From: an uncultured Gammaproteobacteria bacterium
GTDB lineage: Bacteria; Patescibacteriota; Patescibacteriia; CAZGFX01
Direction: 5' to 3'
DNA length: 64,000 nt
Assembly: GCA_964524845.1 (NCBI GenBank)
Contig: CAZGFX010000002.1
Coordinates: 227,428 to 291,427 of the forward strand
Part shown: positions 1 through 64,000 of the stretch, piece after piece
Layout of the letters: every line of letters starts with the position of its first letter
Position numbering within the stretch: position 1 is the first letter of the stretch
Position numbers and translations under genes: made by a program
The notes under the pieces: model-generated
Told to the model about the DNA's origin: nothing
The model's input: the letters and a program-made list of their open reading frames with translations, nothing else
The model's database searches: none

Positions 1-2280
1 TTCTTCACCGTGTTCTTCTGTTGACGCTGTATATCCATAATTTGGAGCCTCTCCATATGATGTAACCGGCTGTGTTCCATATAAGACACGCCCTCGAGCT
101 GGAATGTTTGTTCTCCATGTTACCAATATTGATGTCTCGTTTATTTGAGTTAAATCCGGAACATCTCCTCCTGTGGAATTAATTACATGTGGTGTAAATA
201 CGGTCGTTACCGCACCACCACCTCCACCACTTGTAGGAGTACATGATTGATTATTTCCAGAAGTTGTTTCTTTTTGGCATGTTGATGAACATCCATCGCT
301 AGAAACAGCATTTCCATCTTCGCACGTTTCTCCTGTATCAAGAATTCTATTTCCGCATATTTCAGTAGATAGACAACTTGAGCTACACCCATCTCCTGAT
401 ACTATATTTCCATCATCACACTCTTCGTTTCCTTCAATAATAGAGTTTCCACACGTTTGACCCGTACCTCCTGTTGTTGAAAGAGAATATACATCTCTCT
501 CCATTATATTTCCATTCAAATCTCTCGTATACACAATAATTGGAATGGTTTCTCCAGCAATGAAATCAACTTGCGGATCAAGAACAAATGAATAATTCGT
601 CGCCGTTCCTGATATGCCAGTAGTATCACCCGGATAATTTACACCGAATACACCAGTATCAAATTTTAGACTACTAGAAAAAGTGATGCGTGTACCCGAT
701 GTTGTCACAGATCCTGCTCCTCCTGAACGTGTATAATAAGAACCATTAACATAAACGATCGTATTTGCAATATCTACACCAACTCCCGAATCAACTATAT
801 CGAATTGAATCGTCCCATTAATCACAATATTACTATCATTTCCGGGAGCTTTATTAATTACTTGTGGTCCCGTAGCATCGCTAGTGGCAAAAGTATAATT
901 ATCAGTAACCATTGTGTTAGGGGTTAATGCATTGTCCTCACAATCATAAACAGAAACGGATATTATCTCGTTTTCTAGAAAATCACTTGGTGGATTAATT
1001 CCAAACCTAATTCCATAATCAATTGCTGATATTGTAACTTCCGGATCTCCTTGTTGATATGTATGAAGCGGAACACTTGGCGACGAAACATTTATTCGGC
1101 ATGTTCCTGCGTTTATTCCACTTCCTGATATCGATCCGGGGTATGTTTTTTTATCTAAAATATCAACTGAGATGTTTGTATTAACAGCGTTTCCCGAAGA
1201 GCCTCTTGATGGCGACTCTCCTTGAACACGAGGAGCAATATTATCCGTCTCTGTTTGAAACGTGTATGATTTTGCACTCATTGTGTTTGGACCGTTCGGA
1301 TCACCAAGTTGATCCTGGGTTGTTGAAGCCCTGTCTTTAAATCCTGATATCTCTACTGTATACGAAGTATCATATTTCCAATTTCTCTGATCTCCTCCGA
1401 CACCAGATGGACTACTTGGATTAAGTGTAGTCGCACACACATTCGTTCCCCACACTCCTGAGCACGAATACGAATCAAATGCTGTTGCATCAACTGTATT
1501 TGCATTTTCGGTTATTGTAATAACTCCGTAACCAACTCCTGTAGAAGTATTGACTCCAGTACCCACCCCTGAATTATCACCCTCGCCGTTTTTACTATCG
1601 CGAAGAGTAAATTGATAATTTGAATCAACCGCTACGTCAGTCGCACCATCTGCTGGAACAGGAGAAAGAGCATATGGAGACTTCGTATCTGCCCATACAT
1701 GAAAATTAAAATCTTCAACATCATCGAGAAGGTCGGCTCCGGCAAGAGATATATTACTGTCGGTGGTCTGTCCAATAATTCCCTCCTCAATATCTAGTAC
1801 CGCAGCAGATCCTGTGCCATAATTTGCAACGGTTGGACGATTAGCCGTAAAACGAACCGTACCAAAAGATCCGGTTCCGGATGAATTTGGAGCCGAAATA
1901 TTAAACCCCGTTGATTTTACCTTACCTCCAGAAATTGTTTGACTACTCCATGTATTAAAATATGATCCTGTCGTAAGATTGCTCGCATCGCATATTGCCG
2001 TATTGTAACCAATAATAATATTTGACGCGTTTGTTCCTCCTGACTTTATGCGCATAGTCGTCGTGAACTGTTGGCCTACATAATAATAATTAAAATCATT
2101 TGGATTTCCAGTTCCTCCATCTCCTGTATCATCAGACCCTGTTTGTTGTCCTGTGATTAATTCAAAAGTATCATCTCCTGAAGGAGTATCAGCAAACACG
2201 CTCATTGGCATACACAATGAAAAAAACACCGAAACAATCGCTATGTATGATATAAAAAACTTTGATTTTATACTATTCAT
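1..2280 (-). CDS. large secreted cysteine-rich surface protein; 3' end lies beyond window start (>=760 aa here)
   Basis: ATG at 2278-2280 (minus), 5 bp downstream of the stop of the 2285..3412 gene. N-terminus MNSIKSKFFISYIAIVSVFFSLCMPMSVFA is a signal peptide. No competing ORF >=60 aa in any frame across 393-2284. It is absent from the ORF track only because its stop is outside the window. Cys-rich repeats and an FN3-like stretch near 1-400. Confidence 0.55.
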   Translation of the reverse strand, partial: MNSIKSKFFISYIAIVSVFFSLCMPMSVFADTPSGDDTFELITGQQTGSDDTGDGGTGNPNDFNYYYVGQQFTTTMRIKSGGTNASNIIIGYNTAICDASNLTTGSYFNTWSSQTISGGKVKSTGFNISAPNSSGTGSFGTVRFTANRPTVANYGTGSAAVLDIEEGIIGQTTDSNISLAGADLLDDVEDFNFHVWADTKSPYALSPVPADGATDVAVDSNYQFTLRDSKNGEGDNSGVGTGVNTSTGVGYGVITITENANTVDATAFDSYSCSGVWGTNVCATTLNPSSPSGVGGDQRNWKYDTSYTVEISGFKDRASTTQDQLGDPNGPNTMSAKSYTFQTETDNIAPRVQGESPSRGSSGNAVNTNISVDILDKKTYPGSISGSGINAGTCRINVSSPSVPLHTYQQGDPEVTISAIDYGIRFGINPPSDFLENEIISVSVYDCEDNALTPNTMVTDNYTFATSDATGPQVINKAPGNDSNIVINGTIQFDIVDSGVGVDIANTIVYVNGSYYTRSGGAGSVTTSGTRITFSSSLKFDTGVFGVNYPGDTTGISGTATNYSFVLDPQVDFIAGETIPIIVYTRDLNGNIMERDVYSLSTTGGTGQTCGNSIIEGNEECDDGNIVSGDGCSSSCLSTEICGNRILDTGETCEDGNAVSSDGCSSTCQKETTSGNNQSCTPTSGGGGGAVTTVFTPHVINSTGGDVPDLTQINETSILVTWRTNIPARGRVLYGTQPVTSYGEAPNYGYTASTEEHGEE

Positions 2281-2284
2281 TGTG

Positions 2285-3412
2285 TTAATTATCTCCTGTT
2301 AAATCCAAATTGGCAAGTAATAATGACAGGTCAATTGAATTAACTATAGTGTCTTGATTTAAATTTGACCTGAAAGCGTTTCCTGTCGGATCATCAGCGT
2401 CTAGATCCGGTAACATAAGCGATAAATCCACCGAGTTAATCGCGTCATCACCGAGTGTTGTTGGCGATAATCCTACCCCATTTATATCTCCTGCGAAAAG
2501 CGTTTGTGTACCAAACGTTCCCGAATTATTAGACTGAGTGAAATTTAAAATATTGTTTCCTTCATTAAGGACAACATCTTGTAACACTTTTGTTATATGA
2601 GATTTTCCTTTTAATCCTATATCATAAGTTCCCGCGGTGATACCAGTAAAATCGATTGGCACGAGATACGTACCATCGCTTGCTAAAGTAGCCAGTGAAG
2701 GCTGTGTAAATAACACAACATCATCTGAGTTTGTGCTTGTACGAACAGTTAAATAAAAATCAGTGTCATAATTTGTTCCTAGTGCTCCTGAACGAGATTC
2801 CGGCACAGCCCATTGTACTGTTGCGCTTGTGTTTCCTCCGTCTTGAACACATACCGGAACAGGGGTAACGTTGCCTTCTACATTTATTCCTTGTACAGTG
2901 CCAACTACTTGGACACTTCTAGACCCTATATCACCAAATGTTCCAGCGACATCAATCGTATAATTTCCTCCAACAGAAGGGTTTACGACTAGATTTTCCG
3001 CGCAGTTTGCCATAAATTTTCCTATTTCAATTACTATGGATCCTCCGGCGGGAATCGTCGCCGTATTCGATGTAAATGTAATTACATTGCTACTTATATT
3101 AACGCCCCACATTGTTCCACTAGCAAGTGCCGCGACAGGTTGTCCTACACTATTAATTTCAATATCAACATCCTCATATGTAATAGAAGATATATCAAAC
3201 TCCGAGGCGAAAGTTACAGCAATTGTTTCTCCAGCATCAAGCCCCGAAGGTGTTAAAAATGATAATCTGTATCCAACTCCATCTCCAATACCAAGACTTG
3301 TGGTATTAACGGAATATCCGACGATTCCCGCCGCCATAACAGAAAACATCGGCATAAAAATCATGCCTATAGATATAAATGATCGCAGAAATATTGAAAA
3401 AAATTTTCTCAT
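2285..3412 (-). CDS. secreted protein with C-terminal tandem dockerin-like (Ca-binding loop) repeats
   Basis: N-terminal signal peptide MRKFFSIFLRSFISIGMIFMPMFSVMAAG. C-terminus has two repeats, GDDAINSVDLSLML and QDTIVNSIDLSLLLANL, matching the dockerin type I loop D-x-N-x-D-x-x-[IV]-N-S-x-D-L-x-L. Confidence 0.6.
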   Translation of the reverse strand: MRKFFSIFLRSFISIGMIFMPMFSVMAAGIVGYSVNTTSLGIGDGVGYRLSFLTPSGLDAGETIAVTFASEFDISSITYEDVDIEINSVGQPVAALASGTMWGVNISSNVITFTSNTATIPAGGSIVIEIGKFMANCAENLVVNPSVGGNYTIDVAGTFGDIGSRSVQVVGTVQGINVEGNVTPVPVCVQDGGNTSATVQWAVPESRSGALGTNYDTDFYLTVRTSTNSDDVVLFTQPSLATLASDGTYLVPIDFTGITAGTYDIGLKGKSHITKVLQDVVLNEGNNILNFTQSNNSGTFGTQTLFAGDINGVGLSPTTLGDDAINSVDLSLMLPDLDADDPTGNAFRSNLNQDTIVNSIDLSLLLANLDLTGDN

Positions 3413-3463
3413 CGTTTGTTTGTTTTTATATTATTTTATCTGTGTACAAAATATAATTAAAAA

Positions 3464-4381
3464 TTATTTCTTTTTTTGTTTTTTTCTTTTATAAATGAAT
3501 ACTGATCCTAAAACACAAATAATTACACAAACTATAATAATTATCATCGCGGGTGAAAATATCCATACGTTCAAATCCTGTATCGGTGTTTTTATGTCAC
3601 CACTAGACGAATAAGTAAGTGATACTTTGTATTTGCCAAATCTATACCAATCTCCGGCACCATCCCAATTAGTTTTGAATTCCCTGGGGCTACCAGGCAA
3701 TACTCTTCCTAGCTCCTCATTTAAAAATAATCGACCGACAGTATTTCCAAACAAGTTCGTTACTTTCAAATCACCATAAGGCCTCTCATCAGTGGTGCCT
3801 GTGTTTTTTACAACAGTTGATAATATTAAAGGATTTCCAAAAAGAATATTTTTTTGAGTATAAAACTGTTTTATTGATATTCCTCTCTGTGCCTTTTCTT
3901 TATCAACCGTGATAAAAACCGGCAAAAACATTCTTCCTAAAACAGAATCTCCAGTACCATCGGCTCGCTGACTTGTAACACGAAAACCAGCATGATAAGT
4001 CCCACTTGGCGTCCCCACCGGAACCGAAACTTCATACTTCATCGCGACAGGAGCATCATTCACAAGATATGCGCCGTTATCTTTCATAATAATCCAAGGC
4101 GTAATATCGGGATCCGCTTTATCAGGAGACACAATTTCAGGAGTCTTCCCGTCTTCTTTAACAATAAAATTATGAGTGGTGACAACAAATTTCTTCGGCG
4201 CGCCACTCTCTTTCATAATAAGTTCAAAAGAACCACTGATCCGCTCTCCTGATTGCACCTGAATTTCTTTGAAATACGGATTGGCTGTTATAGAATATGC
4301 TCTTACTTCATTGAATAAAAAAACTCCGCTACACAACACGATAATGATCACCAACCCTTTCGTGTAGCGGAGTATATTCAT
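3464..4381 (-). CDS. cell-surface protein with N-terminal signal and C-terminal TM anchor plus basic tail (DUF916/DUF3324-like architecture)
   Basis: Signal/TM LVIIIVLCSGVFLFNEVRA. C-terminal AMIIIIVCVIICVLGSVFIYKRKKQKKK. Architecture resembles the Gram-positive WxL-locus DUF916 proteins. Family assignment is inference. Confidence 0.5.
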   Translation of the reverse strand: MNILRYTKGLVIIIVLCSGVFLFNEVRAYSITANPYFKEIQVQSGERISGSFELIMKESGAPKKFVVTTHNFIVKEDGKTPEIVSPDKADPDITPWIIMKDNGAYLVNDAPVAMKYEVSVPVGTPSGTYHAGFRVTSQRADGTGDSVLGRMFLPVFITVDKEKAQRGISIKQFYTQKNILFGNPLILSTVVKNTGTTDERPYGDLKVTNLFGNTVGRLFLNEELGRVLPGSPREFKTNWDGAGDWYRFGKYKVSLTYSSSGDIKTPIQDLNVWIFSPAMIIIIVCVIICVLGSVFIYKRKKQKKK

Positions 4382-4400
4382 ATTTATGAGTACAATTATG

Positions 4401-5354
4401 TTATTTGCGTTTCTGTGCGGCTCGCTTTACCCATACTGACAAAATCGTTCTAACGACAAACAATGCAATAATCACGATAAGAATCGCTCGCCATGAAATG
4501 ACCCAGAAACTAACTTCGGAATTAAATGTTTTTCCTTGGGTTCCCCATGCTGTATCAAGCTTTGCGGTATATCTTCCGAAACCGAAATTCTTGAATTCAG
4601 CCTTCACCTCATCAACAAAAGATAAATCTGTTAGCTCTTTCTCACGAGTGAAAATCTTGCGAATTGAGTTCGGATATACGAGCGCGCTCGACTCATTTGC
4701 ATTAAGTACACGAGCAACTCCTCCGAACATGTTTTTCACCTCGACTACGCCCTCGGGTTTGTAGTGGACATTTCCAGTGTTTGCGTAACGTGTCATGAAG
4801 TTAACAGGAAAACGATTATAAAACTTCTTCGCAGTAGAAAACTCAACGACTTCTCCTGCTTCCGTCGCCTCACCAGCAACTCTCATCGCGATAATAGTAC
4901 CAACTTGTGCCTCAATTCCAGCTCCGGAACCCTCTATCTTACCTTCAAATTTTTCTTTAGATAAAACAATTGCATAATGACCGCCAGGAGTAGCATCAGA
5001 AGGAACTGTTATTTTAAAATTAACATCTTTTATTTCTTTTGGTTCAAATTTTATTTCTGTTACTGGAAATGATATCCAGTTTTGTAAATCATTTACTGTT
5101 TTATCAAGCTCTTCAAAAACAGGACTTCCTGTCTCGTTCGCATTAGGAGAAAACGCTTTCACAGATAAAGACACTGTGATCGGCACATCTTTTTCGTTTT
5201 GAAGCTTAATAACCCTTTCAAGCACGGACCCTGGATCTGTGTTTTCTTCTAATAGAGTAGTCTTCATAGTCAGCGCATTGGCGCCAGATCCCAAGAAAGC
5301 AAACACAATCATCGTCAATAACCCAATAATATAATATCTAAACTTTTTATTCAT
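4401..5354 (-). CDS. cell-surface protein with N-terminal signal and C-terminal TM anchor plus basic tail (paralogous architecture to 3464..4381)
   Basis: Signal YYIIGLLTMIVFAFLGSGANA. C-terminal WRAILIVIIALFVVRTILSVWVKRAAQKRK. Sits 20 bp from the neighbouring anchored protein gene. Confidence 0.5.
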   Translation of the reverse strand: MNKKFRYYIIGLLTMIVFAFLGSGANALTMKTTLLEENTDPGSVLERVIKLQNEKDVPITVSLSVKAFSPNANETGSPVFEELDKTVNDLQNWISFPVTEIKFEPKEIKDVNFKITVPSDATPGGHYAIVLSKEKFEGKIEGSGAGIEAQVGTIIAMRVAGEATEAGEVVEFSTAKKFYNRFPVNFMTRYANTGNVHYKPEGVVEVKNMFGGVARVLNANESSALVYPNSIRKIFTREKELTDLSFVDEVKAEFKNFGFGRYTAKLDTAWGTQGKTFNSEVSFWVISWRAILIVIIALFVVRTILSVWVKRAAQKRK

Positions 5355-5430
5355 AAAATAATATAACTAATCAATTACACAGTATTCTATCCGTAGCAAA
5401 AACCACAGATAGAATTTGTAAAATCGACGA

Positions 5431-5955
5431 TTAATTAACAGTGATTGTATATTCAACAATATGACTGTAACTTCCTGCTGGAGTGCTATTTCCTGCACGA
5501 GCACCGTGCTCAACAGTTATATCACCTTGGTACACTGGTCCCGCAGATGTTGCGAAATCACCAGCTATTGTAGGTACTCCCTGATATGCTGAACCATAAG
5601 AACCTGACATTGTGAAATCAGCTGTTGTACCATAAAAACCATAATCATTATCACCAAGAGCTCCTGTTGCATCGTCAAAACTATCTGTTCCATCTGTAAA
5701 TGCAGTATCAGCATCAGCCTGAATAGTAGCCCCATCAGTATCATTGGTAGTTCCAACTATTGTATAATTACATGTTGTGCTACTACCAACAGGGATTGTA
5801 CCCAAATCGCAAGTAGGAGATGCGATACTTAGAGCTGTATTATCAGATACAGTACCACTTACAGTAACACTGTCGCTCGTTTGAGCGAACGCCTGTGGCA
5901 CGACAAGCATCGATGCCAAGGTTAACATCAAAATTTCTGAAAGAAATTTCTTCAT
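5431..5955 (-). CDS. small secreted Thr/Gly/Asp-rich protein
   Basis: Signal peptide MKKFLSEILMLTLASMLVVPQAFAQ. Low-complexity T/S/G/D-rich mature region. First gene of the minus-strand surface-protein cluster. Confidence 0.5.
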   Translation of the reverse strand: MKKFLSEILMLTLASMLVVPQAFAQTSDSVTVSGTVSDNTALSIASPTCDLGTIPVGSSTTCNYTIVGTTNDTDGATIQADADTAFTDGTDSFDDATGALGDNDYGFYGTTADFTMSGSYGSAYQGVPTIAGDFATSAGPVYQGDITVEHGARAGNSTPAGSYSHIVEYTITVN

Positions 5956-6282
5956 AATAAGTTAGATTAATCTTTTAAATAAATGTTTTAGATATTTTTG
6001 TGGTAGTTTATTAGTTCCACTTAAATATCTTCAGCGCGTGGCTGAGTTTTGTTTTATCTTCTTTTGTGAACACATTTTATCAACATTGCGCGTAAAAACA
6101 AATTGTTTACACACAACTGATATTAGTTTAACATATTTTTTACATTTTATATATATTATCATTATATTATTGTGAATAAAATCGCTTATTTTTACTATTT
6201 TCAGAATTATTAAACATTATTATCTGGAAAGGTTTTGATATATTGTGTACAATATAATTAGGCTAAAATTAGAGATTTTTAT

Positions 6283-7404
6283 ATGTTTAAGCTACTTCAG
6301 CAATTAATTAAAAAAACGTCTTTGAGACTCGATTCTTTAAATGTTATTTCGATATATAGAGATTGTATTGTCAATAATTTCAATGTGTATAAAACGCATT
6401 CGGAATATATTTTTCCTGTACTCAAGTCAAACGCATACGGACACGGCATCGAACAGATCGCGACAATACTCAATGATATAGAAACTCCATATGTTACAGT
6501 AGATAGTTATTATGAATATCTCAAAATAAAAAAAATAACAAGGCACAAAGTTTTGATTATGGGATATAACCCACTTTCAAATCTACGTCTTTTTAATTAT
6601 AAAAAAATTGCAATTCTTGTTAATGATATTCCTACTCTGAAAGTACTAGCTTCGCTCGATACACAAATCACGATACATCTGAAGTTCAACACCGGTATGA
6701 ATCGTCAAGGACTTGAATTCGAAAACATTCCACAGATTATGGATTTGTGCAAAAAAAGAAATATTACTATAGAAGGAGTTGCGACTCACCTTGCTTGCGC
6801 GGATTCCGATGAACGAATTGTACAAGAACAATATGCAAAATTCGATGAAATAATCCGTGAAATAAAAAAACGAGGAGTTCATGTAAAATATATACACGTC
6901 AGCAATAGTGCAGGATCCAGATTTAACAAAAAAGAATATAATACGATACGGCTCGGACTCGGATTATATGGATATTTCACAGGCAAAGAAAACGAAATTA
7001 CTAGCAAACTTCTTCCTGGTCTTGAATTTAAAAGCACGATCATCAATGTACGAAATATTAAAAAAGGGGAGCACATCGGATATGATTATACATATACTGC
7101 GCCATGCGACATGATTATAGGCGTTGTTCCTGTGGGATATTATGAAGGAGTTGATAGATCGCTTTCAAATAACGGATATATGACGGTACGCGGAGTAAAA
7201 TGCCCAATTGTAGGTAGGGTTTCAATGAATATTTCAACAATAGATATAACAAGAGCGAACGCTGTCATGGGAGATGATATTTTGTTTATTTCAAAAGACA
7301 AAAATGCTGAAAATAGTGTGGTAAATATAGCGTCAAATACGAATACGATTCCTTATGTCGTCACTACTAAATTAAGTGAAAGTATACGAAGAAAAATTGT
7401 TTAA
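6283..7404 (+). CDS. alr: alanine racemase
   Basis: PLP-lysine motif VLKSNAYGHG near the N-terminus. Length and C-terminal barrel region are typical of Alr. Confidence 0.85.
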   Translation: MFKLLQQLIKKTSLRLDSLNVISIYRDCIVNNFNVYKTHSEYIFPVLKSNAYGHGIEQIATILNDIETPYVTVDSYYEYLKIKKITRHKVLIMGYNPLSNLRLFNYKKIAILVNDIPTLKVLASLDTQITIHLKFNTGMNRQGLEFENIPQIMDLCKKRNITIEGVATHLACADSDERIVQEQYAKFDEIIREIKKRGVHVKYIHVSNSAGSRFNKKEYNTIRLGLGLYGYFTGKENEITSKLLPGLEFKSTIINVRNIKKGEHIGYDYTYTAPCDMIIGVVPVGYYEGVDRSLSNNGYMTVRGVKCPIVGRVSMNISTIDITRANAVMGDDILFISKDKNAENSVVNIASNTNTIPYVVTTKLSESIRRKIV

Positions 7405-7428
7405 CACAAACAATCGCAACACGCAAAA

Positions 7429-7971
7429 TTAAAACTCATATACATATATTGGACCAAGCGCCTTCTTATCAAGTTGTATAACTCGAGCAGGTTCCATGTC
7501 CTTCATATTAAATGCATATGATATTACTTTTGCTCCCGGTTTAAGTTGCGCGCGCCACACGGGATACATGCGATTCATGAATTCCGGCATCGTGAAACAA
7601 ATAATTACATCCGCCATACTATAATCAGCGGTAAACGCATTTTCAAATCGCACAGTCATCCCGGGATTCATCCATGATCTTGTCTTCGCGAATATATAAG
7701 GGATAAAAAAAAGTTCAAATCCAATTGACTTGGTTTTGTATTCCCGTGTGGCGCGCGCAATAATACGTCCATCACCACATCCAGGATCAATAACAATTTT
7801 TCCAGGAGAAAGTTCCGCTGATTCCAACATGGCATCAATGATTTTCCTAGGAGTTGGAACCCAAGGAGCTCCCCAAATCATCGCTTTCACAAATTGAAAA
7901 AGAAGATATGCTAAAAAAAGAAATATACAAGCAAAAATAATTGTTTTAGCTATTTCTATAATCATAATCAT
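7429..7971 (-). CDS. membrane-anchored class I SAM-dependent methyltransferase
   Basis: N-terminal TM helix. SAM-binding motif I VIDPGCGDGRI. Confidence 0.6.
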   Translation of the reverse strand: MIMIIEIAKTIIFACIFLFLAYLLFQFVKAMIWGAPWVPTPRKIIDAMLESAELSPGKIVIDPGCGDGRIIARATREYKTKSIGFELFFIPYIFAKTRSWMNPGMTVRFENAFTADYSMADVIICFTMPEFMNRMYPVWRAQLKPGAKVISYAFNMKDMEPARVIQLDKKALGPIYVYEF

Positions 7972-8021
7972 TTATTTTAAAACGTGGGTCGCGCAATTTA
8001 TTAATCAGTTTTTATTTTATG

Positions 8022-10028
8022 TTATTTTTTCTTCATCTCATGAACTCCTGACCACTCGTGCTCAAGTCCTTTTGAAATTATTTCATCAATACGCGTCATG
8101 TGCGTCATACTTGGACCATCATTATATTTTTCTACAAGAAACGCGAACACCTCCCTTGCTTCTTTCAGTTTTCTTGAATCAAGAAGTGACATTGCATCTG
8201 CGTATCTAGAACAAATGTCTTTATATTGATCATCTGTGATATCAAAAACTTCTCCAATAAGTTCATAAATACGAACGGTGTTTTGTTTTCCTTTTACCTT
8301 CACAGCATCAATATATCTATATACAAGATCCTTGTCTTTTCCTATATTTTGAAGCTCGATTAATGTGGATTCGGAAAATATAATATATGTTCCGTATTCT
8401 TTGTTTAAACCCTCAAGACGAGATGCAAGATTCACTCCGTCTCCAATTGCTGTATAATCAAATCTTTGGAGCGATCCTACATTTCCAACGATTGCTTCGT
8501 CAGTATTTATACCAATTCCTATTGCAAGTGATTTCGAAATGGTTTTCTCTTCTTCCCATTTTTTATTCAGTTCAACAAGAGCCTTCTTCATATGAAGCGC
8601 TGTGAGCAAGGCACGATATGATTGTTGTTCATCGGAAAGAGGCGCGCCCCAAAGACACATAATCGCATCTCCTATATATTTATCAACGACGCCTTCGTGT
8701 CCGAATATAATATCAGTCATGCGCGAAAGATACTGATTTAGAATTAAAACGAGGTTTTCCGCATTCATTTTTTCTGACAAAGATGTGAAACCTCTGATAT
8801 CAGAAAATAGTACCGTTATCTTTTTTCTATCACCTCCCAATTTAATAGAATTCATCGATTTCAAAATTTCATCAGCAACAGGTGGCGATACATATGACAT
8901 AAATACCTTCCTGATACGACGCTTCTCTTTCTCTTCTGTGAGAAAACGAAATATAACTATGACACCATATACGATTACGAGCCCTGTTACAGGATAAAGA
9001 ATAGACGGTATAATTCCATTATCAAATAATTGAAATGAAATAATTGTATAAATAACGATACTTACAACCACTACCACAATCCCATATAATGGACGCACAA
9101 TCATATAAAGAAACGCCCCACAAATCATAATACAAAGAAGAACGAGAAGAACCGAGTGCGGCGCCTGCTCGCGCAAAAACTTCCCAGCAAGCACGGTGTT
9201 AAGTGCATGAGCATGAATCTCAACTCCTGTCGTCAGCGCCCCTCGCGAAAGCGGCGTAACATACGTATCGTGAAGATCCGGCGCAGTACTTCCTATAAGC
9301 ACAATACTGTTTTCAAATATAGATGGGTTGAATTGCTTCCTAAGCACATCTGCAAAAGAAATAGTCCTGAAGCGAGCAGGCGCCGCCGCAAAATTAATTA
9401 GCATGCCTCCTTTCTCATCACTTACAATATTTAACAGATCATCTCCTCTATATAAACGTACTATACGAGCAAAAAAACTTTCAATAATAACATCATTATA
9501 TTTAGCAGAAACAGGAAGTTTTCTCACAACACCATCTCTATCTATAATCACATTTGTTATGCCGTGTGCTAGGGCTTTTTTATATATTTCAGGAGTAGAC
9601 ACAAGAACAGAACGAGCAGTGTGATAATCAGACACACCGGCAAACTCGACCTCAACAGGCAATACTACATTTCCTGCTTTTGATATTGATTCAGCAAATA
9701 GCGAGTCTTCATCAGTCGGCTCCGGAAAATTAACATCGATGCCAATAACTGAAGGTTTGTGTTCATTTATAATATCAACCGCTTCTCCGAAAACAGATCG
9801 ATCCCACGGCCACCTTCCAATACTCTGTATACTCGCATCATCGATTGCAATAATGACTATTTTCTCTGAAGTAGGATAGGATCCATAGAGCTTGTCTGAA
9901 AATTTCCATTGCCATGAATCAAATATATTTGATCCGTACAAAATAGCAAAAACAAACCATACAATACATCCTATGCCAATGGCCTTCGTATAATGATTCG
10001 ATAGAATTGAACGAAACAAACGATTCAT
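8022..10028 (-). CDS. CHASE2 sensor domain adenylate/guanylate cyclase
   Basis: N-terminal TM, extracytoplasmic CHASE2-like region and 3 further TMs. C-terminal class III cyclase domain (VLFSDIRGFTSLSE ... YIGDAIMCLWGAP). Confidence 0.8.
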   Translation of the reverse strand: MNRLFRSILSNHYTKAIGIGCIVWFVFAILYGSNIFDSWQWKFSDKLYGSYPTSEKIVIIAIDDASIQSIGRWPWDRSVFGEAVDIINEHKPSVIGIDVNFPEPTDEDSLFAESISKAGNVVLPVEVEFAGVSDYHTARSVLVSTPEIYKKALAHGITNVIIDRDGVVRKLPVSAKYNDVIIESFFARIVRLYRGDDLLNIVSDEKGGMLINFAAAPARFRTISFADVLRKQFNPSIFENSIVLIGSTAPDLHDTYVTPLSRGALTTGVEIHAHALNTVLAGKFLREQAPHSVLLVLLCIMICGAFLYMIVRPLYGIVVVVVSIVIYTIISFQLFDNGIIPSILYPVTGLVIVYGVIVIFRFLTEEKEKRRIRKVFMSYVSPPVADEILKSMNSIKLGGDRKKITVLFSDIRGFTSLSEKMNAENLVLILNQYLSRMTDIIFGHEGVVDKYIGDAIMCLWGAPLSDEQQSYRALLTALHMKKALVELNKKWEEEKTISKSLAIGIGINTDEAIVGNVGSLQRFDYTAIGDGVNLASRLEGLNKEYGTYIIFSESTLIELQNIGKDKDLVYRYIDAVKVKGKQNTVRIYELIGEVFDITDDQYKDICSRYADAMSLLDSRKLKEAREVFAFLVEKYNDGPSMTHMTRIDEIISKGLEHEWSGVHEMKKK

Positions 10029-10031
10029 ATA

Positions 10032-11849
10032 TTATCTCATGATCGAAAAATCACTAAATCCATCTTTGAAATACTCGACCCAGAGTTTCTGCTTTTCAAA
10101 AGACTCACTCTTAAATACTTCCAGTTTTCCTACTTTTACGAGAGATTCTATAAATTTACGATATTGTTCCGGTGTTAAGCCAAATTGATTTGTTTCAATA
10201 GGAGTTGTCGGGAGAGGTTGTGTAGGAATTGGTTGTGGTAGAATAGGTGCCTGGATTTTTTGAGGATCTGTAGGAATAACAGGTGTTTGCCCAAGCAAGT
10301 TAAGAGTCTTGGGATCAATCAGGTTTTTTTCCGGAATAGGAAGCGAGTTGAGTGTTTTTAAACCATCGTTCATTTGATTGATAATTGTTGTTTTTTGATC
10401 TTCTGACAATGGAATCTGTTTAAGTAAATCTTTTACACCCTGTATTTCTTTTACTCCTATTCCCCTATAAAGATTGATTCTTTCAAGTGAACGAGAAAGA
10501 TCGTCGTCACCATTTTTATCTTTTTGCATTTTATTAATGTCTTTTTCGAGATTTATACGCTTCTGTTCGAGATCATAATATTCTTTTGAATCAGCGTTCT
10601 TTCCTTTTATATCAATGTATTTGCGTTTCAATTGATCCATTTCTCTCATTTTCAACTCTCGTTCGTTTAAGTTCATTGGATTTTTCTGAATAAAATCATC
10701 CTGGACCGAATCAATCGCCGCAACATAATCCTTTGTTTTACTTGAATCAAGCGCGAATATGGCTTTTTCATTTCTCTTCACAAACTCATCTATTTTTTCT
10801 CCTACGAACCCTCGTTGGTTTTGATCAAGTGATAATGCACCGGATATTTTTTCTTTCATTGTTGTTTCATACTGTACCATTAGGCTTTTTGACGTCTCAC
10901 TATCTCCTTTTTGTTCCAAAAGTAGCGCTTCGTCAAACCTGCGTCGAGCAAAATCAAGCTCTTTTTCGAGTTTCTTTTCATCGTCTCCTGTAAGAGAAAT
11001 ATCGAGTTTTTCAACGGCTTTTTTTATTCCATACAAAGCAGAATCAGGAAGAATCTTTTCTTTTTCCTGAAGTCGCTTCATCTCCTTCTCTTTCATTTGT
11101 TGTTCGAACTCGCCATCACGATTTTGATTTTGTTGAAACCAATCTGTTTTTTTAACCTCATCGGATATTTTTTCAATAATGATATTCTGTGATACAATAG
11201 GAAGCTCTTTCGGATCGAAACTAACTTGATTATCTTCCGGAACCGAAACTTTCGCCATTCTTTCGGTAATTTTTAATTTTCTTTTCCCAGTCACAGAATC
11301 TTTCTCTATAATTGTTTTTACCGCTTGCACCTCAACAACGTTGTCCGCAACTTGTACATCTGTTTTTCCTTCCTCATCAACGGAAACATCAAGCGCCGTG
11401 CCTCGCACAGTAGCGACGGCCGTTGGTGTCTGAATTGAGAAATCAGAATCTTTGTCTATTAGACGGAGTACTCGCGACCACACCGTTCCTTTTACAACGC
11501 CTATACCAATACGCTGTTCATAAGAACGATCAGTATTATAAAAAAGTGTATCAAGAGAAATTTCTGTATTCTCATCAAGACGACTCGTGCTATTATCAAA
11601 AAAAGAAAGTACGACGAAAGAATCTGAGCCTGTCTTAATCATGTCTCCTGTATGCACTTCGTCACCGACAAAAAGCTGTTTCCAATCAGTCGAATCAGCC
11701 GATTGAATAAGAACACTGCCTTTTGTTTCCATTATTTCGCTTTTCAAAACAGGCTCTTCATCTGAATACGCAAACGTCGTATATGCATAAGCTCCTCCAC
11801 CTCCTATAACAAAAAGAATTATAAGAAGAGTGATAAGTGTTTTTTTCAT
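10032..11849 (-). CDS. FecR-domain protein with coiled-coil/DUF5667-like C-terminal half
   Basis: Track ORF starts at a TTG (11900). First ATG gives MKKTLITLLIILFVIGGGGAYA as signal/TM. FecR-like beta-sandwich motif GDMIKTGSDSFVVLSFFDNSTSRL. Stop is 3 bp from the cyclase start. FecR+CHASE2 cyclase is a known gene pair. Confidence 0.6.
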   Translation of the reverse strand: MKKTLITLLIILFVIGGGGAYAYTTFAYSDEEPVLKSEIMETKGSVLIQSADSTDWKQLFVGDEVHTGDMIKTGSDSFVVLSFFDNSTSRLDENTEISLDTLFYNTDRSYEQRIGIGVVKGTVWSRVLRLIDKDSDFSIQTPTAVATVRGTALDVSVDEEGKTDVQVADNVVEVQAVKTIIEKDSVTGKRKLKITERMAKVSVPEDNQVSFDPKELPIVSQNIIIEKISDEVKKTDWFQQNQNRDGEFEQQMKEKEMKRLQEKEKILPDSALYGIKKAVEKLDISLTGDDEKKLEKELDFARRRFDEALLLEQKGDSETSKSLMVQYETTMKEKISGALSLDQNQRGFVGEKIDEFVKRNEKAIFALDSSKTKDYVAAIDSVQDDFIQKNPMNLNERELKMREMDQLKRKYIDIKGKNADSKEYYDLEQKRINLEKDINKMQKDKNGDDDLSRSLERINLYRGIGVKEIQGVKDLLKQIPLSEDQKTTIINQMNDGLKTLNSLPIPEKNLIDPKTLNLLGQTPVIPTDPQKIQAPILPQPIPTQPLPTTPIETNQFGLTPEQYRKFIESLVKVGKLEVFKSESFEKQKLWVEYFKDGFSDFSIMR

Positions 11850-11998
11850 AATAAAATATTTTATATGCCCATATATTACACCTATTTTTATAAAAAACAA
11901 AAAACCCTCCTAAAAAGGGTTTATAAAATAAGAATGGCGTGCCAACCGTAGCCGACTTGTACTCCGAAGTCAACAGACGAAGGAGTAAGGGCGAAGGT

Positions 11999-12073
11999 TG
12001 GTGGGTCCAGTGGGGGTCGAACCCACGACCAATAGCTTAAAAGGCTACTGCTCTACCACTGAGCTATAGACCC
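11999..12073 (-). tRNA. tRNA-Lys (anticodon UUU), CCA encoded
   Basis: Reverse complement GGGTCTATAGCTCAGTGGTAGAGCAGTAGCCTTTTAAGCTATTGGTCGTGGGTTCGACCCCCACTGGACCCACCA folds as a cloverleaf. Acceptor GGGTCTA/TGGACCC, anticodon loop CTTTTAA, T-loop TTCGACC. Confidence 0.85.
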
Positions 12074-12174
12074 ATGAGTGGTAAATTAGAAAAGACAAAA
12101 CAGATACATATTAGAAGAACTATAAGATCTTGGCAACCCGCCCCGCAGATCGAACGAAAGTGAGATTGTGCGGG

Positions 12175-12201
12175 GAGCTATAGACCCATGAGTGGTAAAT
12201 T
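12175..12201 (-). repeat. 27-bp direct duplicate of tRNA-Lys 5' end (13 nt) plus 14 nt of its upstream flank
   Basis: gagctatagacccatgagtggtaaatt is identical at 12061-12087 and 12175-12201. A 22-nt direct repeat ccgccccgcagatcgaacgaaa occurs at 12138-12159 and 12275-12297. Hairpins ccccgca...tgcgggg and gtcctgag..ctcaggac lie between. Confidence 0.7.
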
Positions 12202-12380
12202 CTAAATGAAACAATACTTAAATTTTCAAAAAACCACAATAGCTCGGTAACCTTGTCCTGAGCTTGTCTCAGGACCGCCCCGCAGATCGAACGAAAAACA
12301 AAAAACCTGTTGTATTATATGTGCTTTTTTTGTTTTTAGCAAGACGTTTTTTCATATTGCTTTAAATGTAATTTTTGGAA

Positions 12381-12410
12381 TAAAAAAAGCCATTTTAAAT
12401 TAAAATGGCT
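12381..12410 (-). terminator. rho-independent terminator downstream of the 12427..13059 gene
   Basis: 10-bp perfect stem agccatttta/taaaatggct with 3-nt loop. U-run on the minus-strand transcript. Confidence 0.5.
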
Positions 12411-12426
12411 AAAAATTTTTATTATA

Positions 12427-13059
12427 CTATACGACCTGTTTTGAACGTTGCAAATATTGCCTTATAGACAATATTAATATCGAGCCGTTTCCAAGTATTC
12501 CATTAATAAATGGATAAGCTAGCTCATAAGCTAAATTTGTGTAATCGCCTTTGAAATCAATAATAATCGAAGCGATTGAAAACACATAAGCTAGAACGGC
12601 CGCTACCCACACAGGAGGGGCTTCTTTTAATCGTCCTGTCCACAAACCTTTTATTGTAGGTATGCTTGCTGCAAACATTATAATCTGTAATACAACATTT
12701 GCTTCTCTTGCCCCAAACAATAACCACAAAATCAGAACTCCTCCAATAAACCACAAAAATTTTCTCTCGTAAGAGTTAAATTTTGCAAACTTCTTTTGTC
12801 TGAATAAATAAATAAACAAAGAAGTTAATAATATCGCAGTGACAACGGCTATTAGAGATTTTCCCCAGTGCACATCTACAATTATTGTATACGTAATTGC
12901 ATTTATTATAAGCCCGACCACCCATATAAACCATGATGTAATACTCGGAATAGATGTCCCACGCCGCGCTTGAAAAAAATACAGTGTATATGTAACAACG
13001 ACCAAACAACTCGCTATAATGCCAAATAAATGACTTAATGTAATGTTTTCAAATAACAT
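12427..13059 (-). CDS. polytopic integral membrane protein of unknown function (~6 TM)
   Basis: Hydrophobic helices throughout. No recognisable catalytic motif. Confidence 0.45.
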   Translation of the reverse strand: MLFENITLSHLFGIIASCLVVVTYTLYFFQARRGTSIPSITSWFIWVVGLIINAITYTIIVDVHWGKSLIAVVTAILLTSLFIYLFRQKKFAKFNSYERKFLWFIGGVLILWLLFGAREANVVLQIIMFAASIPTIKGLWTGRLKEAPPVWVAAVLAYVFSIASIIIDFKGDYTNLAYELAYPFINGILGNGSILILSIRQYLQRSKQVV

Positions 13060-13255
13060 TTCACACTCTCCTTTTTATTTTTTGTTTTTTTATTTATCAT
13101 TAAACGATAGCACTTTTTATATAAAAAGTCAAATATATAAAAGATCTTAGAAACAATACACAAAAAGTGTTCATAATATGAGGAACAACGATGTAAAACA
13201 ACTGCTTTCACCCTATACACTTCCTCTGTTTTTTCATACAATACACCCGAAACAC

Positions 13256-14686
13256 ATGCCTATGTCAGAACAGCAAAAAACACAAGGGCGTATACCCCCT
13301 CAAAATCTCGAAGCGGAACAATCCGTGCTTGGTGCACTTTTGATTGATAAAGAAGCCATACAAAAAATAGAAGGGTCTTTGAATCCTGAAGATTTTTATA
13401 AGGAGGCGCACGGAATTATATTTGATGTCATGCGTTCGCTTTATGAACACAATGAGCCGATCGACGTCCTCTCTGTAAGTAACAAGCTGGCGGAACGCAA
13501 AATGCTCGACAAAGTCGGAGACACACTTTATCTAAAAGAACTCACCACCATAGTACCTACGAGCAGTCACATCGAAACATATTCGAACATCGTCCAAAAG
13601 AAATCAATGCTCCGTAAACTCCTATCCGCATCATATGGTATTGCAGAGCTAGCTGAAGACAGCGACGATGATGTGGTTCGTCTTCTTGATGAGGCCGAAC
13701 AAAAGATATTTGATATTTCAAAAAAACACCTTCGTCAAAACTTCGTCGATATTAATACTGTTCTTTCTACGGCTTTTGATCGAATTGATGAGTTACACAG
13801 AAACAAGGGCAAGCTCACAGGAATCACTACTGGGTTTGTTGAAATAGATCAAATGCTTGGTGGTTTGAATCGATCTGACCTAATCATCCTTGCCGCACGC
13901 CCATCCGTTGGAAAAACAACCCTAGCACTTGATATGGCTCGTCATGCAGCAATTTTCGGCGGCGCGACTGTCGGAATATTCAGTTTGGAAATGGCAAAAG
14001 AGCAACTCACCGATCGCCTTCTCGCCGCAGAAGCAAATATCGAATTATGGAAAATGCGCACCGGAAATCTCGGCAACGATCCGGACGACAATGATTTCGA
14101 GAAATTGAGTAATGCGCTCGACACGCTTTCAAAGACGAAAATATTTATGGATGATTCCGGAAGTGCGAACGTGATGGAGGTCCGCACAAAGGCGCGCCGC
14201 CTTCAATCAAAATACGGGCTAGACATGTTGATAGTCGACTATCTTCAACTTATGGAAGGAAGAAGCCATAGTGATAATAGATATCTTGAAGTAACCGAAA
14301 TTACACGCGGACTAAAACAAATCGCAAAAGAACTTCACATTCCTGTGTTAGCGCTTTCACAGCTATCCCGTACTGTCGAGCAACGAGGTGGTATTGCGAT
14401 CCCACGTCTTTCAGACCTTCGTGAATCAGGATCAATCGAGCAAGATGCTGATGTTGTTATGTTTATCTACCGCAAAAAAATGGACCGCACTCAAGTGTGT
14501 GCACCAGAAGAAGAGCATACGGCCGAAATTCATATAGCAAAACATCGCAATGGGCCAACAGGAAAAATTGATCTATATTTTGACGATAGAAAAACAACAT
14601 TCAGAAACATAGAAAAATACCGCGCTCACGAAGGAGGTTTTGATGCTTCATATATTCCACCAGCTCCTGGATATTCAGGAAACTAA
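13256..14686 (+). CDS. dnaB: replicative DNA helicase DnaB
   Basis: N-terminal PPQNLEAEQSVLGALL motif. Walker A ARPSVGKTT. C-terminal HIAKHRNGPTGKIDLYF. Track ORF starts at 13178; conserved N-terminus begins at ATG 13256/13262. Confidence 0.9.
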   Translation: MPMSEQQKTQGRIPPQNLEAEQSVLGALLIDKEAIQKIEGSLNPEDFYKEAHGIIFDVMRSLYEHNEPIDVLSVSNKLAERKMLDKVGDTLYLKELTTIVPTSSHIETYSNIVQKKSMLRKLLSASYGIAELAEDSDDDVVRLLDEAEQKIFDISKKHLRQNFVDINTVLSTAFDRIDELHRNKGKLTGITTGFVEIDQMLGGLNRSDLIILAARPSVGKTTLALDMARHAAIFGGATVGIFSLEMAKEQLTDRLLAAEANIELWKMRTGNLGNDPDDNDFEKLSNALDTLSKTKIFMDDSGSANVMEVRTKARRLQSKYGLDMLIVDYLQLMEGRSHSDNRYLEVTEITRGLKQIAKELHIPVLALSQLSRTVEQRGGIAIPRLSDLRESGSIEQDADVVMFIYRKKMDRTQVCAPEEEHTAEIHIAKHRNGPTGKIDLYFDDRKTTFRNIEKYRAHEGGFDASYIPPAPGYSGN

Positions 14687-14765
14687 ATATATAAGTTGTT
14701 CGCTTACTACTAATAATTGAAAATGGTATACTAATAACGTTTTTATCATTATATAAATATATTTT

Positions 14766-15065
14766 ATGAGCATGTTCAGTAAACTCAAACAAATCAAAGA
14801 TCTCCGCGAAAAAGCAAAAAAAGTACAGGGGCTTTTGAGCGGAGAAGAGGTCACCGCTTCTGCGCGAGGAATTAGTATAACTATGGATGGTATGCAAAAA
14901 ATAACTCGAGTAGAATTATCGGATGATATGCTTGGAGTTGATCACAAAAAAGACCTCGAAAAATCAATCGCGGAAGCATATAACGACGCTGTCAAAAAAT
15001 TACAAACTGTCGTCGCGAAAAAAATGAAAGAAAGTGGCGATTTTAACTTGCCTGGACTAAGTTAA
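14766..15065 (+). CDS. ybaB: nucleoid-associated protein YbaB/EbfC
   Basis: ~100 aa with a GISITMDGMQKITRVELSDDML core. Immediately precedes recR, the conserved ybaB-recR pair. Confidence 0.85.
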   Translation: MSMFSKLKQIKDLREKAKKVQGLLSGEEVTASARGISITMDGMQKITRVELSDDMLGVDHKKDLEKSIAEAYNDAVKKLQTVVAKKMKESGDFNLPGLS

Positions 15066-15067
15066 TA

Positions 15068-15664
15068 ATGGAAACAGCGATACAGCGACTTGTTGAGCAG
15101 TTCGATAAACTTCCCGGAATCGGCCCGAAAAACGCCGAACGTTTGGCGTATTTTTTTCTTACACTTCCGGATGCGGCTCAACAAGAGTTTATAGCTTCTT
15201 TTACAAAAGCCGCCGGAGAAATCACAACGTGTGATGAGTGTAACAATCTCAGTGAGAAAAATCCTTGTCCGATTTGCACAAACCCCAGAAGAGACAAACA
15301 TATACTTTGTATTGTTCCTGAATACAAAGAGTTATACGCAATCGAACGCACAGGAGAATACAAGGGACTTTATCATATTATAGGAGGTGTCATAGCTCCG
15401 CTTCAAGGAATCACCCCGAAAGATCTGGATATTCATAAAATGATCGAAAGAATAAAAAACGATAAGAATATCACCGAAGTGATATTGGCAATCAACCCAA
15501 ATATCGAGGGAGAAACGACAATGATGTATATTACGGCTCTTCTAAAAGATTTACCCGTAAAAATCACACGACTAGCACGAGGAATACCTGTAGGAAGCGA
15601 GATCGAGTACATAGATGAGATGACCCTCGGCGACGCACTCAAAGAAAGAAGAGCGGTAAAATAA
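15068..15664 (+). CDS. recR: recombination protein RecR
   Basis: HhH motif LPGIGPKNAERLA. Cys4 zinc finger CDECNNLSEKNPCPIC. Toprim region. Confidence 0.9.
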   Translation: METAIQRLVEQFDKLPGIGPKNAERLAYFFLTLPDAAQQEFIASFTKAAGEITTCDECNNLSEKNPCPICTNPRRDKHILCIVPEYKELYAIERTGEYKGLYHIIGGVIAPLQGITPKDLDIHKMIERIKNDKNITEVILAINPNIEGETTMMYITALLKDLPVKITRLARGIPVGSEIEYIDEMTLGDALKERRAVK

Positions 15665-15668
15665 AAAA

Positions 15669-15700
15669 ACAGGCTATGGTTTCCATAACCTGTTTTTGGT
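15669..15700. terminator. bidirectional hairpin terminator between recR (+) and the 15714 gene (-)
   Basis: acaggctatgg/ccataacctgt 11-bp stem (1 mismatch), followed by TTTTT. Confidence 0.5.
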
Positions 15701-15713
15701 TTCTTCTAAAAGT

Positions 15714-16499
15714 TTACAATTTCCAAGGGTGGAGAATGTTATATTTTTTATTTCTTACAACAACATCTGTGGCGTATAACATGTTTTGCAACAAGTCTTT
15801 GTTTTTTTCTACAATATCTTCTTTCTGATAATATTTTGAAGGTACAATTTTTGAATTATCCGTACGAATTGCGAACCACACACGATTGGTGTCATTAAAA
15901 AACACCTCAACATCGACAGTATCCCCTGACTTATAATGTTTTCGTATACCTGGTACACATAAATCCTGATCACTATGAGGTAAAACCTTAATATTTTTAG
16001 TTTTGTTAACAACTTGATAAAAACCCCATCCGTGATCAACTTTTTGATCAAGCATACTATCGGGATATATGAGTCGCGTCAGAACAACAACGTTTTCTCC
16101 AACAACAATGGAATCGTATTCGTTAATAGTGAGTTTTGATCGCTCAATCGTATTACTGTCTTTTCCATAATACGTTCTGGAATATTCCAGGTTTCCTTCC
16201 CACCAAGACGAGCATCTCTGTATCGATAAAACACCTTCTAAAAACGAATGTCTATTCGATATCACAGATGCCTGAACATCATTGTTTTTGTTTTGCAAAA
16301 ACGAACCGCCAAATAACAGAAAAAAAACGGTGAGAACAATAGTAAAAGAAAGTGAAATAATAATAAACTTCTTTACTAATATTGCTTTTCTTTCATTAAA
16401 TTTACCCCTGATAATGTGCACCGTACAAAATGCCATAGCAAAACAAAGAAATATGGCAATAAGTCCCAGTGCGACAGCAAAAATATCTAACTGATTCAT
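15714..16499 (-). CDS. hypothetical membrane protein (2 N-terminal TMs, extracytoplasmic domain)
   Basis: ORF with ATG start. TM helices in the first 70 aa. No known motifs. Confidence 0.45.
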   Translation of the reverse strand: MNQLDIFAVALGLIAIFLCFAMAFCTVHIIRGKFNERKAILVKKFIIISLSFTIVLTVFFLLFGGSFLQNKNNDVQASVISNRHSFLEGVLSIQRCSSWWEGNLEYSRTYYGKDSNTIERSKLTINEYDSIVVGENVVVLTRLIYPDSMLDQKVDHGWGFYQVVNKTKNIKVLPHSDQDLCVPGIRKHYKSGDTVDVEVFFNDTNRVWFAIRTDNSKIVPSKYYQKEDIVEKNKDLLQNMLYATDVVVRNKKYNILHPWKL

Positions 16500-16607
16500 A
16501 CAAACCCCCTTTTTAAGTTATTTTAAGTTATTTAGGAAATTAAGTTTATTTTTCTTATTAAACCATTGATTATATATGAACAATCAATGGCTTTAAAGCA
16601 AAATAAT

Positions 16608-17486
16608 TTATTTATTTTGTTGTTTTTGTTTCCGCATGTTATGAGCTACGCCCGATAACATTACATACCGCCCAAAACCGCCTGTAACCTCATCAACCAT
16701 GGCAATAAGTATATCGTCACCATCTACAACAACTCGGTCAGTAACCTTCATTGAAAACAAGGCTCCGAGTTGTTGACCATTAAAAACCTGTGTTTTACAC
16801 TTATGATCTTTTGAAAATCCGTAATCCACGAATTTTTCATAAAAATCTTTTTTTAATTTATTGTCTTTCATAAAAGACAACAAGTTATCGATGAATTCTT
16901 CTCCGGTTTTTTTCATCTTTTCATTGATGGTTCCGATACCACACAAAGATGCTACATATGCCGCAACATCGTTAGCGTCTGAAAAAATAATATTTGACCC
17001 GAAATCACCACTCGATCCCGAAAAAGAAACTTTTTCGTGCTCATCAATACATAAATGTCCCCCTACGAAAATGAACGGAACCAGATTTTCTTCCTCGTTC
17101 ATTGTAAATATTGGTAATTTTTTGTTATCAATTACCGGCCAGTTCATTCTTTCGATATGATCCTTAACTATCTCTTTATGATATCCTTTGTCCAGACTAA
17201 TAAGATCAATGGTTGCCATGTCACCGAAAGAATAAAACCGAATTCCAATAACATATTTTTGATCCTCTTTTGCACGATCGCTTTTTTCGATATACGAACG
17301 CACAACAATCATGGCTGTAGTAAATTTGTCGTGAAAAAGATTTCCATTTGGATTGCCATCGATCTCAATCGCAAAATTCAATAAACCAGTTTTTTCATCG
17401 TATGCTTTCATAAATGAATCAATTGGCCACGATGCAATTAAGGATTTGGTTTGTAAAATTTCTTTGTTAAAAATACAATCTCTCAT
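16608..17486 (-). CDS. hypothetical protein (292 aa, no recognisable domain)
   Basis: Clean ORF with ATG start, predicted soluble. No motif I recognise. Confidence 0.4.
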   Translation of the reverse strand: MRDCIFNKEILQTKSLIASWPIDSFMKAYDEKTGLLNFAIEIDGNPNGNLFHDKFTTAMIVVRSYIEKSDRAKEDQKYVIGIRFYSFGDMATIDLISLDKGYHKEIVKDHIERMNWPVIDNKKLPIFTMNEEENLVPFIFVGGHLCIDEHEKVSFSGSSGDFGSNIIFSDANDVAAYVASLCGIGTINEKMKKTGEEFIDNLLSFMKDNKLKKDFYEKFVDYGFSKDHKCKTQVFNGQQLGALFSMKVTDRVVVDGDDILIAMVDEVTGGFGRYVMLSGVAHNMRKQKQQNK

Positions 17487-17549
17487 AAAAAACCTTTCTT
17501 TTTGTTTTGTTTTATTTTTATAAACCGTTTTTTATCATAATACGATACC

Positions 17550-17578
17550 ATGAAAAAAGCACTATTGCAATAGTGCTG
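17550..17578 (-). terminator. rho-independent terminator ending the liv operon
   Basis: Perfect palindrome gcactattgcaatagtgc followed by a U-run on the minus transcript, 30 bp past the livF stop. Confidence 0.55.
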
Positions 17579-17607
17579 AAGGCTGGTAATTAAGCCAAAA
17601 AACGTGT

Positions 17608-18327
17608 TTACAACTTTCCAAGGAAAACTCGCTCAAAAATATCTCCGTGCAAAACCTTATCCCCAGGTCCTTCAGTAACAACACGACCCTTGTCTAGAAT
17701 ATATGCCCTATCAACAACAGACAAGAGAGACTTAATATTGTGTTCAACAATCATAATTGCCGTATTGTGTCGTTCGTTTATTTCTTTTATTTTTTCAAAA
17801 ATTTCTTTCACAATCTTCGGAGCAAGACCAAGTGTCGGTTCATCAAGCAAAAGAACTTTCGGATCGCTCATAAGTCCGCGAGCAAGCGCAACCATTTGTT
17901 GTTGTCCTCCCGAAAGCGTTCCTGATGATTGTTTCAGTCTTGATTTTAATATTGGAAACAACTCCATAACTTCTTCAAACTTAATATCCGCGCCTCTTTT
18001 GTCATGAAGTACGAAACCACCTAATTCTATATTTTCTCGAACCGAAAGTGATGGAAAAACCCTTCTCCCCTGCGGTACAAAAGAGATCCCCAAGCGTACC
18101 ATATGATGAGGAATCGGATCAATCTGCTTTTCGTGCCAAAATACTTTTCCTGAATCGATCGGAGCAATTCCAAAAACAGCTTTCAAAATTGTACTTTTCC
18201 CAGCGCCATTAGGACCCATGACAGCAACGATCTCTCCTTCGTCAATAGCAACACTAGCACCATCAAGCGCCTTAACTCCTCCGTAATGTACGGAAATATC
18301 TTTTAGCTGTAATAATGTTTCTTTCAT
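17608..18327 (-). CDS. livF: branched-chain amino acid ABC transporter ATP-binding protein (LivF-type)
   Basis: Walker A GPNGAGKST. ABC signature LSGGQQQ. Walker B LLLDEP. Confidence 0.85.
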   Translation of the reverse strand: MKETLLQLKDISVHYGGVKALDGASVAIDEGEIVAVMGPNGAGKSTILKAVFGIAPIDSGKVFWHEKQIDPIPHHMVRLGISFVPQGRRVFPSLSVRENIELGGFVLHDKRGADIKFEEVMELFPILKSRLKQSSGTLSGGQQQMVALARGLMSDPKVLLLDEPTLGLAPKIVKEIFEKIKEINERHNTAIMIVEHNIKSLLSVVDRAYILDKGRVVTEGPGDKVLHGDIFERVFLGKL

Positions 18328-18389
18328 TTACCCTGTGAAATAAAATTTTTTATTATCGTTCGAACTTGTTTATTGTGTCACCACGAATG

Positions 18390-18606
18390 AATATTATCAT
18401 CATAAGCTTACATTGTCATCCTGAACAATGTCATCCTGAACTAACTTTGTCATCCTGAACTAACTTTGTCATCCTGAACTCGTTTCAGGATCTATGTATC
18501 TGTTTCAGGATCTACCTTGATACATTGTATTTTAGTAAAATTTATTTCTCATATTATCAAAAGTTACACGGTAGATTCTGAAACGAGTTCAGAATGACAG
18601 TGTTGT
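18390..18606. repeat. MITE-like element copy A (repeat family 1)
   Basis: Tandem caatgtcatcctgaa units. Core flanked by TIRs gtcatcctgaactcgtttcag ... ctgaaacgagttcagaatgac. Near-identical core at 26110-26285 and 61231-61432. Confidence 0.6.
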
Positions 18607-18646
18607 ATAATTCGCAATTTGTAATTCGCAATCCGTAATTCAACAC

Positions 18647-19378
18647 CTACTCCCCCAAATATGCCTCGATGACACTTCTTTTCTTAAGCACGTCTTCCGC
18701 TTCACCTTCCGCAAGAAGTTGTCCGCTATCCATCACAATAACATGATCCGAAAGTTCTCTGATAATGTCCATATTATGCTCTATCAGAACGACCGTCTTA
18801 CCATGAGAACGCAATTCCTTGATGACAGTAACTATAATTTTTCTCATTTCCGGAAAAAGACCAGCGAATGGTTCGTCGAGAAGATAAATTTCAGCTTGTA
18901 CAGCAAGCGCTCTCGCGATCTCTAGGAGTTTTCTTTGTCCATAAGACAACTCACGTCCCAGCGCTGTTCTTTTTTCCCAAAGACCAACTTTTTTTAAAAG
19001 TTCCTCTGCACGTCCGAGATGAAACTTGCTGTGTGTTTCAAACAAACTATTAAAAACATTTCTGTCCGTAAGCACCACAAGAAGATTATCGAGCACGGTC
19101 ATTTGTTCGAAAAGTCTCACCTCTTGAAACGTGCGTGTTATTCCATATAAAAATGAATCGTGTGGTTTTATCTTCTTTAAACACGCACTGTCAATACAAA
19201 TCGTACCGCCGTCAAACTGAAGCATACCACTCAGTACGTTTGTAAGAGTTGTTTTTCCTGATCCGTTTGGTCCTATGACGCTTGTTACCTTCCCTTGTTC
19301 TATCTCAATCGAAAGGTCATCTACCGCCCGAATTCCATTGAATCGTTTTGTCAGATTTGCTGTTTTAAGGACGTGCAT
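18647..19378 (-). CDS. livG: branched-chain amino acid ABC transporter ATP-binding protein (LivG-type)
   Basis: Walker A GPNGSGKTT. Signature LSYGQRK. Walker B YLLDEP. Confidence 0.85.
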   Translation of the reverse strand: MHVLKTANLTKRFNGIRAVDDLSIEIEQGKVTSVIGPNGSGKTTLTNVLSGMLQFDGGTICIDSACLKKIKPHDSFLYGITRTFQEVRLFEQMTVLDNLLVVLTDRNVFNSLFETHSKFHLGRAEELLKKVGLWEKRTALGRELSYGQRKLLEIARALAVQAEIYLLDEPFAGLFPEMRKIIVTVIKELRSHGKTVVLIEHNMDIIRELSDHVIVMDSGQLLAEGEAEDVLKKRSVIEAYLGE

Positions 19379-19489
19379 ATGAGTATTGTACTGATTTTAG
19401 GAATTAAAAGCAATGTTTTTGGCTTTGTTCTATATGTTTTATACAAAATAAAAAGACACCATGTAAATTAACACGATGTCTTATTAAAC

Positions 19490-19798
19490 TTATTCTAATA
19501 CGATACCCAAATTATTAGAAAAATGTTCGTTAATATAACCACAAATAGCAATCCAATTTCCCTCCACTTGAACGCAGGTTTTTGTGTTTTTTAAAATAGC
19601 TGTGTTGTTTTCCATAAAAAACACACATCCAGAATATCCATTCCCATAATTCTCAACTGTTTCGGTTTTGTCTCCTGCAAAAGCAAAAAACAAGACTTCA
19701 TCCGGATACGTTTTATCACCATCGTCAACAATCTCTGAATGAGGAATTTTTGTTAAACGTTTTTTTAAACCGTCCAATTTGTAATCCAAGAAAGACAT
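19490..19798 (-). CDS. small hypothetical protein (102 aa) embedded in the liv operon
   Basis: ORF with ATG start. No known motif. Flanked by a repeat element. Confidence 0.35.
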   Translation of the reverse strand: MSFLDYKLDGLKKRLTKIPHSEIVDDGDKTYPDEVLFFAFAGDKTETVENYGNGYSGCVFFMENNTAILKNTKTCVQVEGNWIAICGYINEHFSNNLGIVLE

Positions 19799-19874
19799 AA
19801 AAAACTCCTTTTTTTATTGTGGTTTTAATTATTCATTATATAAACATTTTTCATATCAAGTTACCATACTCAGA

Positions 19875-20150
19875 CACTTTTGTCAATAACCAAAAACCCC
19901 CTGTATAAAACAAGTTTTTCACTAATTTTCCTCGTAATTTCCCCTTCTCGTAATTCGTTCACCCTGTGAAATAAGATTCGAAACAGGCTGAGGTTTTGTT
20001 TATAAATTAATCAAAAATAATTGATTAAACATATATAATAGTAAAAATTAATCCGAATCTTAATTTCAGTATGAAATTATTTCACAGGGTAAATTCGCAA
20101 TCCGTAATTCTTCTCCCTTCTCGTAATTTCCTATCTCGTAATTCTTAATT
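19875..20150. repeat. non-autonomous copy of the TIR element (repeat family 2) with flanking ctcgtaatt-type short tandem repeats
   Basis: TIRs ttcaccctgtgaaataa (19958-19974) and ttatttcacagggtaaa (20077-20093). Upstream ccaaaaacc..tgtataaaacaagttt shared with the 24790 copy. Confidence 0.55.
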
Positions 20151-20154
20151 TATA

Positions 20155-21288
20155 TTATTCTTTATAATCAACAATCTTACCTCCTTTTATTTGTTTTAAC
20201 TGCAAATTAAGTCCTACAACATCTCCGTTTGAATCAAAATGATATGATCCGAGTACTCCATCATAATTTTTGATTCCATACAAATAATCTTTTACTTTAT
20301 CCGTGTTTGTTCCTACCTTCCCTATCGCCTCAGCAAGTAAATATATTTGATCGTACGCTCCGCCAGCGGCAAAAGGATAGGGTGGTTCTGAGTTATATTT
20401 TGATTTATATACTAACATGAAATCATTTGCTTTTGTATTTTTTGGATCAAAGACAGGTGTGTCAACCATAATTGCTCCCTCGGTTGCAGATCCGGATCCG
20501 GTAAATTCTTCTCCGGATAAAAACGCCCCATAAAGTTGTTGTTTCATACCAGCGTCGCGAATTTGTTTAACAATACGAGCGGCCGTTGGACCTGATTGTG
20601 GATTAAAAACAATTGCATCAGGGTTATTCTCCTTAATTTTTACAAGAAGAGATTTAAAATCCGTCGTTCCTGAAACAAATCTCTCTTGTGCTATAATCGT
20701 ACCACCTAATTCTATATAACGGTTTTTAAAAACATTTTCTATCGCGGTTGTATAATCGGTAAGCTCAGTAATAAGAGCTGTTTTTTTGTATTTTTTAATA
20801 ATTGTCTCAGCAAGAAGCTTTCCACTCTCAGCGTCACTTGGCCATGTACGAAAAACGTAATCTGCCATAGATGTAATTTGAGGACTTGACCCCTGCGCCA
20901 TTACAATAACTTTTTCTTTCTCTGTAATAGGAATGGAAGAGATCACTTCTCCACTACACACAAGCCCAATAATAAATTTTGTTTTATCAATAGACACAAG
21001 TTTTTGGGCAGCTATCGTCGCTTCTTTATTATTGCACTTACTGTCTTCATATATCGGTTCGATTCTTTTTCCATTAATGCCTACGCTCGCATTAATTTCA
21101 TCAATTGCAAGTGTAGTCGCATTCTTTATAGACTCTCCAAAAACAGCTGTTTCTCCTGAAAAAGATGCCATCACACCAATTTTTATCGTGTTTGAATCAC
21201 CGGTTTTTTTATCATTCAACACCGCATACCCGCCACCAATGATAACAAGTGCAATAATTATATAAAGAATTGTCTTATTTGATTTCAT
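20155..21288 (-). CDS. LivK-type (type I periplasmic-binding-fold) substrate-binding protein, TM-anchored
   Basis: N-terminal anchor MKSNKTILYIIIALVIIGGGYA. IKIGV...GE...G motifs of the Leu/Ile/Val-binding family. Confidence 0.8.
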   Translation of the reverse strand: MKSNKTILYIIIALVIIGGGYAVLNDKKTGDSNTIKIGVMASFSGETAVFGESIKNATTLAIDEINASVGINGKRIEPIYEDSKCNNKEATIAAQKLVSIDKTKFIIGLVCSGEVISSIPITEKEKVIVMAQGSSPQITSMADYVFRTWPSDAESGKLLAETIIKKYKKTALITELTDYTTAIENVFKNRYIELGGTIIAQERFVSGTTDFKSLLVKIKENNPDAIVFNPQSGPTAARIVKQIRDAGMKQQLYGAFLSGEEFTGSGSATEGAIMVDTPVFDPKNTKANDFMLVYKSKYNSEPPYPFAAGGAYDQIYLLAEAIGKVGTNTDKVKDYLYGIKNYDGVLGSYHFDSNGDVVGLNLQLKQIKGGKIVDYKE

Positions 21289-21299
21289 ATGTATTATGA

Positions 21300-22433
21300 T
21301 TATTGATTTATGTCTTCTAATTTTTTATTATGTATCCTTCTTAATATAAATTCGCGAACAGCATCTCCGTTTTTATCAATACTAATCATACCACTAGAAC
21401 CTTTATAATTTTGAACTGAGTATAAATAATCCTTGATACAATCTGCTTTATAATTATCTTTGCAGTAAACAATACCATCGTATAACACATTATAAACATC
21501 ATAACCCAGTGTAGCAACCATTGTATCTTTTAAAGAAGTTCCGTATTTTTTCTCATAAGAACTAATTAGGTGTTGTGTCTCTGGGCTTTGTGTATCATAT
21601 TTATACATCGTAACGATCATGCCCTCAGCATCAGGATTGTCTGTAACAACACTCATACTAAAAGTTTCGTTTCCTATTATTTGTTTTTTAATTCCGAACT
21701 CTTTGGTCTGTTTGAGAACAATATTTTGTAACGCTGGAGTTAAAAATACATAAACCAAAGCATCTACGTCTTCGTTCTGTAGTTTTAATAATTGGCTTTT
21801 AACATCCGTGTCGGCTGAATTAACACTTTCTGAAACAATTGTATTTCCTGGGGTTTCCTTAAACTTCTTTTCAAAAACATCTTTCCAAGTAACAGAATAT
21901 TCATTCTTTTCGTAAAGAATACCTAGTTTTTTATATGAAAGTTTTTTAATCATTTCAGCAGAAACATCGGCACGTACTTCAGACGAAGCCGTTATACGAA
22001 ATACGTAATCTCCCGCTGTAGTTAAGTTCGGTGTAGCTGCAATTGGTGTAATTAAAATCACACGATTACTCTCTGCCAAAGGAGCAACAGCAAGAGTAGA
22101 GCTACTACACACTCCTGATATAAGAATTTTCACTTTATCAACATCTATAAGTTTTTGAGCGGCTGAAACAGCTTTTTTCGGATCACACATATCATCTTCG
22201 TATAAAACCTTAATTGTTTTACTTCCTATTTTTTGTTTTTCTTCCTCAGCAAGACGCAAAGAATTAACAGATTCTTCATATGCTCCCGCAAGAGGTCCTG
22301 TAAGAGGCCCAAAATATCCTATCTTTATCACATCAGAATTATTATCAGCTTTCTCATTCTTGAGCATCGCATACCCACCACCAATGATAACAAGCGCGAT
22401 AATTATATAAAGAATTGTCTTATTTGATTTCAT
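21300..22433 (-). CDS. LivK-type substrate-binding protein paralog
   Basis: First 22 aa and ~40 bp of upstream DNA identical to the 20155..21288 gene. Type I SBP fold motifs. Confidence 0.8.
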   Translation of the reverse strand: MKSNKTILYIIIALVIIGGGYAMLKNEKADNNSDVIKIGYFGPLTGPLAGAYEESVNSLRLAEEEKQKIGSKTIKVLYEDDMCDPKKAVSAAQKLIDVDKVKILISGVCSSSTLAVAPLAESNRVILITPIAATPNLTTAGDYVFRITASSEVRADVSAEMIKKLSYKKLGILYEKNEYSVTWKDVFEKKFKETPGNTIVSESVNSADTDVKSQLLKLQNEDVDALVYVFLTPALQNIVLKQTKEFGIKKQIIGNETFSMSVVTDNPDAEGMIVTMYKYDTQSPETQHLISSYEKKYGTSLKDTMVATLGYDVYNVLYDGIVYCKDNYKADCIKDYLYSVQNYKGSSGMISIDKNGDAVREFILRRIHNKKLEDINQ

Positions 22434-22444
22434 ATGTATTATGA

Positions 22445-23602
22445 TTATTGATTATTTTCGTATTTTATAATCTTTGAATCCTTAACTGTTTGCATCTCGA
22501 AACTATCTGGCGGCGTATCAACAAATCCATTTTGTTTAAAAGTAATTGATGTTAATGACACGCCCTGATAATTATTCGTTTTAGCAATGGCATCGCGAAG
22601 TATATCATTTCCCGCTAAATTTGTTTTCTCCAAAGCATCAGTAATAATTCCGACGGCATCATACGCGGTAATCGTACTCGGGAAAAGTACGTCCATTCCA
22701 TATTTTTGTTTGAATTTTTCATTAAATTCTATAAATCTTGACGAACGAACCGGAGCACTAAAATAAACATTTTCTAATTGTTTTGGGCATTGTGACAAAG
22801 AAACATCATTACCAGCGGCCTCAGTAGCTAACAGTGGTATCATAAGACCCATATCCTTCATTTGTTGTAATAAAGCGCATTCATTTATATCTCCAACCAC
22901 CATAAACAAAGCATCTGGTTTTGATTGTTTTATTTTCAAAAGATGAGTACGAAAATCCGTCACAAGCGGATTACCAAGATCAATATCCTCAACAATATTA
23001 ACTCCATAACTCGGAGCCCTCTCTACAAAAATATCATGTGTAAACTTCCAAAAACCACCATCAAACACACGCATCAAAGCGATGTTTTTCAAGTTCTTTT
23101 TCTTCGCAAAATCGAGAACGACATCAATACCAACTCTACTGTCATACCATGTTCCAAAAAGATATTCGTATGATTTTTGTGCTTCAACATTATCGGTGGT
23201 ATTGTGACCAATCATAGGAATCCGAGCCGCCTCAATCGCTGGAAGTATTGCTTCTGTGGGTTCGTCCCATTGTGCACCGACAATTGCTTTTACTTTATCG
23301 ACACTGATGAGTTTATTTGCAACAAGTCCGGCGTTTTTTAGCTTATCAATTGACAAGTCCTCTCCAATAAACTCAATTCTTTTTCCTTTTATACCTCCGT
23401 TGATATTAATTTCTTCGACTGCCAGTTCCGCGCCCCTTAACTCCTCAAGTCCCATTGATGCGCCGGCACCAGTCAAAGCAAACACTCCTCCTATTTTTAC
23501 TGTACCACTGTTCTGTCTTGATTGAAACAAAACATATCCTACAAAAACAATAATAATGATAATAACTGCGATTTTAAATATTCTATTACTTTTCATAATC
23601 AT
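22445..23602 (-). CDS. LivK-type substrate-binding protein paralog
   Basis: N-terminal TM anchor. VKIGGVFALTGAGAS...GIKGKRIE motif block. Confidence 0.8.
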   Translation of the reverse strand: MIMKSNRIFKIAVIIIIIVFVGYVLFQSRQNSGTVKIGGVFALTGAGASMGLEELRGAELAVEEININGGIKGKRIEFIGEDLSIDKLKNAGLVANKLISVDKVKAIVGAQWDEPTEAILPAIEAARIPMIGHNTTDNVEAQKSYEYLFGTWYDSRVGIDVVLDFAKKKNLKNIALMRVFDGGFWKFTHDIFVERAPSYGVNIVEDIDLGNPLVTDFRTHLLKIKQSKPDALFMVVGDINECALLQQMKDMGLMIPLLATEAAGNDVSLSQCPKQLENVYFSAPVRSSRFIEFNEKFKQKYGMDVLFPSTITAYDAVGIITDALEKTNLAGNDILRDAIAKTNNYQGVSLTSITFKQNGFVDTPPDSFEMQTVKDSKIIKYENNQ

Positions 23603-23614
23603 AAATTAAAAAGA

Positions 23615-24769
23615 TTATCCGTCATATCTCATGAACTTTCCATCTTTAACTGTCTTGAAGAAAATTTGCTTAATTGCATCACCATTTTCATCAATATCAA
23701 ATGTACCACTTGCACCCTTAAAACCTTTTGTTTCGTATAAACATTGTTTAACTGCATCAACATCATCTCCCTCAGCCTCAACGCATCCACTCAACAAATA
23801 TGCCGCATCATATGCGTTTGCCGCAACTGTGTCTGGTTCTGTGGAAAAACGCTCAACGTACTTAGAATAAAACCTCTTTACCGCCGGTGATTCGTCGTGA
23901 TTATCGTACGAATATGGATATAGAAGTCCTTCGGCATATTTTCCTGCGTTTTTCACTATTTCAGGACCTTCTGTTCCTAGATTATAAAATTGTGCATCAA
24001 TTCCAAGTTCACGCGCTTGTTTAAGAATAAGGCCGATTTGTTTGTTCCCTGCTATTGTAAAAATACTGGTCGGCTTTTGCGCTTTTAACTTTAATAATTC
24101 AGTTTTAAAATCAGTCGCCTTACTATCAAATTTTTCTATACTACCAATTGTTTTACCACTTGATTCAAAAACAGAACGAAACCTGTTTATATACGGATCA
24201 CTAATGGCTGTATTAATGGCAAGAAAATGAATTACACCTCCTTGCATATGCTTCGCCACGAAACGAGCTGATACAGGTGCCTCTTGTGCAACATTATGAA
24301 TAATTCTGAAAACATAATCTCCTGCTTGTGATATCTCATCTGTTTGAGCACTATGAGAAATCATAATTGTTTTTGATTGCTCTGCAATCGGAGCAACCGC
24401 CAACACTTCTGATGAATTATACGGACCAATAATATAATGGATTTTATCTAAATCAATAAACTTACGAACAGCACTTACAGCAACTTGTGGCTCATACCGA
24501 GTGTCTTCATACAGAAAATTAATTTTGTATTTGTTTTTTGTGTTTGAATTAATTTCTTCTTCCGCAATCGAAATTCCATTTTTTGTAAACTCACCAGCAT
24601 CTGCACGAACCCCGGTAAGAGGAGCAGGAATCCCAATTGTGATTGTCTTAGGATAATCTGGATCATGCCTCAACATAATGACATATCCTGTGACAATAAT
24701 AATCGCAATAATAATTATATATACAGTAATACTAGCCTTTTTTATATTCATATCTTGTTCGTTCAACAC
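23615..24769 (-). CDS. LivK-type substrate-binding protein paralog
   Basis: N-terminal TM anchor. ITIGIPAPLTG motif. Type I SBP fold. Confidence 0.8.
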   Translation of the reverse strand: MLNEQDMNIKKASITVYIIIIAIIIVTGYVIMLRHDPDYPKTITIGIPAPLTGVRADAGEFTKNGISIAEEEINSNTKNKYKINFLYEDTRYEPQVAVSAVRKFIDLDKIHYIIGPYNSSEVLAVAPIAEQSKTIMISHSAQTDEISQAGDYVFRIIHNVAQEAPVSARFVAKHMQGGVIHFLAINTAISDPYINRFRSVFESSGKTIGSIEKFDSKATDFKTELLKLKAQKPTSIFTIAGNKQIGLILKQARELGIDAQFYNLGTEGPEIVKNAGKYAEGLLYPYSYDNHDESPAVKRFYSKYVERFSTEPDTVAANAYDAAYLLSGCVEAEGDDVDAVKQCLYETKGFKGASGTFDIDENGDAIKQIFFKTVKDGKFMRYDG

Positions 24770-24789
24770 TCATATTTTATTACTTTTAA

Positions 24790-25180
24790 GCCAAAAAGCA
24801 ACTACCAAAAAACCTTGTATAAAACAAGTTTCCACTAATCCTTCTCGTAATTTTCCCTTCTCGTAATTCGTTCACCCTGTGAAATAAGATTTGAGCCTTC
24901 TTTTAATAAACATCTTACCATAAAAAGTCTTTAAATACTTTTCTCTTCGTGTGGCATCCTGTTGATTAAGACAAACCTCAAAATAAATAAGTTTTAAAGG
25001 TCTTCTCTCTTTTGTTGATGGTATTAACCCTTTATTATGTCGCTCAAATCTTAACTTCAAATTTTTTGTATACCCAGTATACATCTTATTATCTTTTTTA
25101 CTCTTTAATACATATGTATAAAACATATAATAATTGTTTTATATAAAAAATTTGGAGTTATTTCACAGGGTAAATTTATA
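24790..25180. mobile_element. TIR-bounded element carrying a GIY-YIG nuclease gene (repeat family 2, putative autonomous copy)
   Basis: Inverted repeats ttcaccctgtgaaataa (24871-24887) and ttatttcacagggtaaa (25158-25174) bracket the GIY-YIG ORF. Same TIRs and flank occur without the ORF at 19875-20150. Solo TIRs at 18328, 26043 and 56985. Confidence 0.5.
24872..25126 (-). CDS. GIY-YIG nuclease family protein (YhbQ/UPF0213-like, 84 aa)
   Basis: MFYTYVLKSKKDNKMYTGYTKNLKLRFERHNKG matches the GIY-x10-YIG...R...E..H core. Conserved downstream E in LIYFE. Confidence 0.8.
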   Translation of the reverse strand: MFYTYVLKSKKDNKMYTGYTKNLKLRFERHNKGLIPSTKERRPLKLIYFEVCLNQQDATRREKYLKTFYGKMFIKRRLKSYFTG

Positions 25181-26042
25181 ATTTATATTCTCCTTTAAGT
25201 CCTTGTGGGCGATATATCATAAGAAAAACAAGAAGTGCTCCATATACCACCTGTCGCATCTGTGCCGCTATATCGGTTGGAAATCCAACAAAACGCATAA
25301 TTTCCGGTAACAAAATAAGAAACAAGGCACCAAGAAGCGATCCTTCTAAATTAGCAAGACCGCCTAAAATAATTATCGCTAATATAAAAATAGATTCCGG
25401 AAGCGCGAATGTCGACGGATCAATAAATGTAATATAAGAAGCAAAAAGAGCTCCGGCAATTGCGGCCATACCCGCCGATATCATAAAAATAACAAGTTTA
25501 TACTGCAGTGTGTTATATCCGAAAACTTGTAACGCTTTTTCGTCATCACGAATAGCTTTGAGAGCGCGTCCAAACGATGACTTGGTAACATATCGCGCAC
25601 ATATATATACAATGATCATGAATAACGCACTTAAAACAAGAAACGTCAGATTATCACGAAAAACAAATCCGAATATCTCCGGTCTTCCTATTCCTGGAAT
25701 ACCGAGCGGGCCTCGAGTAAGATCCTGCCAGTTCAATAAAATACTAAACACAATAACATTGAAACCAAACGATGCAAGAGCATAATAATCTGATTCAAAT
25801 TTGCTCATAACGAATCCAATTAGAAAGCTCACCGCCATCGAGAGAATGATACTGAATATAACAGCAACAAAAAAATTAACACCGAGCTCAGTCATCAGAA
25901 TTGCCGATGCATACGCACCAACACCATAAAAAGCCGCGTGCGTTACTGACAAAAGCCCTGTATATCCTACGACCAAATTCAAACTTATACCAAGTATGGC
26001 ATATATTGTGAAAAGTATCGCTAAATGTATTAAATATTCCAT
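25176..26042 (-). CDS. livM: branched-chain amino acid ABC transporter permease (LivM-type)
   Basis: 8-10 TM helices. Permease family motifs (GLLSVTHAAFYGVGAY). Confidence 0.8.
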   Translation of the reverse strand: MEYLIHLAILFTIYAILGISLNLVVGYTGLLSVTHAAFYGVGAYASAILMTELGVNFFVAVIFSIILSMAVSFLIGFVMSKFESDYYALASFGFNVIVFSILLNWQDLTRGPLGIPGIGRPEIFGFVFRDNLTFLVLSALFMIIVYICARYVTKSSFGRALKAIRDDEKALQVFGYNTLQYKLVIFMISAGMAAIAGALFASYITFIDPSTFALPESIFILAIIILGGLANLEGSLLGALFLILLPEIMRFVGFPTDIAAQMRQVVYGALLVFLMIYRPQGLKGEYKL

Positions 26043-26109
26043 TTACCCTGTGAAATAAGGTTTTTTTAATTCGTAATTCAAACTTTTTTATTGTACTACA
26101 TTAAAAGAA

Positions 26110-26285
26110 CATTATCATCTTAGATTGACCTTGTCATGTTGAACATTGTCATCCTGAACTGACCCTGTCATCCTGAACTCGTTTCAGGATCTACCTTGAT
26201 ACAATGTTTTCTAGGAAAACTTATAACACATATTATCAAAAGTTACACGGCAGATGCTGAAACGAGTTCAGCATGACATTGTGGC
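26110..26285. repeat. MITE-like element copy B (repeat family 1), followed by cgtaattc short tandem repeats to 26343
   Basis: Same TIRs and core as 18390-18606. Occupies the livH-livM intergenic spacer. Confidence 0.6.
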
Positions 26286-26343
26286 GTAATTCGTAATTAT
26301 TCTTCCCTCTCGTAATTTTCCCTTCTCGTAATTCGTAATTGTA

Positions 26344-27258
26344 TTACTTCTTTTTAAATATTCCCGATGGTCTGAAGAGAAGGAAAACGATAAGCACCCC
26401 AAATGCAATAGCGTCTTTCCACTCGCCGGATATCTTCCAAATACCGAAGTTCTCTATAAATCCGAGAAGCATCGCTCCAGCAAAACCTCCGTATGTATTT
26501 CCAACACCTCCGATAATTGCCGCGATGACACCCTTGAGAAGCAGTGCCATACCCATCGTAGGTTCAAGTCCCGTGTCAAACCCAACAAGTGCACCAGCAA
26601 GTCCGGCAATGGCCGAACCGATAATAAATACAATCGATATTATTTTATTGACATTGATACCAACCACTTTCGAAACCTCCTGATCATCGCTTACAGCACG
26701 AATAGCATATCCGATTTTTGTCTTTTTCAAGAAAATTACAAGTCCTCCCATAATCAACGCCGCGCACACCAACATGATCAATTGTATTTCTGTAATAACA
26801 CCTCCAAAAATAGTATATACTTTATTTTCTGTAAGTGATGTCGAGAGTGTCTGAAATTGACTTGTAAACAAAATCGCTATGATCGCCTGAATTGCCGTAA
26901 AAGCACCGAGAGATGCGACAAGATACACCATGAGAGACGCTTTTCGCGAACGAAGTTGTCTATATATGGACACCTCAAGTCCCCATCCGATCATGGCGGC
27001 AAGAACAACACCAAGAATGACGCTTGGAATGATACCAATCTCCGTATTTTTAATGAAAAACAATGCGGTATAACCACCAACAGCAGCCAGCACCCCGTGT
27101 GCCAGATTAAAAAACTTGGTCGTATTGTACGTCAAATTAAAACCAAGAGCCACGAGCGCATAAATCGCGCCGGCAATAATACTATTGACTGTAAGTTGAA
27201 TGACTATATCCACATGGCTTATTATAGCGAAAATACGAAATAAATCAAAAACACCCAA
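26344..27258 (-). CDS. livH: branched-chain amino acid ABC transporter permease (LivH-type)
   Basis: 304 aa, 8 TM. LivH-like motif GFNLTYNTTKFFNLAHG. Confidence 0.8.
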   Translation of the reverse strand: MGVFDLFRIFAIISHVDIVIQLTVNSIIAGAIYALVALGFNLTYNTTKFFNLAHGVLAAVGGYTALFFIKNTEIGIIPSVILGVVLAAMIGWGLEVSIYRQLRSRKASLMVYLVASLGAFTAIQAIIAILFTSQFQTLSTSLTENKVYTIFGGVITEIQLIMLVCAALIMGGLVIFLKKTKIGYAIRAVSDDQEVSKVVGINVNKIISIVFIIGSAIAGLAGALVGFDTGLEPTMGMALLLKGVIAAIIGGVGNTYGGFAGAMLLGFIENFGIWKISGEWKDAIAFGVLIVFLLFRPSGIFKKK

Positions 27259-27290
27259 TTAATGTTCGAGTGTTTTTTGATTATAATAAT

Positions 27291-28391
27291 TTATTTTACA
27301 GGGATCTGCTTTCCGTTTTTAATTTCATAAACACTTGCACGAGATATTACAATTCCGTCCTTATCAACAGAAAGAGGTCCTAAAACTCCTTCAAAATTCG
27401 TAATTTCTTGAAGTGCTTTTGCTATTTCACCAGTTGACGGATAATGATCTTTTCCGACTTTTTCTGTAGAATAGACAAACAAATTAAATACATCATATGT
27501 ATTCGGTGCACCAGGAGTAACTTCCTTATTAAATTCAGAATTAAATTTATTTCTAAATTCATCTGTTGCATTTGCGGCATCAACATACCAACATCCTTCA
27601 ATTAACTCTTTTTGATTTGAAAAAGAAAAAGCCTCAATAGACGTCAGTGGAGTTGTAATTCCAAGATCTTTTATTTGTTTAGTAATTATTTCCAGTTCTG
27701 GAGAAAAAGCAAGAATATATATAATATCAGGATTTTTCTGTTGTATTCTAGTAATTATCGTTTTAAAATCTTTTTCTCCACTGTTATACCATTCGCTTTG
27801 AACGATAGATATATCAGTATCTTTCAAATGTTCTCTGATTTCGTCATCGATGGCTTTCGCTCCTTGTTGATTCAATGCAATTGTTGCAATCTTTTTTATG
27901 CCTCTTTTTTTAAATTCTTCTACAACAAGTTTTGCTTCTTCTGATGGAGGTGTCCAATGCATAAAATTATATTCTCCTTTTGCTATATTTGCATCAGACG
28001 CAATACCAAAATGCACCACTTTATTCGTCTCAGCAACTGGTGTAACAACATTTCCACTTCCTGAAGTAAATGATATAACAGCGCTTACCTTATCAATATT
28101 TATTAACTTATTAACAGCGCTTGCTGTCATTTTTGGATTAAGTTGATCATCTTCATAAACAACATCATATTTATATTTTGTTGTCTTTTTGTCTTTCATA
28201 GCAAGTGTTAAAGAATTTTTAACACCTTCACCAAGATGTGCCATATCACCGGTCAATGGAAGAATTACTCCTATCTTTATCGTCTCCTGTTTATCGTTTT
28301 GTGATGTCTTGTTTGTTGTAATAGTATATACCGCTCCTACAACAACCAAAACAGCTACCACCCAGACTAGAATTTTGTTTTGTTTCGACAT
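27291..28391 (-). CDS. LivK-type substrate-binding protein paralog
   Basis: N-terminus MSKQNKILVWVVAVLVVVGAVYTITTNKTSQNDKQETIKIGVI identical to the 30808..31944 gene. Type I SBP motifs. Confidence 0.8.
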   Translation of the reverse strand: MSKQNKILVWVVAVLVVVGAVYTITTNKTSQNDKQETIKIGVILPLTGDMAHLGEGVKNSLTLAMKDKKTTKYKYDVVYEDDQLNPKMTASAVNKLINIDKVSAVISFTSGSGNVVTPVAETNKVVHFGIASDANIAKGEYNFMHWTPPSEEAKLVVEEFKKRGIKKIATIALNQQGAKAIDDEIREHLKDTDISIVQSEWYNSGEKDFKTIITRIQQKNPDIIYILAFSPELEIITKQIKDLGITTPLTSIEAFSFSNQKELIEGCWYVDAANATDEFRNKFNSEFNKEVTPGAPNTYDVFNLFVYSTEKVGKDHYPSTGEIAKALQEITNFEGVLGPLSVDKDGIVISRASVYEIKNGKQIPVK

Positions 28392-28412
28392 ATAAAAGAA
28401 TTATTATCGATT

Positions 28413-29561
28413 TTATTTATAAATTTCCGGTATTCCATTTCGAATAATTTTAACAACATGCCCTCCAATACGATCACCATCCGCACCTATTTCTACAAGA
28501 CCAGAAGCGCCTTTCCAGTCTTTGACAGATCTGAACCATGCAGCAATTTTAGAAGTGTCAGTACCGACCGCCTTAATAGCGTCACGAATCATATATACAG
28601 CGTCATATTCCGTCTGTCCGTAACTCTGATATGGCATCTCTTTTCCAAATTGTTTTTGATATTCATTAATAAAATTTTTAAATATAGAATTAGTAGGATC
28701 GACACCAAATTCAGCTGCAAAAGCTCCTTCAAGAGCACTTTTATTACGTTGAACCATCTCATTTGCACCTGACACAGCGTCAGACACAATAAGAGATGGC
28801 TTCCAACCTAAATCGGCCATTTGTTTAAAAATGCGATCAGCTGCGGCCGGAGTTTGTGGAACAACGAATAATGCATCTGGGTTCTCATTGCGCAACTTAG
28901 TAAGAATAGTCTTAAAATCAGTAACAGTCGAAGGGAATTCTTCTTTTACTACTGTTCCGCCAAGTTCAGAAAATTTATTATTGAAAGCATTGTATATACC
29001 AAGAGCATAGTCGGTTTGTTCCTGAATAAATGCTATCTTCTTCCATTGTTTATTTGTGTATGCTAATTGAGCAAGTGTTGATCCTTGTGTCGCATCACTT
29101 GGATAATTTCGAACAAAATAATCACTTATTCCGGTCAGTGCTGGACTACTTGACCCAGCAGAAATCATAAATACTTTATTTTCCAGAGCAATTGGAACAG
29201 CGGATAGCGATTCACTACTGCAAAATCCCCCAATAATAATTTTTACTTTATCAACAGTAATAAGTTTTGACGCGGCGTTTGCACCATCTTTGCCACTACA
29301 CTTACCGTCTTCTACTATGAGGTTTATTTTCTTTCCGTTAATACCTCCTGATGCATTAATCTCGTTAACTGCCATTTGATATATATTACGAGCCGGTTCA
29401 CCATAAAAAGCCGCGTCTCCTGACAATGGCACTATTACTCCTATCTTTATCGTCTCCTGTTTATCATTTTGTGATGTCTTGTTTGTTATGATTGTGTACA
29501 CAGCACCTACAATCACAATTATCGCCACAATCCATACTAAAACATTATTTCGTTTACTCAT
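28413..29561 (-). CDS. LivK-type substrate-binding protein paralog
   Basis: Near-identical N-terminal 45 aa to the neighbouring paralogs. SBP fold. Confidence 0.8.
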   Translation of the reverse strand: MSKRNNVLVWIVAIIVIVGAVYTIITNKTSQNDKQETIKIGVIVPLSGDAAFYGEPARNIYQMAVNEINASGGINGKKINLIVEDGKCSGKDGANAASKLITVDKVKIIIGGFCSSESLSAVPIALENKVFMISAGSSSPALTGISDYFVRNYPSDATQGSTLAQLAYTNKQWKKIAFIQEQTDYALGIYNAFNNKFSELGGTVVKEEFPSTVTDFKTILTKLRNENPDALFVVPQTPAAADRIFKQMADLGWKPSLIVSDAVSGANEMVQRNKSALEGAFAAEFGVDPTNSIFKNFINEYQKQFGKEMPYQSYGQTEYDAVYMIRDAIKAVGTDTSKIAAWFRSVKDWKGASGLVEIGADGDRIGGHVVKIIRNGIPEIYK

Positions 29562-29675
29562 AGATTAATTAATTATACCTAAATATTACTCTCTATCTCT
29601 GTCGAAAATCAAGTTTTTATCAACAAAAAAAACGTTAAAAAACCAGGCTTATTACAATTAAAATAAGTTATTAAT

Positions 29676-30779
29676 TTATGGTTTTTTTTCAAGCAATACT
29701 TGCTTTCCGTCTCTTATCTCATATACATCAGCCTTTGAAACAACTATCCCATCTGTATCTATCGTGAGAGATCCCATAGCTCCAGAAAAATCTTTGATTA
29801 TATGAAGATTTTTTATTATCTCATCCGCGGTTGGACGATTGTTTGTTTTTACGTTCTCAATCGCATACACAAGTAATTTTATTATATCGTATGAATTTGG
29901 CGCACCTTGAGTGATTGTTGTTTTGTATGTATTTTCATATAATTGTTTGAATTGTAGTGACGGATCTCCAGCATCAACATACCAACTTCCTTCAAGTAAT
30001 TCTTTGTTCTTTGCCCATGAAAACGCTTCAATCGAAGTAAGTGGTGTGGTAATTCCTAAATCTTTAATTTGTTTTATAACAAGCTCGAGTTCTGGAGAAA
30101 AAGCCTTAATAGATATTATATCTGGATTTCCTTTTTGTGCTTTAAGAATAACCGTTTTAAAATCAGTATCTCCTTTCATAATCAACTCATCTCCGACTAT
30201 TTCAATATCAGTTTTTTTAAGATATTCGTTTGCCGCAGAATGAGTTGCCAACGCGCCCTGTTGATTTAAAGTAATTGAAGATATTTTCTTTATTTCTCTT
30301 TTTTTCAACTCTTCTACAAATAATTTTGCTTTTTCAGCAGGGGGTGTCCAATGAATAAAATTATATTCTCCTTTGGCAATATTCGCATCATTTGCAATGC
30401 CGAAATGAATAATTTTATTCGTCTCAGCTATCGGAGCAATAACATTTCCACTTCCTGAAGTAAACGATATAACCGCATCAACCTTATCTATATTGATAAG
30501 CTTATTGATTGCTGAGGCGGTTTTTTTTGGATCAAGCTGGTCATCCTCAAATATGAGTTCATATTTATAATGTGTGTTTTTTATTGAATCATAAGCCAAA
30601 AGAACACCATTTCGAACACCTTCTCCAAGCGAAGCCATGTTCCCACTCAAAGGAGCGATAACTCCTATTTTAATTATATTATTATTTTCTAAATCTTTTT
30701 TTGTCGCGACAATATAAATTCCACCAACAAAAAATAGACATATCACGATCCATATGATAATTTTATTTTCTTTTGACAT
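29676..30779 (-). CDS. LivK-type substrate-binding protein paralog
   Basis: N-terminal TM anchor. IKIGVIAPLSGNMASLGEG motif. Confidence 0.8.
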   Translation of the reverse strand: MSKENKIIIWIVICLFFVGGIYIVATKKDLENNNIIKIGVIAPLSGNMASLGEGVRNGVLLAYDSIKNTHYKYELIFEDDQLDPKKTASAINKLINIDKVDAVISFTSGSGNVIAPIAETNKIIHFGIANDANIAKGEYNFIHWTPPAEKAKLFVEELKKREIKKISSITLNQQGALATHSAANEYLKKTDIEIVGDELIMKGDTDFKTVILKAQKGNPDIISIKAFSPELELVIKQIKDLGITTPLTSIEAFSWAKNKELLEGSWYVDAGDPSLQFKQLYENTYKTTITQGAPNSYDIIKLLVYAIENVKTNNRPTADEIIKNLHIIKDFSGAMGSLTIDTDGIVVSKADVYEIRDGKQVLLEKKP

Positions 30780-30807
30780 AAAAAATATTATTAATATCGA
30801 TTATTTT

Positions 30808-31944
30808 TTATTCATTTAATTTAATAAACGTTCCGTTTTCTAATTTCATTAATTGAACATCTCTTCTTGCTTCTCCGTTTTCATCGAAATCTATTTTTCC
30901 TCCCGCACCAACGTAATTGTGTGTTTCATATAAAACATTTTTTATTTTTTCTGTATTATAACCGACTTTTTTTACAATATTTATAATAATTTTAAAAGCA
31001 TCATAACCATTTATAGAATAAATTCCTGCGTTTTCGCCATATCTTAATTTATATATATTATTGAAATCTGTGTAAAAAGGGTTATTTTCATCTATTCCTT
31101 CATTAGCAATAATTGTTCCTTCGCTTGAATTTTTAGCTTGTTTATATAAATCATCTGATTTTAAAGAAGATATGCCAAACCACGTCGGCTTCAGTCCTAA
31201 CTCAATGGATCTATTAAAAAAAGTTGCGGCTTGTTCAACAAGCAAAACAGTAAACACTGCGTCTGGGTTTTTTTCTTTTAAACTTAATGCTTTTGTTCTT
31301 AGGTCCATATCTCCTATTTGCAATAAATCACGTGCGATCAACTGTACTCCCATTGCAGAAAGCCTTTCTTCAAACGCATTAATATATGGTAAACCCGCTT
31401 CGTTATTCATTGCAATTGCAGCCACTCTTTTATAACCCTTTTTTTGTATATAATCAGCGATCGCATTTGCCTCGAAAGTCCCATTAACTCGATTTCTAAA
31501 AATAAAATCACCAGCATTGGTAATAGAAGGACTTGATGCAAGTGAAACAAAAAGAAGAACCTTGTTTTCATTTGCAATAGGTGCCATCGCCATAACAGAA
31601 CTACTCCCTGTTCCTGTAATAATTACTTTTACTCTATCAACCGATATTAGCTTTTGAAGTGCGCTAACAGAAGTTTTTGGATCACTTTTTCCATCTTCTA
31701 TTAATATTTGTATATTTTTTCTTACGCCATTTGATTTGTTCTCATTTTCAAAAGCTATTTCAATTCCATTTTTTACCCACCCTCCATATAATGACATTGG
31801 TCCTGTCAAATCTGCTATAACACCAATTTTTATAGTCTCTTGTTTATCGTTTTGTGATGTCTTGTTTGTTGTGATAGTATATACCGCTCCCACAACAACC
31901 AAAACAGCTACCACCCAGACTAGAATTTTGTTTTGTTTGGACAT
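30808..31944 (-). CDS. LivK-type substrate-binding protein paralog
   Basis: 5' ~130 nt identical to the 27291..28391 gene. SBP fold. Confidence 0.8.
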   Translation of the reverse strand: MSKQNKILVWVVAVLVVVGAVYTITTNKTSQNDKQETIKIGVIADLTGPMSLYGGWVKNGIEIAFENENKSNGVRKNIQILIEDGKSDPKTSVSALQKLISVDRVKVIITGTGSSSVMAMAPIANENKVLLFVSLASSPSITNAGDFIFRNRVNGTFEANAIADYIQKKGYKRVAAIAMNNEAGLPYINAFEERLSAMGVQLIARDLLQIGDMDLRTKALSLKEKNPDAVFTVLLVEQAATFFNRSIELGLKPTWFGISSLKSDDLYKQAKNSSEGTIIANEGIDENNPFYTDFNNIYKLRYGENAGIYSINGYDAFKIIINIVKKVGYNTEKIKNVLYETHNYVGAGGKIDFDENGEARRDVQLMKLENGTFIKLNE

Positions 31945-32036
31945 AAAAATAATTATTTATTCTGTACTTATAATACTCCTTATTTTAAGGAAATTTCAAG
32001 GAAACACGAACACATATAATTATCTACTCGATACTT

Positions 32037-33035
32037 TTATTCAATCTCGATCGCCTTCCCATTCTCAATCTTTTTTAACCGAATAGGTCTTTTCATTACT
32101 CCATTCTCATCAAATTTACCTGATGAAACAATCGTGTCGCGAACACAGTCATATTTTCCACTGCATTTTTTTACAACTTCTCCCATAATCTCGGCCGCTT
32201 CTTTTGAAATATGAAAAATTCCACCATCGCCTGTATTTGGTAGATCGGCCGGAAAAGAATAAATTACACCCTCCACAAAATCACGCATCGCTGGAAGTTC
32301 GGTGGTGTATTGAGAGTATATCGGCGCAGCCACACCGAGCCTCCTCAACTTATTAATTCCATCAGCAAAGAAAAAAGCAGCATCAGCCACAAATATCGCA
32401 TCAGGCTGCGCCGCACGAATTTTGAGAAGTTCAGAAGAAACATCAGCACCATTATCTGCAAACCAAGACTCGTGCGCAATTTCTCCGGAATAATTTTTTC
32501 TGAAAGAATCCGCATGTGTCCTAGAAAAAGCATTCTCATAAGCGACTAGCGCGACACGCTTCATCCCTAGTTCGAACATCTTACGCGCCAAGAAACTTGA
32601 TTCATCTTCGAGAGAATAATGCATATTAAACATATTTCCTCCGCTTGATGAGAAAAGATTTTTAGACGCGGCGGAAGGCACTATACTCAAAATCTTTTTG
32701 TCTTTCAGAAGCGTTGCGACAACTTCTTGTGGCGACCCGCATGCAGGACCAATAACAAAAGAAACATTATCGAAATCAACGAGTTTTCTAAATGCGCTTA
32801 TTGCGGTTTTTGGTTCGCACTTTTCGTCTTCGAACACAAACTCCACACCATCAAATGAAACAGAAGACACTCCTCGACGAATCTCTTCCCCATACTTTGC
32901 AAAAACATCACTAAGAGGAGCTATTACTCCAATTTTCATATTTCCGTCTGTGTGAGTCGTATTATAAACAAAAAATCCTGCTACAATAAAGAGGCATAAG
33001 ACAACAAACAATATTAATTTTCCTAAAGTTGTCAT
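32037..33035 (-). CDS. LivK-type substrate-binding protein paralog (first gene of liv operon)
   Basis: Track ORF starts at a TTG (33068). First ATG gives MTTLGKLILFVVLCLFIVAGFF as TM anchor. MKIGVIAPLS motif. Confidence 0.75.
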   Translation of the reverse strand: MTTLGKLILFVVLCLFIVAGFFVYNTTHTDGNMKIGVIAPLSDVFAKYGEEIRRGVSSVSFDGVEFVFEDEKCEPKTAISAFRKLVDFDNVSFVIGPACGSPQEVVATLLKDKKILSIVPSAASKNLFSSSGGNMFNMHYSLEDESSFLARKMFELGMKRVALVAYENAFSRTHADSFRKNYSGEIAHESWFADNGADVSSELLKIRAAQPDAIFVADAAFFFADGINKLRRLGVAAPIYSQYTTELPAMRDFVEGVIYSFPADLPNTGDGGIFHISKEAAEIMGEVVKKCSGKYDCVRDTIVSSGKFDENGVMKRPIRLKKIENGKAIEIE

Positions 33036-33043
33036 AAATATAT

Positions 33044-33078
33044 AAAAAAGCAAAAAACCGCCGACCAAGGGCGACGGA
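33044..33078 (-). terminator. putative terminator after rplU
   Basis: GC-rich imperfect hairpin ccgccgacc..gggcgacgg followed by UUUUUUGCUUUUUU on the minus transcript. Confidence 0.35.
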
Positions 33079-33080
33079 TT

Positions 33081-33383
33081 TTATTTGATTCTCACAACAG
33101 TCATTGGTTGACGATGTCCAAATGGAGTTCCTGATGAACGTGTCTTGTTTTTCCATTTCAGACCAAACACCTTTTTCGTCTTCTTCTGTATAATGATCTC
33201 GCCTGTTATCGTATCACCTGTTGTCGGCGCACCAACTTTGATAGTGCCACCAGTGCTAGTCATTAGAACATCAGAAAATTTAACAGTGTCGCCAGTCTTA
33301 CCATCGATTTTCTCAACGGTTACCGGTTTGCCCGTCTGAACAATGTACTGTTTACCACCTGTCTTAATAACGGAAAAATCCAT
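33081..33383 (-). CDS. rplU: 50S ribosomal protein L21
   Basis: MDFSVIKTGGKQYIVQTGKPVTVEKI matches the L21 N-terminus. Track ORF extends upstream; conserved start at 33383. Confidence 0.85.
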   Translation of the reverse strand: MDFSVIKTGGKQYIVQTGKPVTVEKIDGKTGDTVKFSDVLMTSTGGTIKVGAPTTGDTITGEIIIQKKTKKVFGLKWKNKTRSSGTPFGHRQPMTVVRIK

Positions 33384-33480
33384 ATATATAGTATTAAAGT
33401 GAACGCGTGCATAATAGCAAAACCAAGCCAAAAGTCAATAGTGAAAAAGCATTTCAACTAATGGTCGAAGCGAAGTAAAA

Positions 33481-33620
33481 TATATAGGATGAGACCTCTT
33501 CCTGACATACGTCAGGACAGGCTCCTCCGGTCGAGGTGACAATTTCCGCAAGGCGGGATCCCGCTTTGCGGTGGGTTGAGCCAAGTGAATGTGCCTGTAC
33601 TGAGCAGAACGAATGTGCCA
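33481..33620. repeat. GC-rich palindromic repeat unit (family 3), copy 1, in the rplU 5' leader region
   Basis: ggatgagacctcttcctgacatacgtcaggacaggc...tcgaggtgacaa, shared with 56711-56812. Strong palindrome ccgcaaggcggga/tcccgctttgcgg. Far more GC-rich than the surroundings. Confidence 0.5.
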
Positions 33621-33624
33621 AAAA

Positions 33625-34131
33625 TTAAAATTCTTGTTTATCAAGCTCTGCTTCTTCTCTTGATTTCTTCGGAAACTCCATGGTTGATCCAACCGTAATA
33701 CCGCGCCGAGCAACGTCTCCGGCCGGCAATTCAAGCACATAACGCACAGGTTCATTTGATGAGTAGTGTTTCAATTCATTATCAGGTCTTCCATATCCTG
33801 GTTCAGCGCTTTCTTCAAACCCAATAACATTGCCTTTATTAGTAATCCAAACCATATCGAGAGAAATCTTGGTATTTTTCATCCAAAAAGACTGGACTCG
33901 TTCTCTCTGCATATCAAACAACATTCCATCATAATAAAAAGAATCTCTAAATCCCATACCTCTTTGTTGTTGTGAAGGAGTTGCAGCAATTTCAACCGTA
34001 AGATATTCTCCATTTATAGTAATATCTTTTGTTTGAAGCGACACTTTTGCATACGGGCTATCATCGTATCCGCAAGAACTCAGAGTCACACCACCAACAA
34101 AAATCAATACAAAAATTAAAAAACGTTTCAT
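33625..34131 (-). CDS. DUF192-family lipoprotein
   Basis: Lipobox LSSC. MLFDMQ...FWMKNT...DMVWI...YVLELPAG is the DUF192 (COG1430) pattern. Confidence 0.65.
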   Translation of the reverse strand: MKRFLIFVLIFVGGVTLSSCGYDDSPYAKVSLQTKDITINGEYLTVEIAATPSQQQRGMGFRDSFYYDGMLFDMQRERVQSFWMKNTKISLDMVWITNKGNVIGFEESAEPGYGRPDNELKHYSSNEPVRYVLELPAGDVARRGITVGSTMEFPKKSREEAELDKQEF

Positions 34132-34165
34132 ATAATAATATATTTCTTTGATAGTATATCAAATA

Positions 34166-35233
34166 TCACGTACTCTTTTCAATCCCTATCTGACTATTTT
34201 TTGATCGTGACATTAAATAAAGCGGCCCAAAGAAAATACAAAGACCAGCAACAACAAATAAAACAAGCTTCCACTTAGTATCAGCAAGAATGCTTATAAT
34301 TCCAAAAACTATACTACATGCATATAAAAATACGACGCTTCTCACATATCCGAAACCTGATCCGAGAAGCACATGGTGTATATGTCGCCTGTCTCCTTCG
34401 TTAAATACAGATGTATGAGCAAGAAATTTTCTGCAAAACATAATGCGAACAACATCAATAAGTGGAATACTCATAATAAGCGCCGTTGCGGCGATTTTGC
34501 TCCCACTCATTATAGAAAGAACTCCTAACGCAAACCCAGCAAAAACACTTCCTGACTCACCAAGAAAAATTCGCGCAGGATGCCAATTCCAAACCAAAAA
34601 ACCCAAATAAGATCCCATAAGAGCAAGAAGAAGCGATGATGTAGGAGTCGTCGCTTGATCCCAAAGAAGACTCACAATAAAAACAAAAAACGCCGCAATC
34701 GCAGTAAGTCCTGAAACAAGTCCATCCATTCCATCAAGCACCTTCGTACTATTCATAAGCCCAAGAAGCCATACAAAAGCTATAAGATGAGGAACATAAC
34801 CCAGAGAAGATATTGTTATGCTTCCTCCAAGTGGATTTGTAAGAACATCAGGAAGTATTCCACTTCCAATAACTATAAAAATTGCGAGACACTGAAACAA
34901 AAGTTGATACCTAACTCGCAGTGTATACACATCATCCAGAAATCCTCCTATCATGAGTACACCTCCTCCTACAATAAATCCAATAAGTGGAATTATCGTC
35001 TCCTGAGAAAACGCGGATGGTTGGCTGAAAAAAAGAACCGCGCATCCAATACAAAAACCTATAAACACTGCTATTCCACCGAGAAGAGGTGTCGGATTGG
35101 TGTGAATCTTTTTTGAGTGAACGGATGGATTATCAATAATATTTTTCTTTAATGCAAAAAGACGTACAAGCGCTGTCGCTCCAACCGCCATAACAAATGA
35201 AACAAAAAATATTATAACATGTATTAATGTCAT
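34166..35233 (-). CDS. glycosyltransferase family 4 polyprenyl-phosphate phospho-sugar transferase (WecA/MraY-like)
   Basis: 10-11 TM. HTNPTPLLGG and MNSTKVLDGMDGL motifs of the MraY/WecA superfamily. Confidence 0.65.
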   Translation of the reverse strand: MTLIHVIIFFVSFVMAVGATALVRLFALKKNIIDNPSVHSKKIHTNPTPLLGGIAVFIGFCIGCAVLFFSQPSAFSQETIIPLIGFIVGGGVLMIGGFLDDVYTLRVRYQLLFQCLAIFIVIGSGILPDVLTNPLGGSITISSLGYVPHLIAFVWLLGLMNSTKVLDGMDGLVSGLTAIAAFFVFIVSLLWDQATTPTSSLLLALMGSYLGFLVWNWHPARIFLGESGSVFAGFALGVLSIMSGSKIAATALIMSIPLIDVVRIMFCRKFLAHTSVFNEGDRRHIHHVLLGSGFGYVRSVVFLYACSIVFGIISILADTKWKLVLFVVAGLCIFFGPLYLMSRSKNSQIGIEKST

Positions 35234-35234
35234 A

Positions 35235-35627
35235 TTAATTATTTTTCTCTATATAAAGAGTCAAAATATTCATCGCGGAGAGTTCGTCTCTTCCTTTCTC
35301 GGACCCTTCTTTTATAAAACGATCAGAGAGTTGTGAGCTCATGACTTCATTAACTTCAAAAATATCGTATGGACTTTGATTTTTAAGTTTTTCGATAAAA
35401 AATCTAGTTATTCGCAACTGTTCGTTATCTCTTCCAGCAAAAGGAACCGGAACACCAACAACAATTCCATCACATCCATAAAGCGTAGCAGTTGAGATTA
35501 TTTTTTTTATAGCCTCATCAAAATTATCAGAAACCACCTCGATTGTTGTAAGTGGAACGACTACGGCTCCATCTGAAAACGCTATACCAATTCTTTTTTC
35601 TCCATAATCCACCCCTAGATATTTCAT
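35235..35627 (-). CDS. ruvX: Holliday junction resolvase-like YqgF/RuvX
   Basis: MKYLGVDYGEKRIGIAFSD N-terminal RNase H-like motif, ~130 aa. Confidence 0.8.
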   Translation of the reverse strand: MKYLGVDYGEKRIGIAFSDGAVVVPLTTIEVVSDNFDEAIKKIISTATLYGCDGIVVGVPVPFAGRDNEQLRITRFFIEKLKNQSPYDIFEVNEVMSSQLSDRFIKEGSEKGRDELSAMNILTLYIEKNN

Positions 35628-35636
35628 ATTATTCTA

Positions 35637-36392
35637 TTATATTCTAGTAATTATCCTCACTTGTCCATCCGAGTCGATTGCTATGGTGTGCTCAAAATGA
35701 GCAGCGACCGATCCGTCCATTGTTTTAACTGTCCAATGGTCTTTTGTAATATACACAGCATCATCACCCAGCATAATCATCGGCTCAAGACAAAAAACCA
35801 TTCCTTTTGTTATAGAAACTCCCATTCCTTTTCTTCCAAAATTCGGAAAAGGTGGATCTTCGTGCACCGAATAACCTACTCCATGTCCTGTATAATCCCT
35901 AACAATTCCATACGAACCTTGCATGGAAACATATGTTTCGATCGCATTACCAATGTCTCCGGTGGTTACTCCGTCATGAATTGCATCGATGCCGGCTGTG
36001 AGCGCGCCGCGCGCGGCATCAATCAAACCATGTATCTTCTTATCAACATTACCAACAGGTACTGTTATAGCCGCATCCGTATACAAGTTTTTATAAAGAA
36101 GACCTGCGTCTATACTAATACAATCTCCGTCTTTTAGAATACGTGCGCTCGGGATACCATGAACCACCTCATCATTCACAGAAGTACAAAGTCCTGCCGG
36201 AAATCCTTTGTATCCTTTAAACGCGGGCCGCGCGCCGGCGCGCGAAACCCCTTCTTCAAAATATTTATTGAGTTCAAGCGTTGTTATTCCGGAACGAACT
36301 TGATTCGCAGTTTCAATAAGAAGATTCATGAGAATTTTTCCGCCTTCTTCCAGGATAGCTATGTCAGCATCTGTCTTTAGTCTTGTTCTCAT
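35637..36392 (-). CDS. map: methionine aminopeptidase type I
   Basis: Metal-binding residues in the DAGL..Y.D, GHGVG and EPM/EHT blocks. Follows adk as in spc operons. Confidence 0.9.
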   Translation of the reverse strand: MRTRLKTDADIAILEEGGKILMNLLIETANQVRSGITTLELNKYFEEGVSRAGARPAFKGYKGFPAGLCTSVNDEVVHGIPSARILKDGDCISIDAGLLYKNLYTDAAITVPVGNVDKKIHGLIDAARGALTAGIDAIHDGVTTGDIGNAIETYVSMQGSYGIVRDYTGHGVGYSVHEDPPFPNFGRKGMGVSITKGMVFCLEPMIMLGDDAVYITKDHWTVKTMDGSVAAHFEHTIAIDSDGQVRIITRI

Positions 36393-36398
36393 ATAAAT

Positions 36399-37073
36399 TT
36401 AAATCTCATAAGCACTAAGAACATCTAGCTTATCAACGACCGCATGATTGACATCAGAAATTGTCATCGTTCCATCAATATGTACGAGCCTTCCTTCGGA
36501 CTCATAAAGTTTGATTGCTGGCATTACTTGTTCATAAAAACTATCAAGACGCTTATTAATCGCATCAATATTAATATCGTCTTTTCTAATAATTATATTC
36601 GTACTTCCGCACTTGTCACACTGTTTTATATCAGAAGAAGTAAAAATTTTTCCGCATTCGCCACACAAAGAACGTTTTTGCAAACGATCTGCGGCCGTTT
36701 CCCTTGGTATGTCAATCCACAACGCAATAATATGCTTATAATCAAACTCTTTCGCCATCTTATCGAGATCGTGTTTTTGTACAACAGAACGAGGATATCC
36801 ATCAAATATAATATCATCTGAAACATCCATTAATTCCAGTTTTCTATGAATAATTTTTGTTATTATAGAATCATCAAGAAAAGCACCTGACTCCATCGTC
36901 TTTTTTACCAAATGACCTAGATCAGAATCTTCTTTCGATATCTCACGAACCACGTCTCCGGCAACAATTCTCTGATATCCGCGATGATCTTCGAGAAATT
37001 GAGATTGAGTACCTTTTCCTGCGCCGGAAATCCCCAATAAAACAATAATTCGTTTATGATTTTGTTTGTCCAT
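36399..37073 (-). CDS. adk: adenylate kinase (zinc-lid form)
   Basis: P-loop GISGAGKGTQ. LID Cys4 CGECGKIF...CDKCGS. Track ORF starts at a TTG (37100); first ATG at 37073. Confidence 0.9.
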   Translation of the reverse strand: MDKQNHKRIIVLLGISGAGKGTQSQFLEDHRGYQRIVAGDVVREISKEDSDLGHLVKKTMESGAFLDDSIITKIIHRKLELMDVSDDIIFDGYPRSVVQKHDLDKMAKEFDYKHIIALWIDIPRETAADRLQKRSLCGECGKIFTSSDIKQCDKCGSTNIIIRKDDINIDAINKRLDSFYEQVMPAIKLYESEGRLVHIDGTMTISDVNHAVVDKLDVLSAYEI

Positions 37074-37163
37074 ATGTTTACATTGTAACAAATCAATCAA
37101 ATAAGGATAGGTGAAAAAAATCCGCCAAAAAGGCGGATGAGGCTTTGTTAAAATGTATAAAAA

Positions 37164-38441
37164 TTACAGCTTATCGTACTCACTATGGACTAACTGAGCA
37201 TCGATTTGGCGCATAGATTCTAACACAACCTGTACCACGATCAATAAACTAGTACCACCTATAATACTAGAAATAGAGGCGTTTATAGGATTAACTACGA
37301 TTGGAAGAACAGCCAAAACGCCTAAAAACAAAGCTCCAGCAAAAGTAATTCGGAAAACAACTTTTCGTAAATAATTTATGGTTTCTTCTCCCGGACGAAC
37401 ACCAACGACAAAAGCGCCTTGTTTTTGAAGATTGTCAGCAACTTCTTTTGGATTAAATACTATACTTGTATAAAAATATGTGAAAAGCACCACGAGAATG
37501 AAATAGATAGAAGCGTAAAACGTGTTATCTTGAAATAGCGCTATTACTTTCTGTGCGAATTCAGCAAGCCATGGAGTCGGTGCCGAAAGAAAAAATTGGG
37601 CGATAAGAGACGGAAATATCATTACTGAAATAGCGAAGATAATAGGAATTACTCCGGCGATATTAACGCGCAAAGGAAGATTTGTACGAACCTTATCACC
37701 TATCATAAGTCCGCGTGTATGTCTAGCATATTGAATTGGAATTTCTCTTTGCCCTTCTGTTATAAACACCACACCAACGACAACTGCGATAAACGCTGTT
37801 ATTAAAAGCGCGTAATTAATGATCTGAGATGGGTCGTATAAAACGATCATCTGTTGAACAATTGACGGAATACTAGCAAGAATTCCTGCAAAAATAAGCA
37901 AAGAGAGACCATTTCCAATTTTCTTCTCTGTAATAAGTTCTCCGAGCCACATTAGAAACACTGTTCCGGCAGTAACAATAATCATTGTTAAGAATAACTC
38001 CCACCCTTGAATTGACTGAAGCGCACTTACAGCAACTTGTTTTTTAATAAGAGAAATAAAACCATATGCCTGAAGCATTGAAATAGGAACTGTAGCCCAC
38101 CTGGTATATCGATTGATTCTTTTTCTTCCTATTTCTCCTTCTTCTTTTTGCATTCGTTCTAAACGAGGAATGACAATGGTCAAAAGCTGGAAAATAATCG
38201 AGGAGGTAATGTATGGTCCGATACCAAGCATCATAATTGAGAAGCTTCTAAGCCCACCTCCGGAAAAAACATTAAGAATACCAAGGTATTCGTTTGCGGA
38301 AAAAAAATCGCGGAGCGCTTGCGCATCAATTCCTGGAACAGGTATGTTCGCACCAAGTCTAAACACAGCAAACATCAGAAGCACAAATATAATACTTCCT
38401 CGAAGACGTTTGTTCTGCCAAATAAGTTCAAACTTGGTCAT
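37164..38441 (-). CDS. secY: preprotein translocase subunit SecY
   Basis: 10 TM, 425 aa. Located between rplO and adk. Confidence 0.9.
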   Translation of the reverse strand: MTKFELIWQNKRLRGSIIFVLLMFAVFRLGANIPVPGIDAQALRDFFSANEYLGILNVFSGGGLRSFSIMMLGIGPYITSSIIFQLLTIVIPRLERMQKEEGEIGRKRINRYTRWATVPISMLQAYGFISLIKKQVAVSALQSIQGWELFLTMIIVTAGTVFLMWLGELITEKKIGNGLSLLIFAGILASIPSIVQQMIVLYDPSQIINYALLITAFIAVVVGVVFITEGQREIPIQYARHTRGLMIGDKVRTNLPLRVNIAGVIPIIFAISVMIFPSLIAQFFLSAPTPWLAEFAQKVIALFQDNTFYASIYFILVVLFTYFYTSIVFNPKEVADNLQKQGAFVVGVRPGEETINYLRKVVFRITFAGALFLGVLAVLPIVVNPINASISSIIGGTSLLIVVQVVLESMRQIDAQLVHSEYDKL

Positions 38442-38464
38442 ATTAATTATATAAAAAATTATGT

Positions 38465-38953
38465 TTATTGAGTCTTTTTGGTTTTTGGTTTAGTTTTTGT
38501 TTTCTTTTTGTTTCTTGCGTCAGAGATTATGTGTATCTTTCCACCTTGTTTTTCAATTGCTTCACGAGCTGTTCCGGAACATTCGTGTACGTAAATTTCT
38601 ATTTTTTTCGTTAGTTTTCCTTTGCCAAGTATTTTCACACCAAATCGCTCAGTCGAAATTATACCTGCCTGAACAAGATTAATAGGTTGTATCGTCGTCA
38701 TACCAATTGTTTCGAGCGACGACAAATTAACAACCGCTCGTTTCGGGAAACGTGGTACAAAACCTCTTATTTTCGGAATTTGAAAAACAAACTGCTTCAA
38801 ACCTCTCTGTGCAAAACCAGCAGTACCCGAACGTGCGCGCTGACCTTTGCGCCCTTTTCCAGAATACGAACCAGCACCGGAACTGTCTCCTCGACCAAGT
38901 CGTTTTCCCGATTTTGTGGTTCCTTTACTTTTTAAACTGTGTAATGTAAGCAT
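38465..38953 (-). CDS. rplO: 50S ribosomal protein L15 (Lys-rich C-terminal extension)
   Basis: GKRLGRGDSSGAGSYSGKGRKGQ motif. Directly follows rpsE with no rpmD between. Confidence 0.9.
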   Translation of the reverse strand: MLTLHSLKSKGTTKSGKRLGRGDSSGAGSYSGKGRKGQRARSGTAGFAQRGLKQFVFQIPKIRGFVPRFPKRAVVNLSSLETIGMTTIQPINLVQAGIISTERFGVKILGKGKLTKKIEIYVHECSGTAREAIEKQGGKIHIISDARNKKKTKTKPKTKKTQ

Positions 38954-38980
38954 ACGTATTTTCCTAAAAAACTCTATATA

Positions 38981-39577
38981 TTATGATAATGCCGATTGGC
39001 TTTTTGATTCGTTGGATTGATTTTCTTTTTGATTTTTCCCAAATGTTTTCGGTTCTTTTTCGTTATTATTATTCTGATCATTTTCTTCGTTTGTTGGGAA
39101 TCCTTTCCCTCGAACATTTTTAAAATGACTGAGCGCTCTCATCAAACATTGTGAAACGACCACCTTGTTTGTCGATCCATGAATTTTACATACAATATCT
39201 CGAACACCAGCTAGTTCGAGAATGATACGAGCTGATCCTCCAGCTTTCAAACCGGCTCCGCTTCTTGCAGGACGCAAAATAATACGAGCAGACTTAAATT
39301 TATGAGTAAGTTCGTGTGTTACAGTACCACCAAATAAGGGAAATCTTATCAAATTTTTTCGTGCCTGAGTAGCGGCCTTGTTCATTGCGATTGACACATC
39401 TGCTCCTTTTGCAATACCTAGCCCAACCATTCCTGATCGATTACCAATAGCAACAGTGGCACGAAAACGCATACGTTTACCACCGGCCATAACACGAGTG
39501 ACACGAGCAAGATCGATCGTCTCCTGATCAAAGGCGTCTTTTACTTTCTTATTTCTTTTGTTACCTTCGTATGCCAT
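38981..39577 (-). CDS. rpsE: 30S ribosomal protein S5 (with ~40 aa C-terminal low-complexity tail)
   Basis: GGTVTHE...ARIILRPARSGAGLKAGG S5 core. Confidence 0.9.
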   Translation of the reverse strand: MAYEGNKRNKKVKDAFDQETIDLARVTRVMAGGKRMRFRATVAIGNRSGMVGLGIAKGADVSIAMNKAATQARKNLIRFPLFGGTVTHELTHKFKSARIILRPARSGAGLKAGGSARIILELAGVRDIVCKIHGSTNKVVVSQCLMRALSHFKNVRGKGFPTNEENDQNNNNEKEPKTFGKNQKENQSNESKSQSALS

Positions 39578-39584
39578 ATACTAT

Positions 39585-39950
39585 TTAAAAATTAATTCCT
39601 TGTGAGCGTATACCGTCAGCAAGTGCTTTGATACGACCGGTATATGCGTACCCACCACGATCAAACACAACTGATGAAATCCCTTTGTTCTTAGCCAATT
39701 TTCCAACTTCTTCTCCGAGTATTCGCGCTTGTTCAAGTGGTTTCTTTTTCTTTTGTTCTGCCGAAAGAACACGATCATCAAATGAGACGAGCGTACGACT
39801 ATTTGTATCATCAATTATTTGCACATACATGTGTACCAGACTTCTGTATACCGAAATACGAGGACGTGATAATGTCCCACATATTTGACTGCGTATTTTC
39901 GTATGTCGACGCATTCTTTTTATATTTCGTGATTGTGCGATACTCTTCAT
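39585..39950 (-). CDS. rplR: 50S ribosomal protein L18
   Basis: RPRISVYRS...FDRGGYAYTGRIKALADG. Confidence 0.9.
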   Translation of the reverse strand: MKSIAQSRNIKRMRRHTKIRSQICGTLSRPRISVYRSLVHMYVQIIDDTNSRTLVSFDDRVLSAEQKKKKPLEQARILGEEVGKLAKNKGISSVVFDRGGYAYTGRIKALADGIRSQGINF

Positions 39951-39981
39951 AAAATTGAATCAAAATTGTATTGTGTTCGCT

Positions 39982-40521
39982 TTATTTCGCGACCTTGCCC
40001 GCCTTACGAACAATGACTTCGTCTGCGTACTTAATTCCTTTACCTCCGTATGGTTCAGGCTTCTTTAATAAACGAATCTCCGCTGCTATCTGTCCTACTT
40101 TTTGTTTATCTTGCCCAGTTATCGTAATAAAATTATCAGTAACAACAAGGGTGACACCATCTAATGATGGTTTATATTCAACCGGATGAGAAAACCCTAT
40201 ATTAAGAGTTAGACCATTCCCCTTACTCTGAACGCGATAACCTACTCCAACCACCTCGAGCTTCTTACTATATTCTTTTGTAACTCCTTCGACTGCGTTA
40301 TTAATAAGACTTCTCATCATTCCCCAATGAGCCTTCTCTTCTTTGTTGTCTGTGTTTTTTATAGAACACACAACCGAACCGTTTTCATTAATTACGGTTA
40401 CAAAAGGACTTGGAGGAACGTGAACCGTACCCTTTGGTCCTTTAACATCAATACCCTTGTCTCCGATCGTTATCGAGACTCCCTCGGGAATAATAATAGG
40501 TTTTTTACCAATACGAGACAT
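39982..40521 (-). CDS. rplF: 50S ribosomal protein L6
   Basis: MSRIGKKPIIIPEGV N-terminus. Two-domain length. Confidence 0.9.
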   Translation of the reverse strand: MSRIGKKPIIIPEGVSITIGDKGIDVKGPKGTVHVPPSPFVTVINENGSVVCSIKNTDNKEEKAHWGMMRSLINNAVEGVTKEYSKKLEVVGVGYRVQSKGNGLTLNIGFSHPVEYKPSLDGVTLVVTDNFITITGQDKQKVGQIAAEIRLLKKPEPYGGKGIKYADEVIVRKAGKVAK

Positions 40522-40525
40522 ATGC

Positions 40526-40921
40526 TTACCAGACTTTACAAATTAATTCGCCTCCGATTTTACGACGGCGCGCTTCGCGCCCAGTCATAACTCCTTGCGA
40601 TGTTGAAACAATCGAAATACCAATACCACTCAAGACAAAAGGAATATTATTATAATCAATATATACTCTTCGTCCTGGTTTTGATACGCGCTCTATATTG
40701 GTAATTGCTGGGTTCTTACCTCTGTATTTAAGTGCTACACGAAGTATAGGAAAAGATCCTTTTTTCTCAACTTTTTCAAAACCATCAACATACCCGTTTT
40801 TTTGCAACATACCTGCAAGCGCATATTTCGTTTTTGAAAACGGAATCAAAGCCTCTTTCTTATGAGAAAAAGACGCGTTACGAATATGTGTCAAAAAATC
40901 TGCTATTGGATCAGTCATCAT
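40526..40921 (-). CDS. rpsH: 30S ribosomal protein S8
   Basis: MMTDPIADFLTHIRNA N-terminus. Track ORF over-extends upstream into rpsZ. Confidence 0.9.
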   Translation of the reverse strand: MMTDPIADFLTHIRNASFSHKKEALIPFSKTKYALAGMLQKNGYVDGFEKVEKKGSFPILRVALKYRGKNPAITNIERVSKPGRRVYIDYNNIPFVLSGIGISIVSTSQGVMTGREARRRKIGGELICKVW

Positions 40922-40934
40922 ATATGTGTATAAT

Positions 40935-41141
40935 TTACCAGCTTGATTTCTTAAGACCTGGAATTTCATTACGATCTGCGCGTTCTCGTAAACAAATACG
41001 GCACAAGTCAAAAAGCCGTACGTAACCGCGTGCTCGTCCGCACAATGCACATCGATTACGATGTCTGTTTCCAATTGCTTTGCCAGACGCCTCAATTGCG
41101 GCAAGCTTCTTCATCTTTGCTACTCGTGCTTTTGTTGCCAT
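40935..41141 (-). CDS. rpsZ: 30S ribosomal protein S14 type Z (zinc-binding)
   Basis: 61-68 aa with a CALCGR...CRIC Cys4. Confidence 0.9.
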
Positions 41142-41146
41142 ATGTG

Positions 41147-41689
41147 TTATTTTTTAAACGGAAAACCTAGAAGTGTAAAAAATTCCAAACCTTTTTCTCG
41201 TGTACCGCATGTGGTAGTAAAGCTTACCTCGACTCCGTGCAGCTTCTCTACCTCATCTGATCGAATTTCAGGAAAAATATTGTATTCAGAAAAACCAACC
41301 GTTAGATTGCCATTCTGATCAAACCCCTTATTCGAATCCAGGCCACGGAAATCTCTAACACGTGAAAATGTAATGCTCAAAAGTTTATCAATAAAATCTT
41401 CCATTCTCTTTCCACGAAGTGTCGCCTTGACTCCGATGACCATGCCTTCGCGAAGCTTAAAGTTTGAAATTGATTTACGAGCTTTGATAAGCACCGGTTT
41501 TTGACCAGTGATACGTTTGAGCACGTTTTCCGCAACCTCGATCCATCCTTTATCATCTACCGCTTTCCCCAATCCAACATTTAGTGTGACTTTTGTTATT
41601 TTTGGCATAGCCATAACATTCGTGATGCCAAAACGCTCACGAAATGCCGGAATAACTTTCTTTTCATAATTTTCTTTGTATATAATCAT
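41147..41689 (-). CDS. rplE: 50S ribosomal protein L5
   Basis: Operon position and length. Confidence 0.9.
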
Positions 41690-41693
41690 ACAA

Positions 41694-42020
41694 TTACTTT
41701 TCTAAAATATGGCCTGATTTCTTCGTAATACGAACTTTTACGCCTTTTTCGTTTACTGTATACCCAACACGAGTTGGTTTTTCTGATTTCGGATCAATAA
41801 CCATAACGTTTGATATGTGTAATGGCGCATTAAATTCTATTTTTTGACCCTTATCTCCTTTTCGCGTTGGTCGAATATGACGATATCGAATATTTGCTCC
41901 TTCAACAACAACACGTTCTTCTTTTGGAAAAACCTGTGTAACAGATCCGATCGTTCCCTTATCTCTTCCTGCAACGATCTGAACCTTGTCTCCTACTTTT
42001 ATTTTGAATTTCGTTATCAT
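41694..42020 (-). CDS. rplX: 50S ribosomal protein L24
   Basis: KVGDKVQIVAGRDKG KOW motif. Confidence 0.9.
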   Translation of the reverse strand: MITKFKIKVGDKVQIVAGRDKGTIGSVTQVFPKEERVVVEGANIRYRHIRPTRKGDKGQKIEFNAPLHISNVMVIDPKSEKPTRVGYTVNEKGVKVRITKKSGHILEK

Positions 42021-42027
42021 ATGAATA

Positions 42028-42399
42028 CTATATTACTTCAGGAGCAAGTGAAATTATTTTTGCAAAACCAAGCTGACGAAGCTCTCGAGCAACAGGACCG
42101 AATATACGAGTTCCTTTCGGCTCTTTGTTTTTCTTATCTATAATTACAACAGCATTTTCATCAAATCGGATATAAGTTCCATCCTTGCGACGAAGCTCCT
42201 TGTGCTGACGAACCACAACTGCGTGATGTACTTCTCCCGATTTCACTTCTGTATGTGGAGTCGAGTGTTTCACTGTGACAGTAACAATATCTCCAATCTG
42301 AGCATATCGTTTTTTGTATCCACCCAACACCTTAATACACTGGACGCGGAGTGCGCCAGAATTATCAGCAACAGTAAGCATTGAACGGTGTTGAATCAT
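42028..42399 (-). CDS. rplN: 50S ribosomal protein L14
   Basis: [17 protein letters not shown]-terminus. Confidence 0.9.
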
Positions 42400-42405
42400 A
42401 GTTTT

Positions 42406-42687
42406 TTATTTTGTATCAATTGAAGCTAGTTTCCAGCACTTGTGTCGAGAAATTGGACGACACTCCTCTATAGAAACAATCATGCCAACTTTACACTTAT
42501 TAAGTGGATCGTGTACTTTATAATTTTTACTTCGAGTAATGATTTTCTTGTATTTTGAATGCTGAACAGAACGATCAACTCGAACGACAGTTGTTTTGTT
42601 CAACGAACCAGATACGACAAGACCTTGCAGTTTTCGTTTTCGAACTGCTGTTTTTTGAGTCGTTAACTGTTTATTTTTTGATTCCAT
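42406..42687 (-). CDS. rpsQ: 30S ribosomal protein S17
   Basis: GLVVSGSLNKTTVVRVDR OB-fold motif. Confidence 0.9.
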   Translation of the reverse strand: MESKNKQLTTQKTAVRKRKLQGLVVSGSLNKTTVVRVDRSVQHSKYKKIITRSKNYKVHDPLNKCKVGMIVSIEECRPISRHKCWKLASIDTK

Positions 42688-42703
42688 AGTATTGTTTCGT
42701 CAT

Positions 42704-42898
42704 TTAAGCATGTTTTTTTAACTCTTTCAAGACTGTCTGTATTCGAGCTATATCGTTTCGAAGAACCTTAAATAAATGATTATGCTTAAGTTGGCCTGAC
42801 ACCACCTGTGCGCGCATTTTTTGGAGCTCTGTGCGTTTCTCAATAATGAGGCTCGCAAGCTCTTTTTCATTCATTTTTCTGAAATCCTGTATTTTCAT
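42704..42898 (-). CDS. rpmC: 50S ribosomal protein L29
   Basis: 64 aa helical protein. Operon position between rplP and rpsQ. Confidence 0.85.
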   Translation of the reverse strand: MKIQDFRKMNEKELASLIIEKRTELQKMRAQVVSGQLKHNHLFKVLRNDIARIQTVLKELKKHA

Positions 42899-42906
42899 AT
42901 GACTTT

Positions 42907-43329
42907 TTATGAATGATGTTTAATGACAAATTTCGTAGAAAGCGATATTTTGTGTTGTCCAAGACGAAGTGCTTCTTTTGCAACTTTTTCATCAACACCA
43001 CCAACCTCGAAAATAATCATTCCTGCGCGAATTTTTGCAACATAATGATCAGGACCACCCTTACCGCCTCCCATTTTCGTACCACTAACACCAGTACCAA
43101 TTGTACGAACAACATCTGGAAATACTCTAATATAAATATCACCGCCTCGATTCATGTGACGTGCCATAGCACGACGAGCGGCTTCAATCTGACGAGAGGT
43201 TATAAATCCAGCAACAATAGCCTTCATTCCATATTCACCAAACGCAACACTGCATCCGCGATGTGCCTTGCCTCTTATCTGATCTGTACGAAATTGCTTT
43301 CGATATTTAACTTTTTTTGGAGCCAACAT
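42907..43329 (-). CDS. rplP: 50S ribosomal protein L16
   Basis: MLAPKKVKYRKQFR N-terminus. Confidence 0.9.
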   Translation of the reverse strand: MLAPKKVKYRKQFRTDQIRGKAHRGCSVAFGEYGMKAIVAGFITSRQIEAARRAMARHMNRGGDIYIRVFPDVVRTIGTGVSGTKMGGGKGGPDHYVAKIRAGMIIFEVGGVDEKVAKEALRLGQHKISLSTKFVIKHHS

Positions 43330-43330
43330 A

Positions 43331-44008
43331 TTAGTGTGTTTCTTTTAATGCCGCATGGGGTTGGTTTTCAGGATCGCTAAACTCTCCCTTGTATATCCAA
43401 ACCTTGATACCAATAATTCCGAATGTTGTGAGTGCTTCTGCGTGACTATAATCAATAAATGCACGAAGCGTTGTAAGAGGAATGCTTCCATCAACCAATG
43501 TTTCTGTGCGAGCAATATCAGCACCGTTTAAACGACCTGATATTTTTACCTTGATTCCCTTTGCACCCGAACGCATAACACGTTCAATCGTTTGTTTCAT
43601 GGAACGTCTAAATGGCATGCGTTTTTCAAGATCTTGTGCAATTGTGAAAGCAACAATATCAGCATTAAGATTCGGTTTCTTTATTTCTATAATGTTGATT
43701 TTAATTGTTTCTTTCTTACACTTAATCATCTTTGCCAAATTCTTCTGAAGTGTTTCCACTCCTGCGCCACCGCGACCAATTACAACTCCTGGTTTTGCCA
43801 AATTAATATTAATAGTAATATTATCAGCAAAACGTTCGATAATAATATCCGAAACATGCGCTTCTTTCAGTTGCTTTTTTATATAAGCGCGCATTCGAAG
43901 ATCATCCAATAACAAATGCGCATATCGCCTTTTACGTGCGTACCATTTTGATGTCCATTCAAGACCTGTGCCAAGTCGATAAGCTTTTGGATTTACTTTG
44001 GATGACAT
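43331..44008 (-). CDS. rpsC: 30S ribosomal protein S3
   Basis: KH-domain GRGGAGVETL motif. Confidence 0.9.
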   Translation of the reverse strand: MSSKVNPKAYRLGTGLEWTSKWYARKRRYAHLLLDDLRMRAYIKKQLKEAHVSDIIIERFADNITININLAKPGVVIGRGGAGVETLQKNLAKMIKCKKETIKINIIEIKKPNLNADIVAFTIAQDLEKRMPFRRSMKQTIERVMRSGAKGIKVKISGRLNGADIARTETLVDGSIPLTTLRAFIDYSHAEALTTFGIIGIKVWIYKGEFSDPENQPHAALKETH

Positions 44009-44011
44009 AAA

Positions 44012-44491
44012 TTATTTCTTCGTTGATTTTTCTTTCTTAGGTGTCAAAACAGGTGTTTTCTTTTTTGAAATTGGTTTCTTTGTTTTTATTTTGTTGCTTT
44101 CTGATGAGATATCCTCCTTCATTTCTGTTTTTGGTTCAACCGATGATTCAGTAGGTGAGGAGTGTATGCCCACTACAATCGTCACATGAGACATCTGACG
44201 TTTGAACTGAGCAGCACGACCCATCGCACGTGGCATAACACGCTTCAAAGCCATTCCTTGATTAACAAAAATTTCTTCGATTTTTAATAATTTTGGATCA
44301 AGATGATAATTATGCTCAGCGTTTGCGATAGCTGATTTTAAAAGTTTAAGTATAGGTGTAGCACTCTTTTTTAAAGAAAATTTAAGTTGTTCGCGCGCAA
44401 CATCAACGTTTTTTCCACGAATAAGACCGGCAACGAGACGTACTTTTCTCGGCGAAATTTTTAAGTTTTTAAGATGTGCTTGTACCTTCAT
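44012..44491 (-). CDS. rplV: 50S ribosomal protein L22 (Lys-rich C-terminal extension)
   Basis: Core L22 motifs. Operon position. Confidence 0.9.
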   Translation of the reverse strand: MKVQAHLKNLKISPRKVRLVAGLIRGKNVDVAREQLKFSLKKSATPILKLLKSAIANAEHNYHLDPKLLKIEEIFVNQGMALKRVMPRAMGRAAQFKRQMSHVTIVVGIHSSPTESSVEPKTEMKEDISSESNKIKTKKPISKKKTPVLTPKKEKSTKK

Positions 44492-44501
44492 AATTTAATT
44501 A

Positions 44502-44783
44502 TTATTTTGCAGAAGTAGTTGGTGTACTTGACTTCTGGCCTCCGTGTGCAACGAACTTACGTGTCGGAGAGAATTCACCAAGCTTGTGTCCAACCATGTT
44601 TTCTACAACATATACCTTTATAAAAGATTTGCCGTTGTGCACCATGAAATTAATTCCAACCATTTCAGGCGTAATCGTTGAAGAACGAGACCATGTCTTG
44701 ATAGTATCTCCCGGTTTTATGGAAGAAAGCTTCTTAAGAATACTCTCGTGAACAAAATAACCTTTTTTTAGACTTCGTGTCAT
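44502..44783 (-). CDS. rpsS: 30S ribosomal protein S19
   Basis: [11 protein letters not shown] and VHNGK motifs. Confidence 0.9.
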
Positions 44784-44792
44784 ATGTTTATT

Positions 44793-45626
44793 TTATTTGG
44801 TGCGACGTGAAACAATATCACGATTAGACCTCTTGTGTTTCTTTCTTGTTTTCACACCCAATGCTGGTTTACCTGTATAAGTAACCGGTCGTTTCAAACC
44901 GATTGAGTTACGCGCCTCACCTCCACCATGACGATGATCAACTGGATTCATAACCTTACCGCGAACAGTAGGTCTGATACCACACAAACGGATACGCCCA
45001 GCCTTTCCCCATCGAATATTTCTGTATTCCGAATTGCTCACGCTGCCAACTGTAGCCATACATTCTTTATTCACCATACGTACTTCTCCAGATGGTAAAC
45101 GAAGAATTGCTTTCTGACCATCAATCGCAAGAAACATGATTGCATTACCAGCTGAACGTGCAATTTTGCCTCCTGCATGCGGAGTCAATTCAACATTGTG
45201 TATTTCAATACCGGTAGGCAATTGTGAAAGAGGCATTCGATTTCCGGGAATAACATCGACTCTGTTTAATGATGATATTATCTTATCTCCTTGTTTCATA
45301 TCTTTGTGAGCGATAACATATCTTTTCTCACCATCTGCATAACAAACAAGTGCGATAAAAGCATTTCTGTTTGGATCATATTCTATGGTTTGGACAATTC
45401 CTGGAATATCATATTTGTCCATAATAAAATCTACGATACGACAAAAACGTTTCACACCACCGCCTCTGTGACGAACAGTTATCTTGCCTTGGTTATTGCG
45501 ACCTGCTTTGGTTTTGATTGTAAAACGAAGAGCTTTTGGCGGATTGTTCGGAGACAAAATATCATTAACAACCACGCTTGTTCCGCGTCGTCCCGGTGTA
45601 GTCGGTCTGTATATTTTTATCGCCAT
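44793..45626 (-). CDS. rplB: 50S ribosomal protein L2
   Basis: AIKIYRPTTPGRR N-terminus. 277 aa. Confidence 0.9.
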   Translation of the reverse strand: MAIKIYRPTTPGRRGTSVVVNDILSPNNPPKALRFTIKTKAGRNNQGKITVRHRGGGVKRFCRIVDFIMDKYDIPGIVQTIEYDPNRNAFIALVCYADGEKRYVIAHKDMKQGDKIISSLNRVDVIPGNRMPLSQLPTGIEIHNVELTPHAGGKIARSAGNAIMFLAIDGQKAILRLPSGEVRMVNKECMATVGSVSNSEYRNIRWGKAGRIRLCGIRPTVRGKVMNPVDHRHGGGEARNSIGLKRPVTYTGKPALGVKTRKKHKRSNRDIVSRRTK

Positions 45627-45634
45627 ACATCAAT

Positions 45635-45991
45635 TTATTTAGTGTGAAAAGTATCGATAACAGATCCTTTCGGAAGTGTTATAATTGCTTTTTTCCAAGA
45701 ATTTCTTTTGCCTTCACGAGCTCCAAAACGAACTTTTTTTCCACGAACAATCATCGTTGCAACTTTTTCTGGACGAACTCCGTATACCGCCGCAACAGAA
45801 CGCGCTATGGAAACTTTGTTTGCATTTCGCGCAACTTCAAAAACATACTGTCTCATGCCTTGTATTGATGATGTCTTTTCAGTTACAACTGGTCTGACAA
45901 GTATAGTATGAGAATCAAAAGAATCCAGTGTTTTTATATCACGTGGTTCTGAAGATTTTTCGATTGTTTTCTTTTTGCGCAACAATGACAT
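45635..45991 (-). CDS. rplW: 50S ribosomal protein L23
   Basis: Operon position. L23 fold motifs. Confidence 0.85.
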   Translation of the reverse strand: MSLLRKKKTIEKSSEPRDIKTLDSFDSHTILVRPVVTEKTSSIQGMRQYVFEVARNANKVSIARSVAAVYGVRPEKVATMIVRGKKVRFGAREGKRNSWKKAIITLPKGSVIDTFHTK

Positions 45992-45999
45992 ATGTATAA

Positions 46000-46629
46000 T
46001 TAGTAAGCGTAGGTTTTTTCTACCTCCGCAACGGCAGGGGTGGTAAGTACAATATATTCATACTTAAGCACATCAACAATATTTAGGCTTTGTGCATTGG
46101 TAATATGCGTTGAACGCACGTTTCGCACTGCACGAACCACATTTGAAACCTTGCCTGGAAGAGCAACAAGCACTTTTTTTCCGGAACACGGAAGATTTTT
46201 TAAAATAGAAGCAATCTCTTTTGTCTTGTATTCTTTTGATTGCAATTCATCTAAAATAATAATCTTATCGTGTGCGAATTTATCTGACAGTGCAATACAC
46301 ACTGCTTTTTTCTTTGTTTTCTTATTGATCTTCAAGGAAAAATTTCTTTCATTTGTAGGACCAAATACAATTCCTCCTCCAACCCACTGAGGAGCACGAA
46401 TGGATCCTTGACGAGCACGACCAGTGCCTTTCTGACGCCATGGTTTCTTTCCACCACCTCTTACATCAGAACGAGTCTTGGTATGTGCTACGGCACTTCG
46501 ATTGTTCGCCATCTGAGCACGAACAGCGTCATATACGACTGTTTCATTAATAGGAAGACCGAAGATCTCTTTCTTAAGATCTATTTCTTCTTTTATTTTT
46601 CCCGTGCTGTCGTATACTTTTGTTTTCAT
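46000..46629 (-). CDS. rplD: 50S ribosomal protein L4
   Basis: GGGKKPWRQKGTGRARQGS loop motif. Confidence 0.9.
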   Translation of the reverse strand: MKTKVYDSTGKIKEEIDLKKEIFGLPINETVVYDAVRAQMANNRSAVAHTKTRSDVRGGGKKPWRQKGTGRARQGSIRAPQWVGGGIVFGPTNERNFSLKINKKTKKKAVCIALSDKFAHDKIIILDELQSKEYKTKEIASILKNLPCSGKKVLVALPGKVSNVVRAVRNVRSTHITNAQSLNIVDVLKYEYIVLTTPAVAEVEKTYAY

Positions 46630-46648
46630 ACGTAGTTACGTTTTTTGA

Positions 46649-47557
46649 TTACGCTTGTATCTTATCATTCTTTTCTTCTGTGTCTTCTTTGTTTTCTACC
46701 AATTCTTCTGCTTTCTCTTCGTTGTTTTTCTGCGCTTCTTGTTCTTCTGGTTTTTCGGAAGTAGTGACTTCTTCTGAAACAGGAGCGTCTTTTGAAACAA
46801 CCTCCTCTAACACAGGTGTTTCAGATACGTTTGTATCGCTTATTAAAGCCGAATTATCTTCAACAACGCGTGCGGTATTATTATCTTTTATATTATCATT
46901 GTCAATGCTGGAACCCTCTGTTTTCGACAGTTTTTCAGATACTTTGAGGTCTCCATTTCCCTCTATATATACAATACCACCAATGTGACCAGGAACCGCT
47001 CCAAGAAGATACAAAAGATTTTTCTCTGGATCAACCTTTTCTATTGTAAGATTTATAATCGTATGCTGATCGCCACCCATACGTCCTGGTTTTTTTACAC
47101 CAGGAAATACACGTTGTGGAGCCTGTGCTCCTGACGATCCAGGCATTCTTAACTGATCCTTGTGACCATGTGTTTTAGGATGACCTCCAAACCCGTGGCG
47201 TTTCACAACACCTTGGAATCCCTTGCCTTTCGTAACTCCTGTAACTTTTACAACATCTCCCGAAGCAAATGTATCAACAGTAATGACATCGCCTTTTTTC
47301 GCAATATTCGCATCTTCTATATGAAATTCCTTCAAAAAACGATTTGTTTCAATATCACCACAATGTCCTTTCTGTGGTTTATTAATGTTTTTTGCTTTTC
47401 CAAATCCAATTTGAAACGCTCCATACCCGTGTGTATCTGGACGTTTAACTTCAGTGATATGACATGGGCCGGCCTCAATAACCGTTACCGGTTTTACAGT
47501 GCCGTCCGCATCAAACAACTGCGTCATCTCAATCTTTTTTCCAATAATAAACTTCAT
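46649..47557 (-). CDS. rplC: 50S ribosomal protein L3 with ~95-aa acidic low-complexity C-terminal extension
   Basis: MKFIIGKKIEMTQLFD N-terminus at ATG 47557 (track ORF over-extended to 47644). Core to ~aa 205, then a Glu/Ser/Lys-rich tail. Confidence 0.85.
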   Translation of the reverse strand: MKFIIGKKIEMTQLFDADGTVKPVTVIEAGPCHITEVKRPDTHGYGAFQIGFGKAKNINKPQKGHCGDIETNRFLKEFHIEDANIAKKGDVITVDTFASGDVVKVTGVTKGKGFQGVVKRHGFGGHPKTHGHKDQLRMPGSSGAQAPQRVFPGVKKPGRMGGDQHTIINLTIEKVDPEKNLLYLLGAVPGHIGGIVYIEGNGDLKVSEKLSKTEGSSIDNDNIKDNNTARVVEDNSALISDTNVSETPVLEEVVSKDAPVSEEVTTSEKPEEQEAQKNNEEKAEELVENKEDTEEKNDKIQA

Positions 47558-47700
47558 AATGATTTCGTAAGAAACAAATACGATATGTTCGTATGTAATA
47601 TGCGTACAAATTTGTGTACAAAACATCGATACGTATCGCGTCACAATATTCCGTACAAAAAAATAATCTGTACGAAAATTATTTAGAAACAGAGATAAAA

Positions 47701-48027
47701 TTAATAATTTTTGATCTCCACTTCTACACCAGCCGGCAATGAAAGCGATGAGAGTCCTTCGATTGTTGTTGGATTGAAATTGAATATATCAACAACTCTC
47801 TTATGAGTTCTCATTTCATACTGCGTTCTTGCGTTCTTGTGTACAAACGTTGACTTTAGAAGCGTGAACTTCTTTTTATCAGTTGGCAATGGAATTGGCC
47901 CTTTTACGTTTGCTCCTGATCTTCGTGCAGTATCAATAATCGTCTTCGCCGCCTGATCAATAATCTTATGATCGTAAGAACGAATTTTAATGCGTATCTT
48001 CGAAGCGTCTGTGTTTTTTTCAGTCAT
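47701..48027 (-). CDS. rpsJ: 30S ribosomal protein S10
   Basis: RIKIRSYDHKIIDQAAKTIIDTARRSGANVKGPIPLP. Confidence 0.9.
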   Translation of the reverse strand: MTEKNTDASKIRIKIRSYDHKIIDQAAKTIIDTARRSGANVKGPIPLPTDKKKFTLLKSTFVHKNARTQYEMRTHKRVVDIFNFNPTTIEGLSSLSLPAGVEVEIKNY

Positions 48028-48060
48028 ATTTCAATTAATGCGTATACCTCAAGAGAAGAT

Positions 48061-48093
48061 GGAAGAGCTTGCACATAAGTGACAAGCTCTTCC
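48061..48093 (-). promoter_or_regulatory. stable hairpin in the tuf-rpsJ spacer (attenuator or processing stem)
   Basis: 10-bp perfect stem ggaagagctt/aagctcttcc with a 12-nt loop. Confidence 0.3.
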
Positions 48094-48109
48094 AATGTTC
48101 GAGAGCCGA

Positions 48110-49297
48110 TTATTTAATAACCTTTGAGATCACTCCTGACCCGACAGTTCTGCCACCCTCTCGGATAGCTAAACGCTGTTGAGCTTCGAGCGCAATCGGC
48201 TTAAGCAACTTAACCTTAACAGTAACATGATCACCAGGCATAACCATTTCCATACCCTCTGGTAATTCCAATTCACCCGTAACATCTGTTGTGCGAATAT
48301 AGAACTGTGGTTTATAACCTTTGAAAAACGGAGTATGACGACCACCTTCGTCTTTCGTAAGAATGTAGAGCTGCGCCTCAAATTCTGTATGAGGAGTCGC
48401 TGAACCAGGAGCAACAATTACTTGTCCTCTTTCTACATCTTCTTTCTTTAAGCTTCTGAGAAGTAAACCGGCATTATCGCCTGCCATACCCTCATTAAGA
48501 CTTTTGTTAAACATCTCGACTCCGGTAATAACGCTTTTTTGAGTATCGCGCAAACCAACAATTTCTACCTCGTCTCCAACTTTTATTTGTCCTCTTTCAA
48601 TACGGCCTGTAACAACTGTACCTCGGCCAGAAATTGAGAAAACATCTTCAATTGGCATAAGGAATGGTTTATCGATATCGCGTTTTGGTGTTTCAATGTA
48701 AGTATCAACCGCTTCCATAAGATCAAGAATTGCTTTCGCATCAGGACCTGATGGATTTTCGAGAGCCTTAAGTGCAGAACCTCTTATAATAGGGGTCTTG
48801 TCACCAGGAAATTCATATTTTGAAAGTAAATCGCGAATTTCTTGTTCAACAAGTTCAACAAGCTCTGGGTCAGAAACCTGATCCATCTTGTTTAAAAATA
48901 CTACAACATAAGGAACACCTACTTGTTTTGCTAGAAGGATGTGTTCGCGTGTCTGAGGCATCGGACCGTCAGCTGCGGAAACAACAAGAATTGCTCCGTC
49001 CATCTGTGCGGCACCTGTAATCATGTTTTTTACATAATCAGCATGTCCCGGACAATCTACGTGCGCGTAGTGACGCGCTGCAGTTTCATACTCAACGTGA
49101 GCAGCAGAGATAGTAATACCACGAGCTTTTTCCTCGGGCGTACCATCAATCTGATCAACACCTTTCTGTTGAGCGGCAAAACCGCCTGCATTGAGCACGG
49201 ACAAAATAGCCGCGGTCAACGTTGTCTTCCCATGATCTACATGACCAATGGTACCGACATTGACGTGTGGTTTTGATCTGTTAAAACTATCTGCCAT
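48110..49297 (-). CDS. tuf: elongation factor Tu
   Basis: [15 protein letters not shown] and NKMD GTPase motifs. 395 aa. Confidence 0.95.
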
Positions 49298-49495
49298 GGT
49301 TGTTAATTAAAAATTTCTTACTGTTAGGAATCAAGTGTGCCAAAAAAGGACACTTAGATCAACTCTATGAGTGCGGAAAACCGCTTAACATAGTGTTTTT
49401 TCTTTTGAAACAAAAGAAAAGACGATAAACGTCAGAAGCATTGTAACAAAAATTTGATTTTATGCAAGGGTATAACCTCTTGAAAACTTCGATTG

Positions 49496-51604
49496 TTACG
49501 ATACTTTTGCCGTACCTCTCTTTTTTTGAATCTCGGCGAGAACGTTTGTTGGAACCTGATCATATCGCTCAAACTCCATAGTATAAGTACCTCGACCTTG
49601 CGTCATAGAACGAAGCGTTGTGGAATAACCAAACATCGAAGCAAGAGGTACTGTGGCTGAAATAACCTTATTTCCTCCTCTGTCTCCCATCGAACCAATT
49701 TGCCCTCTTTTCGAATTAAGATCACCAACAACAACGCCCATATAATCTTCCGGTGTAATAACTTCAATTTTCATCATTGGCTCGAGAAGTATAGGACGAC
49801 TCTTCATAAAAGCGTCTTTAAAACCAATAGATCCGGCAATTTTAAACGCATATTCACTCGAATCAACATCGTGATACGAACCGTCAAATACTGTGGCCTT
49901 AACATTAATAATTGGATATCCGGCAAGTTGTCCGGAATTAAGTGTTTCTTCAATACCCTTTCCAACTGCAGGAATATATTCTCTTGGAATAGACCCTCCT
50001 TTAATAGCATCAACGAATTCAAATGTTTTCTTTTTATCTTCTGAATCAGCATCATGAACGAGTGGCTCGAGTTTGATCCAACAGTGCCCATACTGACCAC
50101 GACCTCCTGATTGTTTTACATACTTTCCTTCTGCTTCAGCTGAAGAAGTGATTGTTTCACGATATGAAACTTCTGGTGCACCAACGTTTGCGTCAACACC
50201 AAACTCTCTCTTCATACGATCAACAATAATTTCAAGATGAAGTTCTCCCATACCGGCAATAATAGTCTGACTTGATTCTGGGTCAACTTTTACACTAAAT
50301 GTAGGATCTTCTTCCGCAAGTTTCTGAAGTGCAAATCCCATTTTCTCTTGATCGTTTTTTGTTTTGGCCTCTACGGCAATATGAATAACTGGTTCAGGAA
50401 ATGTAATTGATTCGAGAATAATCTGTTTATCAAGATCACAAAGCGTATGCCCGGTGAAAGTATTTTTGAGACCAATAACAGCAGCTATATCTCCTGATGG
50501 AACCTCATCAACTTCTTCTCTTTGGTTTGCATGCATACGAACAATACGACCAATACGTTCTTTGTTTCCTGTTGATGAGTTAAGTACGTATGAACCCGAT
50601 TTCAAAACACCTGAGTACACACGAACGAAAGTGAGACGACCAACAAAAGGATCTGTTGCAACTTTAAAAGCAAGAGCAGCTAGTGGCGCATCATCGTCAA
50701 CTTTAATTGGGTTTGTAATAGACGGGTCAGATACGTTGTGTCCGATCGGAGCCGCGATATCAAGCGGTGAAGGCAAATAATAATCAACCGCATCCAAAAG
50801 AAGTTGAACTCCTTTATTTTTAAGTGCCGAACCGCACAAAATCGGAATAAATTGATATGTAATAACACCTTTTCGAATAGCTTGTCTGATCTCATCTATT
50901 GTAAGAGATTCTCCTCCTAGATATTTTTCAAGAAGATGTTCATCAACGGAAGCAACAGCTTCAAGCATCTCTCCTCTATATTTTTTTACTTTTTCAATCA
51001 TGTCTGACGGGATATCTTCTTCTTTGCAAGTACCCATATCATCAATAAACATAAATGCGCGCTCAGTAACAAGATCAATAATACCCTTAAAATTATCTTC
51101 TATACCTATAGGAAGCTGAATTGGATGAGCACTTGTTGTAAGTTTTGAACGAATATCATCTATATCATAATAGAAATCGGCTCCTGTACGATCAAGTTTA
51201 TTTACAAAACAAAGACGTGGAACTTTGTACTTTTCTGCCTGACGCCATACTGTTTCTGTTTGTGGTTCAACACCCGAAACACCGTCAAAAACAACAACTC
51301 CTCCATCAAGAACACGAAGAGATCGCTCTACCTCAACTGTGAAATCTACATGTCCTGGGGTATCGATAACATTAATAACTTTATCTTTCCAAAAACACGT
51401 CGTCGCAGCAGACGTGATTGTGATACCACGTTCCTGCTCTTGTTCCATCCAATCCATTACGGCCTCTCCTTCATGCACCTCACCAATCTTATGAGTTTTT
51501 CCAGTATAAAATAAAATACGCTCGGACACCGTTGTCTTACCCGCATCAATGTGTGCAATGATACCAATATTACGCACTCTTTCCAAAGGATACTTCCTAG
51601 GCAT
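49496..51604 (-). CDS. fusA: elongation factor G
   Basis: [14 protein letters not shown] and NKLD motifs. Five-domain length. Track ORF over-extended; ATG at 51604 precedes the conserved [15 protein letters not shown]. Confidence 0.95.
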
Positions 51605-51827
51605 ATACTTTCTTAAAAAATAATAATTACTAACTGACATTATTCATGTCATCTCGGATAAAGCGTGTAATACAGGGTTCGCTGTATTCGAGAAGACACA
51701 ATTTTTGGTTTTTTATAATAAGTAACAACAAGAGATATAAAAAGCGCGCTGCAATACGCAATAACCCAACGCGCCAAAAAATCATCAAAACAGTCAATTA
51801 AAACAATCGTTTCCCGTCTCTTTGTTT

Positions 51828-52292
51828 TTATGCAAAATGAGCAAATGCGCGATTAGCTTCAGCCATCTTATGAACGTCTTCGCGTTTTTTAATGGCCGCA
51901 CCCTGATTGTTCGACGCTTCGATAAGCTCTTGAGCAAGCTTCTCTGCCATTGCCGATCCTTTGCGTGAACGCACCGACTCAAGAATCCAACGCATTGCCA
52001 AAGCCAATTTACGTTCAGGATTTACTGGATAAGGAATTTGATAATTTGCGCCACCGATTCTGCGTCCTCTAACCTCAAGCGCGGGACCAACGTTCTGAAG
52101 CGCTGTTTCAAAAATTTCTAACGGATTTGATTTCGTTTTTTCGGAAATAACATCAAGAGCACCATACACAACTCGTTGTGCAGTGCTTTTCTTTCCGTTC
52201 TTCATTATTTTATTCACGAACTTCGTAATCGTTGTACTATTATATTTTGAATCAGGAACAACGACGCGTTTCGGAGCTTGTTTTCCTCTCAT
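51828..52292 (-). CDS. rpsG: 30S ribosomal protein S7
   Basis: Operon position rpsL-rpsG-fusA. S7 motifs. Confidence 0.9.
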   Translation of the reverse strand: MRGKQAPKRVVVPDSKYNSTTITKFVNKIMKNGKKSTAQRVVYGALDVISEKTKSNPLEIFETALQNVGPALEVRGRRIGGANYQIPYPVNPERKLALAMRWILESVRSRKGSAMAEKLAQELIEASNNQGAAIKKREDVHKMAEANRAFAHFA

Positions 52293-52302
52293 AAACTTCT
52301 AA

Positions 52303-52725
52303 TTATTTAGGTTTTTTAGCGCCATAAAGTGATCTACCTTGTCGACGGCCATCAACACCCTGCGAATCATACATACCGCGAACAATGTGATATCGGACAC
52401 CAGGCAAATCTTTTACACGACCTCCTCGAATCATAACGATCGAGTGTTCCTGCAAATTATGCCCGACTCCAGGAATATATGCCCACACCTCCATACCATT
52501 TGAAAGCTTCACACGAGCGACTTTTCGAAGCGCAGAGTTTGGTTTTTTAGGTGTCATTGTAGTCACCTTGACGCAAACGCCACGTTTAAATGGAGCCCCG
52601 CCATCACCGACAATCTGTTTTTTTGTACGATGCAAAGTATCAAGATTCCACTGCAAAGCAGGAGATTTTGACTTCCACACCGGAGACTTTCTTCCTTTCT
52701 TTATAAGCTGATTAATTGTTGGCAT
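52303..52725 (-). CDS. rpsL: 30S ribosomal protein S12 (with ~16-aa insertion after the PAL motif)
   Basis: [13 protein letters not shown]...[23 protein letters not shown]...NLQEHS...[13 protein letters not shown]. Confidence 0.9.
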
Positions 52726-52922
52726 ATATACACTTCGGTTAATTAATACTAAAAACCTTAATTAATAACGCGGGTAGAATATCACTCGTTTCCTCGCCTG
52801 TCAACTCTTTTTGTTGTTATTATGGGTAAAAATAAGCATATGTAATTTTATACATGGAATTGCAAAACATCACTCAAAAACGGCTTGTTTACTTAATTTC
52901 TCAGTGTTTCCTTATATTATTA

Positions 52923-52951
52923 TTGACAAGAAACAGGAAACACTATATATT
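52923..52951 (+). promoter_or_regulatory. sigma70-like promoter (TTGACA-17-TATATT) flanked by a 9-bp inverted repeat
   Basis: TTGACA at 52923-28, TATATT at 52946-51. Inverted repeat agtgtttcc (52903-11) / ggaaacact (52936-44) brackets the -35. Confidence 0.35.
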
Positions 52952-53018
52952 CTAATGATAATAATTAACCAAAAAACTAAAAAATAACCGCCATATTTAC
53001 ATGGCAAGGAGAATTGAA

Positions 53019-53426
53019 ATGAAAAAAACAATACTAAAATCTGTTAGTTTAATTGTTTTGATCGGAATTATCTTTTTGGTAGGCAGACTTACTGCACCAA
53101 ACTACGACGAATCTTCCAAAGAAATAAATGGCTTATTCTATTTTTTTGCTTGTGTGTTTGCCGGATCGTCTATTATTTCTCTGTATATAATGCATGAGAC
53201 AAGTACAAAGATTACGATAGAATACTCTCGTTTATTAATAGTACTTATACTATTGATGGTATTCGTGTTTATTATTGAAATTTATTTTTCAAACAAAACA
53301 ATTATTTCATCATACGAGTTTGGATCGCGACCACTAATATTGTTTTTAACGAGTATAATATCGTCTGGCGGTTTGTGCTTGGTCGTAAAATACTGGATTG
53401 TAAAAAAACACTCAATAACTAATTAA
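53019..53426 (+). CDS. small 4-TM membrane protein, unknown function
   Basis: aggaga SD 7 nt upstream of ATG 53019 (MKKTILKS). Track ORF begins at 53001. Confidence 0.45.
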   Translation: MKKTILKSVSLIVLIGIIFLVGRLTAPNYDESSKEINGLFYFFACVFAGSSIISLYIMHETSTKITIEYSRLLIVLILLMVFVFIIEIYFSNKTIISSYEFGSRPLILFLTSIISSGGLCLVVKYWIVKKHSITN

Positions 53427-53494
53427 CGTTCTTTAAATTAAAAGGGGTTTAACGTGAAAAATGTAAGAAAATAAAAAAAGTTAAGGAGAAAATA

Positions 53495-53749
53495 ATGAGC
53501 AAAAAAATAGTTATATCTCGTTTCGGAGAATCTTTAGAAGTCGACACATCAGATAATGCCTGTAGTAAATTTGGCTTTAAACACGGCGACCGTATCATCG
53601 ACAACAGTGGTTACAAAAGCACTGTCATAGGGGTTGCTGTAAGTAGTATTACGAATGAAACATTATGGTACGCCCGCGACTGCGATAACGGCAGGGTTAG
53701 CTACTATGAACCATGGGCGGGTGCCAATTTTTCGCTAATTCCTTCCTGA
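53495..53749 (+). CDS. small hypothetical soluble protein (84 aa)
   Basis: aaggag SD upstream. No known motif. Confidence 0.4.
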   Translation: MSKKIVISRFGESLEVDTSDNACSKFGFKHGDRIIDNSGYKSTVIGVAVSSITNETLWYARDCDNGRVSYYEPWAGANFSLIPS

Positions 53750-53895
53750 TTTCGAGACTCTAATTTTTCTTTCAAGTTGTTGATTGCCATCGTACGATCG
53801 ACAACTTTATAAGAAAAGTTTGCAAAAAAATAAATTAAACCATCAAAAATAAATAAAAAAATAACCACCACATTTACATGACAAAGGAGATTGAC

Positions 53896-54249
53896 ATGAA
53901 ATATCAAAATGTATTTCTATGGCTAGCGTTTATTTTTCTAATTGTCTTTATCGGACTAATATTTACCAAAAAACTATTAGGAAACGAGGAGCTGCACGCT
54001 TCACTTATGATTTTTTCTTTGATAATGATTGTAATTTGTATTTTTGCTCCAATGTTCATTGCAGAAAAAAAACTCAGTTATAGTGCACTTATAATCACAC
54101 TAGCAGTCGGGATTCCCCTCGTACTTTTGGGCGATTATCTGTTATTAATATCAGATGGAAAATTCTATTATATGTGCGTAGGGATTCTGTTTTTTTTCGG
54201 AACGTTTATTCTAGTAGAACGACTTGCTCAAAAAACCAAATCACAATAA
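53896..54249 (+). CDS. small 4-TM membrane protein, unknown function
   Basis: Same ~40-bp conserved leader as the 53019 gene (aaaataaccNccaNatttacatgNcaa-ggaga). Start ATG 53896 (MKYQNVFLW). Confidence 0.45.
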   Translation: MKYQNVFLWLAFIFLIVFIGLIFTKKLLGNEELHASLMIFSLIMIVICIFAPMFIAEKKLSYSALIITLAVGIPLVLLGDYLLLISDGKFYYMCVGILFFFGTFILVERLAQKTKSQ

Positions 54250-54371
54250 TTTTTCTTTTAATTCGATAAAACAAAAAATCGCTAAGTTAAAAAACAAGGC
54301 GGTTTTTTATTTCGGAAAAATAAAAAAACAACCTGTGATATGTTTTCAGTAGGTTGTTTTTTAATAAGTAT

Positions 54372-54656
54372 CTATTCACTAAACTCATCAGCTGTTACAT
54401 CATCAAGAGAATCTTTTGATACATCTTTGAATAAGTCATCGACTTCTTTTGTAAGATCAGACACTTCTTCTGGGGCGCCTGATGTAACAGATGGAGTTGT
54501 CTCTTTTGTGTCTTCTATTATATTAGTTTCTGTTTTCTCTGTTGCCTTCACATCATCTTGTTTCTGGTTTTTTTCTACCATACCACATCCTGTTAATCCA
54601 CCAACAACTACAACGATCAAAAACATGGCAATTGATAAAAATAATGTTTTTTTCAT
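54372..54656 (-). CDS. small acidic lipoprotein
   Basis: Signal + lipobox LTGC. Glu/Asp/Thr-rich mature region. Confidence 0.5.
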   Translation of the reverse strand: MKKTLFLSIAMFLIVVVVGGLTGCGMVEKNQKQDDVKATEKTETNIIEDTKETTPSVTSGAPEEVSDLTKEVDDLFKDVSKDSLDDVTADEFSE

Positions 54657-54684
54657 ATTTGTATAAATTATTATTTGATTTTAA

Positions 54685-55413
54685 TTATTCTTGAGTTCCT
54701 GTCGTTGTTCCTGTGTTTTCTGTTGTTTGTGCTGAAGAACCCGCTTCAGTTGAACCAGTTGGTGTTGTTGTGGTTGTTGTATCTGTAACAGGAGTTACCT
54801 TCTGACTCTTTATCGAGACGAGGTGTTCTGCAATAACTTTGTGTAGTGCAACAACTTTTTTGTTTATATCCCTAACACCCTGCAACTCTCCTCGCGCAAT
54901 ATCTATTTTTCCTTTGAATTGTCCCTCACTTTCTCCACAAGTCAGATCTTTTGATGATTTAAGAGTGTCGATAAATTTAGCGTATGCGGTTTTCATTTCG
55001 TTTATATATCCTTCGAGAGTAGTCACATCTCCTTGAAGCAAAGACGCATCATACCCTTTTTCCGATAATCGAGTAATCATTGTGGTAAGACGTGTATGTA
55101 TTTTATCAAGTCGTTGTAAACGAAGTGTTTGTCCATCATCGTATTTTGTAATTCGGGTATCAATGCGCCTACCAGCATGTTCGCAAAGTTTTGTTTTTAC
55201 TTTTTCCTTTATCTCGGCCTTCTTTTCTTCGAAAATTGTTTTTAATTCAGCGCGCTTTTCTTTCGCGTCTTCACGAATTTCTTGTATTTTTGTTTTTGGT
55301 GAATCAGTCGTCGATTCATCGATGACATCTTCTGCTGACACACGTATGGCAGTACCTAGAACCAGTGTTAATACGCTTATCGGCAAAAGATAAAAAGCAA
55401 CAGTTTTTTTCAT
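54685..55413 (-). CDS. secreted coiled-coil protein with Thr-rich C-terminal tail
   Basis: Signal peptide. Lys/Glu-rich helical region. C-terminal TTTTTTPTGSTEAGSSAQTTENTGTTTGT. Confidence 0.5.
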   Translation of the reverse strand: MKKTVAFYLLPISVLTLVLGTAIRVSAEDVIDESTTDSPKTKIQEIREDAKEKRAELKTIFEEKKAEIKEKVKTKLCEHAGRRIDTRITKYDDGQTLRLQRLDKIHTRLTTMITRLSEKGYDASLLQGDVTTLEGYINEMKTAYAKFIDTLKSSKDLTCGESEGQFKGKIDIARGELQGVRDINKKVVALHKVIAEHLVSIKSQKVTPVTDTTTTTTPTGSTEAGSSAQTTENTGTTTGTQE

Positions 55414-55544
55414 AGAAAATTAAATATTTATTTACTATAGAAGTATCACTTCTGCATATATAATATCACATAATTTTTGTTTAATAAAAAAACGCCCATA
55501 TGGACGATTTCTTATTAAATTATTGAACGTTTATTTGTAAATAA

Positions 55545-56195
55545 TCAAAATACAGACGGCAAGAAACTGAGAACAAAATTAATCGCTCCACTGAAAAGTC
55601 TTGAGAAAAGACTTATTCCAACAAAACGATCTACCAATATAAGTCCGAGAATAATCCAAGGACCATTCTTTTCAAAACTGCGTTTGAATGAGTCAAGTGA
55701 TGATGGAAGATAATCGAGTAATACTCGAGATCCATCAAGAGGTGGAATTGGAATAAGATTAAAGAGCGCGAGCACTAGATTTATAACAATGAGAAATACT
55801 ATAAATTGAGCGAGCATATTATCAACAGTAATAATTTCAAAATGGAAAAGTGCTCGCGCGAGTATTATGAATACAACAACAGCAATTAGGTTTGCCGCAG
55901 GCCCGGCCAAAGCCACTAGACTCGGGCCATGCTTTCCTGTTCGAAGTTTGTTAGGATCATATGGCACGGGTTTGGCCCAACCAAATCCCAAAAAAACAAA
56001 CATAAGAAAACCCCAAGGATCTATATGAGCAAGAGGATTCATAGTTAGACGACCATAATATTCAGCTGTTTTATCTCCTTGTATATAACCCAGAAGCGCA
56101 TGAGCATATTCATGAATCGTCATAGCAAAAACGATTGCGATCATCCAGATCACAAATAAAATGGGGTTTGTTTCCAATAATCCAAGTGGCGACAT
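55545..56195 (-). CDS. peptidase M50 family (short site-2 protease, SpoIVFB-like, no PDZ)
   Basis: HEYAHAL zinc motif in TM1. 6 TM. LDG motif region. Confidence 0.75.
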   Translation of the reverse strand: MSPLGLLETNPILFVIWMIAIVFAMTIHEYAHALLGYIQGDKTAEYYGRLTMNPLAHIDPWGFLMFVFLGFGWAKPVPYDPNKLRTGKHGPSLVALAGPAANLIAVVVFIILARALFHFEIITVDNMLAQFIVFLIVINLVLALFNLIPIPPLDGSRVLLDYLPSSLDSFKRSFEKNGPWIILGLILVDRFVGISLFSRLFSGAINFVLSFLPSVF

Positions 56196-56257
56196 CTTGA
56201 CTCTATTATATAATTACTCTATTATAATACCATTAATTCGAGGTTTGAAGAAAGTCT

Positions 56258-56488
56258 ATGGCAAAAAAATCAGAGCTTACAGGCAAAAAACCGCGTACGA
56301 TGAATCAGCGGAGCCACTCAATGAACGCAACAAAGCGCGTACAGGGTATTAATTTACAGACGATTCGGGTCGAGGGAAAAAAAATATGCGCTACCGCACG
56401 CGAGATAAAAGCGATAAAGAAAATGCTTGCTGAGAATATTCCATTCTCAAAAATCAAGAAAATGTATAACAAGGCTGTTATAGCATAA
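56258..56488 (+). CDS. rpmB: 50S ribosomal protein L28
   Basis: MAKKSELTGKKP..NQRSHSMNATKR L28 pattern. 76 aa. Confidence 0.85.
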   Translation: MAKKSELTGKKPRTMNQRSHSMNATKRVQGINLQTIRVEGKKICATAREIKAIKKMLAENIPFSKIKKMYNKAVIA

Positions 56489-56508
56489 TCGCAACACGTA
56501 CACGCCAC

Positions 56509-56538
56509 AGACAGGATCTCTCCTGTCTTTTTGTTTTG
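56509..56538 (+). terminator. rho-independent terminator after rpmB
   Basis: agacagga-tctc-tcctgtct 8-bp stem followed by TTTTTGTTTTG. Confidence 0.6.
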
Positions 56539-56710
56539 CAATAATTAGAAACGTGTCGAAGACACGTGTCAAAGAAATGAAAAACAACCCCGCAAAGCGA
56601 TAGCGTGCGGGGTATGTAGAGATATTTTTGGATGAAAAGGATAAGCGACTTGTTCGAGAGAACATAAAAATCATATGAATTATAATGCGAACAGAAGTGC
56701 TCGCGTTAAA

Positions 56711-56812
56711 GTGGATGAGACCTCTCCCTGACATGCGTCAGGGCAAGCATATTCGTTCGAGGTGACAAAGTTGGTCGAGGTGACAAGTCCCGCCGAGCGT
56801 CAGCGATGACGG
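56711..56812. repeat. GC-rich palindromic repeat unit (family 3), copy 2
   Basis: ggatgagacctctccctgacatgcgtcagggcaagc...tcgaggtgacaa, shared with 33481-33620. Confidence 0.5.
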
Positions 56813-56820
56813 GATATTAA

Positions 56821-56984
56821 CAATGTCATCCTGAACAATGTCATCCTGAATAATGCCATCCTGAACAATGTCATCCTGAACAATGTCATCCTGAACAATG
56901 TCATCCTGAATTTATTTCAGGATCTATGTATCTGTTTCAGGATCTGTGTATCTATTTCAGGATCTGTGTATCTGTTTCAGGATG
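56821..56984. repeat. tandem arrays of 6 x 15 bp (caatgtcatcctgaa) then 3.5 x 20 bp (tttcaggatctgtgtatctg); arms mutually complementary
   Basis: Direct reading. Units are the same motifs that form the family-1 MITE termini. Followed by a solo family-2 TIR at 56985-57005. Confidence 0.7.
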
Positions 56985-57529
56985 AAATTATTTCACAGGG
57001 TAAATTCATAATTTTTCTAAAATCAAAAACCCCGTAGCAAAAAATAACTAGATAAATATGCTACGGGGTTCAACCTATACCTATATACACGTCTGAGATA
57101 CGTATTACTATCTATACGAATAAGCTTTTGGATGAGGATTTGGGATTCGATCAGTTAGCCTCCATCTTTTTATGTGTACAAAATCTTTTCGACATTGGAA
57201 GTTTTCGGATCTTATGAAATAAGTTCTCGGACCTCCTTATGTGCCTAAAAACGATTTTGTAACGTGCCTATATATCGCCCGCATAGGAAGTTTAGTACAC
57301 GAACGAAACAATGGCATAAGTAAATATTGCTTGAAAAGTAACCACGGATTCCAAATGCACTCATCCACTATAGGTTTACGCCCACTTACAAAAAATTACA
57401 AATGAGAAAATCACCGTTTTGTACCCTGTTATGCACTTCTTATTTTTCCGCTAAAATAACATCTTTTAAAACAAGTTTATAATCATTATTTAACGAATAA
57501 AAAAAACAAACAGGAGAATTTAGTAGGGT

Positions 57530-57690
57530 GATTATCCCCGGGAAATACCGAGGCACCGGTATAAGGCAGTGTTAGCCGCCTGATACTGGCGATCGCCTCA
57601 TGTGGCCGCAAAGCATGGTCTAAGACCACACAAACTTTAAGCCGCCAATCAACGATGTTGTAGAGAAATCACAGTTCTAAATCAAATCCT
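57530..57690. ncRNA. candidate structured non-coding RNA (unidentified)
   Basis: Locally GC-rich, hairpin-rich segment inside a ~960-bp region (56735-57692) with no ORF >=60 aa on either strand. Identity not established. Confidence 0.2.
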
Positions 57691-57912
57691 GTTTGCACTT
57701 AAAGTATACACCTTCCAGTCTGTTTTTTAAGATCGGGAAAATCCCTATTTTCAGTCATTGTTCAAAAGTTATCCACCTTGTGTTTTTTTTTTGCTTAAAT
57801 ACACGCTTTTCCAATATAAAAACTCGAAAAGTCTCTGTTTTGACCAATTTATATAAATCCGTTATCATCTACCATACTATTATCATATTAATTAAGTTAA
57901 AAAATCGAGTAT

Positions 57913-58506
57913 ATGAAAACAGAGAGAACACTTGTGATTATAAAACCAGATGGAGTACAACGTGGATTAATGGGAGAAATAATAAGACGAATAGAACAAA
58001 CGGGCTTAAAATTTGTTGCATTTAAATTTCTCGTTCCAACAGAGGAACAGTGCTGGACACATTACAACAAGGCTGACGCGTGGTTTGAAGAAAAAGGTGC
58101 ACGAATAATGAAAAACAAACAAGAACTTGGACTTCCTGTTGAAAAAACCGCACGAGAATATGGACAAGATATTATACGAAACAATGTTAAATTTTTTACA
58201 TCCGGACCGCTTCTTGCCATGGTTGTCGAAGGAAATAAATCAGTTGGTGTTGTGAAAAAATTAGTCGGAACTACTGAACCACTCACATCTGATGTTGGAA
58301 CAATCCGTGGAGATCTCACAATTGATTCGTACGACCTTGCGGAACTAGATGGAAGACCGGTGAGAAATCTCGTTCATTGCACAGATGATCCAAAAGAATC
58401 TGACAGAGAAATATCAATCTGGTTCAAACCGGAAGAGATGATCAATTATTATCTTATTGGAGAAAAAATCCTTTACGACATACAACTCGAGGGATTGTTA
58501 AAATAA
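57913..58506 (+). CDS. ndk: nucleoside diphosphate kinase-like protein (197 aa; extended)
   Basis: N-terminal RTLVIIKPDGVQRGLMGEIIRRIE is the canonical NDK fold start. Catalytic His in NLVHCTDD (usually NxxHGSD). Extra ~50 aa. Confidence 0.7.
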   Translation: MKTERTLVIIKPDGVQRGLMGEIIRRIEQTGLKFVAFKFLVPTEEQCWTHYNKADAWFEEKGARIMKNKQELGLPVEKTAREYGQDIIRNNVKFFTSGPLLAMVVEGNKSVGVVKKLVGTTEPLTSDVGTIRGDLTIDSYDLAELDGRPVRNLVHCTDDPKESDREISIWFKPEEMINYYLIGEKILYDIQLEGLLK

Positions 58507-58518
58507 AAAAATACCAAA

Positions 58519-58550
58519 AAGATACGTTTTCAACCGTATCTTTTTTATTT
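58519..58550. terminator. bidirectional terminator between ndk (+) and comEC (-)
   Basis: aagatacg/cgtatctt 8-bp stem with U-runs on both sides. Confidence 0.55.
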
Positions 58551-58595
58551 TCCAATAACTTTAATCCATCAGTAAAAACTTATTTTTAATTGTTC

Positions 58596-59456
58596 TTAAA
58601 AATGTAGCTCATACCTGTCACTATATATTCTAAAAACAATCGTTCCTTTTTCATCTGTGCGTAATATTTTTACTCCGCGCTTAAGAAGACGTTCAACTGC
58701 TTCAGCATGAGGATGACCATATGAATTTCCAATTCCAACTGATATTACAGCATACTCTGGCTTCGTCAAAGAAAGAAACTCATCTGATGTTGATCCCTTG
58801 CTTCCATGATGAGCCACTTTCAATATATCAACATCGGGAATAAGCGAATTATCAATGTTCGACTCTTCCGTAATCGGCAAATCACCTGTCAGAAGAATTT
58901 TTGAGTCTCCATATTCAACGAGCACGACAATTGAGAGATCATTCAAATCCTCCGGGCGGCGCGGCGGCGGACTTTTTGGATGAAGCACTGTCAAACGAAC
59001 TCCGTCAATCTCATACACATTACCTGCATATGGGGCAATAATACGAGCACCTTCTTCTTTTAATGCATCTTCATATACAGAATAAGACGATGAGCCATCT
59101 CCATCGGTGTTTTCAAGAATATTCTTTACATTATATCTATCCAAAACTTCTATAAGCCCTATATAATGATCCGTATGAGGATGTGTCAATATCATCAAAT
59201 CAATATCTCTATCATATAAAGACATCTTCCTTCCTATACTTTGTATACAACGAAGATCAGGACCTCCATCAATAAGAATACTTTTATGATGAGGGGTTAT
59301 TATTAATGTTCCGTCGCCATTTCCTACATTAAAAAATATAATCTCGGTATATGAGCGATTTAGTGTAAAATGAGCATGAACCGCCGCGCCGCCCGCACAG
59401 AGTAAGCTCAAAATACATATGATAATTTTCTTTTTATTAAAATGAAACATATGCAT
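58596..59456 (-). CDS. comEC: ComEC C-terminal metallo-beta-lactamase domain protein (separate ORF)
   Basis: HPHTDHYIGL MBL motif, plus a preceding TM segment. Overlaps the upstream ComEC N-terminal ORF out of frame. Confidence 0.65.
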   Translation of the reverse strand: MHMFHFNKKKIIICILSLLCAGGAAVHAHFTLNRSYTEIIFFNVGNGDGTLIITPHHKSILIDGGPDLRCIQSIGRKMSLYDRDIDLMILTHPHTDHYIGLIEVLDRYNVKNILENTDGDGSSSYSVYEDALKEEGARIIAPYAGNVYEIDGVRLTVLHPKSPPPRRPEDLNDLSIVVLVEYGDSKILLTGDLPITEESNIDNSLIPDVDILKVAHHGSKGSTSDEFLSLTKPEYAVISVGIGNSYGHPHAEAVERLLKRGVKILRTDEKGTIVFRIYSDRYELHF

Positions 59457-60894
59457 ATGGTATCGCGGCAAATGCTTCGGCCACGCGAATTACATATTCG
59501 AGAAAAAGCCACGTAAGCCATCCGTTTAATGCTCCGACTGTACCGAAAACACTGCCAAAAATAATGGTAAAAAATCCTGTAAGCATTGCGTATGGGATAA
59601 CAGGAAGCACAAGAAGATTGACTATTGGCGCTATCAGAGAAATTCCTTTAAACGCATATACTGTTATCGGGAGTGTAGCTATTGTAGCGGAAAGTGTTGA
59701 AACGAATGATTCACGAATTCCAAACATTTCCGGCACCCATCCACACACTTTAATAACGTAAGGACTGAGATATATCAGCCCTATTGTCGCAAGAAACGAG
59801 AGATGAAATCCCATGTCATATATGATAAACGGATTCATTGCAAGCATAAGAAAAGCGGAGCATATGAGTAACATAAATGGATATACCGATCGTCCTCCAT
59901 ACTTCGCGATAAGTGCGATCACACCCATCACCGCTGCACGAATAACAGAGGCCTGAGCTCCTGTAATACACACATAAAAAATTATACCGAGCATAACTAG
60001 CCACAACGCATATTTTCTATGAACACCAAAATACGGCAGAATAGCGAGAAATGCCACACCAATAATCGTAATGTTATATCCTGACACGGCAACAATATGC
60101 GTTATTCCAACGCGTCGAAATGTTTCCGACACGTCGTCAGGAATTCCTTGTTTTGCTCCCCACAAAATCCCTGCGGCAAGCGATGCATGTGGTTCAATCA
60201 GACGAGAAGTAAGTTCTATAATGAGAATTTTTTTTACTTTTAATATGTTTGAATACAAAAAAGATCCTTTTCCCTCATTTATTTTTTTAACAGAACGAAC
60301 AATATAACATACACCTGTTATGTTGTGGCGCATCAAAAAATGATAATAATCAAAATCCTCTATCATACCAGCCTTCTCGAGCGGACACTTAACAGAAAGT
60401 TCGTCTCCGTATGTAAAACGAGGGTACAGAGGCAGTGTTATGAGTGTTTTTTCTTTTTCTGATATTCTTTCACTGATATCTTTGCTTATGATGTGCCCGA
60501 TCGTGTATTTTACTTTATCAGTACGCACATCCGGTTCATCAACAACAACACCCGTAAATGAAACAAGGTGTCGTTCTCCGTCAGCAATAAACCGAGCAAT
60601 ATTTCCGTGCTCCATGTGTTCCACATGAATTGAATATCTCCACACTCCACATGCCGTGCCAAATAAAAAAAGAAAACATAATGCCGACACCGATAAAACA
60701 AATTGTTTTTTTGAATAAAACTTGCCAAATCGACAAAAAATTATCGCGTACGATATACTTGTTATAATAATTATTGTGTTTAATGTATCCGGAATAACAA
60801 AATATGGCGCAATAAACACACCAAGTACAAAACCGCTTCCAACAGATCGCACAAGCCATGTTTTTGATATATAGTCACGAGATATTATTTTCAT
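59437..60894 (-). CDS. comEC: ComEC/Rec2 N-terminal (DUF4131 + competence channel domain), lacking MBL domain
   Basis: Multi-TM. Competence-domain motifs (ITHIVAVSGYNITI). Ends 20-35 bp inside the next ORF. Confidence 0.7.
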   Translation of the reverse strand: MKIISRDYISKTWLVRSVGSGFVLGVFIAPYFVIPDTLNTIIIITSISYAIIFCRFGKFYSKKQFVLSVSALCFLFLFGTACGVWRYSIHVEHMEHGNIARFIADGERHLVSFTGVVVDEPDVRTDKVKYTIGHIISKDISERISEKEKTLITLPLYPRFTYGDELSVKCPLEKAGMIEDFDYYHFLMRHNITGVCYIVRSVKKINEGKGSFLYSNILKVKKILIIELTSRLIEPHASLAAGILWGAKQGIPDDVSETFRRVGITHIVAVSGYNITIIGVAFLAILPYFGVHRKYALWLVMLGIIFYVCITGAQASVIRAAVMGVIALIAKYGGRSVYPFMLLICSAFLMLAMNPFIIYDMGFHLSFLATIGLIYLSPYVIKVCGWVPEMFGIRESFVSTLSATIATLPITVYAFKGISLIAPIVNLLVLPVIPYAMLTGFFTIIFGSVFGTVGALNGWLTWLFLEYVIRVAEAFAAIPYAYVSF

Positions 60895-60915
60895 GCGGGT
60901 ATTTTTCTACTGATA

Positions 60916-60924
60916 TTATCCACA
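60916..60924. promoter_or_regulatory. perfect DnaA box TTATCCACA
   Basis: Direct reading. Confidence 0.4.
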
Positions 60925-60948
60925 TTACAAAACACCCTCAAGCGCCGT

Positions 60949-61110
60949 CGGTGGATAAACTAGCGCCGCCTGCCCTTCTCTTGCGAAGCAAGAGATAGGG
61001 TCGGTGGATAAACTAGCGCCGCCTGCCCTTCTCTTGCGAAGCAAGAGATAGGGTCGGTGGATAAACTAGCGCCGCCTGCCCCCTAGCGAAGCGAGGGACC
61101 TTACTGAGCG
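60949..61110. repeat. 3 x 53-bp GC-rich tandem repeat, each unit with a DnaA-box-like GGTGGATAA and a ctcttgc-gaa-gcaagag hairpin
   Basis: Units begin at 60949, 61002 and 61055 (third degenerate). 20-bp sub-repeats ccttactgagcgaagcgagg x2 at 61097-61135. Confidence 0.7.
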
Positions 61111-61189
61111 AAGCGAGGAACCTTACTGAGCGAAGCAAGAGATAGGGTCTGTTGATAAACCCTCTCACCATACACAAAACAAACCTCAT

Positions 61190-61207
61190 ATATCCACTTG
61201 TGGATAA
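61190..61207. promoter_or_regulatory. head-to-head DnaA-box palindrome ATATCCACT / TGTGGATAA
   Basis: tatccacttgtggata perfect inverted repeat. TGTGGATAA (61199-61207) matches the consensus exactly. TGTTGATAA at 61150-58. Confidence 0.4.
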
Positions 61208-61230
61208 AAAAACAGCTCGTAAAGCTGTTT

Positions 61231-61432
61231 ATGTCATCCTGAACCATGTCATCCTGAATTTATTTCAGGATCTATATATCTGTTTCAGAATCTTCCTTGA
61301 TACATTGTGTATTATGTCATTCTGAACTTGTTTCAGAATCTTCCTTGATACATTGTTTTCTAGGAAAACTTATATTTCATATTATTAAAAGTTACACTGC
61401 AGATGCTGAAACGAGTTCGGCATAACGCAATG
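61231..61432. repeat. MITE-like element copy C (repeat family 1, with internal 40-bp duplication)
   Basis: Same termini and core as 18390-18606 and 26110-26285. Confidence 0.6.
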
Positions 61433-61459
61433 ATTATCTTTCTATAAAAAATCAAAAAA

Positions 61460-62017
61460 TTATTTTTTATATTGTTCGATAATCGCATCTATATTCTTTT
61501 CAAAATCTTCTATTGTTCCGTTGTTATCAACGATGCATTGCGAAACATCTTTCAAACCCCGAATCTGTACTTCCGTTTCTTGTAATTGTTCTTTTTCAAA
61601 TTGCTCAAATGTTTTTGTACTATCGCCGACATTTTCTCCACGCGCAACAAGTCGTTCATATCTTTTTTTAACATCGGTTTCAATATATACAAGCATAAAA
61701 CTAGGGAGCATCTTTAAATATTTTATATCAGCATTTCTCCTTACTCCATCAATTACGATTATTTCATGTGAATCGTGTTCAGCGTCCTGAGACATTACTT
61801 TTGCCAAAACATCATCTCCAAAATTTGCGCGCAAAACCGTCGATAGAGTTTGTAGATTATCTCTGCTTTGCTCAATATACAATCTATCCAGAACATCTCT
61901 CAGCATCGTTGAAAACCGATGTGTATGAGCACCATACTTTTCAACACAATACTTTGTAAAAGTTCCTTTTCCACTCGCGATCTCACCCGCTAATCCAATT
62001 ATTATTTTGTTTGCCAT
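61460..62017 (-). CDS. P-loop nucleotide/nucleoside kinase-like protein
   Basis: Walker A GLAGEIASGKGT. Small kinase fold with LID-like DGVRRNAD. Specific substrate not assignable. Confidence 0.45.
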   Translation of the reverse strand: MANKIIIGLAGEIASGKGTFTKYCVEKYGAHTHRFSTMLRDVLDRLYIEQSRDNLQTLSTVLRANFGDDVLAKVMSQDAEHDSHEIIVIDGVRRNADIKYLKMLPSFMLVYIETDVKKRYERLVARGENVGDSTKTFEQFEKEQLQETEVQIRGLKDVSQCIVDNNGTIEDFEKNIDAIIEQYKK

Positions 62018-62029
62018 AATAATATATAT

Positions 62030-62527
62030 TTACTTTCCCTGATCAGCGTACTCTGTAACCCTATTATTAAGAAGTTCATATAAAACACCAGCTTCTTTAA
62101 AAACTTCCTTGCTTCTCTGTCCTGCGTGATAATCCTCCTCACACACGACACGTTTAATTCCGGCGTTAATAATCATCTTCGCGCACGCATAACACGGAGT
62201 CATCTTGCAATACAATGTAGCTCCTTCTAACGCGACACCAATTCTTGCCGCTTGAATAATCGCGTTCTGCTCAGCGTGAGCCGTTCTTATACAATGACGT
62301 GTTTCGTGATTATCCTCGTGTACGACGGTGTGCATCTCATGACCCACCTCATCACAATGAGGGAGTCCGACTGGAGAACCAACATATCCGGTTGATATAA
62401 TTCTCTTGTCCGAAGTGATCACGCACCCTGAGCGTCCTCGATCACATGTTCCGCGCGAACCGATAATTTTAACTATCTCCATAAAATACTCATCCCATGA
62501 CGGTCTTTTGTATTTTTCCTCTTCCAT
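62030..62527 (-). CDS. dCMP deaminase (ComEB-like cytidine/deoxycytidylate deaminase)
   Basis: HAEQNAI and PCYACAKMII zinc-ligand motifs. Confidence 0.8.
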   Translation of the reverse strand: MEEEKYKRPSWDEYFMEIVKIIGSRGTCDRGRSGCVITSDKRIISTGYVGSPVGLPHCDEVGHEMHTVVHEDNHETRHCIRTAHAEQNAIIQAARIGVALEGATLYCKMTPCYACAKMIINAGIKRVVCEEDYHAGQRSKEVFKEAGVLYELLNNRVTEYADQGK

Positions 62528-62669
62528 ATAATTATGTTTTAGTATTATGTACCAAAATATTTATTACTCACTTTCATATTTAATACTATCACCTCAAATA
62601 CTACTCTTTTCTTTTTTTATGGTCAAAAAACATTATTTTTAATAGTTTTTCTAAATTAAAATCAATAAG

Positions 62670-63768
62670 TTACACCTTGTCCCATTTCAAATACGCCTCG
62701 ACGAATTCTTCGATTTTCCCATTGAGCACTCCTTCCGTATCATTCGTCTCATATCCTGTGCGAACATCCTTTACAAGCTGGTACGGATAAAGTACGTACG
62801 ATCTTATCTGACTTCCCCACTCAGTCGATTTTCGTTCTCCGCGAACTCCTCGCTCTCTATCACGACGCTTCTCATATTCCAAAATCTTGAGCTTTGATTT
62901 CAAAACATTCATCGCGGTTTCTTTGTTTTGTGTTTGTGATCGTTCATTCTGACATGTAACGACAATTCCTGTAGGAATATGATTGATTCGTACGGCGGAA
63001 TCAGTTGTGTTCACTCCCTGGCCACCGTGTCCGGACGCACGATAAACATCAATTCGGATATCTTTATCTTCTATTACAATATCGGATACGAGTCCGAAGT
63101 CGGGTATTACTTCGATTTGTGAAAAAGATGTGTGACGAGCCTTATCAGCGTCAAAAGGCGATATTCGTACAAGTCTATGAACACCTGATTCCGAACGGAG
63201 ATTCCCATATGCCTTATCTCCTTTAACTGTAAAAGAAACATTTTTTATTCCCGCCTCAAGCCCTCTGCTAGTATCAATAATTTCCGTAGTATATCCTTTT
63301 CTTTCACAGTATCGAAGCATCATTCGAAGTAATATCTCAGTCCAGTCCTGTGCTTCCGTCCCGCCCGCTCCTGCCTGTATATTTACTATGGCATCATAAT
63401 GATCGAACTCACCCGTGAAAAGCGCCTGCACCTCAACAACATGCAGGAGCGGGCGGATTTTTTCAATTGCTTTTTCTAGGTCACTTATATCATTACTCTT
63501 TTCCATTTCAATAATATCACATATATCACGAGCATCTGCACATTCTTTTTCTAGCAAAGCGAAATCGGCCAGGTCTTTTTTTATTCCCGCCGCATATTGT
63601 GTACGCGCAACCGCTTTTTTCGGATCGGCCCAGATCTCCGATCCTCCAAATTCTTTCTCTAATTCAACAAGCTCTCTCCTTTTTCCTTCAACGTCAAAGT
63701 AAGTGAGCGAAGTCTTTTACTCTTTGCTCGATTAATTCTAATTGTTTCTTTGCTTCGTAAAGTTCCAT
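62670..63768 (-). CDS. prfB: peptide chain release factor 2, expressed via programmed +1 frameshift
   Basis: SPF tripeptide and GGQ motif. 0-frame ATG 63768 encodes MELYEAKKQLELIEQRVKDFAHLL, then in-frame TGA inside CTT TGA C at 63694-63699. +1 frame continues DVEGKRRELVELEKEF... to 62670. Confidence 0.85.
63694..63699 (-). promoter_or_regulatory. RF2 autoregulatory +1 frameshift site CUU UGA (C)
   Basis: Exact canonical shifty sequence at codon 25. Confidence 0.8.
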
Positions 63769-63776
63769 TATAAAAA

Positions 63777-64000
63777 TTATTGCATCTTCCTTCTAATGAA
63801 AGTTGGGATGTCCAATTCTTCTTCCGAAATATCATTTTCACTTGAAGCCTTTTTTCTAGAAGCTTCTGATTGCAAAGGTCGACGATGTTCGTCTGATCGT
63901 TCTTTTCTTTGATTTGATGCTTGATCGTTTACTGACATATCATTCATGGTTTCACGAATTGATGCACGTGATGGACGCATTGTTTTTTGTATGAGTTCTT
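63777..64000 (-). CDS. ftsZ: cell division protein FtsZ, 3' end only (gene starts beyond window end)
   Basis: C-terminus EEELDIPTFIRRKMQ matches the conserved FtsZ C-terminal peptide D-I-P-x-F-[LI]-R. Low-complexity linker precedes it. Confidence 0.5.
   Translation of the reverse strand, partial: ELIQKTMRPSRASIRETMNDMSVNDQASNQRKERSDEHRRPLQSEASRKKASSENDISEEELDIPTFIRRKMQ

Follow-up and report, generated by a model that had tools for sequence, protein, structure and literature searches.

A candidate sortase-independent surface-display locus of a Patescibacterium, made up of two conserved gene modules

How does a bacterium keep a set of exported proteins at its surface when the locus that encodes them has neither a sortase nor a small LPXTG protein? 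To our knowledge, the ways in which ultrasmall Patescibacteria build up their surface and hold on to a host are largely unknown beyond type IV pili, and most of their secreted proteins carry no annotation. The locus considered here lies at the start of a 64,000-nucleotide stretch of DNA (the window). The ribosomal-protein order of the source genome lacks an L30 gene between S5 and L15, a hallmark of Patescibacteria; the bacterium is tiny and probably host-dependent. The earlier note on this DNA had described five consecutive minus-strand genes for exported proteins, and these (g1 to g5, Table 1) are indeed real genes: the open reading frames were confirmed, homologues of each were found in other genomes, and all five proteins open with a basic n-region that leads into a hydrophobic segment. 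From g1 to g5 the intergenic gaps measure 76, 19, 51 and 4 nt. The cluster extends beyond the start of the window, where an identical public contig (L001) encodes at least three further proteins of the surface or the membrane (g6 to g8). No catalytic domains were found in the proteins of the locus. We judge the chances to be about even that this is a Patescibacterium's sortase-independent cluster for surface display, with two conserved modules that work in the manner proposed below.

Table 1. Genes and protein features of the locus, with nucleotide positions in the window.
Feature	Position (nt)	Strand	Description
g1	5431..5955	(-)	174 aa; secreted protein, signal peptide and one ~150-aa g1dom domain
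g2	4401..5354	(-)	317 aa; WxLIP-like anchored protein
g2, Ig-like beta-sandwich domains		(-)	about residues 29-160 and 165-286; AF2 model
g2, C-terminal TM helix and KRAAQKRK tail	4404..4496	(-)	residues 287-317
g3	3464..4381	(-)	305 aa; second, divergent WxLIP-like paralogue, same architecture as g2
g3, TM helix and KRKKQKKK tail	3467..3562	(-)	C-terminal end of g3
g4	2285..3412	(-)	375 aa; N-terminal domain, X-module and dockerin-like module
g4, N-terminal beta-sandwich domain	2894..3322	(-)	residues 31-173
g4, X-module and type II dockerin-like module	2288..2839	(-)	Ig-like X-module, residues 195-290; dockerin-like module, residues 300-375
g5	1..2280	(-)	760 aa in window; 904 aa complete on identical public contig L001
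g5, Big_5 Ig domain	925..1245	(-)	within conserved N-terminal ~600 aa
g5, Cys-rich DUF4215 insert	235..462	(-)	residues about 607-682
g5, FN3-like domain	from 153, running off the window	(-)	Pur_ac_phosph_N, E 1.2e-9

The five genes are not one conserved unit, as had been supposed, but two independently conserved modules side by side. Module A comprises g1, g2 and g3, and module B comprises g4, g5 and the out-of-window g6. The order X-dockerin gene, g5, g6 is kept in 16/16 loci that reach far enough (a 17th module-B locus, L022, breaks off inside g5), and this trio occurs across several candidate phyla. Modules A and B are adjacent in only 6/17 loci, which come from various lineages of Patescibacteria and differ in gene order. 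In the other 11/17, module A is not found within 10 kb of module B, and five loci (L002-L005 and L032) have module A without module B. In relatives, the gene neighbourhood is conserved module by module, in a cluster that exceeds the window. Across loci, clusters hold one to three WxLIP-like anchor paralogues together with one to three g1dom partner genes. The two modules share a homologous N-terminal domain, found both in g4 and in the large g1dom proteins described below.

For g2 and g3, a resemblance in architecture to DUF916/DUF3324 proteins had been noticed; profile and fold comparisons go further and show both proteins to be homologous, if remotely so, to WxLIP (DUF916/DUF3324 with a TM anchor). 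They are paralogues of each other (BLASTP E 9e-9, 23% identity over 215 aa), and g3 also matches L003_8001 (E 2.6e-18) and L009_15139 (E 6e-16). Each has a C-terminal hydrophobic segment, at residues 279-313 in g2 (AF2 helix 288-316) and 267-300 in g3, followed by a K/R tail. When the AF2 model of g2 (pLDDT 85.4) was compared with the PDB by Foldseek, the best folds were those of E. faecium WxLIP (9i25_C and 9i1y, E 3e-11), with a match to 9i25_C spanning about 255 residues. Next came the chaperone-usher chaperones CsuC, CupB2, PapD and Caf1M (E 4e-8 to 3e-6). The Pfam profile WxLIP_PGBD (PF06030) matches g2 at E 1.2e-4 and 22.6 bits, below its 27.3-bit GA cutoff, and gives similar sub-threshold matches in 9/21 relatives; WxLIP_HBD (PF11797) has no match in g2, g3 or 19 relatives. 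Profile-profile comparison by hhalign aligned the g2 family with eight Pfam-verified WxLIPs (98.6%, E 6.7e-16) over 235 columns and both Ig domains, at the about 13% identity of a remote homology. The alignment reaches template column 277, well inside the HBD region (residues 161-290 in the Melissococcus WxLIP), and indicates that the first Ig-like domain of g2 is homologous to DUF916/PGBD. Conversely, an HMM of the g2 family recovered genuine WxLIPs, 5/8 at E < 1e-3 and 7/8 at E <= 2.2e-3 with a best value of 3.4e-9 (database size 1.8e9). The N-terminal NQIDKxxxYFDLK motif conserved in WxLIPs (PMC10599100) is missing from the g2 family, which has a gap opposite this part of WxLIP in the hhalign alignment. 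In public data the WxLIP-like anchor family numbers about 4,000 clusters at E <= 1e-30 and about 23,000 at E <= 1e-3.

A gene for a g1dom protein adjoins the WxLIP-like gene or genes in 10/11 loci with DNA (L001-L005, L009, L011, L014, L016 and L032). The domain (151-187 aa across the family, about 170 aa) stands alone in g1 and in a 200-aa protein of L011; elsewhere it forms the C-terminal end of secreted proteins of ~345-470 aa, which we call the large form. Over residues 17-174, g1 shares 33% identity (E 2e-17) with the C-terminal half of L009_13979-15112, whose gene lies directly upstream of a WxLIP-like gene. g1 is rich in T, A, G, S and D (16%, 11%, 11%, 10% and 9%), has no Trp residue, and gave no sequence match in Pfam, NCBIfam or the PDB. 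The Pfam WxL profile (PF13731) matched neither g1 nor six relatives even at E <= 10, and g1dom relatives carry only degenerate WxL-like motifs (GWTL in the 200-aa protein of L011, TWTV in L009_13979). Default hhalign aligned 15 C-terminal columns of g1dom and WxL (Prob 5%), and greedy hhalign gave a co-linear alignment (P 0.008, Prob 4.8%). Homology of g1dom to WxL is only suggestive. A pair of Cys residues is conserved in many members, which also have an aromatic residue at the C-terminus, a combination reminiscent of subunits of the Csu/SCPU type.

In module B, the dockerin previously read in g4 was confirmed and proved to belong to an X-module and type II dockerin fold: an Ig-like X-module is followed by a two-repeat dockerin, the order of type II X-module-dockerin proteins. 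The dockerin-like module has two loop-helix motifs (Ca-binding repeats), with an insertion in the first Ca loop. The Pfam profile Dockerin_1 (PF00404) had no match on g4 at E <= 1 and is recorded for one (P0193) of 120 listed homologues. We preferred the upstream ATG, which gives 375 aa, over a 356-aa call because its alignments with the homologues P0170 and P0171 begin at residue 1-2 and because only the longer form has a signal-like N-terminus. Most module-B X-dockerin proteins consist only of a signal peptide and the X-dockerin; they have no cargo domain, and display may therefore not be the general role of module B.

The protein g5 had been described as Cys-rich with an FN3-like segment. 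Both segments are present, but Cys-richness is confined to residues 607-682, which hold 9/15 of the Cys residues in the window part. This region contains two DUF4215/TIGR02232 repeats (E 1.2e-20) scoring above the curated cutoffs (73.1 bits against 20.8 for TIGR02232, 39.5 bits against 27 for DUF4215). The repeat is absent or different in three aligned homologues, and the segment is a lineage-specific insert that most g5 homologues lack. Homologues of g5 are 42-55% identical and lie between the X-dockerin gene and the g6 gene wherever the locus extends far enough. The g6 protein lacks a signal peptide, and a short basic loop separates its two hydrophobic segments. An Ig-like domain is split across the boundary of the two genes. 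In 12 unfused loci, g5 stops and g6 starts at the same point of this domain, in all three relative frames, while g5 and g6 form a single ORF in L013, L016 and L021, and in L016 the domain runs uninterrupted. When the end of g5 was concatenated with the beginning of g6, Big_13/Big_6 matches extended across the junction, and those of L018 reached both Pfam thresholds.

From these homologies we infer the following arrangement at the cell surface. g2 and g3 would be type I membrane proteins whose C-terminal helix sits in the cell's own membrane, with two Ig-like domains outside and the basic tail in the cytoplasm. Judging from WxLIP and WxL, they may capture secreted proteins bearing g1dom, probably by means of the first Ig domain, one strand or loop of which would be inserted into g1dom. 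The captured protein would be g1 here and, in other genomes, a larger one whose N-terminal domain varies, and either form would thereby be kept at the cell surface. In module B, g5 would be a long secreted ectoprotein whose last two beta-strands form one Ig-like domain with the N-terminal tail of g6, a protein with two TM segments. By completing this domain, g5 would therefore be tethered to g6 by inter-chain strand complementation; the ~65-aa N-terminal tail of g6 is assumed to be translocated without a signal peptide. g4 could dock through its Ca-binding X-dockerin to a putative receptor, most simply on g5 or g6, and display its N-terminal domain, which belongs to the family that module A would display via g1dom. 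The proteins of the locus may in this way serve surface display or adhesion, including attachment to a host or substrate.

We weighed this two-module display cluster against readings that link its parts differently. Genes for secreted proteins are often clustered in patescibacterial genomes, and g1-g3 and g4-g6 might be independent neighbours in an island of surface-protein genes, without any complex that takes in all five. The lack of a functional link between g1-g3 and g4-g5, the 11 loci with module B alone within 10 kb, the five with module A alone, and the further unrelated surface genes g7 and g8 downstream in the same direction all fit such an island. However, adjacency in six loci of varied lineages and gene orders exceeds expectation for genomes of ~1 Mb, the N-terminal domain of g4 is common to module-A proteins, and the genes follow one another on one strand at short distances, even between g3 and g4. 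We consider the island unlikely, although it deserves to be taken seriously. We know of no outer membrane in the host lineage, which counts against a different reading of module A, in which the WxLIP-like proteins are membrane-tethered PapD-like chaperones that hold g1dom subunits by donor-strand complementation and then hand them over for polymerisation into a pilus-like filament. The chaperones that follow WxLIP among the fold matches of g2, and the Cys pair and C-terminal aromatic residue of many g1dom members, would suit such fibre assembly, as would the published model in which strand insertion by WxLIP completes the sandwich of its WxL partner (PMC10599100). Yet the best fold and profile matches are to WxLIP itself, the called neighbours include no usher-like gene, g1dom has no sequence match to any pilin, and a permanent TM anchor suits a receptor better than a recycling chaperone. 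Assembly of fibres therefore seems rather improbable.

The X-module and type II dockerin fold of g4 also brings to mind a cellulosome-like assembly, in which the dockerin protein plugs into a scaffold that organises polysaccharide-degrading enzymes on host or environmental glycans, and a dockerin-domain protein of Southlakia epibionticum has been proposed to target host glycans (PMC10633639). Against this, Pfam/NCBIfam profile searches found no GH, PL, CE or CBM family in g1-g6 or their homologues. Cohesins were detected neither by Pfam in g5, g6 or their homologues nor among PDB sequences with a g5 profile, and the X-dockerin proteins of the family mostly carry nothing else after the signal peptide. 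This reading is very improbable.

If the two-module display cluster is seen more widely, Patescibacteria might have a phylum-wide, sortase-free toolkit that mounts proteins non-covalently, through three kinds of docking by beta-strands or modules, an extension that we regard as speculative and would not expect to hold. The three kinds would be membrane-anchored WxLIP homologues that capture a highly diverged WxL-type g1dom, an X-dockerin that plugs into a putative receptor on a g5-g6 complex, and a split Ig domain whose halves, encoded by adjacent genes, join a secreted 850-aa ectoprotein to a membrane anchor; the N-terminal domain of g4 would be a display domain swapped between the first two. 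WxL systems have been described almost entirely from Lactobacillales and Bacillales (PMC10599100), and were the extension true, WxL/WxLIP would be far older and wider than that, and such loci would be leading candidates for the apparatus by which episymbiotic ultrasmall bacteria attach to their hosts. Our results suggest at any rate that deep relatives of the WxL/WxLIP system known from gut Firmicutes exist beyond that phylum. They turn five hypothetical proteins into specific testable predictions, including a WxLIP-type anchor whose partner domain is defined and, in g5/g6, what could be a natural strand-complementation tether, and offer testable candidates for surface decoration and host attachment in such bacteria.

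Among known systems, the X-module and dockerin of g4 were compared with those of the C. thermocellum scaffoldin CipA/ScaA (PDB 2b59, 3kcp, 5g5d). The g4 module differs in its unmatched Dockerin_1 profile and the insertion in its first Ca loop, and the locus differs in having no identified cohesin partner, enzymes or CBMs and in its conserved neighbours g5 and g6, which lack a counterpart in cellulosomes. With the chaperones PapD, CsuC and Caf1M, g2 shares two tandem Ig-like domains and a proposed strand that completes a partner's sandwich, as also proposed for the split domain of g5/g6. Unlike in chaperone-usher systems, g2 and g3 carry membrane anchors, an usher is missing, and the g5/g6 split falls at a gene boundary in an ordinary Big_13/Big_6-type domain rather than a pilin; the resemblance is one of fold. 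WxL/Csc clusters are defined by a minimum of one WxLIP together with two WxL proteins (PMC10599100). From these, the locus departs in the sub-threshold Pfam scores of g2/g3 with no WxLIP_HBD match, in the loss of the NQIDKxxxYFDLK motif from the g2 family, and in a partner domain not recognisable as WxL (PF13731), mostly without Trp-x-Leu, the motif that WxL domains carry twice, and with degenerate aromatic-x-aliphatic residues at the matching positions. It also lacks the small LPXTG protein and the sortase, and its host lineage is Patescibacteria. In common with WxL/Csc clusters, g2 and g3 agree with WxLIP in fold, in length and in the order of their domains and end in a TM helix as WxLIP does, the partner domain of 150-190 aa occurs alone or C-terminally as in small and large WxL proteins, and the partner genes are encoded beside the WxLIP-like genes.

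The earlier note had taken five minus-strand genes at the start of the window (g1-g5) for one candidate adhesion or surface-complex system. The five ORFs stood, with intergenic gaps of 76, 19, 51 and 4 nt and tight spacing within the first 5,955 bases, but the idea of a single unit did not. The cluster runs on to three further genes (g6-g8) on an identical public contig, L001, and its two conserved parts are adjacent in only 6 of 17 loci, in varying order, and lie apart in the remaining ones. The locus is more aptly seen as a pair of conserved surface modules inside a longer surface-protein cluster, in which module A comprises g1 and the WxLIP-like genes g2 and g3, and module B comprises g4, g5 and g6. 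Each of the five window proteins opens with a basic n-region and then a hydrophobic segment, in agreement with the proposal that they are exported.

Coordinates of the locus, of other features in the window, and of features at related public loci (L-numbers); positions without a locus name are window positions
Feature	Position	Strand	Description
g1	5431-5955	minus	174 aa
g2	4401-5354	minus	317 aa
g3	3464-4381	minus	305 aa
g4	2285-3412	minus	375 aa
g5	1-2280	minus	760 aa within window; full length 904 aa on L001
g5 Cys-rich repeats	235-462		g5 residues 607-682, in variable linker
Split junction g5/g6	L001 12400-12700, immediately outside the window start		also L007-L012, L014, L015, L017-L019
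g6	beyond window start, L001	same as g1-g5	337 aa, two TM segments
g7	L001 13500-17628 (with g8)	same as g1-g5	530 aa; Asp-rich thrombospondin-type-3-like Ca-binding repeats, CarboxypepD_reg-like domain
g8	L001 13500-17628 (with g7)	same as g1-g5	>1,075 aa; Calx-beta
FecR/DUF5667 protein and CHASE2-sensor adenylate/guanylate cyclase	8022-11900	same strand as each other	622 aa and, directly downstream, 668 aa
Nine tandem paralogues	20155-33068		~343-385 aa
BPD_transp_2 permease	25176-26042		amid the nine paralogues
Ribosomal operon	37164-39950		L18, S5, L15, SecY
g5 homologue, Peribacteria MAG	L020 5149-7689		X-dockerin-like C-terminal segment
WxLIP-like gene split into overlapping ORFs	L016 16246-16890 and 16508-16993
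g1dom gene, then three WxLIP-like paralogues	L032 4723-13404

The genome has a G+C content of ~37%, and in its ribosomal operon the spacing between S5 and L15 is only ~27 nt, which leaves no L30 between them. A missing L30 gene at this place is a hallmark of Patescibacteria (CPR), and the operon is consistent with such an origin. Named homologues of g4 and g5 all come from Patescibacteria MAGs, and a genome scan with g5 found 13 loci, all of Patescibacteria type, two of them labelled Gammaproteobacteria, probably wrongly. Two MAGs titled 'uncultured Gammaproteobacteria' (L016 and L017) carry the Patescibacteria-type X-dockerin/g5/g6 locus with 45-47% identity to the window, and were probably mislabelled during binning or naming. 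Elsewhere in the window, the CHASE2 cyclase and the FecR/DUF5667 protein could form an extracytoplasmic sensing pair near the surface locus. All five scanned members of the nine tandem paralogues match Peripla_BP_6 (LIV-type solute-binding proteins), an expansion that stands out in a small genome.

The earlier note had also likened the architecture of the two anchored paralogues to that of DUF916/DUF3324 proteins from WxL loci, and for g2 and g3 this reading is substantially right, as both are homologues of WxLIP, the protein of WxL clusters with DUF916 (WxLIP_PGBD), DUF3324 (WxLIP_HBD) and a TM helix. They are indeed paralogues (E 9e-9, 23% identity), and each has a hydrophobic C-terminal helix followed by a Lys/Arg tail. 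The Pfam match of g2 to WxLIP_PGBD is sub-threshold (E 1.2e-4, 22.6 bits vs a cutoff of 27.3), and 9 of 21 g2/g3 relatives have a comparable weak match. The AF2 model of g2 (pLDDT 85.4) shows a pair of beta-sandwich domains ahead of a C-terminal helix and has a WxLIP-type fold: its best PDB matches are recently released Enterococcus faecium WxLIP structures (9i25_C and 9i1y, E 3e-11), followed by PapD/CsuC-type pilus chaperones. For a reference set we used a row of the published CscB alignment (supplement of PMC1534035) as tblastn seed and obtained eight WxL clusters from Bacillota plasmids, one of which was checked against Pfam (WxL E 1e-48, PGBD 2e-31, HBD 1e-32). In profile-profile comparison, the g2/g3 family matched the eight WxLIPs with a probability of 98.6% (E 6.7e-16), the 235 aligned columns spanning both Ig domains; the family HMM recovered seven of the eight at E values no higher than 2.2e-3, even with the database size set to 1.8 billion sequences. 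The WxLIP-like family is very large and mostly without annotation; an exhaustive profile search returned 22,896 cluster representatives at a cutoff of E 1e-3, of which 3,997 remain at 1e-30. In L016 the WxLIP-like gene is split in two.

The g1 protein had no match in Pfam or NCBIfam, a word-indexed homologue search recovered only g1 itself, and neither g1 nor the profile of its ~170-aa domain (g1dom) had a PDB sequence match at E up to 10. At other loci, the gene adjoining the WxLIP-like gene encodes a secreted protein of ~345-470 aa whose C-terminal ~170 aa are homologous to g1 (residues 17-174 are 33% identical to the protein encoded at L009_13979, E 2e-17; the L011 match is weaker, E 0.006). 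Because g1 corresponds to the C-terminal part of these larger neighbours, we regard it as the 'domain-only' form and the others as 'cargo plus domain'. In 10 of the 11 loci having DNA, the WxLIP-like gene or genes have a g1dom gene beside them, the exception being a Thermomicrobiales locus. L032 is another instance of a dockerin close to a WxLIP-like cluster, with a >586-aa protein containing Big_13 and a Pfam-recognised Dockerin_1 encoded ~2.5 kb downstream.

The dockerin attributed to g4 is real, and g4 is an X-module-dockerin protein. Its residues 192-375 share 50-62% identity with more than 100 Patescibacteria proteins, most of them only 206-312 aa long and made up of a signal peptide and the X-dockerin module; the loop Asp/Asn positions are invariant across the family, and the AF2 model (pLDDT 82 overall) reaches 93-97 for residues 195-375. 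At its N-terminus, g4 has a beta-sandwich domain (residues 31-173) with homology to the N-domain found in large g1dom proteins (BLASTP E 3e-18, HMM 9e-36). A cohesin, proposed as a further check, was detected neither at the locus nor in homologues by Pfam/NCBIfam and PDB profile searches, nor was an enzyme or CBM.

The order X-dockerin protein, g5, g6 is present in 16 of 16 loci extending far enough, from the g5 scan and other gene neighbourhoods; in a 17th (L022), the contig breaks off inside g5, after the X-dockerin gene. The N-terminal 600 aa of g5, including Big_5, are strongly conserved. As the earlier note had proposed, g5 has a Cys-rich part and an FN3-like domain; the Cys-rich part is a lineage-specific insert of DUF4215/TIGR02232 repeats, and it is recent, since in the three aligned homologues its place is taken by another Cys-containing segment or left empty. 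In the Peribacteria locus L020, the X-dockerin-like end of the g5 homologue has an HMM E of 2e-8, no g6 gene was detected between this homologue and the contig end, and the X-dockerin protein encoded upstream contains the g4 N-domain twice.

In 12 unfused loci, one Ig-like (Big_13/Big_6) domain is split at the same position over g5 and g6. There g5 ends in '...G-x-A-x-P-x-x-x-hydrophobic strand-Y/F stop' and g6 continues with '...D/N-x-x-G-x-W...G-x-H'; joined tails match Big_13/Big_6 across the junction, both above Pfam thresholds for L018. The same domain is intact within one ORF in L016, and g5 and g6 form a single fused ORF in three loci. The stop-start spacing varies, g6 starting 1-11 nt past the g5 stop in most loci and three ORF calls overlapping it by 11 nt. 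We rejected recoding by frameshifting or readthrough because g6 begins at an initiation codon of its own, mostly ATG, and its frame relative to g5 is 0, 1 or 2, varying among genomes. The g5 protein may be tethered to g6 through inter-chain strand complementation. The g6 protein lacks a signal peptide, and its two hydrophobic segments lie on either side of a short basic loop, so that its predicted topology is N-out/C-out.

Conservation of the gene neighbourhood, which the earlier note had suggested checking, holds for the X-dockerin/g5/g6 trio and for g1dom beside WxLIP-like genes, and in 6 of 17 loci for the two modules together. Their adjacency in some loci, the g4 N-domain common to both and the X-dockerin-like g5 end in L020 fit a view of g1dom and X-dockerin as alternative attachment modules. 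What we infer about the function of the locus comes from homology and gene context only. Literature searches found neither WxLIP relatives nor the trio described in Patescibacteria.

An essential dockerin-domain surface protein has been reported in a cultivated Saccharibacterium, Southlakia (SEML1_0315, 927 aa; PMC10633639); it is encoded by a lone gene in another context. For g1, a WxL-like reading is plausible but unproven, and g1dom is a candidate homologue of WxL. It has no Pfam or PDB match, and default and global hhalign were not significant, the default run aligning the last strand only (Prob 5%). The greedy run was the sole one to give a co-linear alignment, with a P of only 0.008 and three landmarks: FG, TNAxxG[YWF]x[VL] vs DxRGxxxGWxL, and AGtYsxxitY vs YsstlTWxL. 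We therefore stop short of classing g1 as a WxL protein. It contains no Trp, and some g1dom relatives have a literal GWTL or TWTV at the WxL landmark positions. The WxL proteins of Firmicutes occur in small and large forms (PMC10599100), and g1dom has the same organisation, standing alone after a signal peptide or at the C-terminus of a bigger secreted protein.

Follow-up and report, generated by a model that had tools for sequence, protein, structure and literature searches.

How does a small-genome bacterium come to hold nine receptor genes beside the translocator genes of a single ABC importer, and why do some of these genes start with nearly the same DNA while their mature domains have diverged? 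The locus that raises these questions occupies positions 17608-33035 of the window, i.e. the whole 64-kb stretch of DNA that was analysed. All locus genes lie on the minus strand, as do the shared tracts and repeat elements described below. The translocator genes are present once each: a livH-type permease gene (26344-27258; PF02653, E=2e-42), whose real start is probably some codons 3' of the TTG; a livM-type permease gene (25176-26042, 288 aa; PF02653, E=2e-47), with a best identity of up to 75% to Paceibacteria MAGs; a livG-type ATPase gene (18647-19378; PF00005; top NCBIfam models LivG and UrtD, both below cutoff); and a livF-type ATPase gene (17608-18327; PF00005; top NCBIfam models UrtE/LivF). 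With two BPD_transp_2 permeases, two separate LivG/LivF-type ATPases and nine out of nine binding proteins of the type I Peripla_BP_6/LivK family (PF13458), the locus is very probably a HAAT-family (liv-type) ABC importer of a small-genome Paceibacteria-class CPR bacterium, and old receptor paralogues with gene conversion at their 5' ends form part of this best overall explanation. The NCBIfam Liv and Urt equivalog scores all fell far under their curated cutoffs (LivH 121 versus 379; UrtB 129 versus 250). The locus is therefore a member of the family only, and a substrate is not transferable to it from LivHMGF or UrtBCDE. Annotation is also known to be a poor guide to ligand in liv-type binding proteins (PMC3223731).

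The nine receptor ORFs are intact, encode 332-385 aa and match PF13458 at E values of 1e-25 to 1e-59. They form two blocks of five and four genes, interleaved with the permease and ATPase genes. The first block consists of A (32037-33035; 332 aa from the ATG at 33035; E=1e-25), B (30808-31944; 378 aa), C (29676-30779; 367 aa), D (28413-29561; 382 aa) and E (27291-28391; 366 aa), and the second of F (23615-24751), G (22445-23596), H (21300-22433) and I (20155-21288). A is the first gene past a terminator-like hairpin (33058-33077) that itself lies 3' of rplU. A search of the 64-kb window found no further liv component or binding-protein gene. The PF13458, PF02653 and PF00005 matches thus bear out the original prediction of nine LivK-type genes (5 + 4) with one livH/livM and one livG/livF pair. 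Solved relatives of the nine proteins include 3td9 and 4gnr as well as the LivK/LivJ structures 1usg and 1z15. Each protein has an N-terminal hydrophobic stretch of at least 18 residues as a TM anchor, and a lipobox Cys is absent from all nine, which sets them apart from monoderm-type lipoproteins. Their mature domains are indeed diverged, as predicted, sharing 21-40% amino acid identity (38-53% at the nucleotide level), with the exception of C and E, which are nearest paralogues at 59% (67% for nucleotides). The pocket-lining positions vary among the paralogues, in an alignment of 25-30% identity that is reliable in the N-lobe only.

Because the 64-kb window places nine receptor genes alongside a single livHMGF set, we infer that all nine would deliver to one translocator, a LivH-LivM channel powered by the LivG/LivF ATPases. 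Each receptor would be tethered via its uncleaved N-terminal TM helix and a short polar linker, and most likely has its own small-molecule ligand, which would broaden uptake by a single importer. Both components of this picture, a multi-receptor ABC importer and segmental concerted evolution, are already known in kind. E. coli uses more than one receptor, LivJ and LivK, with its LivHMGF translocator (TC 3.A.1.4), which likewise combines a pair of BPD_transp_2 permeases and a pair of ATPases with receptors of the Peripla_BP_6 family. The present locus differs in having nine receptors instead of two, in tethering them by TM helices where the E. coli proteins are soluble and periplasmic, and in interleaving the receptor genes between permease and ATPase genes. 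Thomas, in "Homes for the orphans" of 2010, is said to describe a single translocator that recruits multiple binding proteins, and the locus resembles such multi-receptor importers and their "orphan" binding proteins in its several receptors per translocator. For many COG0683 proteins of Rhodopseudomonas palustris the ligand is a different amino acid, an aromatic acid, a fatty acid or a dicarboxylate (PMC3223731). The receptors of that metabolic generalist are scattered over a large genome, whereas here a reduced genome packs up to a dozen into its one liv locus. Another parallel is Borrelia burgdorferi, a nutrient-dependent bacterium with a small genome, in which one ABC-type Opp transporter uses five OppA binding proteins (PMC6719511). 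Opp, however, belongs to the oligopeptide ABC family, and the OppA proteins are lipoproteins, some of them encoded on plasmids, with differential regulation. We know of no 5'-end homogenisation among the Borrelia OppA genes. The scavenging role for an auxotroph that had been suggested for the present locus agrees with general knowledge of CPR bacteria.

We next turn to the shared gene starts. The original prediction held that E, B and D have identical first 40-45 codons and common upstream DNA, and that H and I share their starts together with about 30 bp of spacer. The likeness proved to be real but more restricted. B and E do share their first 43 amino acids, but their DNA is near-identical only over codons 1-34 (three differences, all synonymous; 97% identity over CDS nt 1-102), and codons 35-43 carry seven synonymous differences that leave the amino acids unchanged. 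The core of this tract covers 31849-31944 in B and 28296-28391 in E, within a wider alignment of B 31817-31957 with E 28264-28405 (142 nt, 92% identity). D belongs with them only through a match to E at CDS nt ~76-128 (29434-29512 in D, 28264-28342 in E; 79 nt, 90% identity); 21 of its first 25 codons differ. Upstream, B and E have a partial similarity over ~13 nt and nothing more is common to B, D and E, so that this part of the prediction fell away. Sharing of upstream DNA is limited to H and I, whose tract (22365-22453 in H, 21220-21308 in I; 89 nt, 95.5% identity) contains a stretch identical from -20 to +66. In place of a 30-bp spacer, the upstream part comprises an 11-nt spacer and the 9 nt (N-Q-stop) with which the gene before it ends. 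In a column-permutation test, the shared 5' ends gave p<0.0005 for B-E, B-D and D-E, and 0.002 for H-I.

Gene E has a three-part mosaic structure, B-like over nt 1-96, D-like over nt 97-135 and C-like for the remainder. To the left of a break after nt 96, 25 of 26 informative sites agree with B, and to the right all 10 of 10 agree with D (Fisher p=4e-8). Its mature domain is sister to that of C, yet its anchor equals that of B. These mosaic breakpoints, together with synonymous-site identity and phylogenetic incongruence, support gene conversion as the probable source of the shared 5' ends, in line with the original prediction. The tracts are sharp-edged patches of high identity, beyond chance, in diverged genes; synonymous sites are homogenised within the tract only (B/E codons 1-34 as against 35-43); orthologues in other genomes are closer than the tract partners; and the shared segment is more similar within the genome than among orthologues. 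As synonymous sites are the same within the tracts and scrambled right outside them, gene conversion rather than protein-level selection is indicated. The bab/sab outer-membrane protein genes of Helicobacter pylori are an example of such segmental gene conversion and concerted evolution, and bacterial paralogue gene conversion has reportedly been reviewed in general terms by Santoyo and Romero in 2005. The two cases are alike in the short homogenised ends on diverged paralogues, the mosaic breakpoints and a within-genome likeness that exceeds orthologue likeness. They differ in that the homogenised segment here is the signal-anchor of transporter receptors within a single gene cluster, has no link to surface variation and recurs in many genomes of one clade.

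Comparison with related loci shows that receptor arrays are the typical architecture for the clade. At least five binding-protein genes occur in the locus of 21 of 39 fully covered relatives, at least nine in 6 of 39, and the maximum is 12. The 5' bias also recurs: 44 of 70 within-locus paralogue DNA matches lie inside the first 150 nt (binomial p=1e-21), and long tracts beginning at or before nt 1 occur in about 11 genomes (e.g. 97% over 129 nt in locus L060). Anchors at least 60% identical make up 2.5% of within-genome pairs, compared with 0.05% of between-genome pairs. The original prediction had conversion serve to keep the membrane anchor, which the orthologues contradict: where whole proteins are 65-90% identical, anchors are only 18-58% identical, making the anchor the fastest-evolving part. 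With anchors least conserved between orthologues there is nothing to preserve, and conversion is more likely tolerated than selected. We propose that putatively non-reciprocal patches of about 50-130 nt, extending from slightly 5' of the start codon into the anchor and linker, have repeatedly copied gene starts among neighbouring paralogues. Such patches may persist at gene starts because hardly any constraint acts on the anchor sequence, and an equivalent exchange within the ligand-binding domain would be blocked by missing homology or purged by selection.

An alternative to neutral homogenisation is that acquired or foreign receptor genes are domesticated by gaining the resident signal-anchor through recombination, for export and tethering. 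Gene B is the case that suggests this. Neither B nor H has an orthologue in the 80 other loci, and no close relatives of the two were found in a large protein database, where their orthologues share 40-51% identity and the nearest homologues are ~50% identical. The B orthogroup consists mostly of lipoproteins of non-CPR bacteria; most of the B orthologues P0002-P0019 (40-51% identity) have a lipobox, and relatives of B lie in a radical-SAM/ABC cluster in bacteria with outer-membrane genes. Moreover, the similarity of B to its relatives starts exactly at KIG(L/V)IADLTGPM, the end of the shared N-terminus. As the family is elsewhere mostly lipoprotein and from other phyla, anchor replacement in B may have accompanied its acquisition. 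H, however, has ordinary CPR-type orthologues (40-50% identity), the base composition of B is unremarkable (GC3 0.21 versus 0.19-0.28 in its neighbours), and TM anchors are already present in part of its orthogroup (P0015, P0016, P0018 and P0019). Rare or foreign orthogroups are also not enriched in anchor-sharing genes (singletons 5/21 versus 45/266). With TM anchors in those four relatives and a negative enrichment test, grafting onto acquired genes is an anecdote and not a rule, and we consider this alternative possible but unlikely as an account of the shared starts. A broader idea strikes us as doubtful: that the Paceibacteria signal-anchor is a portable module, with recombination at gene starts both giving receptor genes, including acquired ones such as B, the anchor of the host and sustaining short homology islands for the gain, loss and reshuffling of whole cassettes inside the one liv locus. 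If true, the receptor array could evolve in "plug-in" fashion to scavenge nutrients.

Could the gene starts instead be what is left of an original identity after recent tandem duplication and very fast divergence of the ligand domains? The genes are tandem and of one family, and C/E (59% aa, 67% nt) resemble a lineage-specific duplicate, but a recent origin for the array is highly improbable. The mature domains of the tract partners B/E, D/E and H/I are only 33-36% identical, and each has much closer orthologues elsewhere, with identities that reach 51% for B and 50% for H and amount to 50-60% for D, 47-53% for E and 46-47% for I. As these orthologues in other genomes are closer while the tracts retain 95-97% DNA identity, the split within each pair should predate the divergence of these genomes. 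A three-way mosaic such as E is, in addition, impossible from one duplication. Judged by their sequence relationships, the nine genes are old paralogues, most with orthologues elsewhere, and C/E is the sole lineage-specific duplicate. Orthologues of A, D, F, G, I and C/E in other genomes share 45-60% identity (A, 46-52% in 8 genomes; D in many genomes; F, 56-59%; G, 46-50% in 9 genomes), and seven of the nine binding proteins fall in separate orthogroups common to other genomes. Among 287 binding proteins from 81 loci, only 4 have their best match within their own locus, and the median identity among paralogues is 27%. These three results make the paralogues old and speak against the ongoing duplication put forward originally. 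Simple tandem amplification, the outcome that would have left receptors near-identical throughout, was also checked and rejected on the full-gene comparison (mature nt 38-53%, C/E 67%).

Purifying selection without recombination, acting on the anchor peptide for export or docking or on the mRNA 5' end for initiation or regulation, has similarly little chance of explaining the identical starts. B and E do encode identical residues up to codon 43 despite differing DNA, which suggests some selection on the linker/IKIGVI motif. Such selection does not account for synonymous sites that are identical within the tracts and scrambled right outside, nor for A, C, F and G, whose anchors are quite different although the cell is the same, nor for anchors being the most variable part between orthologues; a search of RNA families also gave no match. 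An assembly artefact, in which chimeric starts arose when reads were joined or collapsed at short repeats during metagenome assembly, is scarcely plausible even for a contig of MAG-type appearance, since assemblers may misorder repeats yet cannot generate the similarity, the tracts are short (50-130 nt), imperfect, in frame and mosaic across three partners, none of the nine ORFs is broken, and a like pattern occurs in the independent assemblies L006 (OZ246403.1, labelled chromosome), L060, L063, L029, L067 and L018. Gene conversion among old paralogues thus remains our preferred reading of the shared starts.

Finally, the cluster had been described as a single operon, a view that gives way on inspection of its spacers. 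E and livH are separated by a 12-pair stem-loop (27247-27277). A terminator-like hairpin, also of 12 pairs (19453-19482), is located 3' of a 102-aa ORF and just upstream of livG, and another terminator-like hairpin (17558-17577) follows livF on its 3' side. The 102-aa ORF (orf102, 19490-19798) is preceded by AGGAG, and a family search with it gave no match. Together with the inserted elements, the terminator-like hairpins suggest several transcription units. One such element is a ~300-nt repeat in the livH/livM spacer (26043-26343), with AATTACG units and two hairpins, whose TTATTTCACAGGGTAA end abuts the livM ATG. A second copy in the livG/livF spacer (18328-18646), 78-86% identical to the first, has its TTATTTCACAGGGTAA end abutting the livF ATG. 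The clade-wide norm of this architecture and the mobile repeats inside the cluster had both been overlooked originally. A GIY-YIG mini-element (24869-25176) contains an 84-aa ORF (24872-25126; PF01541, E=2e-16) and is flanked by 18-nt inverted repeats, the right one of which codes for the C-terminus YFTG-stop; homologous units are present in metagenomes. The same inverted repeats bound an ORF-less 140-bp unit (19956-20095) in the spacer that separates I from orf102, and the GIY-YIG mini-element family occupies four spacers of the cluster.

The cluster lies on the minus strand and comprises, in order of transcription, five binding-protein genes, A (32037-33035), B (30808-31944), C (29676-30779), D (28413-29561) and E (27291-28391), the permease genes livH (26344-27258) and livM (25176-26042; both PF02653), a GIY-YIG ORF of 84 aa (24872-25126), four further binding-protein genes, F (23615-24751), G (22445-23596), H (21300-22433) and I (20155-21288), orf102 (19490-19798), which encodes 102 aa behind a good AGGAG site and has no Pfam or NCBIfam match, and the ATPase genes livG (18647-19378) and livF (17608-18327; both PF00005). 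The predicted gene content, one permease pair and one ATPase pair with nine binding-protein genes in blocks of five and four, is present in the window, and these 64 kb hold no further liv component and no further binding-protein gene. All nine binding proteins match PF13458 (Peripla_BP_6) across almost the whole model length, and their solved relatives are of the LivJ/LivK type (3td9, 4gnr, 1usg and 1z15); the predicted binding-protein fold is clear from sequence alone. The top NCBIfam models for the permeases and ATPases are Liv and Urt, yet every score lies far under the curated cutoff, so the locus is a member of the HAAT family and not an equivalog of either characterised system. The livM product shares at most 75% identity with any species-representative genome, and the best 80 livM loci all belong to CPR/Patescibacteria MAGs of the Paceibacteria type, labelled Paceibacterota, Taylorbacteria, Parcubacteria, Nomurabacteria and similar. 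A blastx search of the long cluster spacers found no binding-protein gene remnants, and the idea that these spacers are decayed binding-protein genes was rejected, as they are repeat elements. Rfam detected no RNA family inside the cluster, its sole match in the window being a tRNA (12002-12073).

Each of the nine N-termini has a hydrophobic run of 18 residues or more that leads into a polar linker, with no lipobox cysteine in any of them; we infer that they would act as uncleaved signal-anchors. The first 43 residues are identical in B and E, and the first 22 in H and I. In a column-permutation test on the codon alignment, the shared 5' ends gave p<0.0005 for B-E, B-D and D-E, and 0.002 for H-I. 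Codons 1-34 of B and E contain just three differences, all synonymous, whereas in codons 35-43 the amino acids are unchanged and seven synonymous sites differ. Selection on the protein as the cause of the shared starts is excluded by this pattern, because synonymous sites are homogenised within the tracts and scrambled directly outside them while the peptide stays constant. The original prediction of identical 5' ends in B, D and E holds for the B/E peptide but not for D, in which 21 of the first 25 codons depart from those of B/E and the match to E is confined to about nt 76-128. Common upstream DNA, also proposed for these three genes, was not found beyond ~13 nt of partial similarity. For H and I, the upstream identity is real and extends over 20 nt, but rather than a ~30 bp spacer it is made up of an 11-nt spacer and the three codons (N-Q-stop) that end the preceding genes.

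The 5' end of E carries the history of these exchanges. At sites where B and D differ, E is B-like at 25 of 26 up to nt 96 and D-like at 10 of 10 beyond (Fisher p=4e-8), and past both segments it is closest to C. E is therefore a three-way mosaic that required at least two separate exchanges. The mature domains have diverged as predicted, to 21-40% amino-acid identity among the nine paralogues (59% for C/E). Those of the tract partners are merely 33-36% identical, whereas orthologues elsewhere are much closer (D 50-60%, E 47-53%, I 46-47%, B at most 51% and H at most 50%), which makes the genes far older than the tracts. The mosaic, the synonymous-site pattern and this age difference together bear out gene conversion at the 5' ends: the shared starts are segmental gene conversion, an already known process. 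The 43-aa B/E anchor alone, used as a query, had no match in two protein libraries.

The age of the paralogues was assessed across 81 loci, whose 287 binding-protein genes fall into 84 groups at a threshold of at least 42% identity. For just 4 of the 287 proteins, the best match lies in the same locus, and within-locus paralogues have a median identity of 27%, with no pair reaching 60%. The nine proteins of the window represent seven of these groups; B and H are singletons in this set, yet have orthologues in a large protein database. The ongoing duplication that had been proposed finds no support in these numbers, C/E being the only lineage-specific duplicate among the nine. The long-term retention of separate orthogroups argues for binding proteins with distinct functions. 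In an alignment of the paralogues with LivK, the pocket positions of the N-lobe (18, 77-79, 100-102 and 150) differed between almost all paralogues, with C and E agreeing and Ser79 retained in 7 of 9; the C-lobe positions 202, 226 and 276 were discarded on account of unreliable alignment. Ligand screening in this family has shown that the label "branched-chain amino acid" is an unreliable indicator of what is bound (PMC3223731).

Among 39 relatives with complete ±10 kb around livM, 21 carry at least five binding-protein genes (S) in the liv locus and six carry at least nine, with a maximum of 12, typically in the interleaved order S..S-livH-livM-S..S-livG-S..S-livF. This receptor-array architecture is the rule in the Paceibacteria clade. 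The homogenised starts recur as well: 743 within-locus paralogue pairs yielded 70 DNA matches. The first 150 nt hold 44 of these (binomial p=1e-21) and, when only the 42 matches of at least 85% identity are counted, 29 (p=2e-16). In about 11 genomes, long tracts begin at or slightly before the start codon, for example in the liv loci L060 (97% over 129 nt), L063, L067, L006, L029, L051 and L018. Anchor peptides are at least 60% identical in 2.5% of within-genome pairs versus 0.05% of between-genome pairs. Between orthologues from the 80 relatives (L001-L080), no part diverges nearly as much as the N-terminal anchor, which is only 18-58% identical in orthologues with 65-90% overall identity (L008_3049 and L047_7852, for instance, share 83% overall and 31% in the anchor). 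The anchor thus changes fastest between genomes and yet, in some pairs, is most similar within a genome, which is a signature of concerted evolution. It had been suggested that conversion serves to keep the membrane anchor; with the anchor this variable between orthologues, no such keeping of its sequence is needed. Divergence is also greater in binding-protein orthologues (45-60% identity) than in the livM permease (64-75%). In literature outside subscription journals, our searches turned up neither an account of multi-receptor liv loci in CPR bacteria nor one of signal-anchor conversion in binding proteins.

None of the 80 Paceibacteria loci contains an orthologue of binding protein B, the best match there being 33%. 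The relatives of B (40-51% identity) mostly carry lipoprotein signal peptides, such as ...LLTAC, ...LLTGC and ...FIGC, and the similarity of B to them starts exactly at KIG(L/V)IADLTGPM. In three non-CPR contexts (L081 3736-10866, L083 3763-11289 and L085 4994-12361), the relative lies in a cluster that encodes an uncharacterised protein of ~480-510 aa and a radical-SAM enzyme (~465-480 aa), together with a single binding protein and pairs of liv-type permeases and of ATPases, which suggests a dedicated importer tied to a radical-SAM pathway. Outer-membrane-type genes surround the cluster on these contigs, and one record is named Bacteroidetes. Based on the lipoprotein relatives, the point at which similarity begins and the non-CPR-like contexts, B may be an acquired gene that was re-fitted with a resident anchor. 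A general rule that foreign genes receive a local anchor is unsupported: H has ordinary CPR-type orthologues, some B relatives are already TM-anchored, and anchor-sharing genes show no excess of rare orthogroups.

CPR bacteria, whose genomes are tiny, are thought to depend on other cells, which raises the question of how organisms with few transporters obtain many different building blocks. The present results suggest one answer, a single liv-type importer served by membrane-tethered receptors that are old and distinct and number up to a dozen. By analogy, the Paceibacteria system would work like known multi-receptor ABC importers, such as LivJ/LivK with LivHMGF, or the Opp system of Borrelia, where five OppA proteins share one Opp transporter (PMC6719511), that is, several receptors per transporter as proposed here. 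Three features appear to be new: the large size and regular layout of the Paceibacteria receptor arrays, the putative transmembrane tethering of their receptors, and the clade-wide restriction of conversion to the signal-anchor. The receptor list is concrete and testable, and the ligands would reveal what nutrients these uncultured organisms need. The anchor exchange provides a clean natural case of segmental concerted evolution restricted to an unconstrained module, and trees or clusters built on the N-terminal region of these binding proteins would mislead annotation and phylogeny.

The original prediction treated the cluster as a single operon. Terminator-like hairpins follow rplU (33058-33077) and livF (17558-17577), a 12-pair one lies after orf102 just before livG (19453-19482), and the fourth, on the minus strand between E and livH (27247-27277), is an AT-rich stem-loop of 12 pairs with T-rich sequence behind it. 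Promoter-like motifs, which are consensus matches only, occur in the A/B and C/D spacers and near the 3' ends of two ~300-nt repeat elements, in each of which the motif faces the downstream gene. These predicted signals at four places, together with the promoter-like matches, suggest a cluster divided among several transcription units, not a single uninterrupted operon. The E/livH stem-loop overlaps the listed TTG start of livH, so the real start is probably further downstream. In ABC operons, transcription is often attenuated between receptor and translocator genes, leaving receptors in excess; the E/livH stem-loop sits at this usual position, between the last upstream receptor gene and the translocator.

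Members of one repeat family are present in four cluster spacers. The GIY-YIG ORF is flanked by 18-nt inverted repeats, ATTTACCCTGTGAAATAA and TTATTTCACAGGGTGA (element 24869-25176); the left repeat begins immediately after the livM stop codon, and the right one encodes the C-terminus of the ORF (...YFTG*). The spacer at 19799-20154 holds an ORF-less 140-bp unit (19956-20095) with ends identical to these inverted repeats, and AATTACGAGAAGGG repeats flank both. The two ~300-nt elements, in the livH/livM (26043-26343) and livG/livF (18328-18646) spacers on the minus strand, are homologous (78-86% identical) and contain AATTACG units, the hairpins GTCAT(G/T)CTGAACTCGTTTCAG(C/A)ATC and GATCCTGAAACGAGTTCAGGATGACA, and GTTCAGGATGACA repeats; both terminate in the right repeat, with the sequence TTATTTCACAGGGTAA directly against the ATG of livM or livF. 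The 18-nt repeat motif is absent from the liv loci of all 80 relatives, and we found no description of the GIY-YIG mini-element in literature outside subscription journals. In metagenome contigs, exact matches to the 18-nt repeat number at least 120, and many of them form hairpins with 40-nt spacing; an exact 34-nt pattern had none. Five of the matches accompany a homologous GIY-YIG ORF of ~84-90 aa, four of the five with an inverted copy 259-289 nt upstream. Unrelated metagenome contigs carry homologous units of ~300 bp that share these ends, and related units are present in L100, L108, L134, L150 and L157. The GIY-YIG element looks like a compact mobile unit. Further family members lie beyond the cluster at 56800-57020 and 61247-61340 of the window, where tandem GATCCTGAAACAGATACA(C/T)A arrays come after the left inverted repeat and opposed TTCAGGATGACATTG units after the arrays, all together forming a long imperfect palindrome.

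Follow-up and report, generated by a model that had tools for sequence, protein, structure and literature searches.

In an ultra-small Patescibacteria host, the livG|livF and livH|livM gaps, each about 300 nt long, are occupied by repeats, and in both gaps a 16-nt repeat lies directly against the start codon of the downstream gene. What is this DNA, and does it serve the genes that follow it? Within the window (the whole 64-kb stretch of DNA that was analysed), the four genes are arranged as follows.

17608-18327, minus strand: livF-like ABC ATPase, intact, with the orthologous start
18647-19378, minus strand: livG-like ABC ATPase
25176-26042, minus strand: livM-like permease (BPD_transp_2), 288 aa, the same length as its homologs
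26344-27213, minus strand: livH-like permease, start probably GTG at 27213, C-terminus equivalent to that of its relatives

Nearly all LivM homologs are 288 aa long at 100% coverage with MEYLIH conserved, and LivF in relatives begins M(K/E)KETL, so both ATGs are the true orthologous starts. As originally predicted, the minus-strand 16-mer TTATTTCACAGGGTAA abuts them exactly, at 18328-18343 (livF, ATG at 18327) and 26043-26058 (livM, ATG at 26042).

Anatomy of the liv spacers

The two spacers are composed of the following features (those without a strand are given as unoriented).

18328-18343, minus strand: family-2 arm TTATTTCACAGGGTAA, equal to the terminal inverted repeat (TIR) of a GIY-YIG mini-element
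18344-18412, minus strand: A/T-rich linker of about 65 nt, holding the promoter-like GTGACA-18-GATAAT
18413-18480: 3.8 tandem copies of the half-unit TTGTCATCCTGAACTAACT, equal to the left-arm units of family 1
18462-18604: family-1 hairpin element, 33-nt arms at 18462-18494 and 18572-18604, 88% complementary, each arm itself a GTCAT-[8-bp palindrome]-ATC hairpin
18608-18641, plus strand: cgtaattc-type 7/14-nt units, TAATTCG x4.9; the transcribed strand reads AATTACG
26043-26058, minus strand: family-2 arm TTATTTCACAGGGTAA
26059-26130, minus strand: linker, with one TCGTAATTC unit at 26071-26079 and the promoter-like ATGATA-17-TACAAT
26131-26278: family-1 half-units (26131-26159) and hairpin, arms at 26166-26198 and 26246-26278, 88% complementary
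26285-26340, plus strand: cgtaattc-type array of the 16-nt unit TTCCCTTCTCGTAATT and the 7-nt TCGTAAT, reaching the livH stop codon (26344-26346)

The common architecture that had been proposed for the two spacers is borne out, with the order arm, linker of about 65 nt, tandem half-units, hairpin with 33-bp arms and cgtaattc units in both. The further idea that they are two parallel assemblies of composite repeats finds no support, because an end-to-end alignment gives 81% column identity: this is one composite in two copies. The homology ends exactly at the ATG and, on the other side, within about 5 nt of the upstream stop codon. Between the spacers the arm is 100% conserved and the linker about 65-70%. 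Only these two copies occur in the 64 kb, at equivalent positions and in the same orientation, and neither has a terminal inverted repeat of its own (z 0.9 and -1.1). Window positions 25024-26210 recur at 100% identity in an independent Logan assembly (L116, SRR12133403), so the livM junction is not an assembly artefact.

The component families are well represented in the window. The family-2 16-mer has seven good copies, and its eight matches at ≤3 mismatches (1.1 expected by chance) were reached in none of 100 shuffles. Seven copies of the family-1 hairpin were found against 0 expected. CGTAATTC occurs eight times, always on the plus strand and always within the liv spacers. Modules of the spacers also occur in unrelated contexts, including other phyla, viral contigs and the last two of these further window features:

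19926-19958, plus strand: cgtaattc array beside the next feature, with sister arrays at 20096-20144 and 24839-24871, in the same orientation throughout
19958-20093, minus strand: family-2 derivative of 136 nt without ORF, arms at 19958-19974 and 20077-20093, 94% complementary, inside a cgtaattc array
24871-25174, minus strand: intact family-2 element, 17-nt inverted arms at 24871-24887 and 25158-25174, ORF 24872-25126 encoding an 84-aa GIY-YIG protein
56819-57003, plus strand: another mosaic, 6 left and 3.5 right family-1 half-units fused directly to a family-2 arm (56988-57003)
61227-61447, plus strand: third family-1 hairpin element, without family-2 arm or linker

Origin of the spacers

We compared the liv junctions of about 70 relatives, whose LivM proteins are at most 78% identical to that of the window. 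At livH|livM, 40 loci have a gap of 1 nt, and in about 52 of about 71 it does not exceed 9 nt. At livG|livF, 20 loci have 1-3 nt and 11 have 5-10 nt, with 9 nt in nine of the latter. This comparison with relatives lacking the repeat, which the original prediction had proposed, found the spacer absent and the junctions mostly 1-2 nt long. The ancestral liv junctions were thus 1-2 nt and translationally coupled; the window spacers are the derived state.

At the same junction, selfish inserts of other kinds are present in about a quarter of the relatives. In some 18 of them, livH|livM inserts of 400-510 nt consist of a TIGR02436 four-helix-bundle ORF of the 23S-rRNA-IVS type with terminal inverted repeats. 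These repeats reach significance (z 5.6-12.6) in 11 of the 12 distinct inserts, and the right arm stops 0-13 nt short of the ATG. The inverted arms of one insert (L152) are built of AATTACG/CGTAATT units, as in the window arrays. In another relative (L160), livG|livF itself contains a GIY-YIG gene that is decaying and has a TIR of its own. Since the ancestral gaps were 1-2 nt and coupled, an insert can be tolerated only in contact with the stop on one side and the start on the other.

The family-2 element, about 300 bp long with an 84-aa GIY-YIG nuclease as its sole gene, has the 16-mer as one of its terminal inverted repeats, and the 16-mer encodes the last codons of that ORF, Y-F-T-G-stop. 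The only intact copy in the window begins 1 nt past the livM stop; its protein ends in ...SYFTG*, coded by the 3' arm, with the mirror of this repeat at the other end. The C-terminal KSY(L/F)TG is present in 112 of 120 GIY-YIG homologs, matches at E≤1e-10 span >4,197 clusters, and the nearest solved relatives are the UPF0213 proteins 1ywl and 1zg2 (E~5e-4). Proteins 63-76% identical are flanked by the same arms in Peribacteria, Edwardsbacteria and Bacteroidota. Paired positions of the arms covary through synonymous codon changes (at pair 12-31, GC in six, CG in two and UA in two), with a covariation score of 0.143 against 0.083±0.019 in shuffles, equalled by 1 of 500. The arm, identical across phyla, owes its conservation to being both coding sequence and pairing partner in the GIY-YIG element.

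Distances from the GIY-YIG stop to the next co-oriented start were read at 12 distinct loci. Seven are 0-20 nt, namely 0 (L267, folD), 0 (L160, livF), 2-3, 8, 11, 11 and 20 nt, and the other five are 41-520 nt, so that tight abutment is common and not obligatory. Both zero-distance loci have the contact TAA|ATG.

With a probability of roughly 0.6, we interpret the liv spacers as relics, without an ORF, of IVS-like selfish elements that dwell at gene junctions. The mosaic combines three modules: AATTACG-type periodic units, the GTCAT-palindrome-ATC long hairpin (family 1) and the 3' TIR of a GIY-YIG element (family 2). The elements behind it would live within transcripts, at gene junctions. Intact GIY-YIG elements insert between cistrons, co-directionally, and their stop codon often falls at most 20 nt ahead of the host start, which would preserve the chain of translational coupling. 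At livG|livF and livH|livM there is no nuclease ORF, which may have been lost or may never have been there; what is left is the arm, joined to the ATG in the form TAA|ATG. The solo arm at 18328-18343 reads Y-F-T-G-stop in frame with the livF ATG. We infer an ORF-bearing element as the ancestor of both spacers. The arm, 16-19 nt, is the sole link between the spacers and the GIY-YIG element, as no residual homology of the linker to the ORF or interior was detected (z<2). Both solo arms belong to the TAA type, as does the 5' arm of the intact window copy, so that the original orientation is ambiguous. Exact abutment needs no adaptive explanation, because the ancestral gaps were 1-2 nt and GIY-YIG elements often end 0-20 nt before a start.

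Initiation, expression and mobility

The claim that the repeat provides the translation-initiation context of livF and livM stands, in that every base 5' of these two genuine starts comes from the repeat. As the inserts broke a coupled junction of 1-2 nt, repeat-derived sequence is now the only initiation context of both genes. The weak AGGG Shine-Dalgarno (SD) motif that went with the claim found no support. AGGG lies 3 nt from the ATG, and no SD-like motif was found at the orthologous junctions or in the other inserts of relatives. In the window an SD-like 4-mer precedes 5 of 69 genes (crude gene calls), with one gene in the ribosomal-protein operon, making the AGGG reading unnecessary. Several window genes have a -10-like box 4-10 nt upstream of the ATG, suggesting that short or absent leaders are normal in this genome. 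Both livM and livF would have lost coupling to the preceding cistron and would now depend on de novo initiation from an A/U-rich leader without SD, apparently the usual case among genes here, judging from crude gene calls. If rRNA intervening sequences are a guide, the 33-bp hairpin in the transcript is likely an RNase III or stability site, which would segment the operon mRNA.

Might the composite instead have been exapted as an expression module, its linker promoter giving a short-leader mRNA and its arm the ribosome-binding context? Upstream coupling is broken, yet livF and livM remain complete and undamaged, so their initiation must be driven somehow; the short distances of -10-like boxes and the higher conservation of the arm than of the linker also fit. 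Both linkers contain promoter-like hexamers (consensus-level matches), but the best, GTGACA-18-GATAAT at 18381-18352, is not conserved in spacer 2, and ATGATA-17-(T/C)ACAAT, with TACAAT at 26118-26090 and CACAAT in spacer 1, is common to both copies but weak. Such matches are frequent (55 in the 10-kb region against 38±6 in shuffles), so any single one has low predictive value. SD motifs are almost unused in the window, and coding and pairing within the GIY-YIG element account for the conserved arm. We regard exaptation as unlikely. Geometry excludes an outward hybrid promoter that would take its -35 (TTCACA) from the arm, since the ATG touches the arm.

Slightly less probable is an active non-autonomous mobile unit, in which the GIY-YIG nuclease, or some other enzyme, would move the whole composite in trans, specifically to stop/start junctions, through its ...TAAAT end. 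The equivalent sites and common orientation of the two copies would agree with this, and all copies continue ...GGGTAAAT, so that the AT of the ATG could be common to the arm. The L160 element, of another GIY-YIG family, ends ...GGATAAAT|G with matching TTCA/TAAA termini, and the identical 16-mer abuts long ORFs at two other loci (L088, and L097 at dnaG). However, the composite lacks terminal inverted repeats and has only two copies in 64 kb, G after ...TAAAT is not generally enriched (12 of 120), and 98 genomic copies show no distance-0 peak. TTCG, a possible target-site duplication, flanks one family-2 copy, not the intact one. A dedicated cis-regulatory RNA (attenuator or riboswitch-like leader) controlling livF and livM is highly improbable: the spacer RNAs do show significant structure (folds of -79.5 and -83.8 kcal/mol; z -3.0 and -4.3), but an Rfam search, permissive thresholds included, returned generic hairpin noise and no family, every module recurs in unrelated contexts, and relatives lack the spacer altogether.

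Comparison with known systems

Free-standing GIY-YIG homing endonucleases, such as the phage T4 Seg proteins and those of I-TevI type, likewise place the catalytic domain in a selfish gene between conserved genes and spread horizontally. In contrast, the window protein has 84 aa and no DNA-binding domain, and its element has inverted-repeat bounds, ORF-less miniatures and many unrelated loci. In REP/REPIN-RAYT systems, too, a single-copy nuclease gene is flanked by palindromic sequence that is also dispersed as short non-coding copies, and family-1 units likewise join a conserved 5' motif to a palindrome that varies (GTCAT-stem-ATC, compared with GTAG-stem in REPs). There the nuclease is a Y1 (IS200-like) transposase and REPs are lineage-specific, whereas here it is a GIY-YIG nuclease, the arm overlaps the ORF, and the arm sequence is common to several phyla.

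The bacterial MITEs Correia (Neisseria), ERIC/IRU and REP/BIME (E. coli operons) are similar as short multi-copy non-coding hairpin repeats in operon spacers, including those of ABC-transporter operons, and can donate promoters, RNase III sites and mRNA-stabilising hairpins. To our knowledge, no such family has a TIR that doubles as coding sequence, or a partner of GIY-YIG type. The two liv spacers differ in not being TIR-bounded, and promoter or processing activity is here only putative.

Insertions other than introns in CPR rRNA encode GIY-YIG and 23S_rRNA_IVP proteins (PMC11270868). The 23S IVS of Coxiella burnetii, a selfish element of 428 nt, carries a four-helix ORF and variable tandem heptamers, and RNase III cuts its 28-bp TIR stem (PMC4990558). 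Unlike these, the elements described here lie at protein-coding cistron junctions, not in rRNA helices, and the two window spacers have neither terminal stem nor ORF; the searchable literature yielded no account of such elements at mRNA junctions. Both groups are selfish inserts of about 130-500 nt, co-oriented inside a transcribed unit whose function is preserved, with a TIR stem around an optional small ORF (an S23p/IVP four-helix bundle or a tiny GIY-YIG), variable short tandem repeats beside the ORF, and a sporadic distribution with horizontal transfer.

Two copies of one composite at the liv junctions

The liv genes and their spacers are arranged in the window as follows.

31944-27291, minus strand: four livK paralogs
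27213-26344, minus strand: livH
Between livH and livM: spacer 2, 301 nt
26042-25176, minus strand: livM
Between livM and the second livK block: 304-nt element
24751-20155, minus strand: second block, four livK
Between the second livK block and the 102-aa ORF: repeat-rich spacer
Between the livK block and livG: 102-aa ORF (19490-19798) and terminator-like hairpin (19482-19453)
19378-18647, minus strand: livG
Between livG and livF: spacer 1, 319 nt
18327-17608, minus strand: livF

The eight tandem livK-type genes (Peripla_BP_6) form two blocks of four (20155-24751 and 27291-31944), parts of which were duplicated recently (21196-21308 versus 22341-22453, for instance, or 27570-28157 versus 29964-30551). 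Multiple livK copies, three to seven, are found in relatives too.

The original prediction that a repeat supplies the 5' context of two start codons holds. The exact 16-mer TTATTTCACAGGGTAA, the terminal inverted repeat ("arm") of a ~300-bp GIY-YIG mini-element (family 2), directly abuts the ATGs of livF and livM (minus strand, 18328-18343 and 26043-26058). The module order given for both spacers (arm, A/T-rich linker, family-1 hairpin, cgtaattc units) is also correct. The arm has seven good copies in the window (eight matches at ≤3 mismatches), where 1.1 are expected by chance, and the family-1 hairpin GTCATCCTGAACTCGTTTCAGGATC has seven where none is expected. All eight copies of CGTAATTC are on the plus strand and inside liv spacers; because the eight cgtaattc units in the window share one orientation, no stem can form from them. 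An assembly artefact at the livM junction is ruled out, as positions 25024-26210 are identical across the junction to contig L116 from an independent Logan assembly of SRR12133403.

The two spacers had been described as having the same architecture, and this part of the prediction is refined to one composite in two copies. Aligned on the transcribed strand, spacers 1 and 2 share 81% column identity end to end, including the supposedly unique ~65-nt linker. The similarity ends exactly at the ATG and, on the other side, within ~5 nt of the upstream stop codon. Since the spacers are homologous over their whole length, the two arm-ATG junctions are not independent events, and the alignment suggests that a ready-made composite of ~300 nt arrived at, or was copied to, two equivalent sites. 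As a unit the composite, with two copies in the 64-kb window, has no terminal inverted repeat (best matches 14/17 and 11/12; z = 0.9 and -1.1 versus shuffles), and it is therefore not a conventional MITE. The composite has an AATTACG array at one end and a family-2 arm at the opposite end, and no target-site duplication is visible at the stop/start flanks of the two spacers.

To place the spacers among other genomes, we compared them with 84 liv loci from relatives (~0.5 Mb). The LivM homologs carry source labels that include Magasanikbacteria, Paceibacterota, Taylorbacteria and Pacebacteria; the closest is 78% identical, and nearly all are 288 aa long with the MEYLIH start seen in the window. 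The livH stop lies 1 nt from the livM ATG in 40 loci and ≤9 nt from it in ~52 of ~71 measurable loci. The gap between livG and livF is 1-3 nt in 20 loci and 5-10 nt in 11 (9 nt in nine of these). No Shine-Dalgarno (SD) motif precedes the livM or livF starts at the relatives' junctions, and no family-1 or family-2 copies were found in the 84 loci. Because the gaps are tiny and the starts lack an SD, we infer from established knowledge of overlapping and adjacent cistrons that the ancestral state was stop/start translational coupling. With a gap of 1-2 nt, an insert that spares both genes must touch both the stop and the start. By this comparison the inserts in the window are the derived state, and their abutment is forced. 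We infer that the liv spacers are relics of junction-filling selfish elements inserted into coupled junctions of 1-2 nt, and that this is why the repeat supplies the 5' context of the two starts.

Junction inserts and the GIY-YIG element

About a quarter of the relatives (~18) have an insert of 400-510 nt between livH and livM. Each insert is an ORF of 114-133 aa of the four-helix-bundle (23S_rRNA_IVP) family (TIGR02436, E = 1.8e-29 in L152 and 1.8e-18 in L175; Pfam PF05635 in L117; L-numbers denote external loci or contigs), bracketed by inverted low-complexity arms of short periodic units (L121-L200 and L117-L118). Arm sequence varies between loci while complementarity is kept within each locus (11 of 12 distinct inserts, z 5.6-12.6), and 0-13 nt separate the end of the right arm from the ATG. 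L152 has the arms AATTACGGATTACG.../...CGTAATCCGTAATTCGTAATT, which are the cgtaattc units of the window. No remnant of a four-helix-bundle (IVP) gene was found in the window, its two spacers included. Other relatives have MNT/HepT toxin-antitoxin pairs between livG and livF, or a HEPN/NTase pair before livH, and further relatives have ORF-less hairpins of 43-127 nt at liv junctions. Liv junctions are recurrent landing sites.

The intact family-2 copy in the window (24871-25174) consists of 17-nt inverted arms around an 84-aa ORF with an intact GIY-YIG domain (PF01541, E = 1.9e-16 over residues 1-71), whose nearest solved relatives are the UPF0213 proteins 1ywl and 1zg2. The end of the protein is encoded by the 3' arm (TAT TTC ACA GGG TGA, Y-F-T-G-stop). 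An ORF-less version of 136 nt (19958-20093) has the same 17-nt arms, 94% complementary. TTCG flanks it on both sides but adjoins only one side of the intact copy, whose second flank is TTTA.

The protein family is large (>4197 clusters at E ≤ 1e-10). The best 120 homologs are nearly all 84-86 aa long and 75-84% identical, and 112 of them end in KSY(L/F)TG. In 10 distinct elements, synonymous codon changes are accompanied by covariation between the arms: 3' TTC, TTG or TTA (Phe/Leu) accompanies 5' GTGAAA, GTCAAA or GTTAAA, and 3' GGG to GGA accompanies 5' CCC to TCC. Of the arm cells, 89% are paired, and the covariation score is 0.143 versus 0.083 ± 0.019, a value reached by 1 of 500 shuffles. 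The arm is under a double constraint, as coding sequence and as pairing partner, and is therefore extremely conserved.

More than 115 genomic stretches contain the exact 18-mer TTATTTCACAGGGTAAAT; they come from Bacteroidota (several copies per MAG, often at contig ends), Cloacimonadota, several Patescibacteria lineages, Bdellovibrionales and Neomarinimicrobiota. Of 98 matches outside Flavobacterium, 56 have a partner arm no more than 90 nt away, typically forming a palindrome of ~57-70 nt. The 18-mer also occurs without a partner arm at one orthologous intergenic locus across ~25 Flavobacterium species (L008, L010, L012 and ~22 others), in a context unlike that of the palindromic copies. GIY-YIG proteins 63-76% identical to that of the window adjoin the motif in Peribacteria (L054), Prolixibacteraceae (L093), Bacteroidales (L094) and Edwardsbacteria (L107). 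This distribution would fit cross-phylum transfer of the element; Patescibacteria are predicted donors of GIY-YIG genes in a published survey (PMC12455944). Neither the family-2 palindrome nor the GIY-YIG protein has a match in IMG/VR viral contigs. The family-2 derivatives (19958-20093 and the ~57-nt palindromes of other phyla) are MITE-like in being short, non-coding, bounded by terminal inverted repeats and multi-copy, and they share these repeats with an ORF-bearing element. The literature searched documents no GIY-YIG transposase of this kind, and searches by literal sequence, GIY-YIG with palindrome, GIY-YIG with MITE, and COG2827/UPF0213/YhbQ returned no description of the element.

For each distinct locus we measured how far the GIY-YIG stop lies from the next host start of the same orientation.

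Distance from the GIY-YIG stop codon to the next co-oriented host start
L267-272: 0 nt, folD (...ACAGGGTAA followed by ATGAAA)
L160: 0 nt, livF
L257/258: 2-3 nt, ychF
L260: 8 nt, epimerase
L107: 11 nt
L266: 11 nt
L201: 20 nt
L093: 41 nt
L273: 92 nt
Intact copy in the window: 120 nt
L054: ~150 nt
L276: 520 nt

Abutment of an intact element on a host start is common. The upstream gene stops a few nucleotides before the GIY-YIG start, and in L107 it stops inside the 5' arm. In L211-220 the element splits a four-helix-bundle gene. The most important locus is that of L160, a relative with 75% LivM identity: there a decaying GIY-YIG gene, which has a 23-nt inverted repeat of its own, occupies exactly the interval between the livG stop and the livF start (GGAGAATGA, then TTCATCCGCC...GGCGGATAA, then ATGGAAAAAGAA). 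The arm-TAA-ATG junctions of the window could be what remains of such an element after its ORF was lost and other repeats moved in, with a linker that has no detectable ORF homology; residual GIY-YIG coding sequence or ORF-less family-2 interior was not found in the spacer linkers (z < 2). An ATG does not generally follow the 18-mer: the next base is G in 12 copies out of 120, the 98 genomic copies show no peak at distance 0, and long ORFs start right after it only in L088 and L097.

In L093 (1500-1900) the element lies inside the 5' end of an NAD-epimerase gene, whose first ~11 codons are duplicated on either side of it (MKILVTGTAGF... / MSKILITGTAGFIG...), and in L260 (1400-1800) a related element lies 8 nt upstream of another epimerase start. 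These arrangements may reflect homing with co-conversion of flanking sequence.

Family-1 hairpins and expression of livF and livM

Family-1 hairpins lie in the window at 18468, 18598, 26167, 26277, 56900, 61248 and 61316. Their local 8-bp stems covary (ATCCTGAA/TTCAGGAT, ATTCTGAA/TTCAGAAT and ATGCTGAA/TTCAGCAT), giving the general form GTCAT-[variable palindrome]-ATC. There are 45 copies of the hairpin CATCCTGAACTNGTTTCAGGATC in 36 IMG/VR stretches of very different composition, often with an inverted partner 60-90 nt away (e.g. GATGCTGAAAC...GTTCAGCATGAC). The kept flanks and covarying stems suggest a hairpin recognised by a protein. In L225 the order is AATTCGTAATGCGTAAT, GTCAT hairpin, inverted hairpin and ATTACGAATTACGCATT, with the cgtaat arrays as outer inverted arms that enclose the hairpins; family 1 and the arrays thus seem to belong together elsewhere too. 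Family 1 is part of a far larger set of hairpins of this form: other stems (TTCCGAA, TTGCGAGG..., TTTCGA...) occur in the same viral contigs (L221-L256, IMG/VR), in both GC-rich and AT-rich sequence. At the gathering threshold, Rfam 15 matches only tRNA-Lys in the window and covers no module, and permissive scans of the modules gave only miRNA-hairpin noise.

Several other repeats were seen in the window. Just upstream of a family-1 element, the region 60947-61160, GC-rich relative to the genome and with an internal palindrome, holds 2.5 perfect tandem copies of a 53-nt unit (GTCGGTGGATAAACTAGCGCCGCCTGCCCTTCTCTTGCGAAGCAAGAGATAGG) and, after them, a 22-nt tandem repeat. A 56-nt GC-rich repeat containing the palindrome CCTGACATGCGTCAGG occurs at 33487-33542 and 56713-56768 (84% identity), the latter copy directly upstream of a family-1/family-2 mosaic (56819-57003) in a 1.2-kb gene-free stretch (56735-57912). 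The tRNA-Lys gene (12002-12073, minus strand) has a second copy of its 5' part and upstream flank at a distance of 114 nt (12061-12138 and 12175-12252, 76% identity), which could be a scar of integration or insertion at this gene.

The spacer RNAs are predicted to fold stably, at -79.5 and -83.8 kcal/mol with z scores of -3.0 and -4.3, and the 33-bp family-1 stem is the main feature of the folds. By analogy with the stems of rRNA intervening sequences (IVSs), it is plausible that this stem is an RNase III or stabiliser site. As an intrinsic terminator it is ruled out, because no U-run follows it.

The weak AGGG Shine-Dalgarno proposed for the arm is not borne out as a special signal. AGGG lies 3 nt from the ATG, and an SD-like 4-mer 4-13 nt upstream precedes only 5 of 69 crudely called window genes (first-ATG ORFs ≥90 aa), just one of them in the ribosomal-protein cluster. 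SD-independent initiation appears, from these crude gene calls, to be the rule in this genome, so AGGG needs no special reading. A -10-like box lies 4-10 nt upstream of the start in several genes, among them livG (TACAAT-6 nt-ATG) and livH (TATAAT-7 nt-GTG); examples are at 19379-19395, 27214-27228, 28392-28412 and 35628-35650. This pattern suggests frequent leaderless or very-short-leader mRNAs. The 102-aa ORF has a strong SD (AAGGAG) and no Pfam or NCBIfam match; together with the terminator-like hairpin it probably sets off livG-livF as a transcription unit of its own.

A promoter within the repeat had also been raised as a possibility; livF and livM may be expressed by read-through, from processed transcripts or from an internal promoter. 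Both linkers contain promoter-like hexamers, and the better match is not conserved between the two copies. An outward hybrid promoter with the arm TTCACA as -35 is rejected on geometry, as its -10 box would lie inside the coding sequence. A conserved mini-ORF whose stop is the TAA preceding the ATG would allow residual coupling; spacer 1 has none, and the only such ORF in spacer 2 starts with TTG, is 12 codons long and is not conserved. These results do not demonstrate that the repeat arose, or was co-opted, as a ribosome-binding site.

A wider class of transcript-embedded elements

The wider pattern of GIY-YIG mini-elements and IVS-like elements is a more interesting lead than start-codon repeats in one operon. 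We put the probability of the following reading at roughly 0.4. The rRNA IVS may be one form of a larger, so far undescribed class of selfish elements that are embedded in transcripts and colonise junctions between translationally coupled cistrons, both in Patescibacteria and in other groups. The smallest autonomous member would be ~300 bp long, with an 84-aa GIY-YIG nuclease as its sole gene and a terminal inverted repeat formed by that gene's own last five codons and stop. Its stop codon would touch the host start, preserving coupling, and it would have spawned MITE-like derivatives of ~57-136 nt from Patescibacteria to Bacteroidota. On this reading the liv spacers would be what is left of such elements after decay and re-invasion. 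Two components appear to be undescribed in the literature searched: a GIY-YIG mini-element that spans phyla and has the coding end of its gene as inverted repeat, and IVS-like four-helix-bundle elements, found at a quarter of the liv junctions sampled.

Small ORFs of the GIY-YIG and four-helix-bundle types, known from Patescibacteria rRNA insertions, also occur at protein-coding operon junctions, including about a quarter of the sampled liv operons. The design of the GIY-YIG element is unusually economical: its terminal repeat is coding sequence, and therefore an identical 16-18-mer recurs across phyla. The inserts turn tightly coupled operons into ones with long structured spacers, which should change ABC-transporter subunit stoichiometry and mRNA processing in hosts with minimal regulatory capacity. 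For annotation, arm 16-mers and GTCAT hairpins should be treated as mobile debris, not as regulatory leaders.

Among known systems, REP/RAYT elements differ in two respects: Pfam scans of ORFs adjoining the repeats show no Y1 (IS200-like) transposase, and the conserved family-1 motif is GTCAT...ATC, not GTAG. Free-standing GIY-YIG homing endonucleases share the catalytic domain PF01541 with the 84-aa protein. In contrast to them, this protein has no linked DNA-binding domain; only the catalytic domain matches, and the group I intron endonuclease model TIGR01453 scores 17.7 bits against a cutoff of 56. The rRNA IVS differs in location, as the copies studied here lie between, rarely inside, protein-coding genes and not in an rRNA gene helix. 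The two window spacers further depart from it in having no ORF, no IVP remnant and no terminal stem, only the internal 33-bp stem. The likeness lies in the inserts of relatives (11 of 12 distinct), bounded by terminal inverted repeats able to form a long stem, in the 17-18-nt covarying arms of intact GIY-YIG elements, and in an optional ORF, S23p/four-helix-bundle (L152 and L175 inserts) or GIY-YIG (window and L160). A stem, a small ORF and variable short tandem repeats are the architecture of rRNA IVSs such as the 428-nt Coxiella IVS (PMC4990558), and non-intron rRNA insertions of Patescibacteria encode the same two families, four-helix-bundle/IVP and GIY-YIG (PMC11270868).

Follow-up and report, generated by a model that had tools for sequence, protein, structure and literature searches.

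Stand-alone GIY-YIG proteins of about 94 amino acids, termed Ssn (CDD cd10448), bind and cut single-stranded DNA (ssDNA) beside hairpin repeats, on one strand only (Chenal et al., Nat Commun 2025, PMC11893778). The repeat, the NTS, reads CGTC-ATTCCCGCG-loop-CGCGGGAAT-C-YRG, and its generalised form is the Ssn-related motif (SRM) (PMC11893778). Cleavage is governed by the three nucleotides 5' of the palindrome and binding by the C 3' of it; the loop is dispensable, and the halves may be supplied separately, split halves being cleavable in vitro (PMC11893778). The usual arrangement is NTS-ssn-NTS, dRS3 is the core of the NTS, and in Neisseria the Ssn system restricts incoming transforming ssDNA (PMC11893778). 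This work was reached through a literature search with a related string, TCATTCCCGCG, and searches with the exact strings of the hairpin described here returned chance primer matches only.

In the window, that is the whole 64-kb stretch of DNA that was analysed, three non-coding copies of 110-130 bp each and one pure tandem array occur far above chance. They are probably clusters of a strand-asymmetric ssDNA hairpin repeat (GTC, 8-bp stem, 5-nt loop, C) of the NTS/SRM class, arranged in the manner of NIMEs or REPINs. In all likelihood they add a new case to a repeat system already known and do not represent a classical transposon. A first-pass annotation had placed full copies at 18390-18606, 26110-26285 and 61231-61432, and all were found, with a common core and inverted ends; its pure array at 56821-56984 is also present, its extent here being 56819-56984. 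Every copy is non-coding and lies between open reading frames (ORFs), as had been said, and the description of a multi-copy family with inverted-repeat bounds and a lineage-specific core is upheld. With at most one mismatch, GTCATCCTGAA occurs at 20 sites, half or whole, in the 64-kb window against 1.09 +/- 1.17 in shuffles, and the core 20-mer CATATTATCAAAAGTTACAC three times against 0.04 expected. In the three-copy alignment similarity runs from TGTCAT to CATGAC with unrelated flanks directly outside, and copies 2 and 3 show 89% identity across 112 bp. Tandem Repeats Finder reported a period of 15 at 56819-56910 (6.1 copies, 94% matches), a period of 20 at 56915-56983 (3.5 copies, 93% matches) and a period of 19 at 18413-18480 (3.8 copies).

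Copy 1 is located between a livG-like (18647-19378, minus strand) and a livF-like gene (17608-18327, minus), both ATPase genes. It begins with three extra 5' half-sites on the plus strand at 18413..18467 (GTCATCCTGAAC plus spacer, with periods of 15 and 19), followed by the left hairpin GTC-ATCCTGAA-CTCGT-TTCAGGAT-C at 18468..18492 (plus), which as ssDNA folds at -6.1 kcal/mol (z -4.5). The lineage-specific core (CCTTGATACATTGT...CATATTATCAAAAGTTACAC), delimited by alignment, spans 18493..18573 (plus), with one extra 3' half-site after the left hairpin at 18503-18512, and folding places the inverted right hairpin, with the stem variant ATTCTGAA/TTCAGAAT, at 18574..18598 (minus). Copy 2 lies between a livH-like (26344-27258, minus) and a livM-like gene (25176-26042, minus), both permease genes. 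Its left part, 26133..26191 (plus), holds two 5' half-sites, one of them degenerate, and then the left hairpin 26167-26191 with stem ATCCTGAA; the core at 26192..26252 (plus) is 89% identical to that of copy 3 by alignment, and the right hairpin at 26253..26277 (minus) has the stem variant ATGCTGAA/TTCAGCAT, a compensatory G:C. Copy 3 (61233..61426, plus) is found upstream of a comEC-like gene (59437-60894, minus). Its first part consists of a 5' half-site, the hairpin 61248-61272, a 3' half-site and a duplicated core start, and its second part of the hairpin 61316-61340 (ATTCTGAA), the core and a degenerate inverted right hairpin at 61402-61426, which begins GTTAT, has one stem mismatch and is also of the ATGCTGAA type. 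The pure array at 56819..56984 (plus) contains six 15-bp 5' half-site units, the hairpin 56900-56924 and three further 20-bp 3' half-site units. As for the host, the best EF-G matches are at 66-69% identity, in Uhrbacteria, Falkowbacteria and Parcubacteria, which places it in a divergent Patescibacteria lineage. That these might be the only copies, kept in synteny among relatives, had been named as the outcome that would speak against a mobile family; it was not what was found, and a public contig that is 100% identical ends inside copy 1, as assemblers break at dispersed repeats.

Each of the ends first described as terminal inverted repeats (TIRs) is a self-folding 25-nt unit, GTC-AT[C/G/T]CTGAA-5 nt-TTCAG[G/C/A]AT-C, built of a perfect 8-bp stem and a 5-nt loop, with GTC before and C after. 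Seven units are intact in the window, at 18468-18492 (plus), 18574-18598 (minus), 26167-26191 (plus), 26253-26277 (minus), 56900-56924 (plus), 61248-61272 (plus) and 61316-61340 (plus); GTCAT begins all seven, AT-C closes all seven, and single units fold as ssDNA at -5.3 to -6.7 kcal/mol. The ends are thus inverted but are not element-specific transposon ends, as each is a hairpin common to many genomes. The 15- and 20-bp terminal units do form tandem arrays and can be refined as half-sites of the hairpin, joined by a 19-bp period: the 15- and 19-bp units repeat the 5' half (GTCATCCTGAAC plus spacer) and the 20-bp units the 3' half (GTTTCAGGATC plus spacer). The paired hairpins within a doublet differ in the stem, the left having C:G and the right T:A or G:C, so that each small hairpin is perfect, but pairing of one TIR with the other leaves two mismatches. 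The hairpin of full length, which had been predicted as perfect, is very stable (-28.2 kcal/mol, z -8.9) but imperfect.

Covariation indicates that the hairpin structure is under selection. Among 58 instances chosen regardless of pairing, by means of a pattern with five free stem positions, 39 are fully Watson-Crick at these five positions, whereas 1000 shuffles gave 8.5 on average and never more than 17. At stem position 6, 25 of the 58 have G:C, 14 have C:G and 11 have T:A. The compensatory changes keep each small hairpin, not the long TIR-TIR stem.

When the units are set beside the NTS/SRM, all seven have GTC(W)(Y), i.e. GTC(A/T)(T/C), at the palindrome foot and a C directly after the palindrome. 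The palindrome is short, imperfect and foldable as ssDNA (8-bp stem, 5-nt loop), giving a strand-asymmetric hairpin, and the copies are many, clustered and intergenic (20 sites in 64 kb against 1.1). Further likenesses are the unit bracketed by inverted hairpins, the multi-phylum presence and a small single-domain GIY-YIG gene close by. The differences are that the stem ATCCTGAA has a higher AT content and does not fit the degenerate pattern as published, that the host belongs to Patescibacteria, that the half-site tandem arrays are unusually long, and that the neighbouring GIY-YIG gene is of a subfamily whose relatives have no hairpins. The published SRM pattern, HGTCWYN(0-2)YYVSBRHN(0-5)WNVSBRGN(0-2)RNCYNB, gave 0 matches in the window, and the NTS control was matched. 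At five of six loci (L077, L201-L203 and L205), hairpins on either side of Ssn-type genes likewise go undetected by this pattern, whose narrowness means that a lack of matches does not exclude membership; it is better taken as a search tool than as a definition. The window elements share with Neisseria dRS3 and the Neisseria intergenic mosaic elements (NIMEs) units of 50-150 bp, inverted 20-nt palindromic ends and intergenic clusters, but have another stem, half-site arrays and, interleaved with the hairpins, the cassette arms as a second, unrelated repeat.

Ssn-type genes were bracketed by GTC-hairpins at all six loci examined, which are from Alteromonadales. In Psychrosphaera (L077), a 96-aa GIY-YIG gene has GTC-ATCCTGAC-GGAG-GTCAGGAT-C on both sides, with a stem equal to the window stem at 7 of 8 positions; half-sites are arrayed in tandem here too, and a hairpin identical to that of the window is found at a distance of 450 bp. 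The homologues in other Alteromonadales genera (L201-L205) are bracketed in five of five cases, with hairpins on the gene strand upstream of the gene and inverted hairpins downstream of it; their stems are genome-specific, one locus having 37-bp whole-hairpin arrays and another tandem doublet modules. The window doublets may hence be regarded as the same bracket with a short non-coding core replacing the gene. The three copies would then be convergent doublets, in which a 55-80 nt lineage-specific core is flanked by two hairpins pointing inward, i.e. an ssn-type bracket without the gene, comparable to Neisseria NIMEs or REPINs.

The hairpin is distributed far beyond this host. A search pattern with 20 fixed bases, GTCATCCTGAAYNNNTTTCAGGAT, for which we estimate about 2 chance matches in 596 Gb, matched more than 119 genome stretches from about 10 phyla, including Patescibacteria, Bacteroidota, Sphingomonadales, other Alphaproteobacteria, Gastranaerophilales, Treponema, Elusimicrobiota, Firmicutes, Gammaproteobacteria and others, and 47 viral contigs also carry the 25-nt hairpin. 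The GC content of the loci listed runs from 31% to 68%, and the hairpin is almost unchanged in genomes of 31% to 71% GC. Elsewhere the identical 25-nt hairpin occurs solo, arrayed or paired around unrelated spacers, and these spacers are unrelated to the window core, the 20-mer of which was not found in the viral contigs or in any hairpin locus examined. Convergent partners outnumber divergent ones by 45 to 11 among the matches listed, with a median gap of 37 nt; two different stems are present in 37 of 42 doublets, and the commonest pair, ATCCTGAA with ATGCTGAA, is also the one that copy 2 of the window has. In three phage-like IMG/VR contigs (L225, L222 and L237), 13, 11 and 9 GTC-hairpin-C units with several stems were observed, all on the same DNA strand within each contig whatever the ORF direction, and no GIY-YIG ORF was detected in these three contigs.

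The only GIY-YIG gene in the window is a single-domain ORF of 84 aa at 24872..25126 (minus; PF01541, E 1.9e-16), a candidate nuclease. It is intact, lies 1 kb from copy 2 and is not directly flanked by hairpins. Its catalytic-type residues are spaced like Y6, Y17 and E64 of SsnA, the residues mutated in that protein (PMC11893778). The protein has thousands of relatives at 65-84% identity in Patescibacteria, its best solved-structure matches are UPF0213 proteins, and it is 30% identical to the Ssn-type protein of L077. Hairpins are almost absent beside its relatives, with three GTC-hairpin-C units in 288 kb at 80 metagenome loci of the closest relatives, and the relatives' genes are bracketed instead by an inverted repeat of their own, which covaries. 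The 84-aa protein is therefore unproven as the cognate nuclease. Conversely, tblastn, HMM and a GIY-YIG regular expression placed such a gene within 8 kb of the hairpin at one of the 119 hairpin loci listed (L077), as expected for dispersed repeats, and this figure lends no independent support.

With its own inverted-repeat arms, the gene occupies 24866..25182 (minus), the arms being TCACCCTGTGAAATAA at 24869-24884 and TTATTTCACAGGGTAAAT at 25158-25175, and the TCACCCTGTGAAATAA arm encodes the C-terminus SYFTG*. In relatives the upstream arm reads (T)TCACCCTGT[T/G/C]AAATAA and the downstream arm TTATTT[A/C/G]ACAGGGT[A/G]A, which supplies the last codons and the stop; the central bases of the arms are complementary in 51 of 52 distinct loci (T:A 32, G:C 11, C:G 8). 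Across loci L121-L200 the inverted repeat, 14-17 bp long, is present almost everywhere, and its downstream arm encodes KSY[L/F]TG and the stop. Judged by sequence, the gene with its arms looks like a compact mobile gene cassette, of which a literature search found no published description. At L121, the gene upstream of the cassette ends ...QDYCGCEFTL* with its stop within the cassette arm (1957-1995), and a second copy of that gene end (QDYCGCEFSIRSQG*) is seen just downstream of the cassette (2362-2405); it appears that on insertion the 3' end of the target gene was both replaced and duplicated.

The cassette arm has seven copies in the window, four of them within 70 bp of hairpin clusters, and no co-occurrence of arm and hairpin was found in other genomes. 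A gene-less mini-cassette at 19953-20101 has both arms, about 95 bp apart, and solo arms were noted at three places, 18322-18351, 26037-26066 and 56975-57012. The first of these (18322..18351, minus) is at the livF start codon, reading TTATTTCACAGGGTAA-ATG on the gene strand, and the second (26037..26066, minus) at the livM start codon; the pure array directly adjoins the third, with the arm itself at 56988-57005. The TTATTTCACAGGGTAA placed right before the ATG of livF and livM reproduces the stop-ATG junction that follows many intact cassettes in relatives, which suggests insertion directly upstream of start codons. A block of about 320 bp, 71% identical and inclusive of the solo arms by livF and livM, is common to copies 1 and 2.

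An origin of these blocks before livF and livM from the cassette (24866-25182), as decayed or non-autonomous copies directed to gene starts by the mechanism that the cassette itself uses, with the hairpins as a later acquisition, is unlikely. Copies 1 and 2 can be aligned over 18322-18640 and 26037-26317 including the solo arm at the ATG, the arm-ATG junction is the one found in many relatives (GGGTAA-ATG), the mini-cassette at 19953-20101 is such a gene-less form, and a junction TTTCAG[G/T]ATGAAATTATTTCACAGGGTAAAT recurs at 20064 and 56975. However, copy 3 has no cassette arm, a search of the blocks revealed no residual GIY-YIG coding sequence, and in other genomes the hairpin loci are without the arm and the cassette loci without hairpins. 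An origin at the RNA level, with the hairpins as operon punctuation that stabilises or processes liv mRNA, or as promoters or sRNA precursors, seems very unlikely even though a single ABC-transporter operon has copies 1 and 2 in the gaps between its cistrons, the long hairpin is highly stable, and the gene strand carries promoter-like hexamers, among which ATGACA resembles a -35 box. Among the 119 matches listed, no orientation bias relative to flanking genes was observed (98 on the same strand, 91 opposite); no T-run terminators were seen when the hairpins were scanned for them; at the gathering threshold Rfam recognised tRNA alone in the whole window, and a permissive region scan gave only sub-threshold generic miRNA-hairpin matches. 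Furthermore, G:T pairs, the equivalent of G:U in RNA, were not enriched among the exceptions in the 58 instances, which argues against an RNA-only constraint. Taken together with the covariation and the asymmetric GTC...C flanks, these results point to strand-specific recognition of ssDNA rather than to an RNA element. An RNA-level effect in the liv operon could arise as a by-product of the hairpins, and is unsupported as the reason for their conservation.

The first-pass annotation had taken the family for MITE-like, and a classical MITE would be a non-autonomous DNA transposon with TIRs of 21-25 bp recognised by a DDE transposase encoded elsewhere. The window copies resemble bacterial MITEs such as Correia, RUP and Nezha in being small, non-coding, TIR-bounded, intergenic and capable of a long hairpin, and three dispersed copies at 75-89% identity with sharp edges at TGTCAT/CATGAC would fit such an element. 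A search for target-site duplications, which that annotation had proposed, found none at any of the three copies (TAACTT|...|AGTGTT, TGACCC|...|ATTGTG and GTATTA|...|GCAATG), and neither a transposase, a matching IS nor another autonomous partner with these ends is present in the window. All-against-all ORF clustering of the 119 matches listed showed no protein family recurrently near the hairpin. Moreover, the ends are individually palindromic and not private to the family, as they occur solo, arrayed and around unrelated cores in many phyla; covariation keeps the small hairpins, and the two ends of a doublet mostly differ. A classical MITE is thus unsupported and highly improbable. Doublets of hairpins mobilised by a RAYT, an IS200/IS605-type Y1 HUH transposase, would share with the window the inverted imperfect palindromes, the ssDNA-type covariation, the intergenic dispersal with positions inside operons, and a repeat-flanked cognate gene. 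The conserved 5' foot of REPs is GT[A/G]G. The foot in the window is GTCAT, not GT[A/G]G (GTAG in REP/BIME and REPIN-RAYT systems), the gene family bracketed by such hairpins encodes GIY-YIG and not Y1 HUH proteins, REPs are species-specific whereas this hairpin is conserved across phyla, and no Y1 transposase was found in the window or among the 119 hairpin loci listed, nor did any protein family recur at these loci. A REP/REPIN origin is likewise highly improbable.

If the units are NTS/SRM-class hairpins, their mode of action may be modelled on the Ssn system (Chenal et al. 2025). DNA would become single-stranded in replication, repair or ComEC uptake, and each unit would then fold. A small GIY-YIG nuclease would bind the stem and the following C and nick only the strand concerned, a few nucleotides 5' of GTC; such nicking would shorten or fragment the ssDNA and modulate recombination. 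The half-site arrays may have grown through slippage or nick-associated resynthesis.

It is conceivable, but quite doubtful, that hairpin and cassette repeats form one system. The cassette arms, (T)TC-ACCCTG[TG]AAA ... TTTCA[CA]GGGT-GA(A), resemble the two outer halves of a ACCCTGAA-type hairpin doublet with the gene in the loop, and the small nuclease would then recognise a stem made from distant halves, by analogy with the split NTS halves (PMC11893778). Gene-less doublets and the 15/20-bp arrays would be footprints of repeated nick-and-copy events, the array period corresponding to a leader of about 4 nt, GTC and an 8-nt arm. Were this so, there would for the first time be evidence at the sequence level of the way in which Ssn-type nucleases make and propagate their repeats, and this in a Patescibacteria host that depends on competence and has one cluster directly upstream of comEC.

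Repeats of this kind are already known. What is noteworthy is that this hairpin is so widespread and escapes the published pattern, that it recurs as a conserved heterologous pair, that its half-sites form extreme arrays, and that a second GIY-YIG cassette is interleaved with it. If the NTS/SRM assignment is true, the partnership of Ssn and hairpin would take in a very numerous class of repeats beyond the reach of the published pattern, among them those of Patescibacteria, Bacteroidota, Sphingomonadales and phage-like contigs. A near-identical 25-nt hairpin, usually in the same non-identical pair, at 31-71% GC implies either a strongly constrained protein-DNA interface or frequent horizontal spread. 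For annotation, hairpin units may account for many spurious short ORFs, assembly breaks and 'MITE' calls. In the host, by analogy, the units would mark predicted ssDNA nick sites, including sites within an amino-acid transporter operon and upstream of comEC.

Other repeats are found in the vicinity. Short tandem arrays of TCGTAATT / CTCGTAATTTTCCCTT occur at 18608-18641, 19926-19958, 20095-20150, 24839-24871 and 26291-26340, where they flank hairpin doublets and cassette arms, so that the intergenic mosaic has three components. At 33487-33542 and 56713-56790 are two members, 84% identical, of yet another repeat family, with the hairpin CCCTGACATGCGTCAGGG; the second member, immediately left of the array at 56819, also holds two GGTGACAA units, which on the opposite strand resemble TTGTCACC half-sites. 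At 60947-61136, a perfect 53-bp tandem repeat of 2.5 copies with the hairpin TCTCTTGC-GAAG-CAAGAGA is followed by a 22-bp tandem repeat, AGCGAAGCGAGGAACCTTACTG, which resembles the 3' half-sites of another widespread hairpin type (GTCATTCCGAGCGAAGCGAGGAATC), and these repeats together with copy 3 fill the region upstream of comEC. The comEC-like locus itself (58596-60894) consists of two overlapping ORFs, for the competence domain (59437-60894) and the metallo-beta-lactamase domain (58596-59471), as a result of either a frameshift or a natural split. A 78-bp direct repeat at 12061-12252, 76% identical and with copies 114 bp apart, adjoins a tRNA gene (12002-12073, minus). The liv-type ABC transporter cluster contains, at 20155-24769 and 27291-31944, eight paralogous ORFs in tandem, each about 366-385 aa long; they presumably encode substrate-binding proteins, and their number is unusually high for a Patescibacteria genome.
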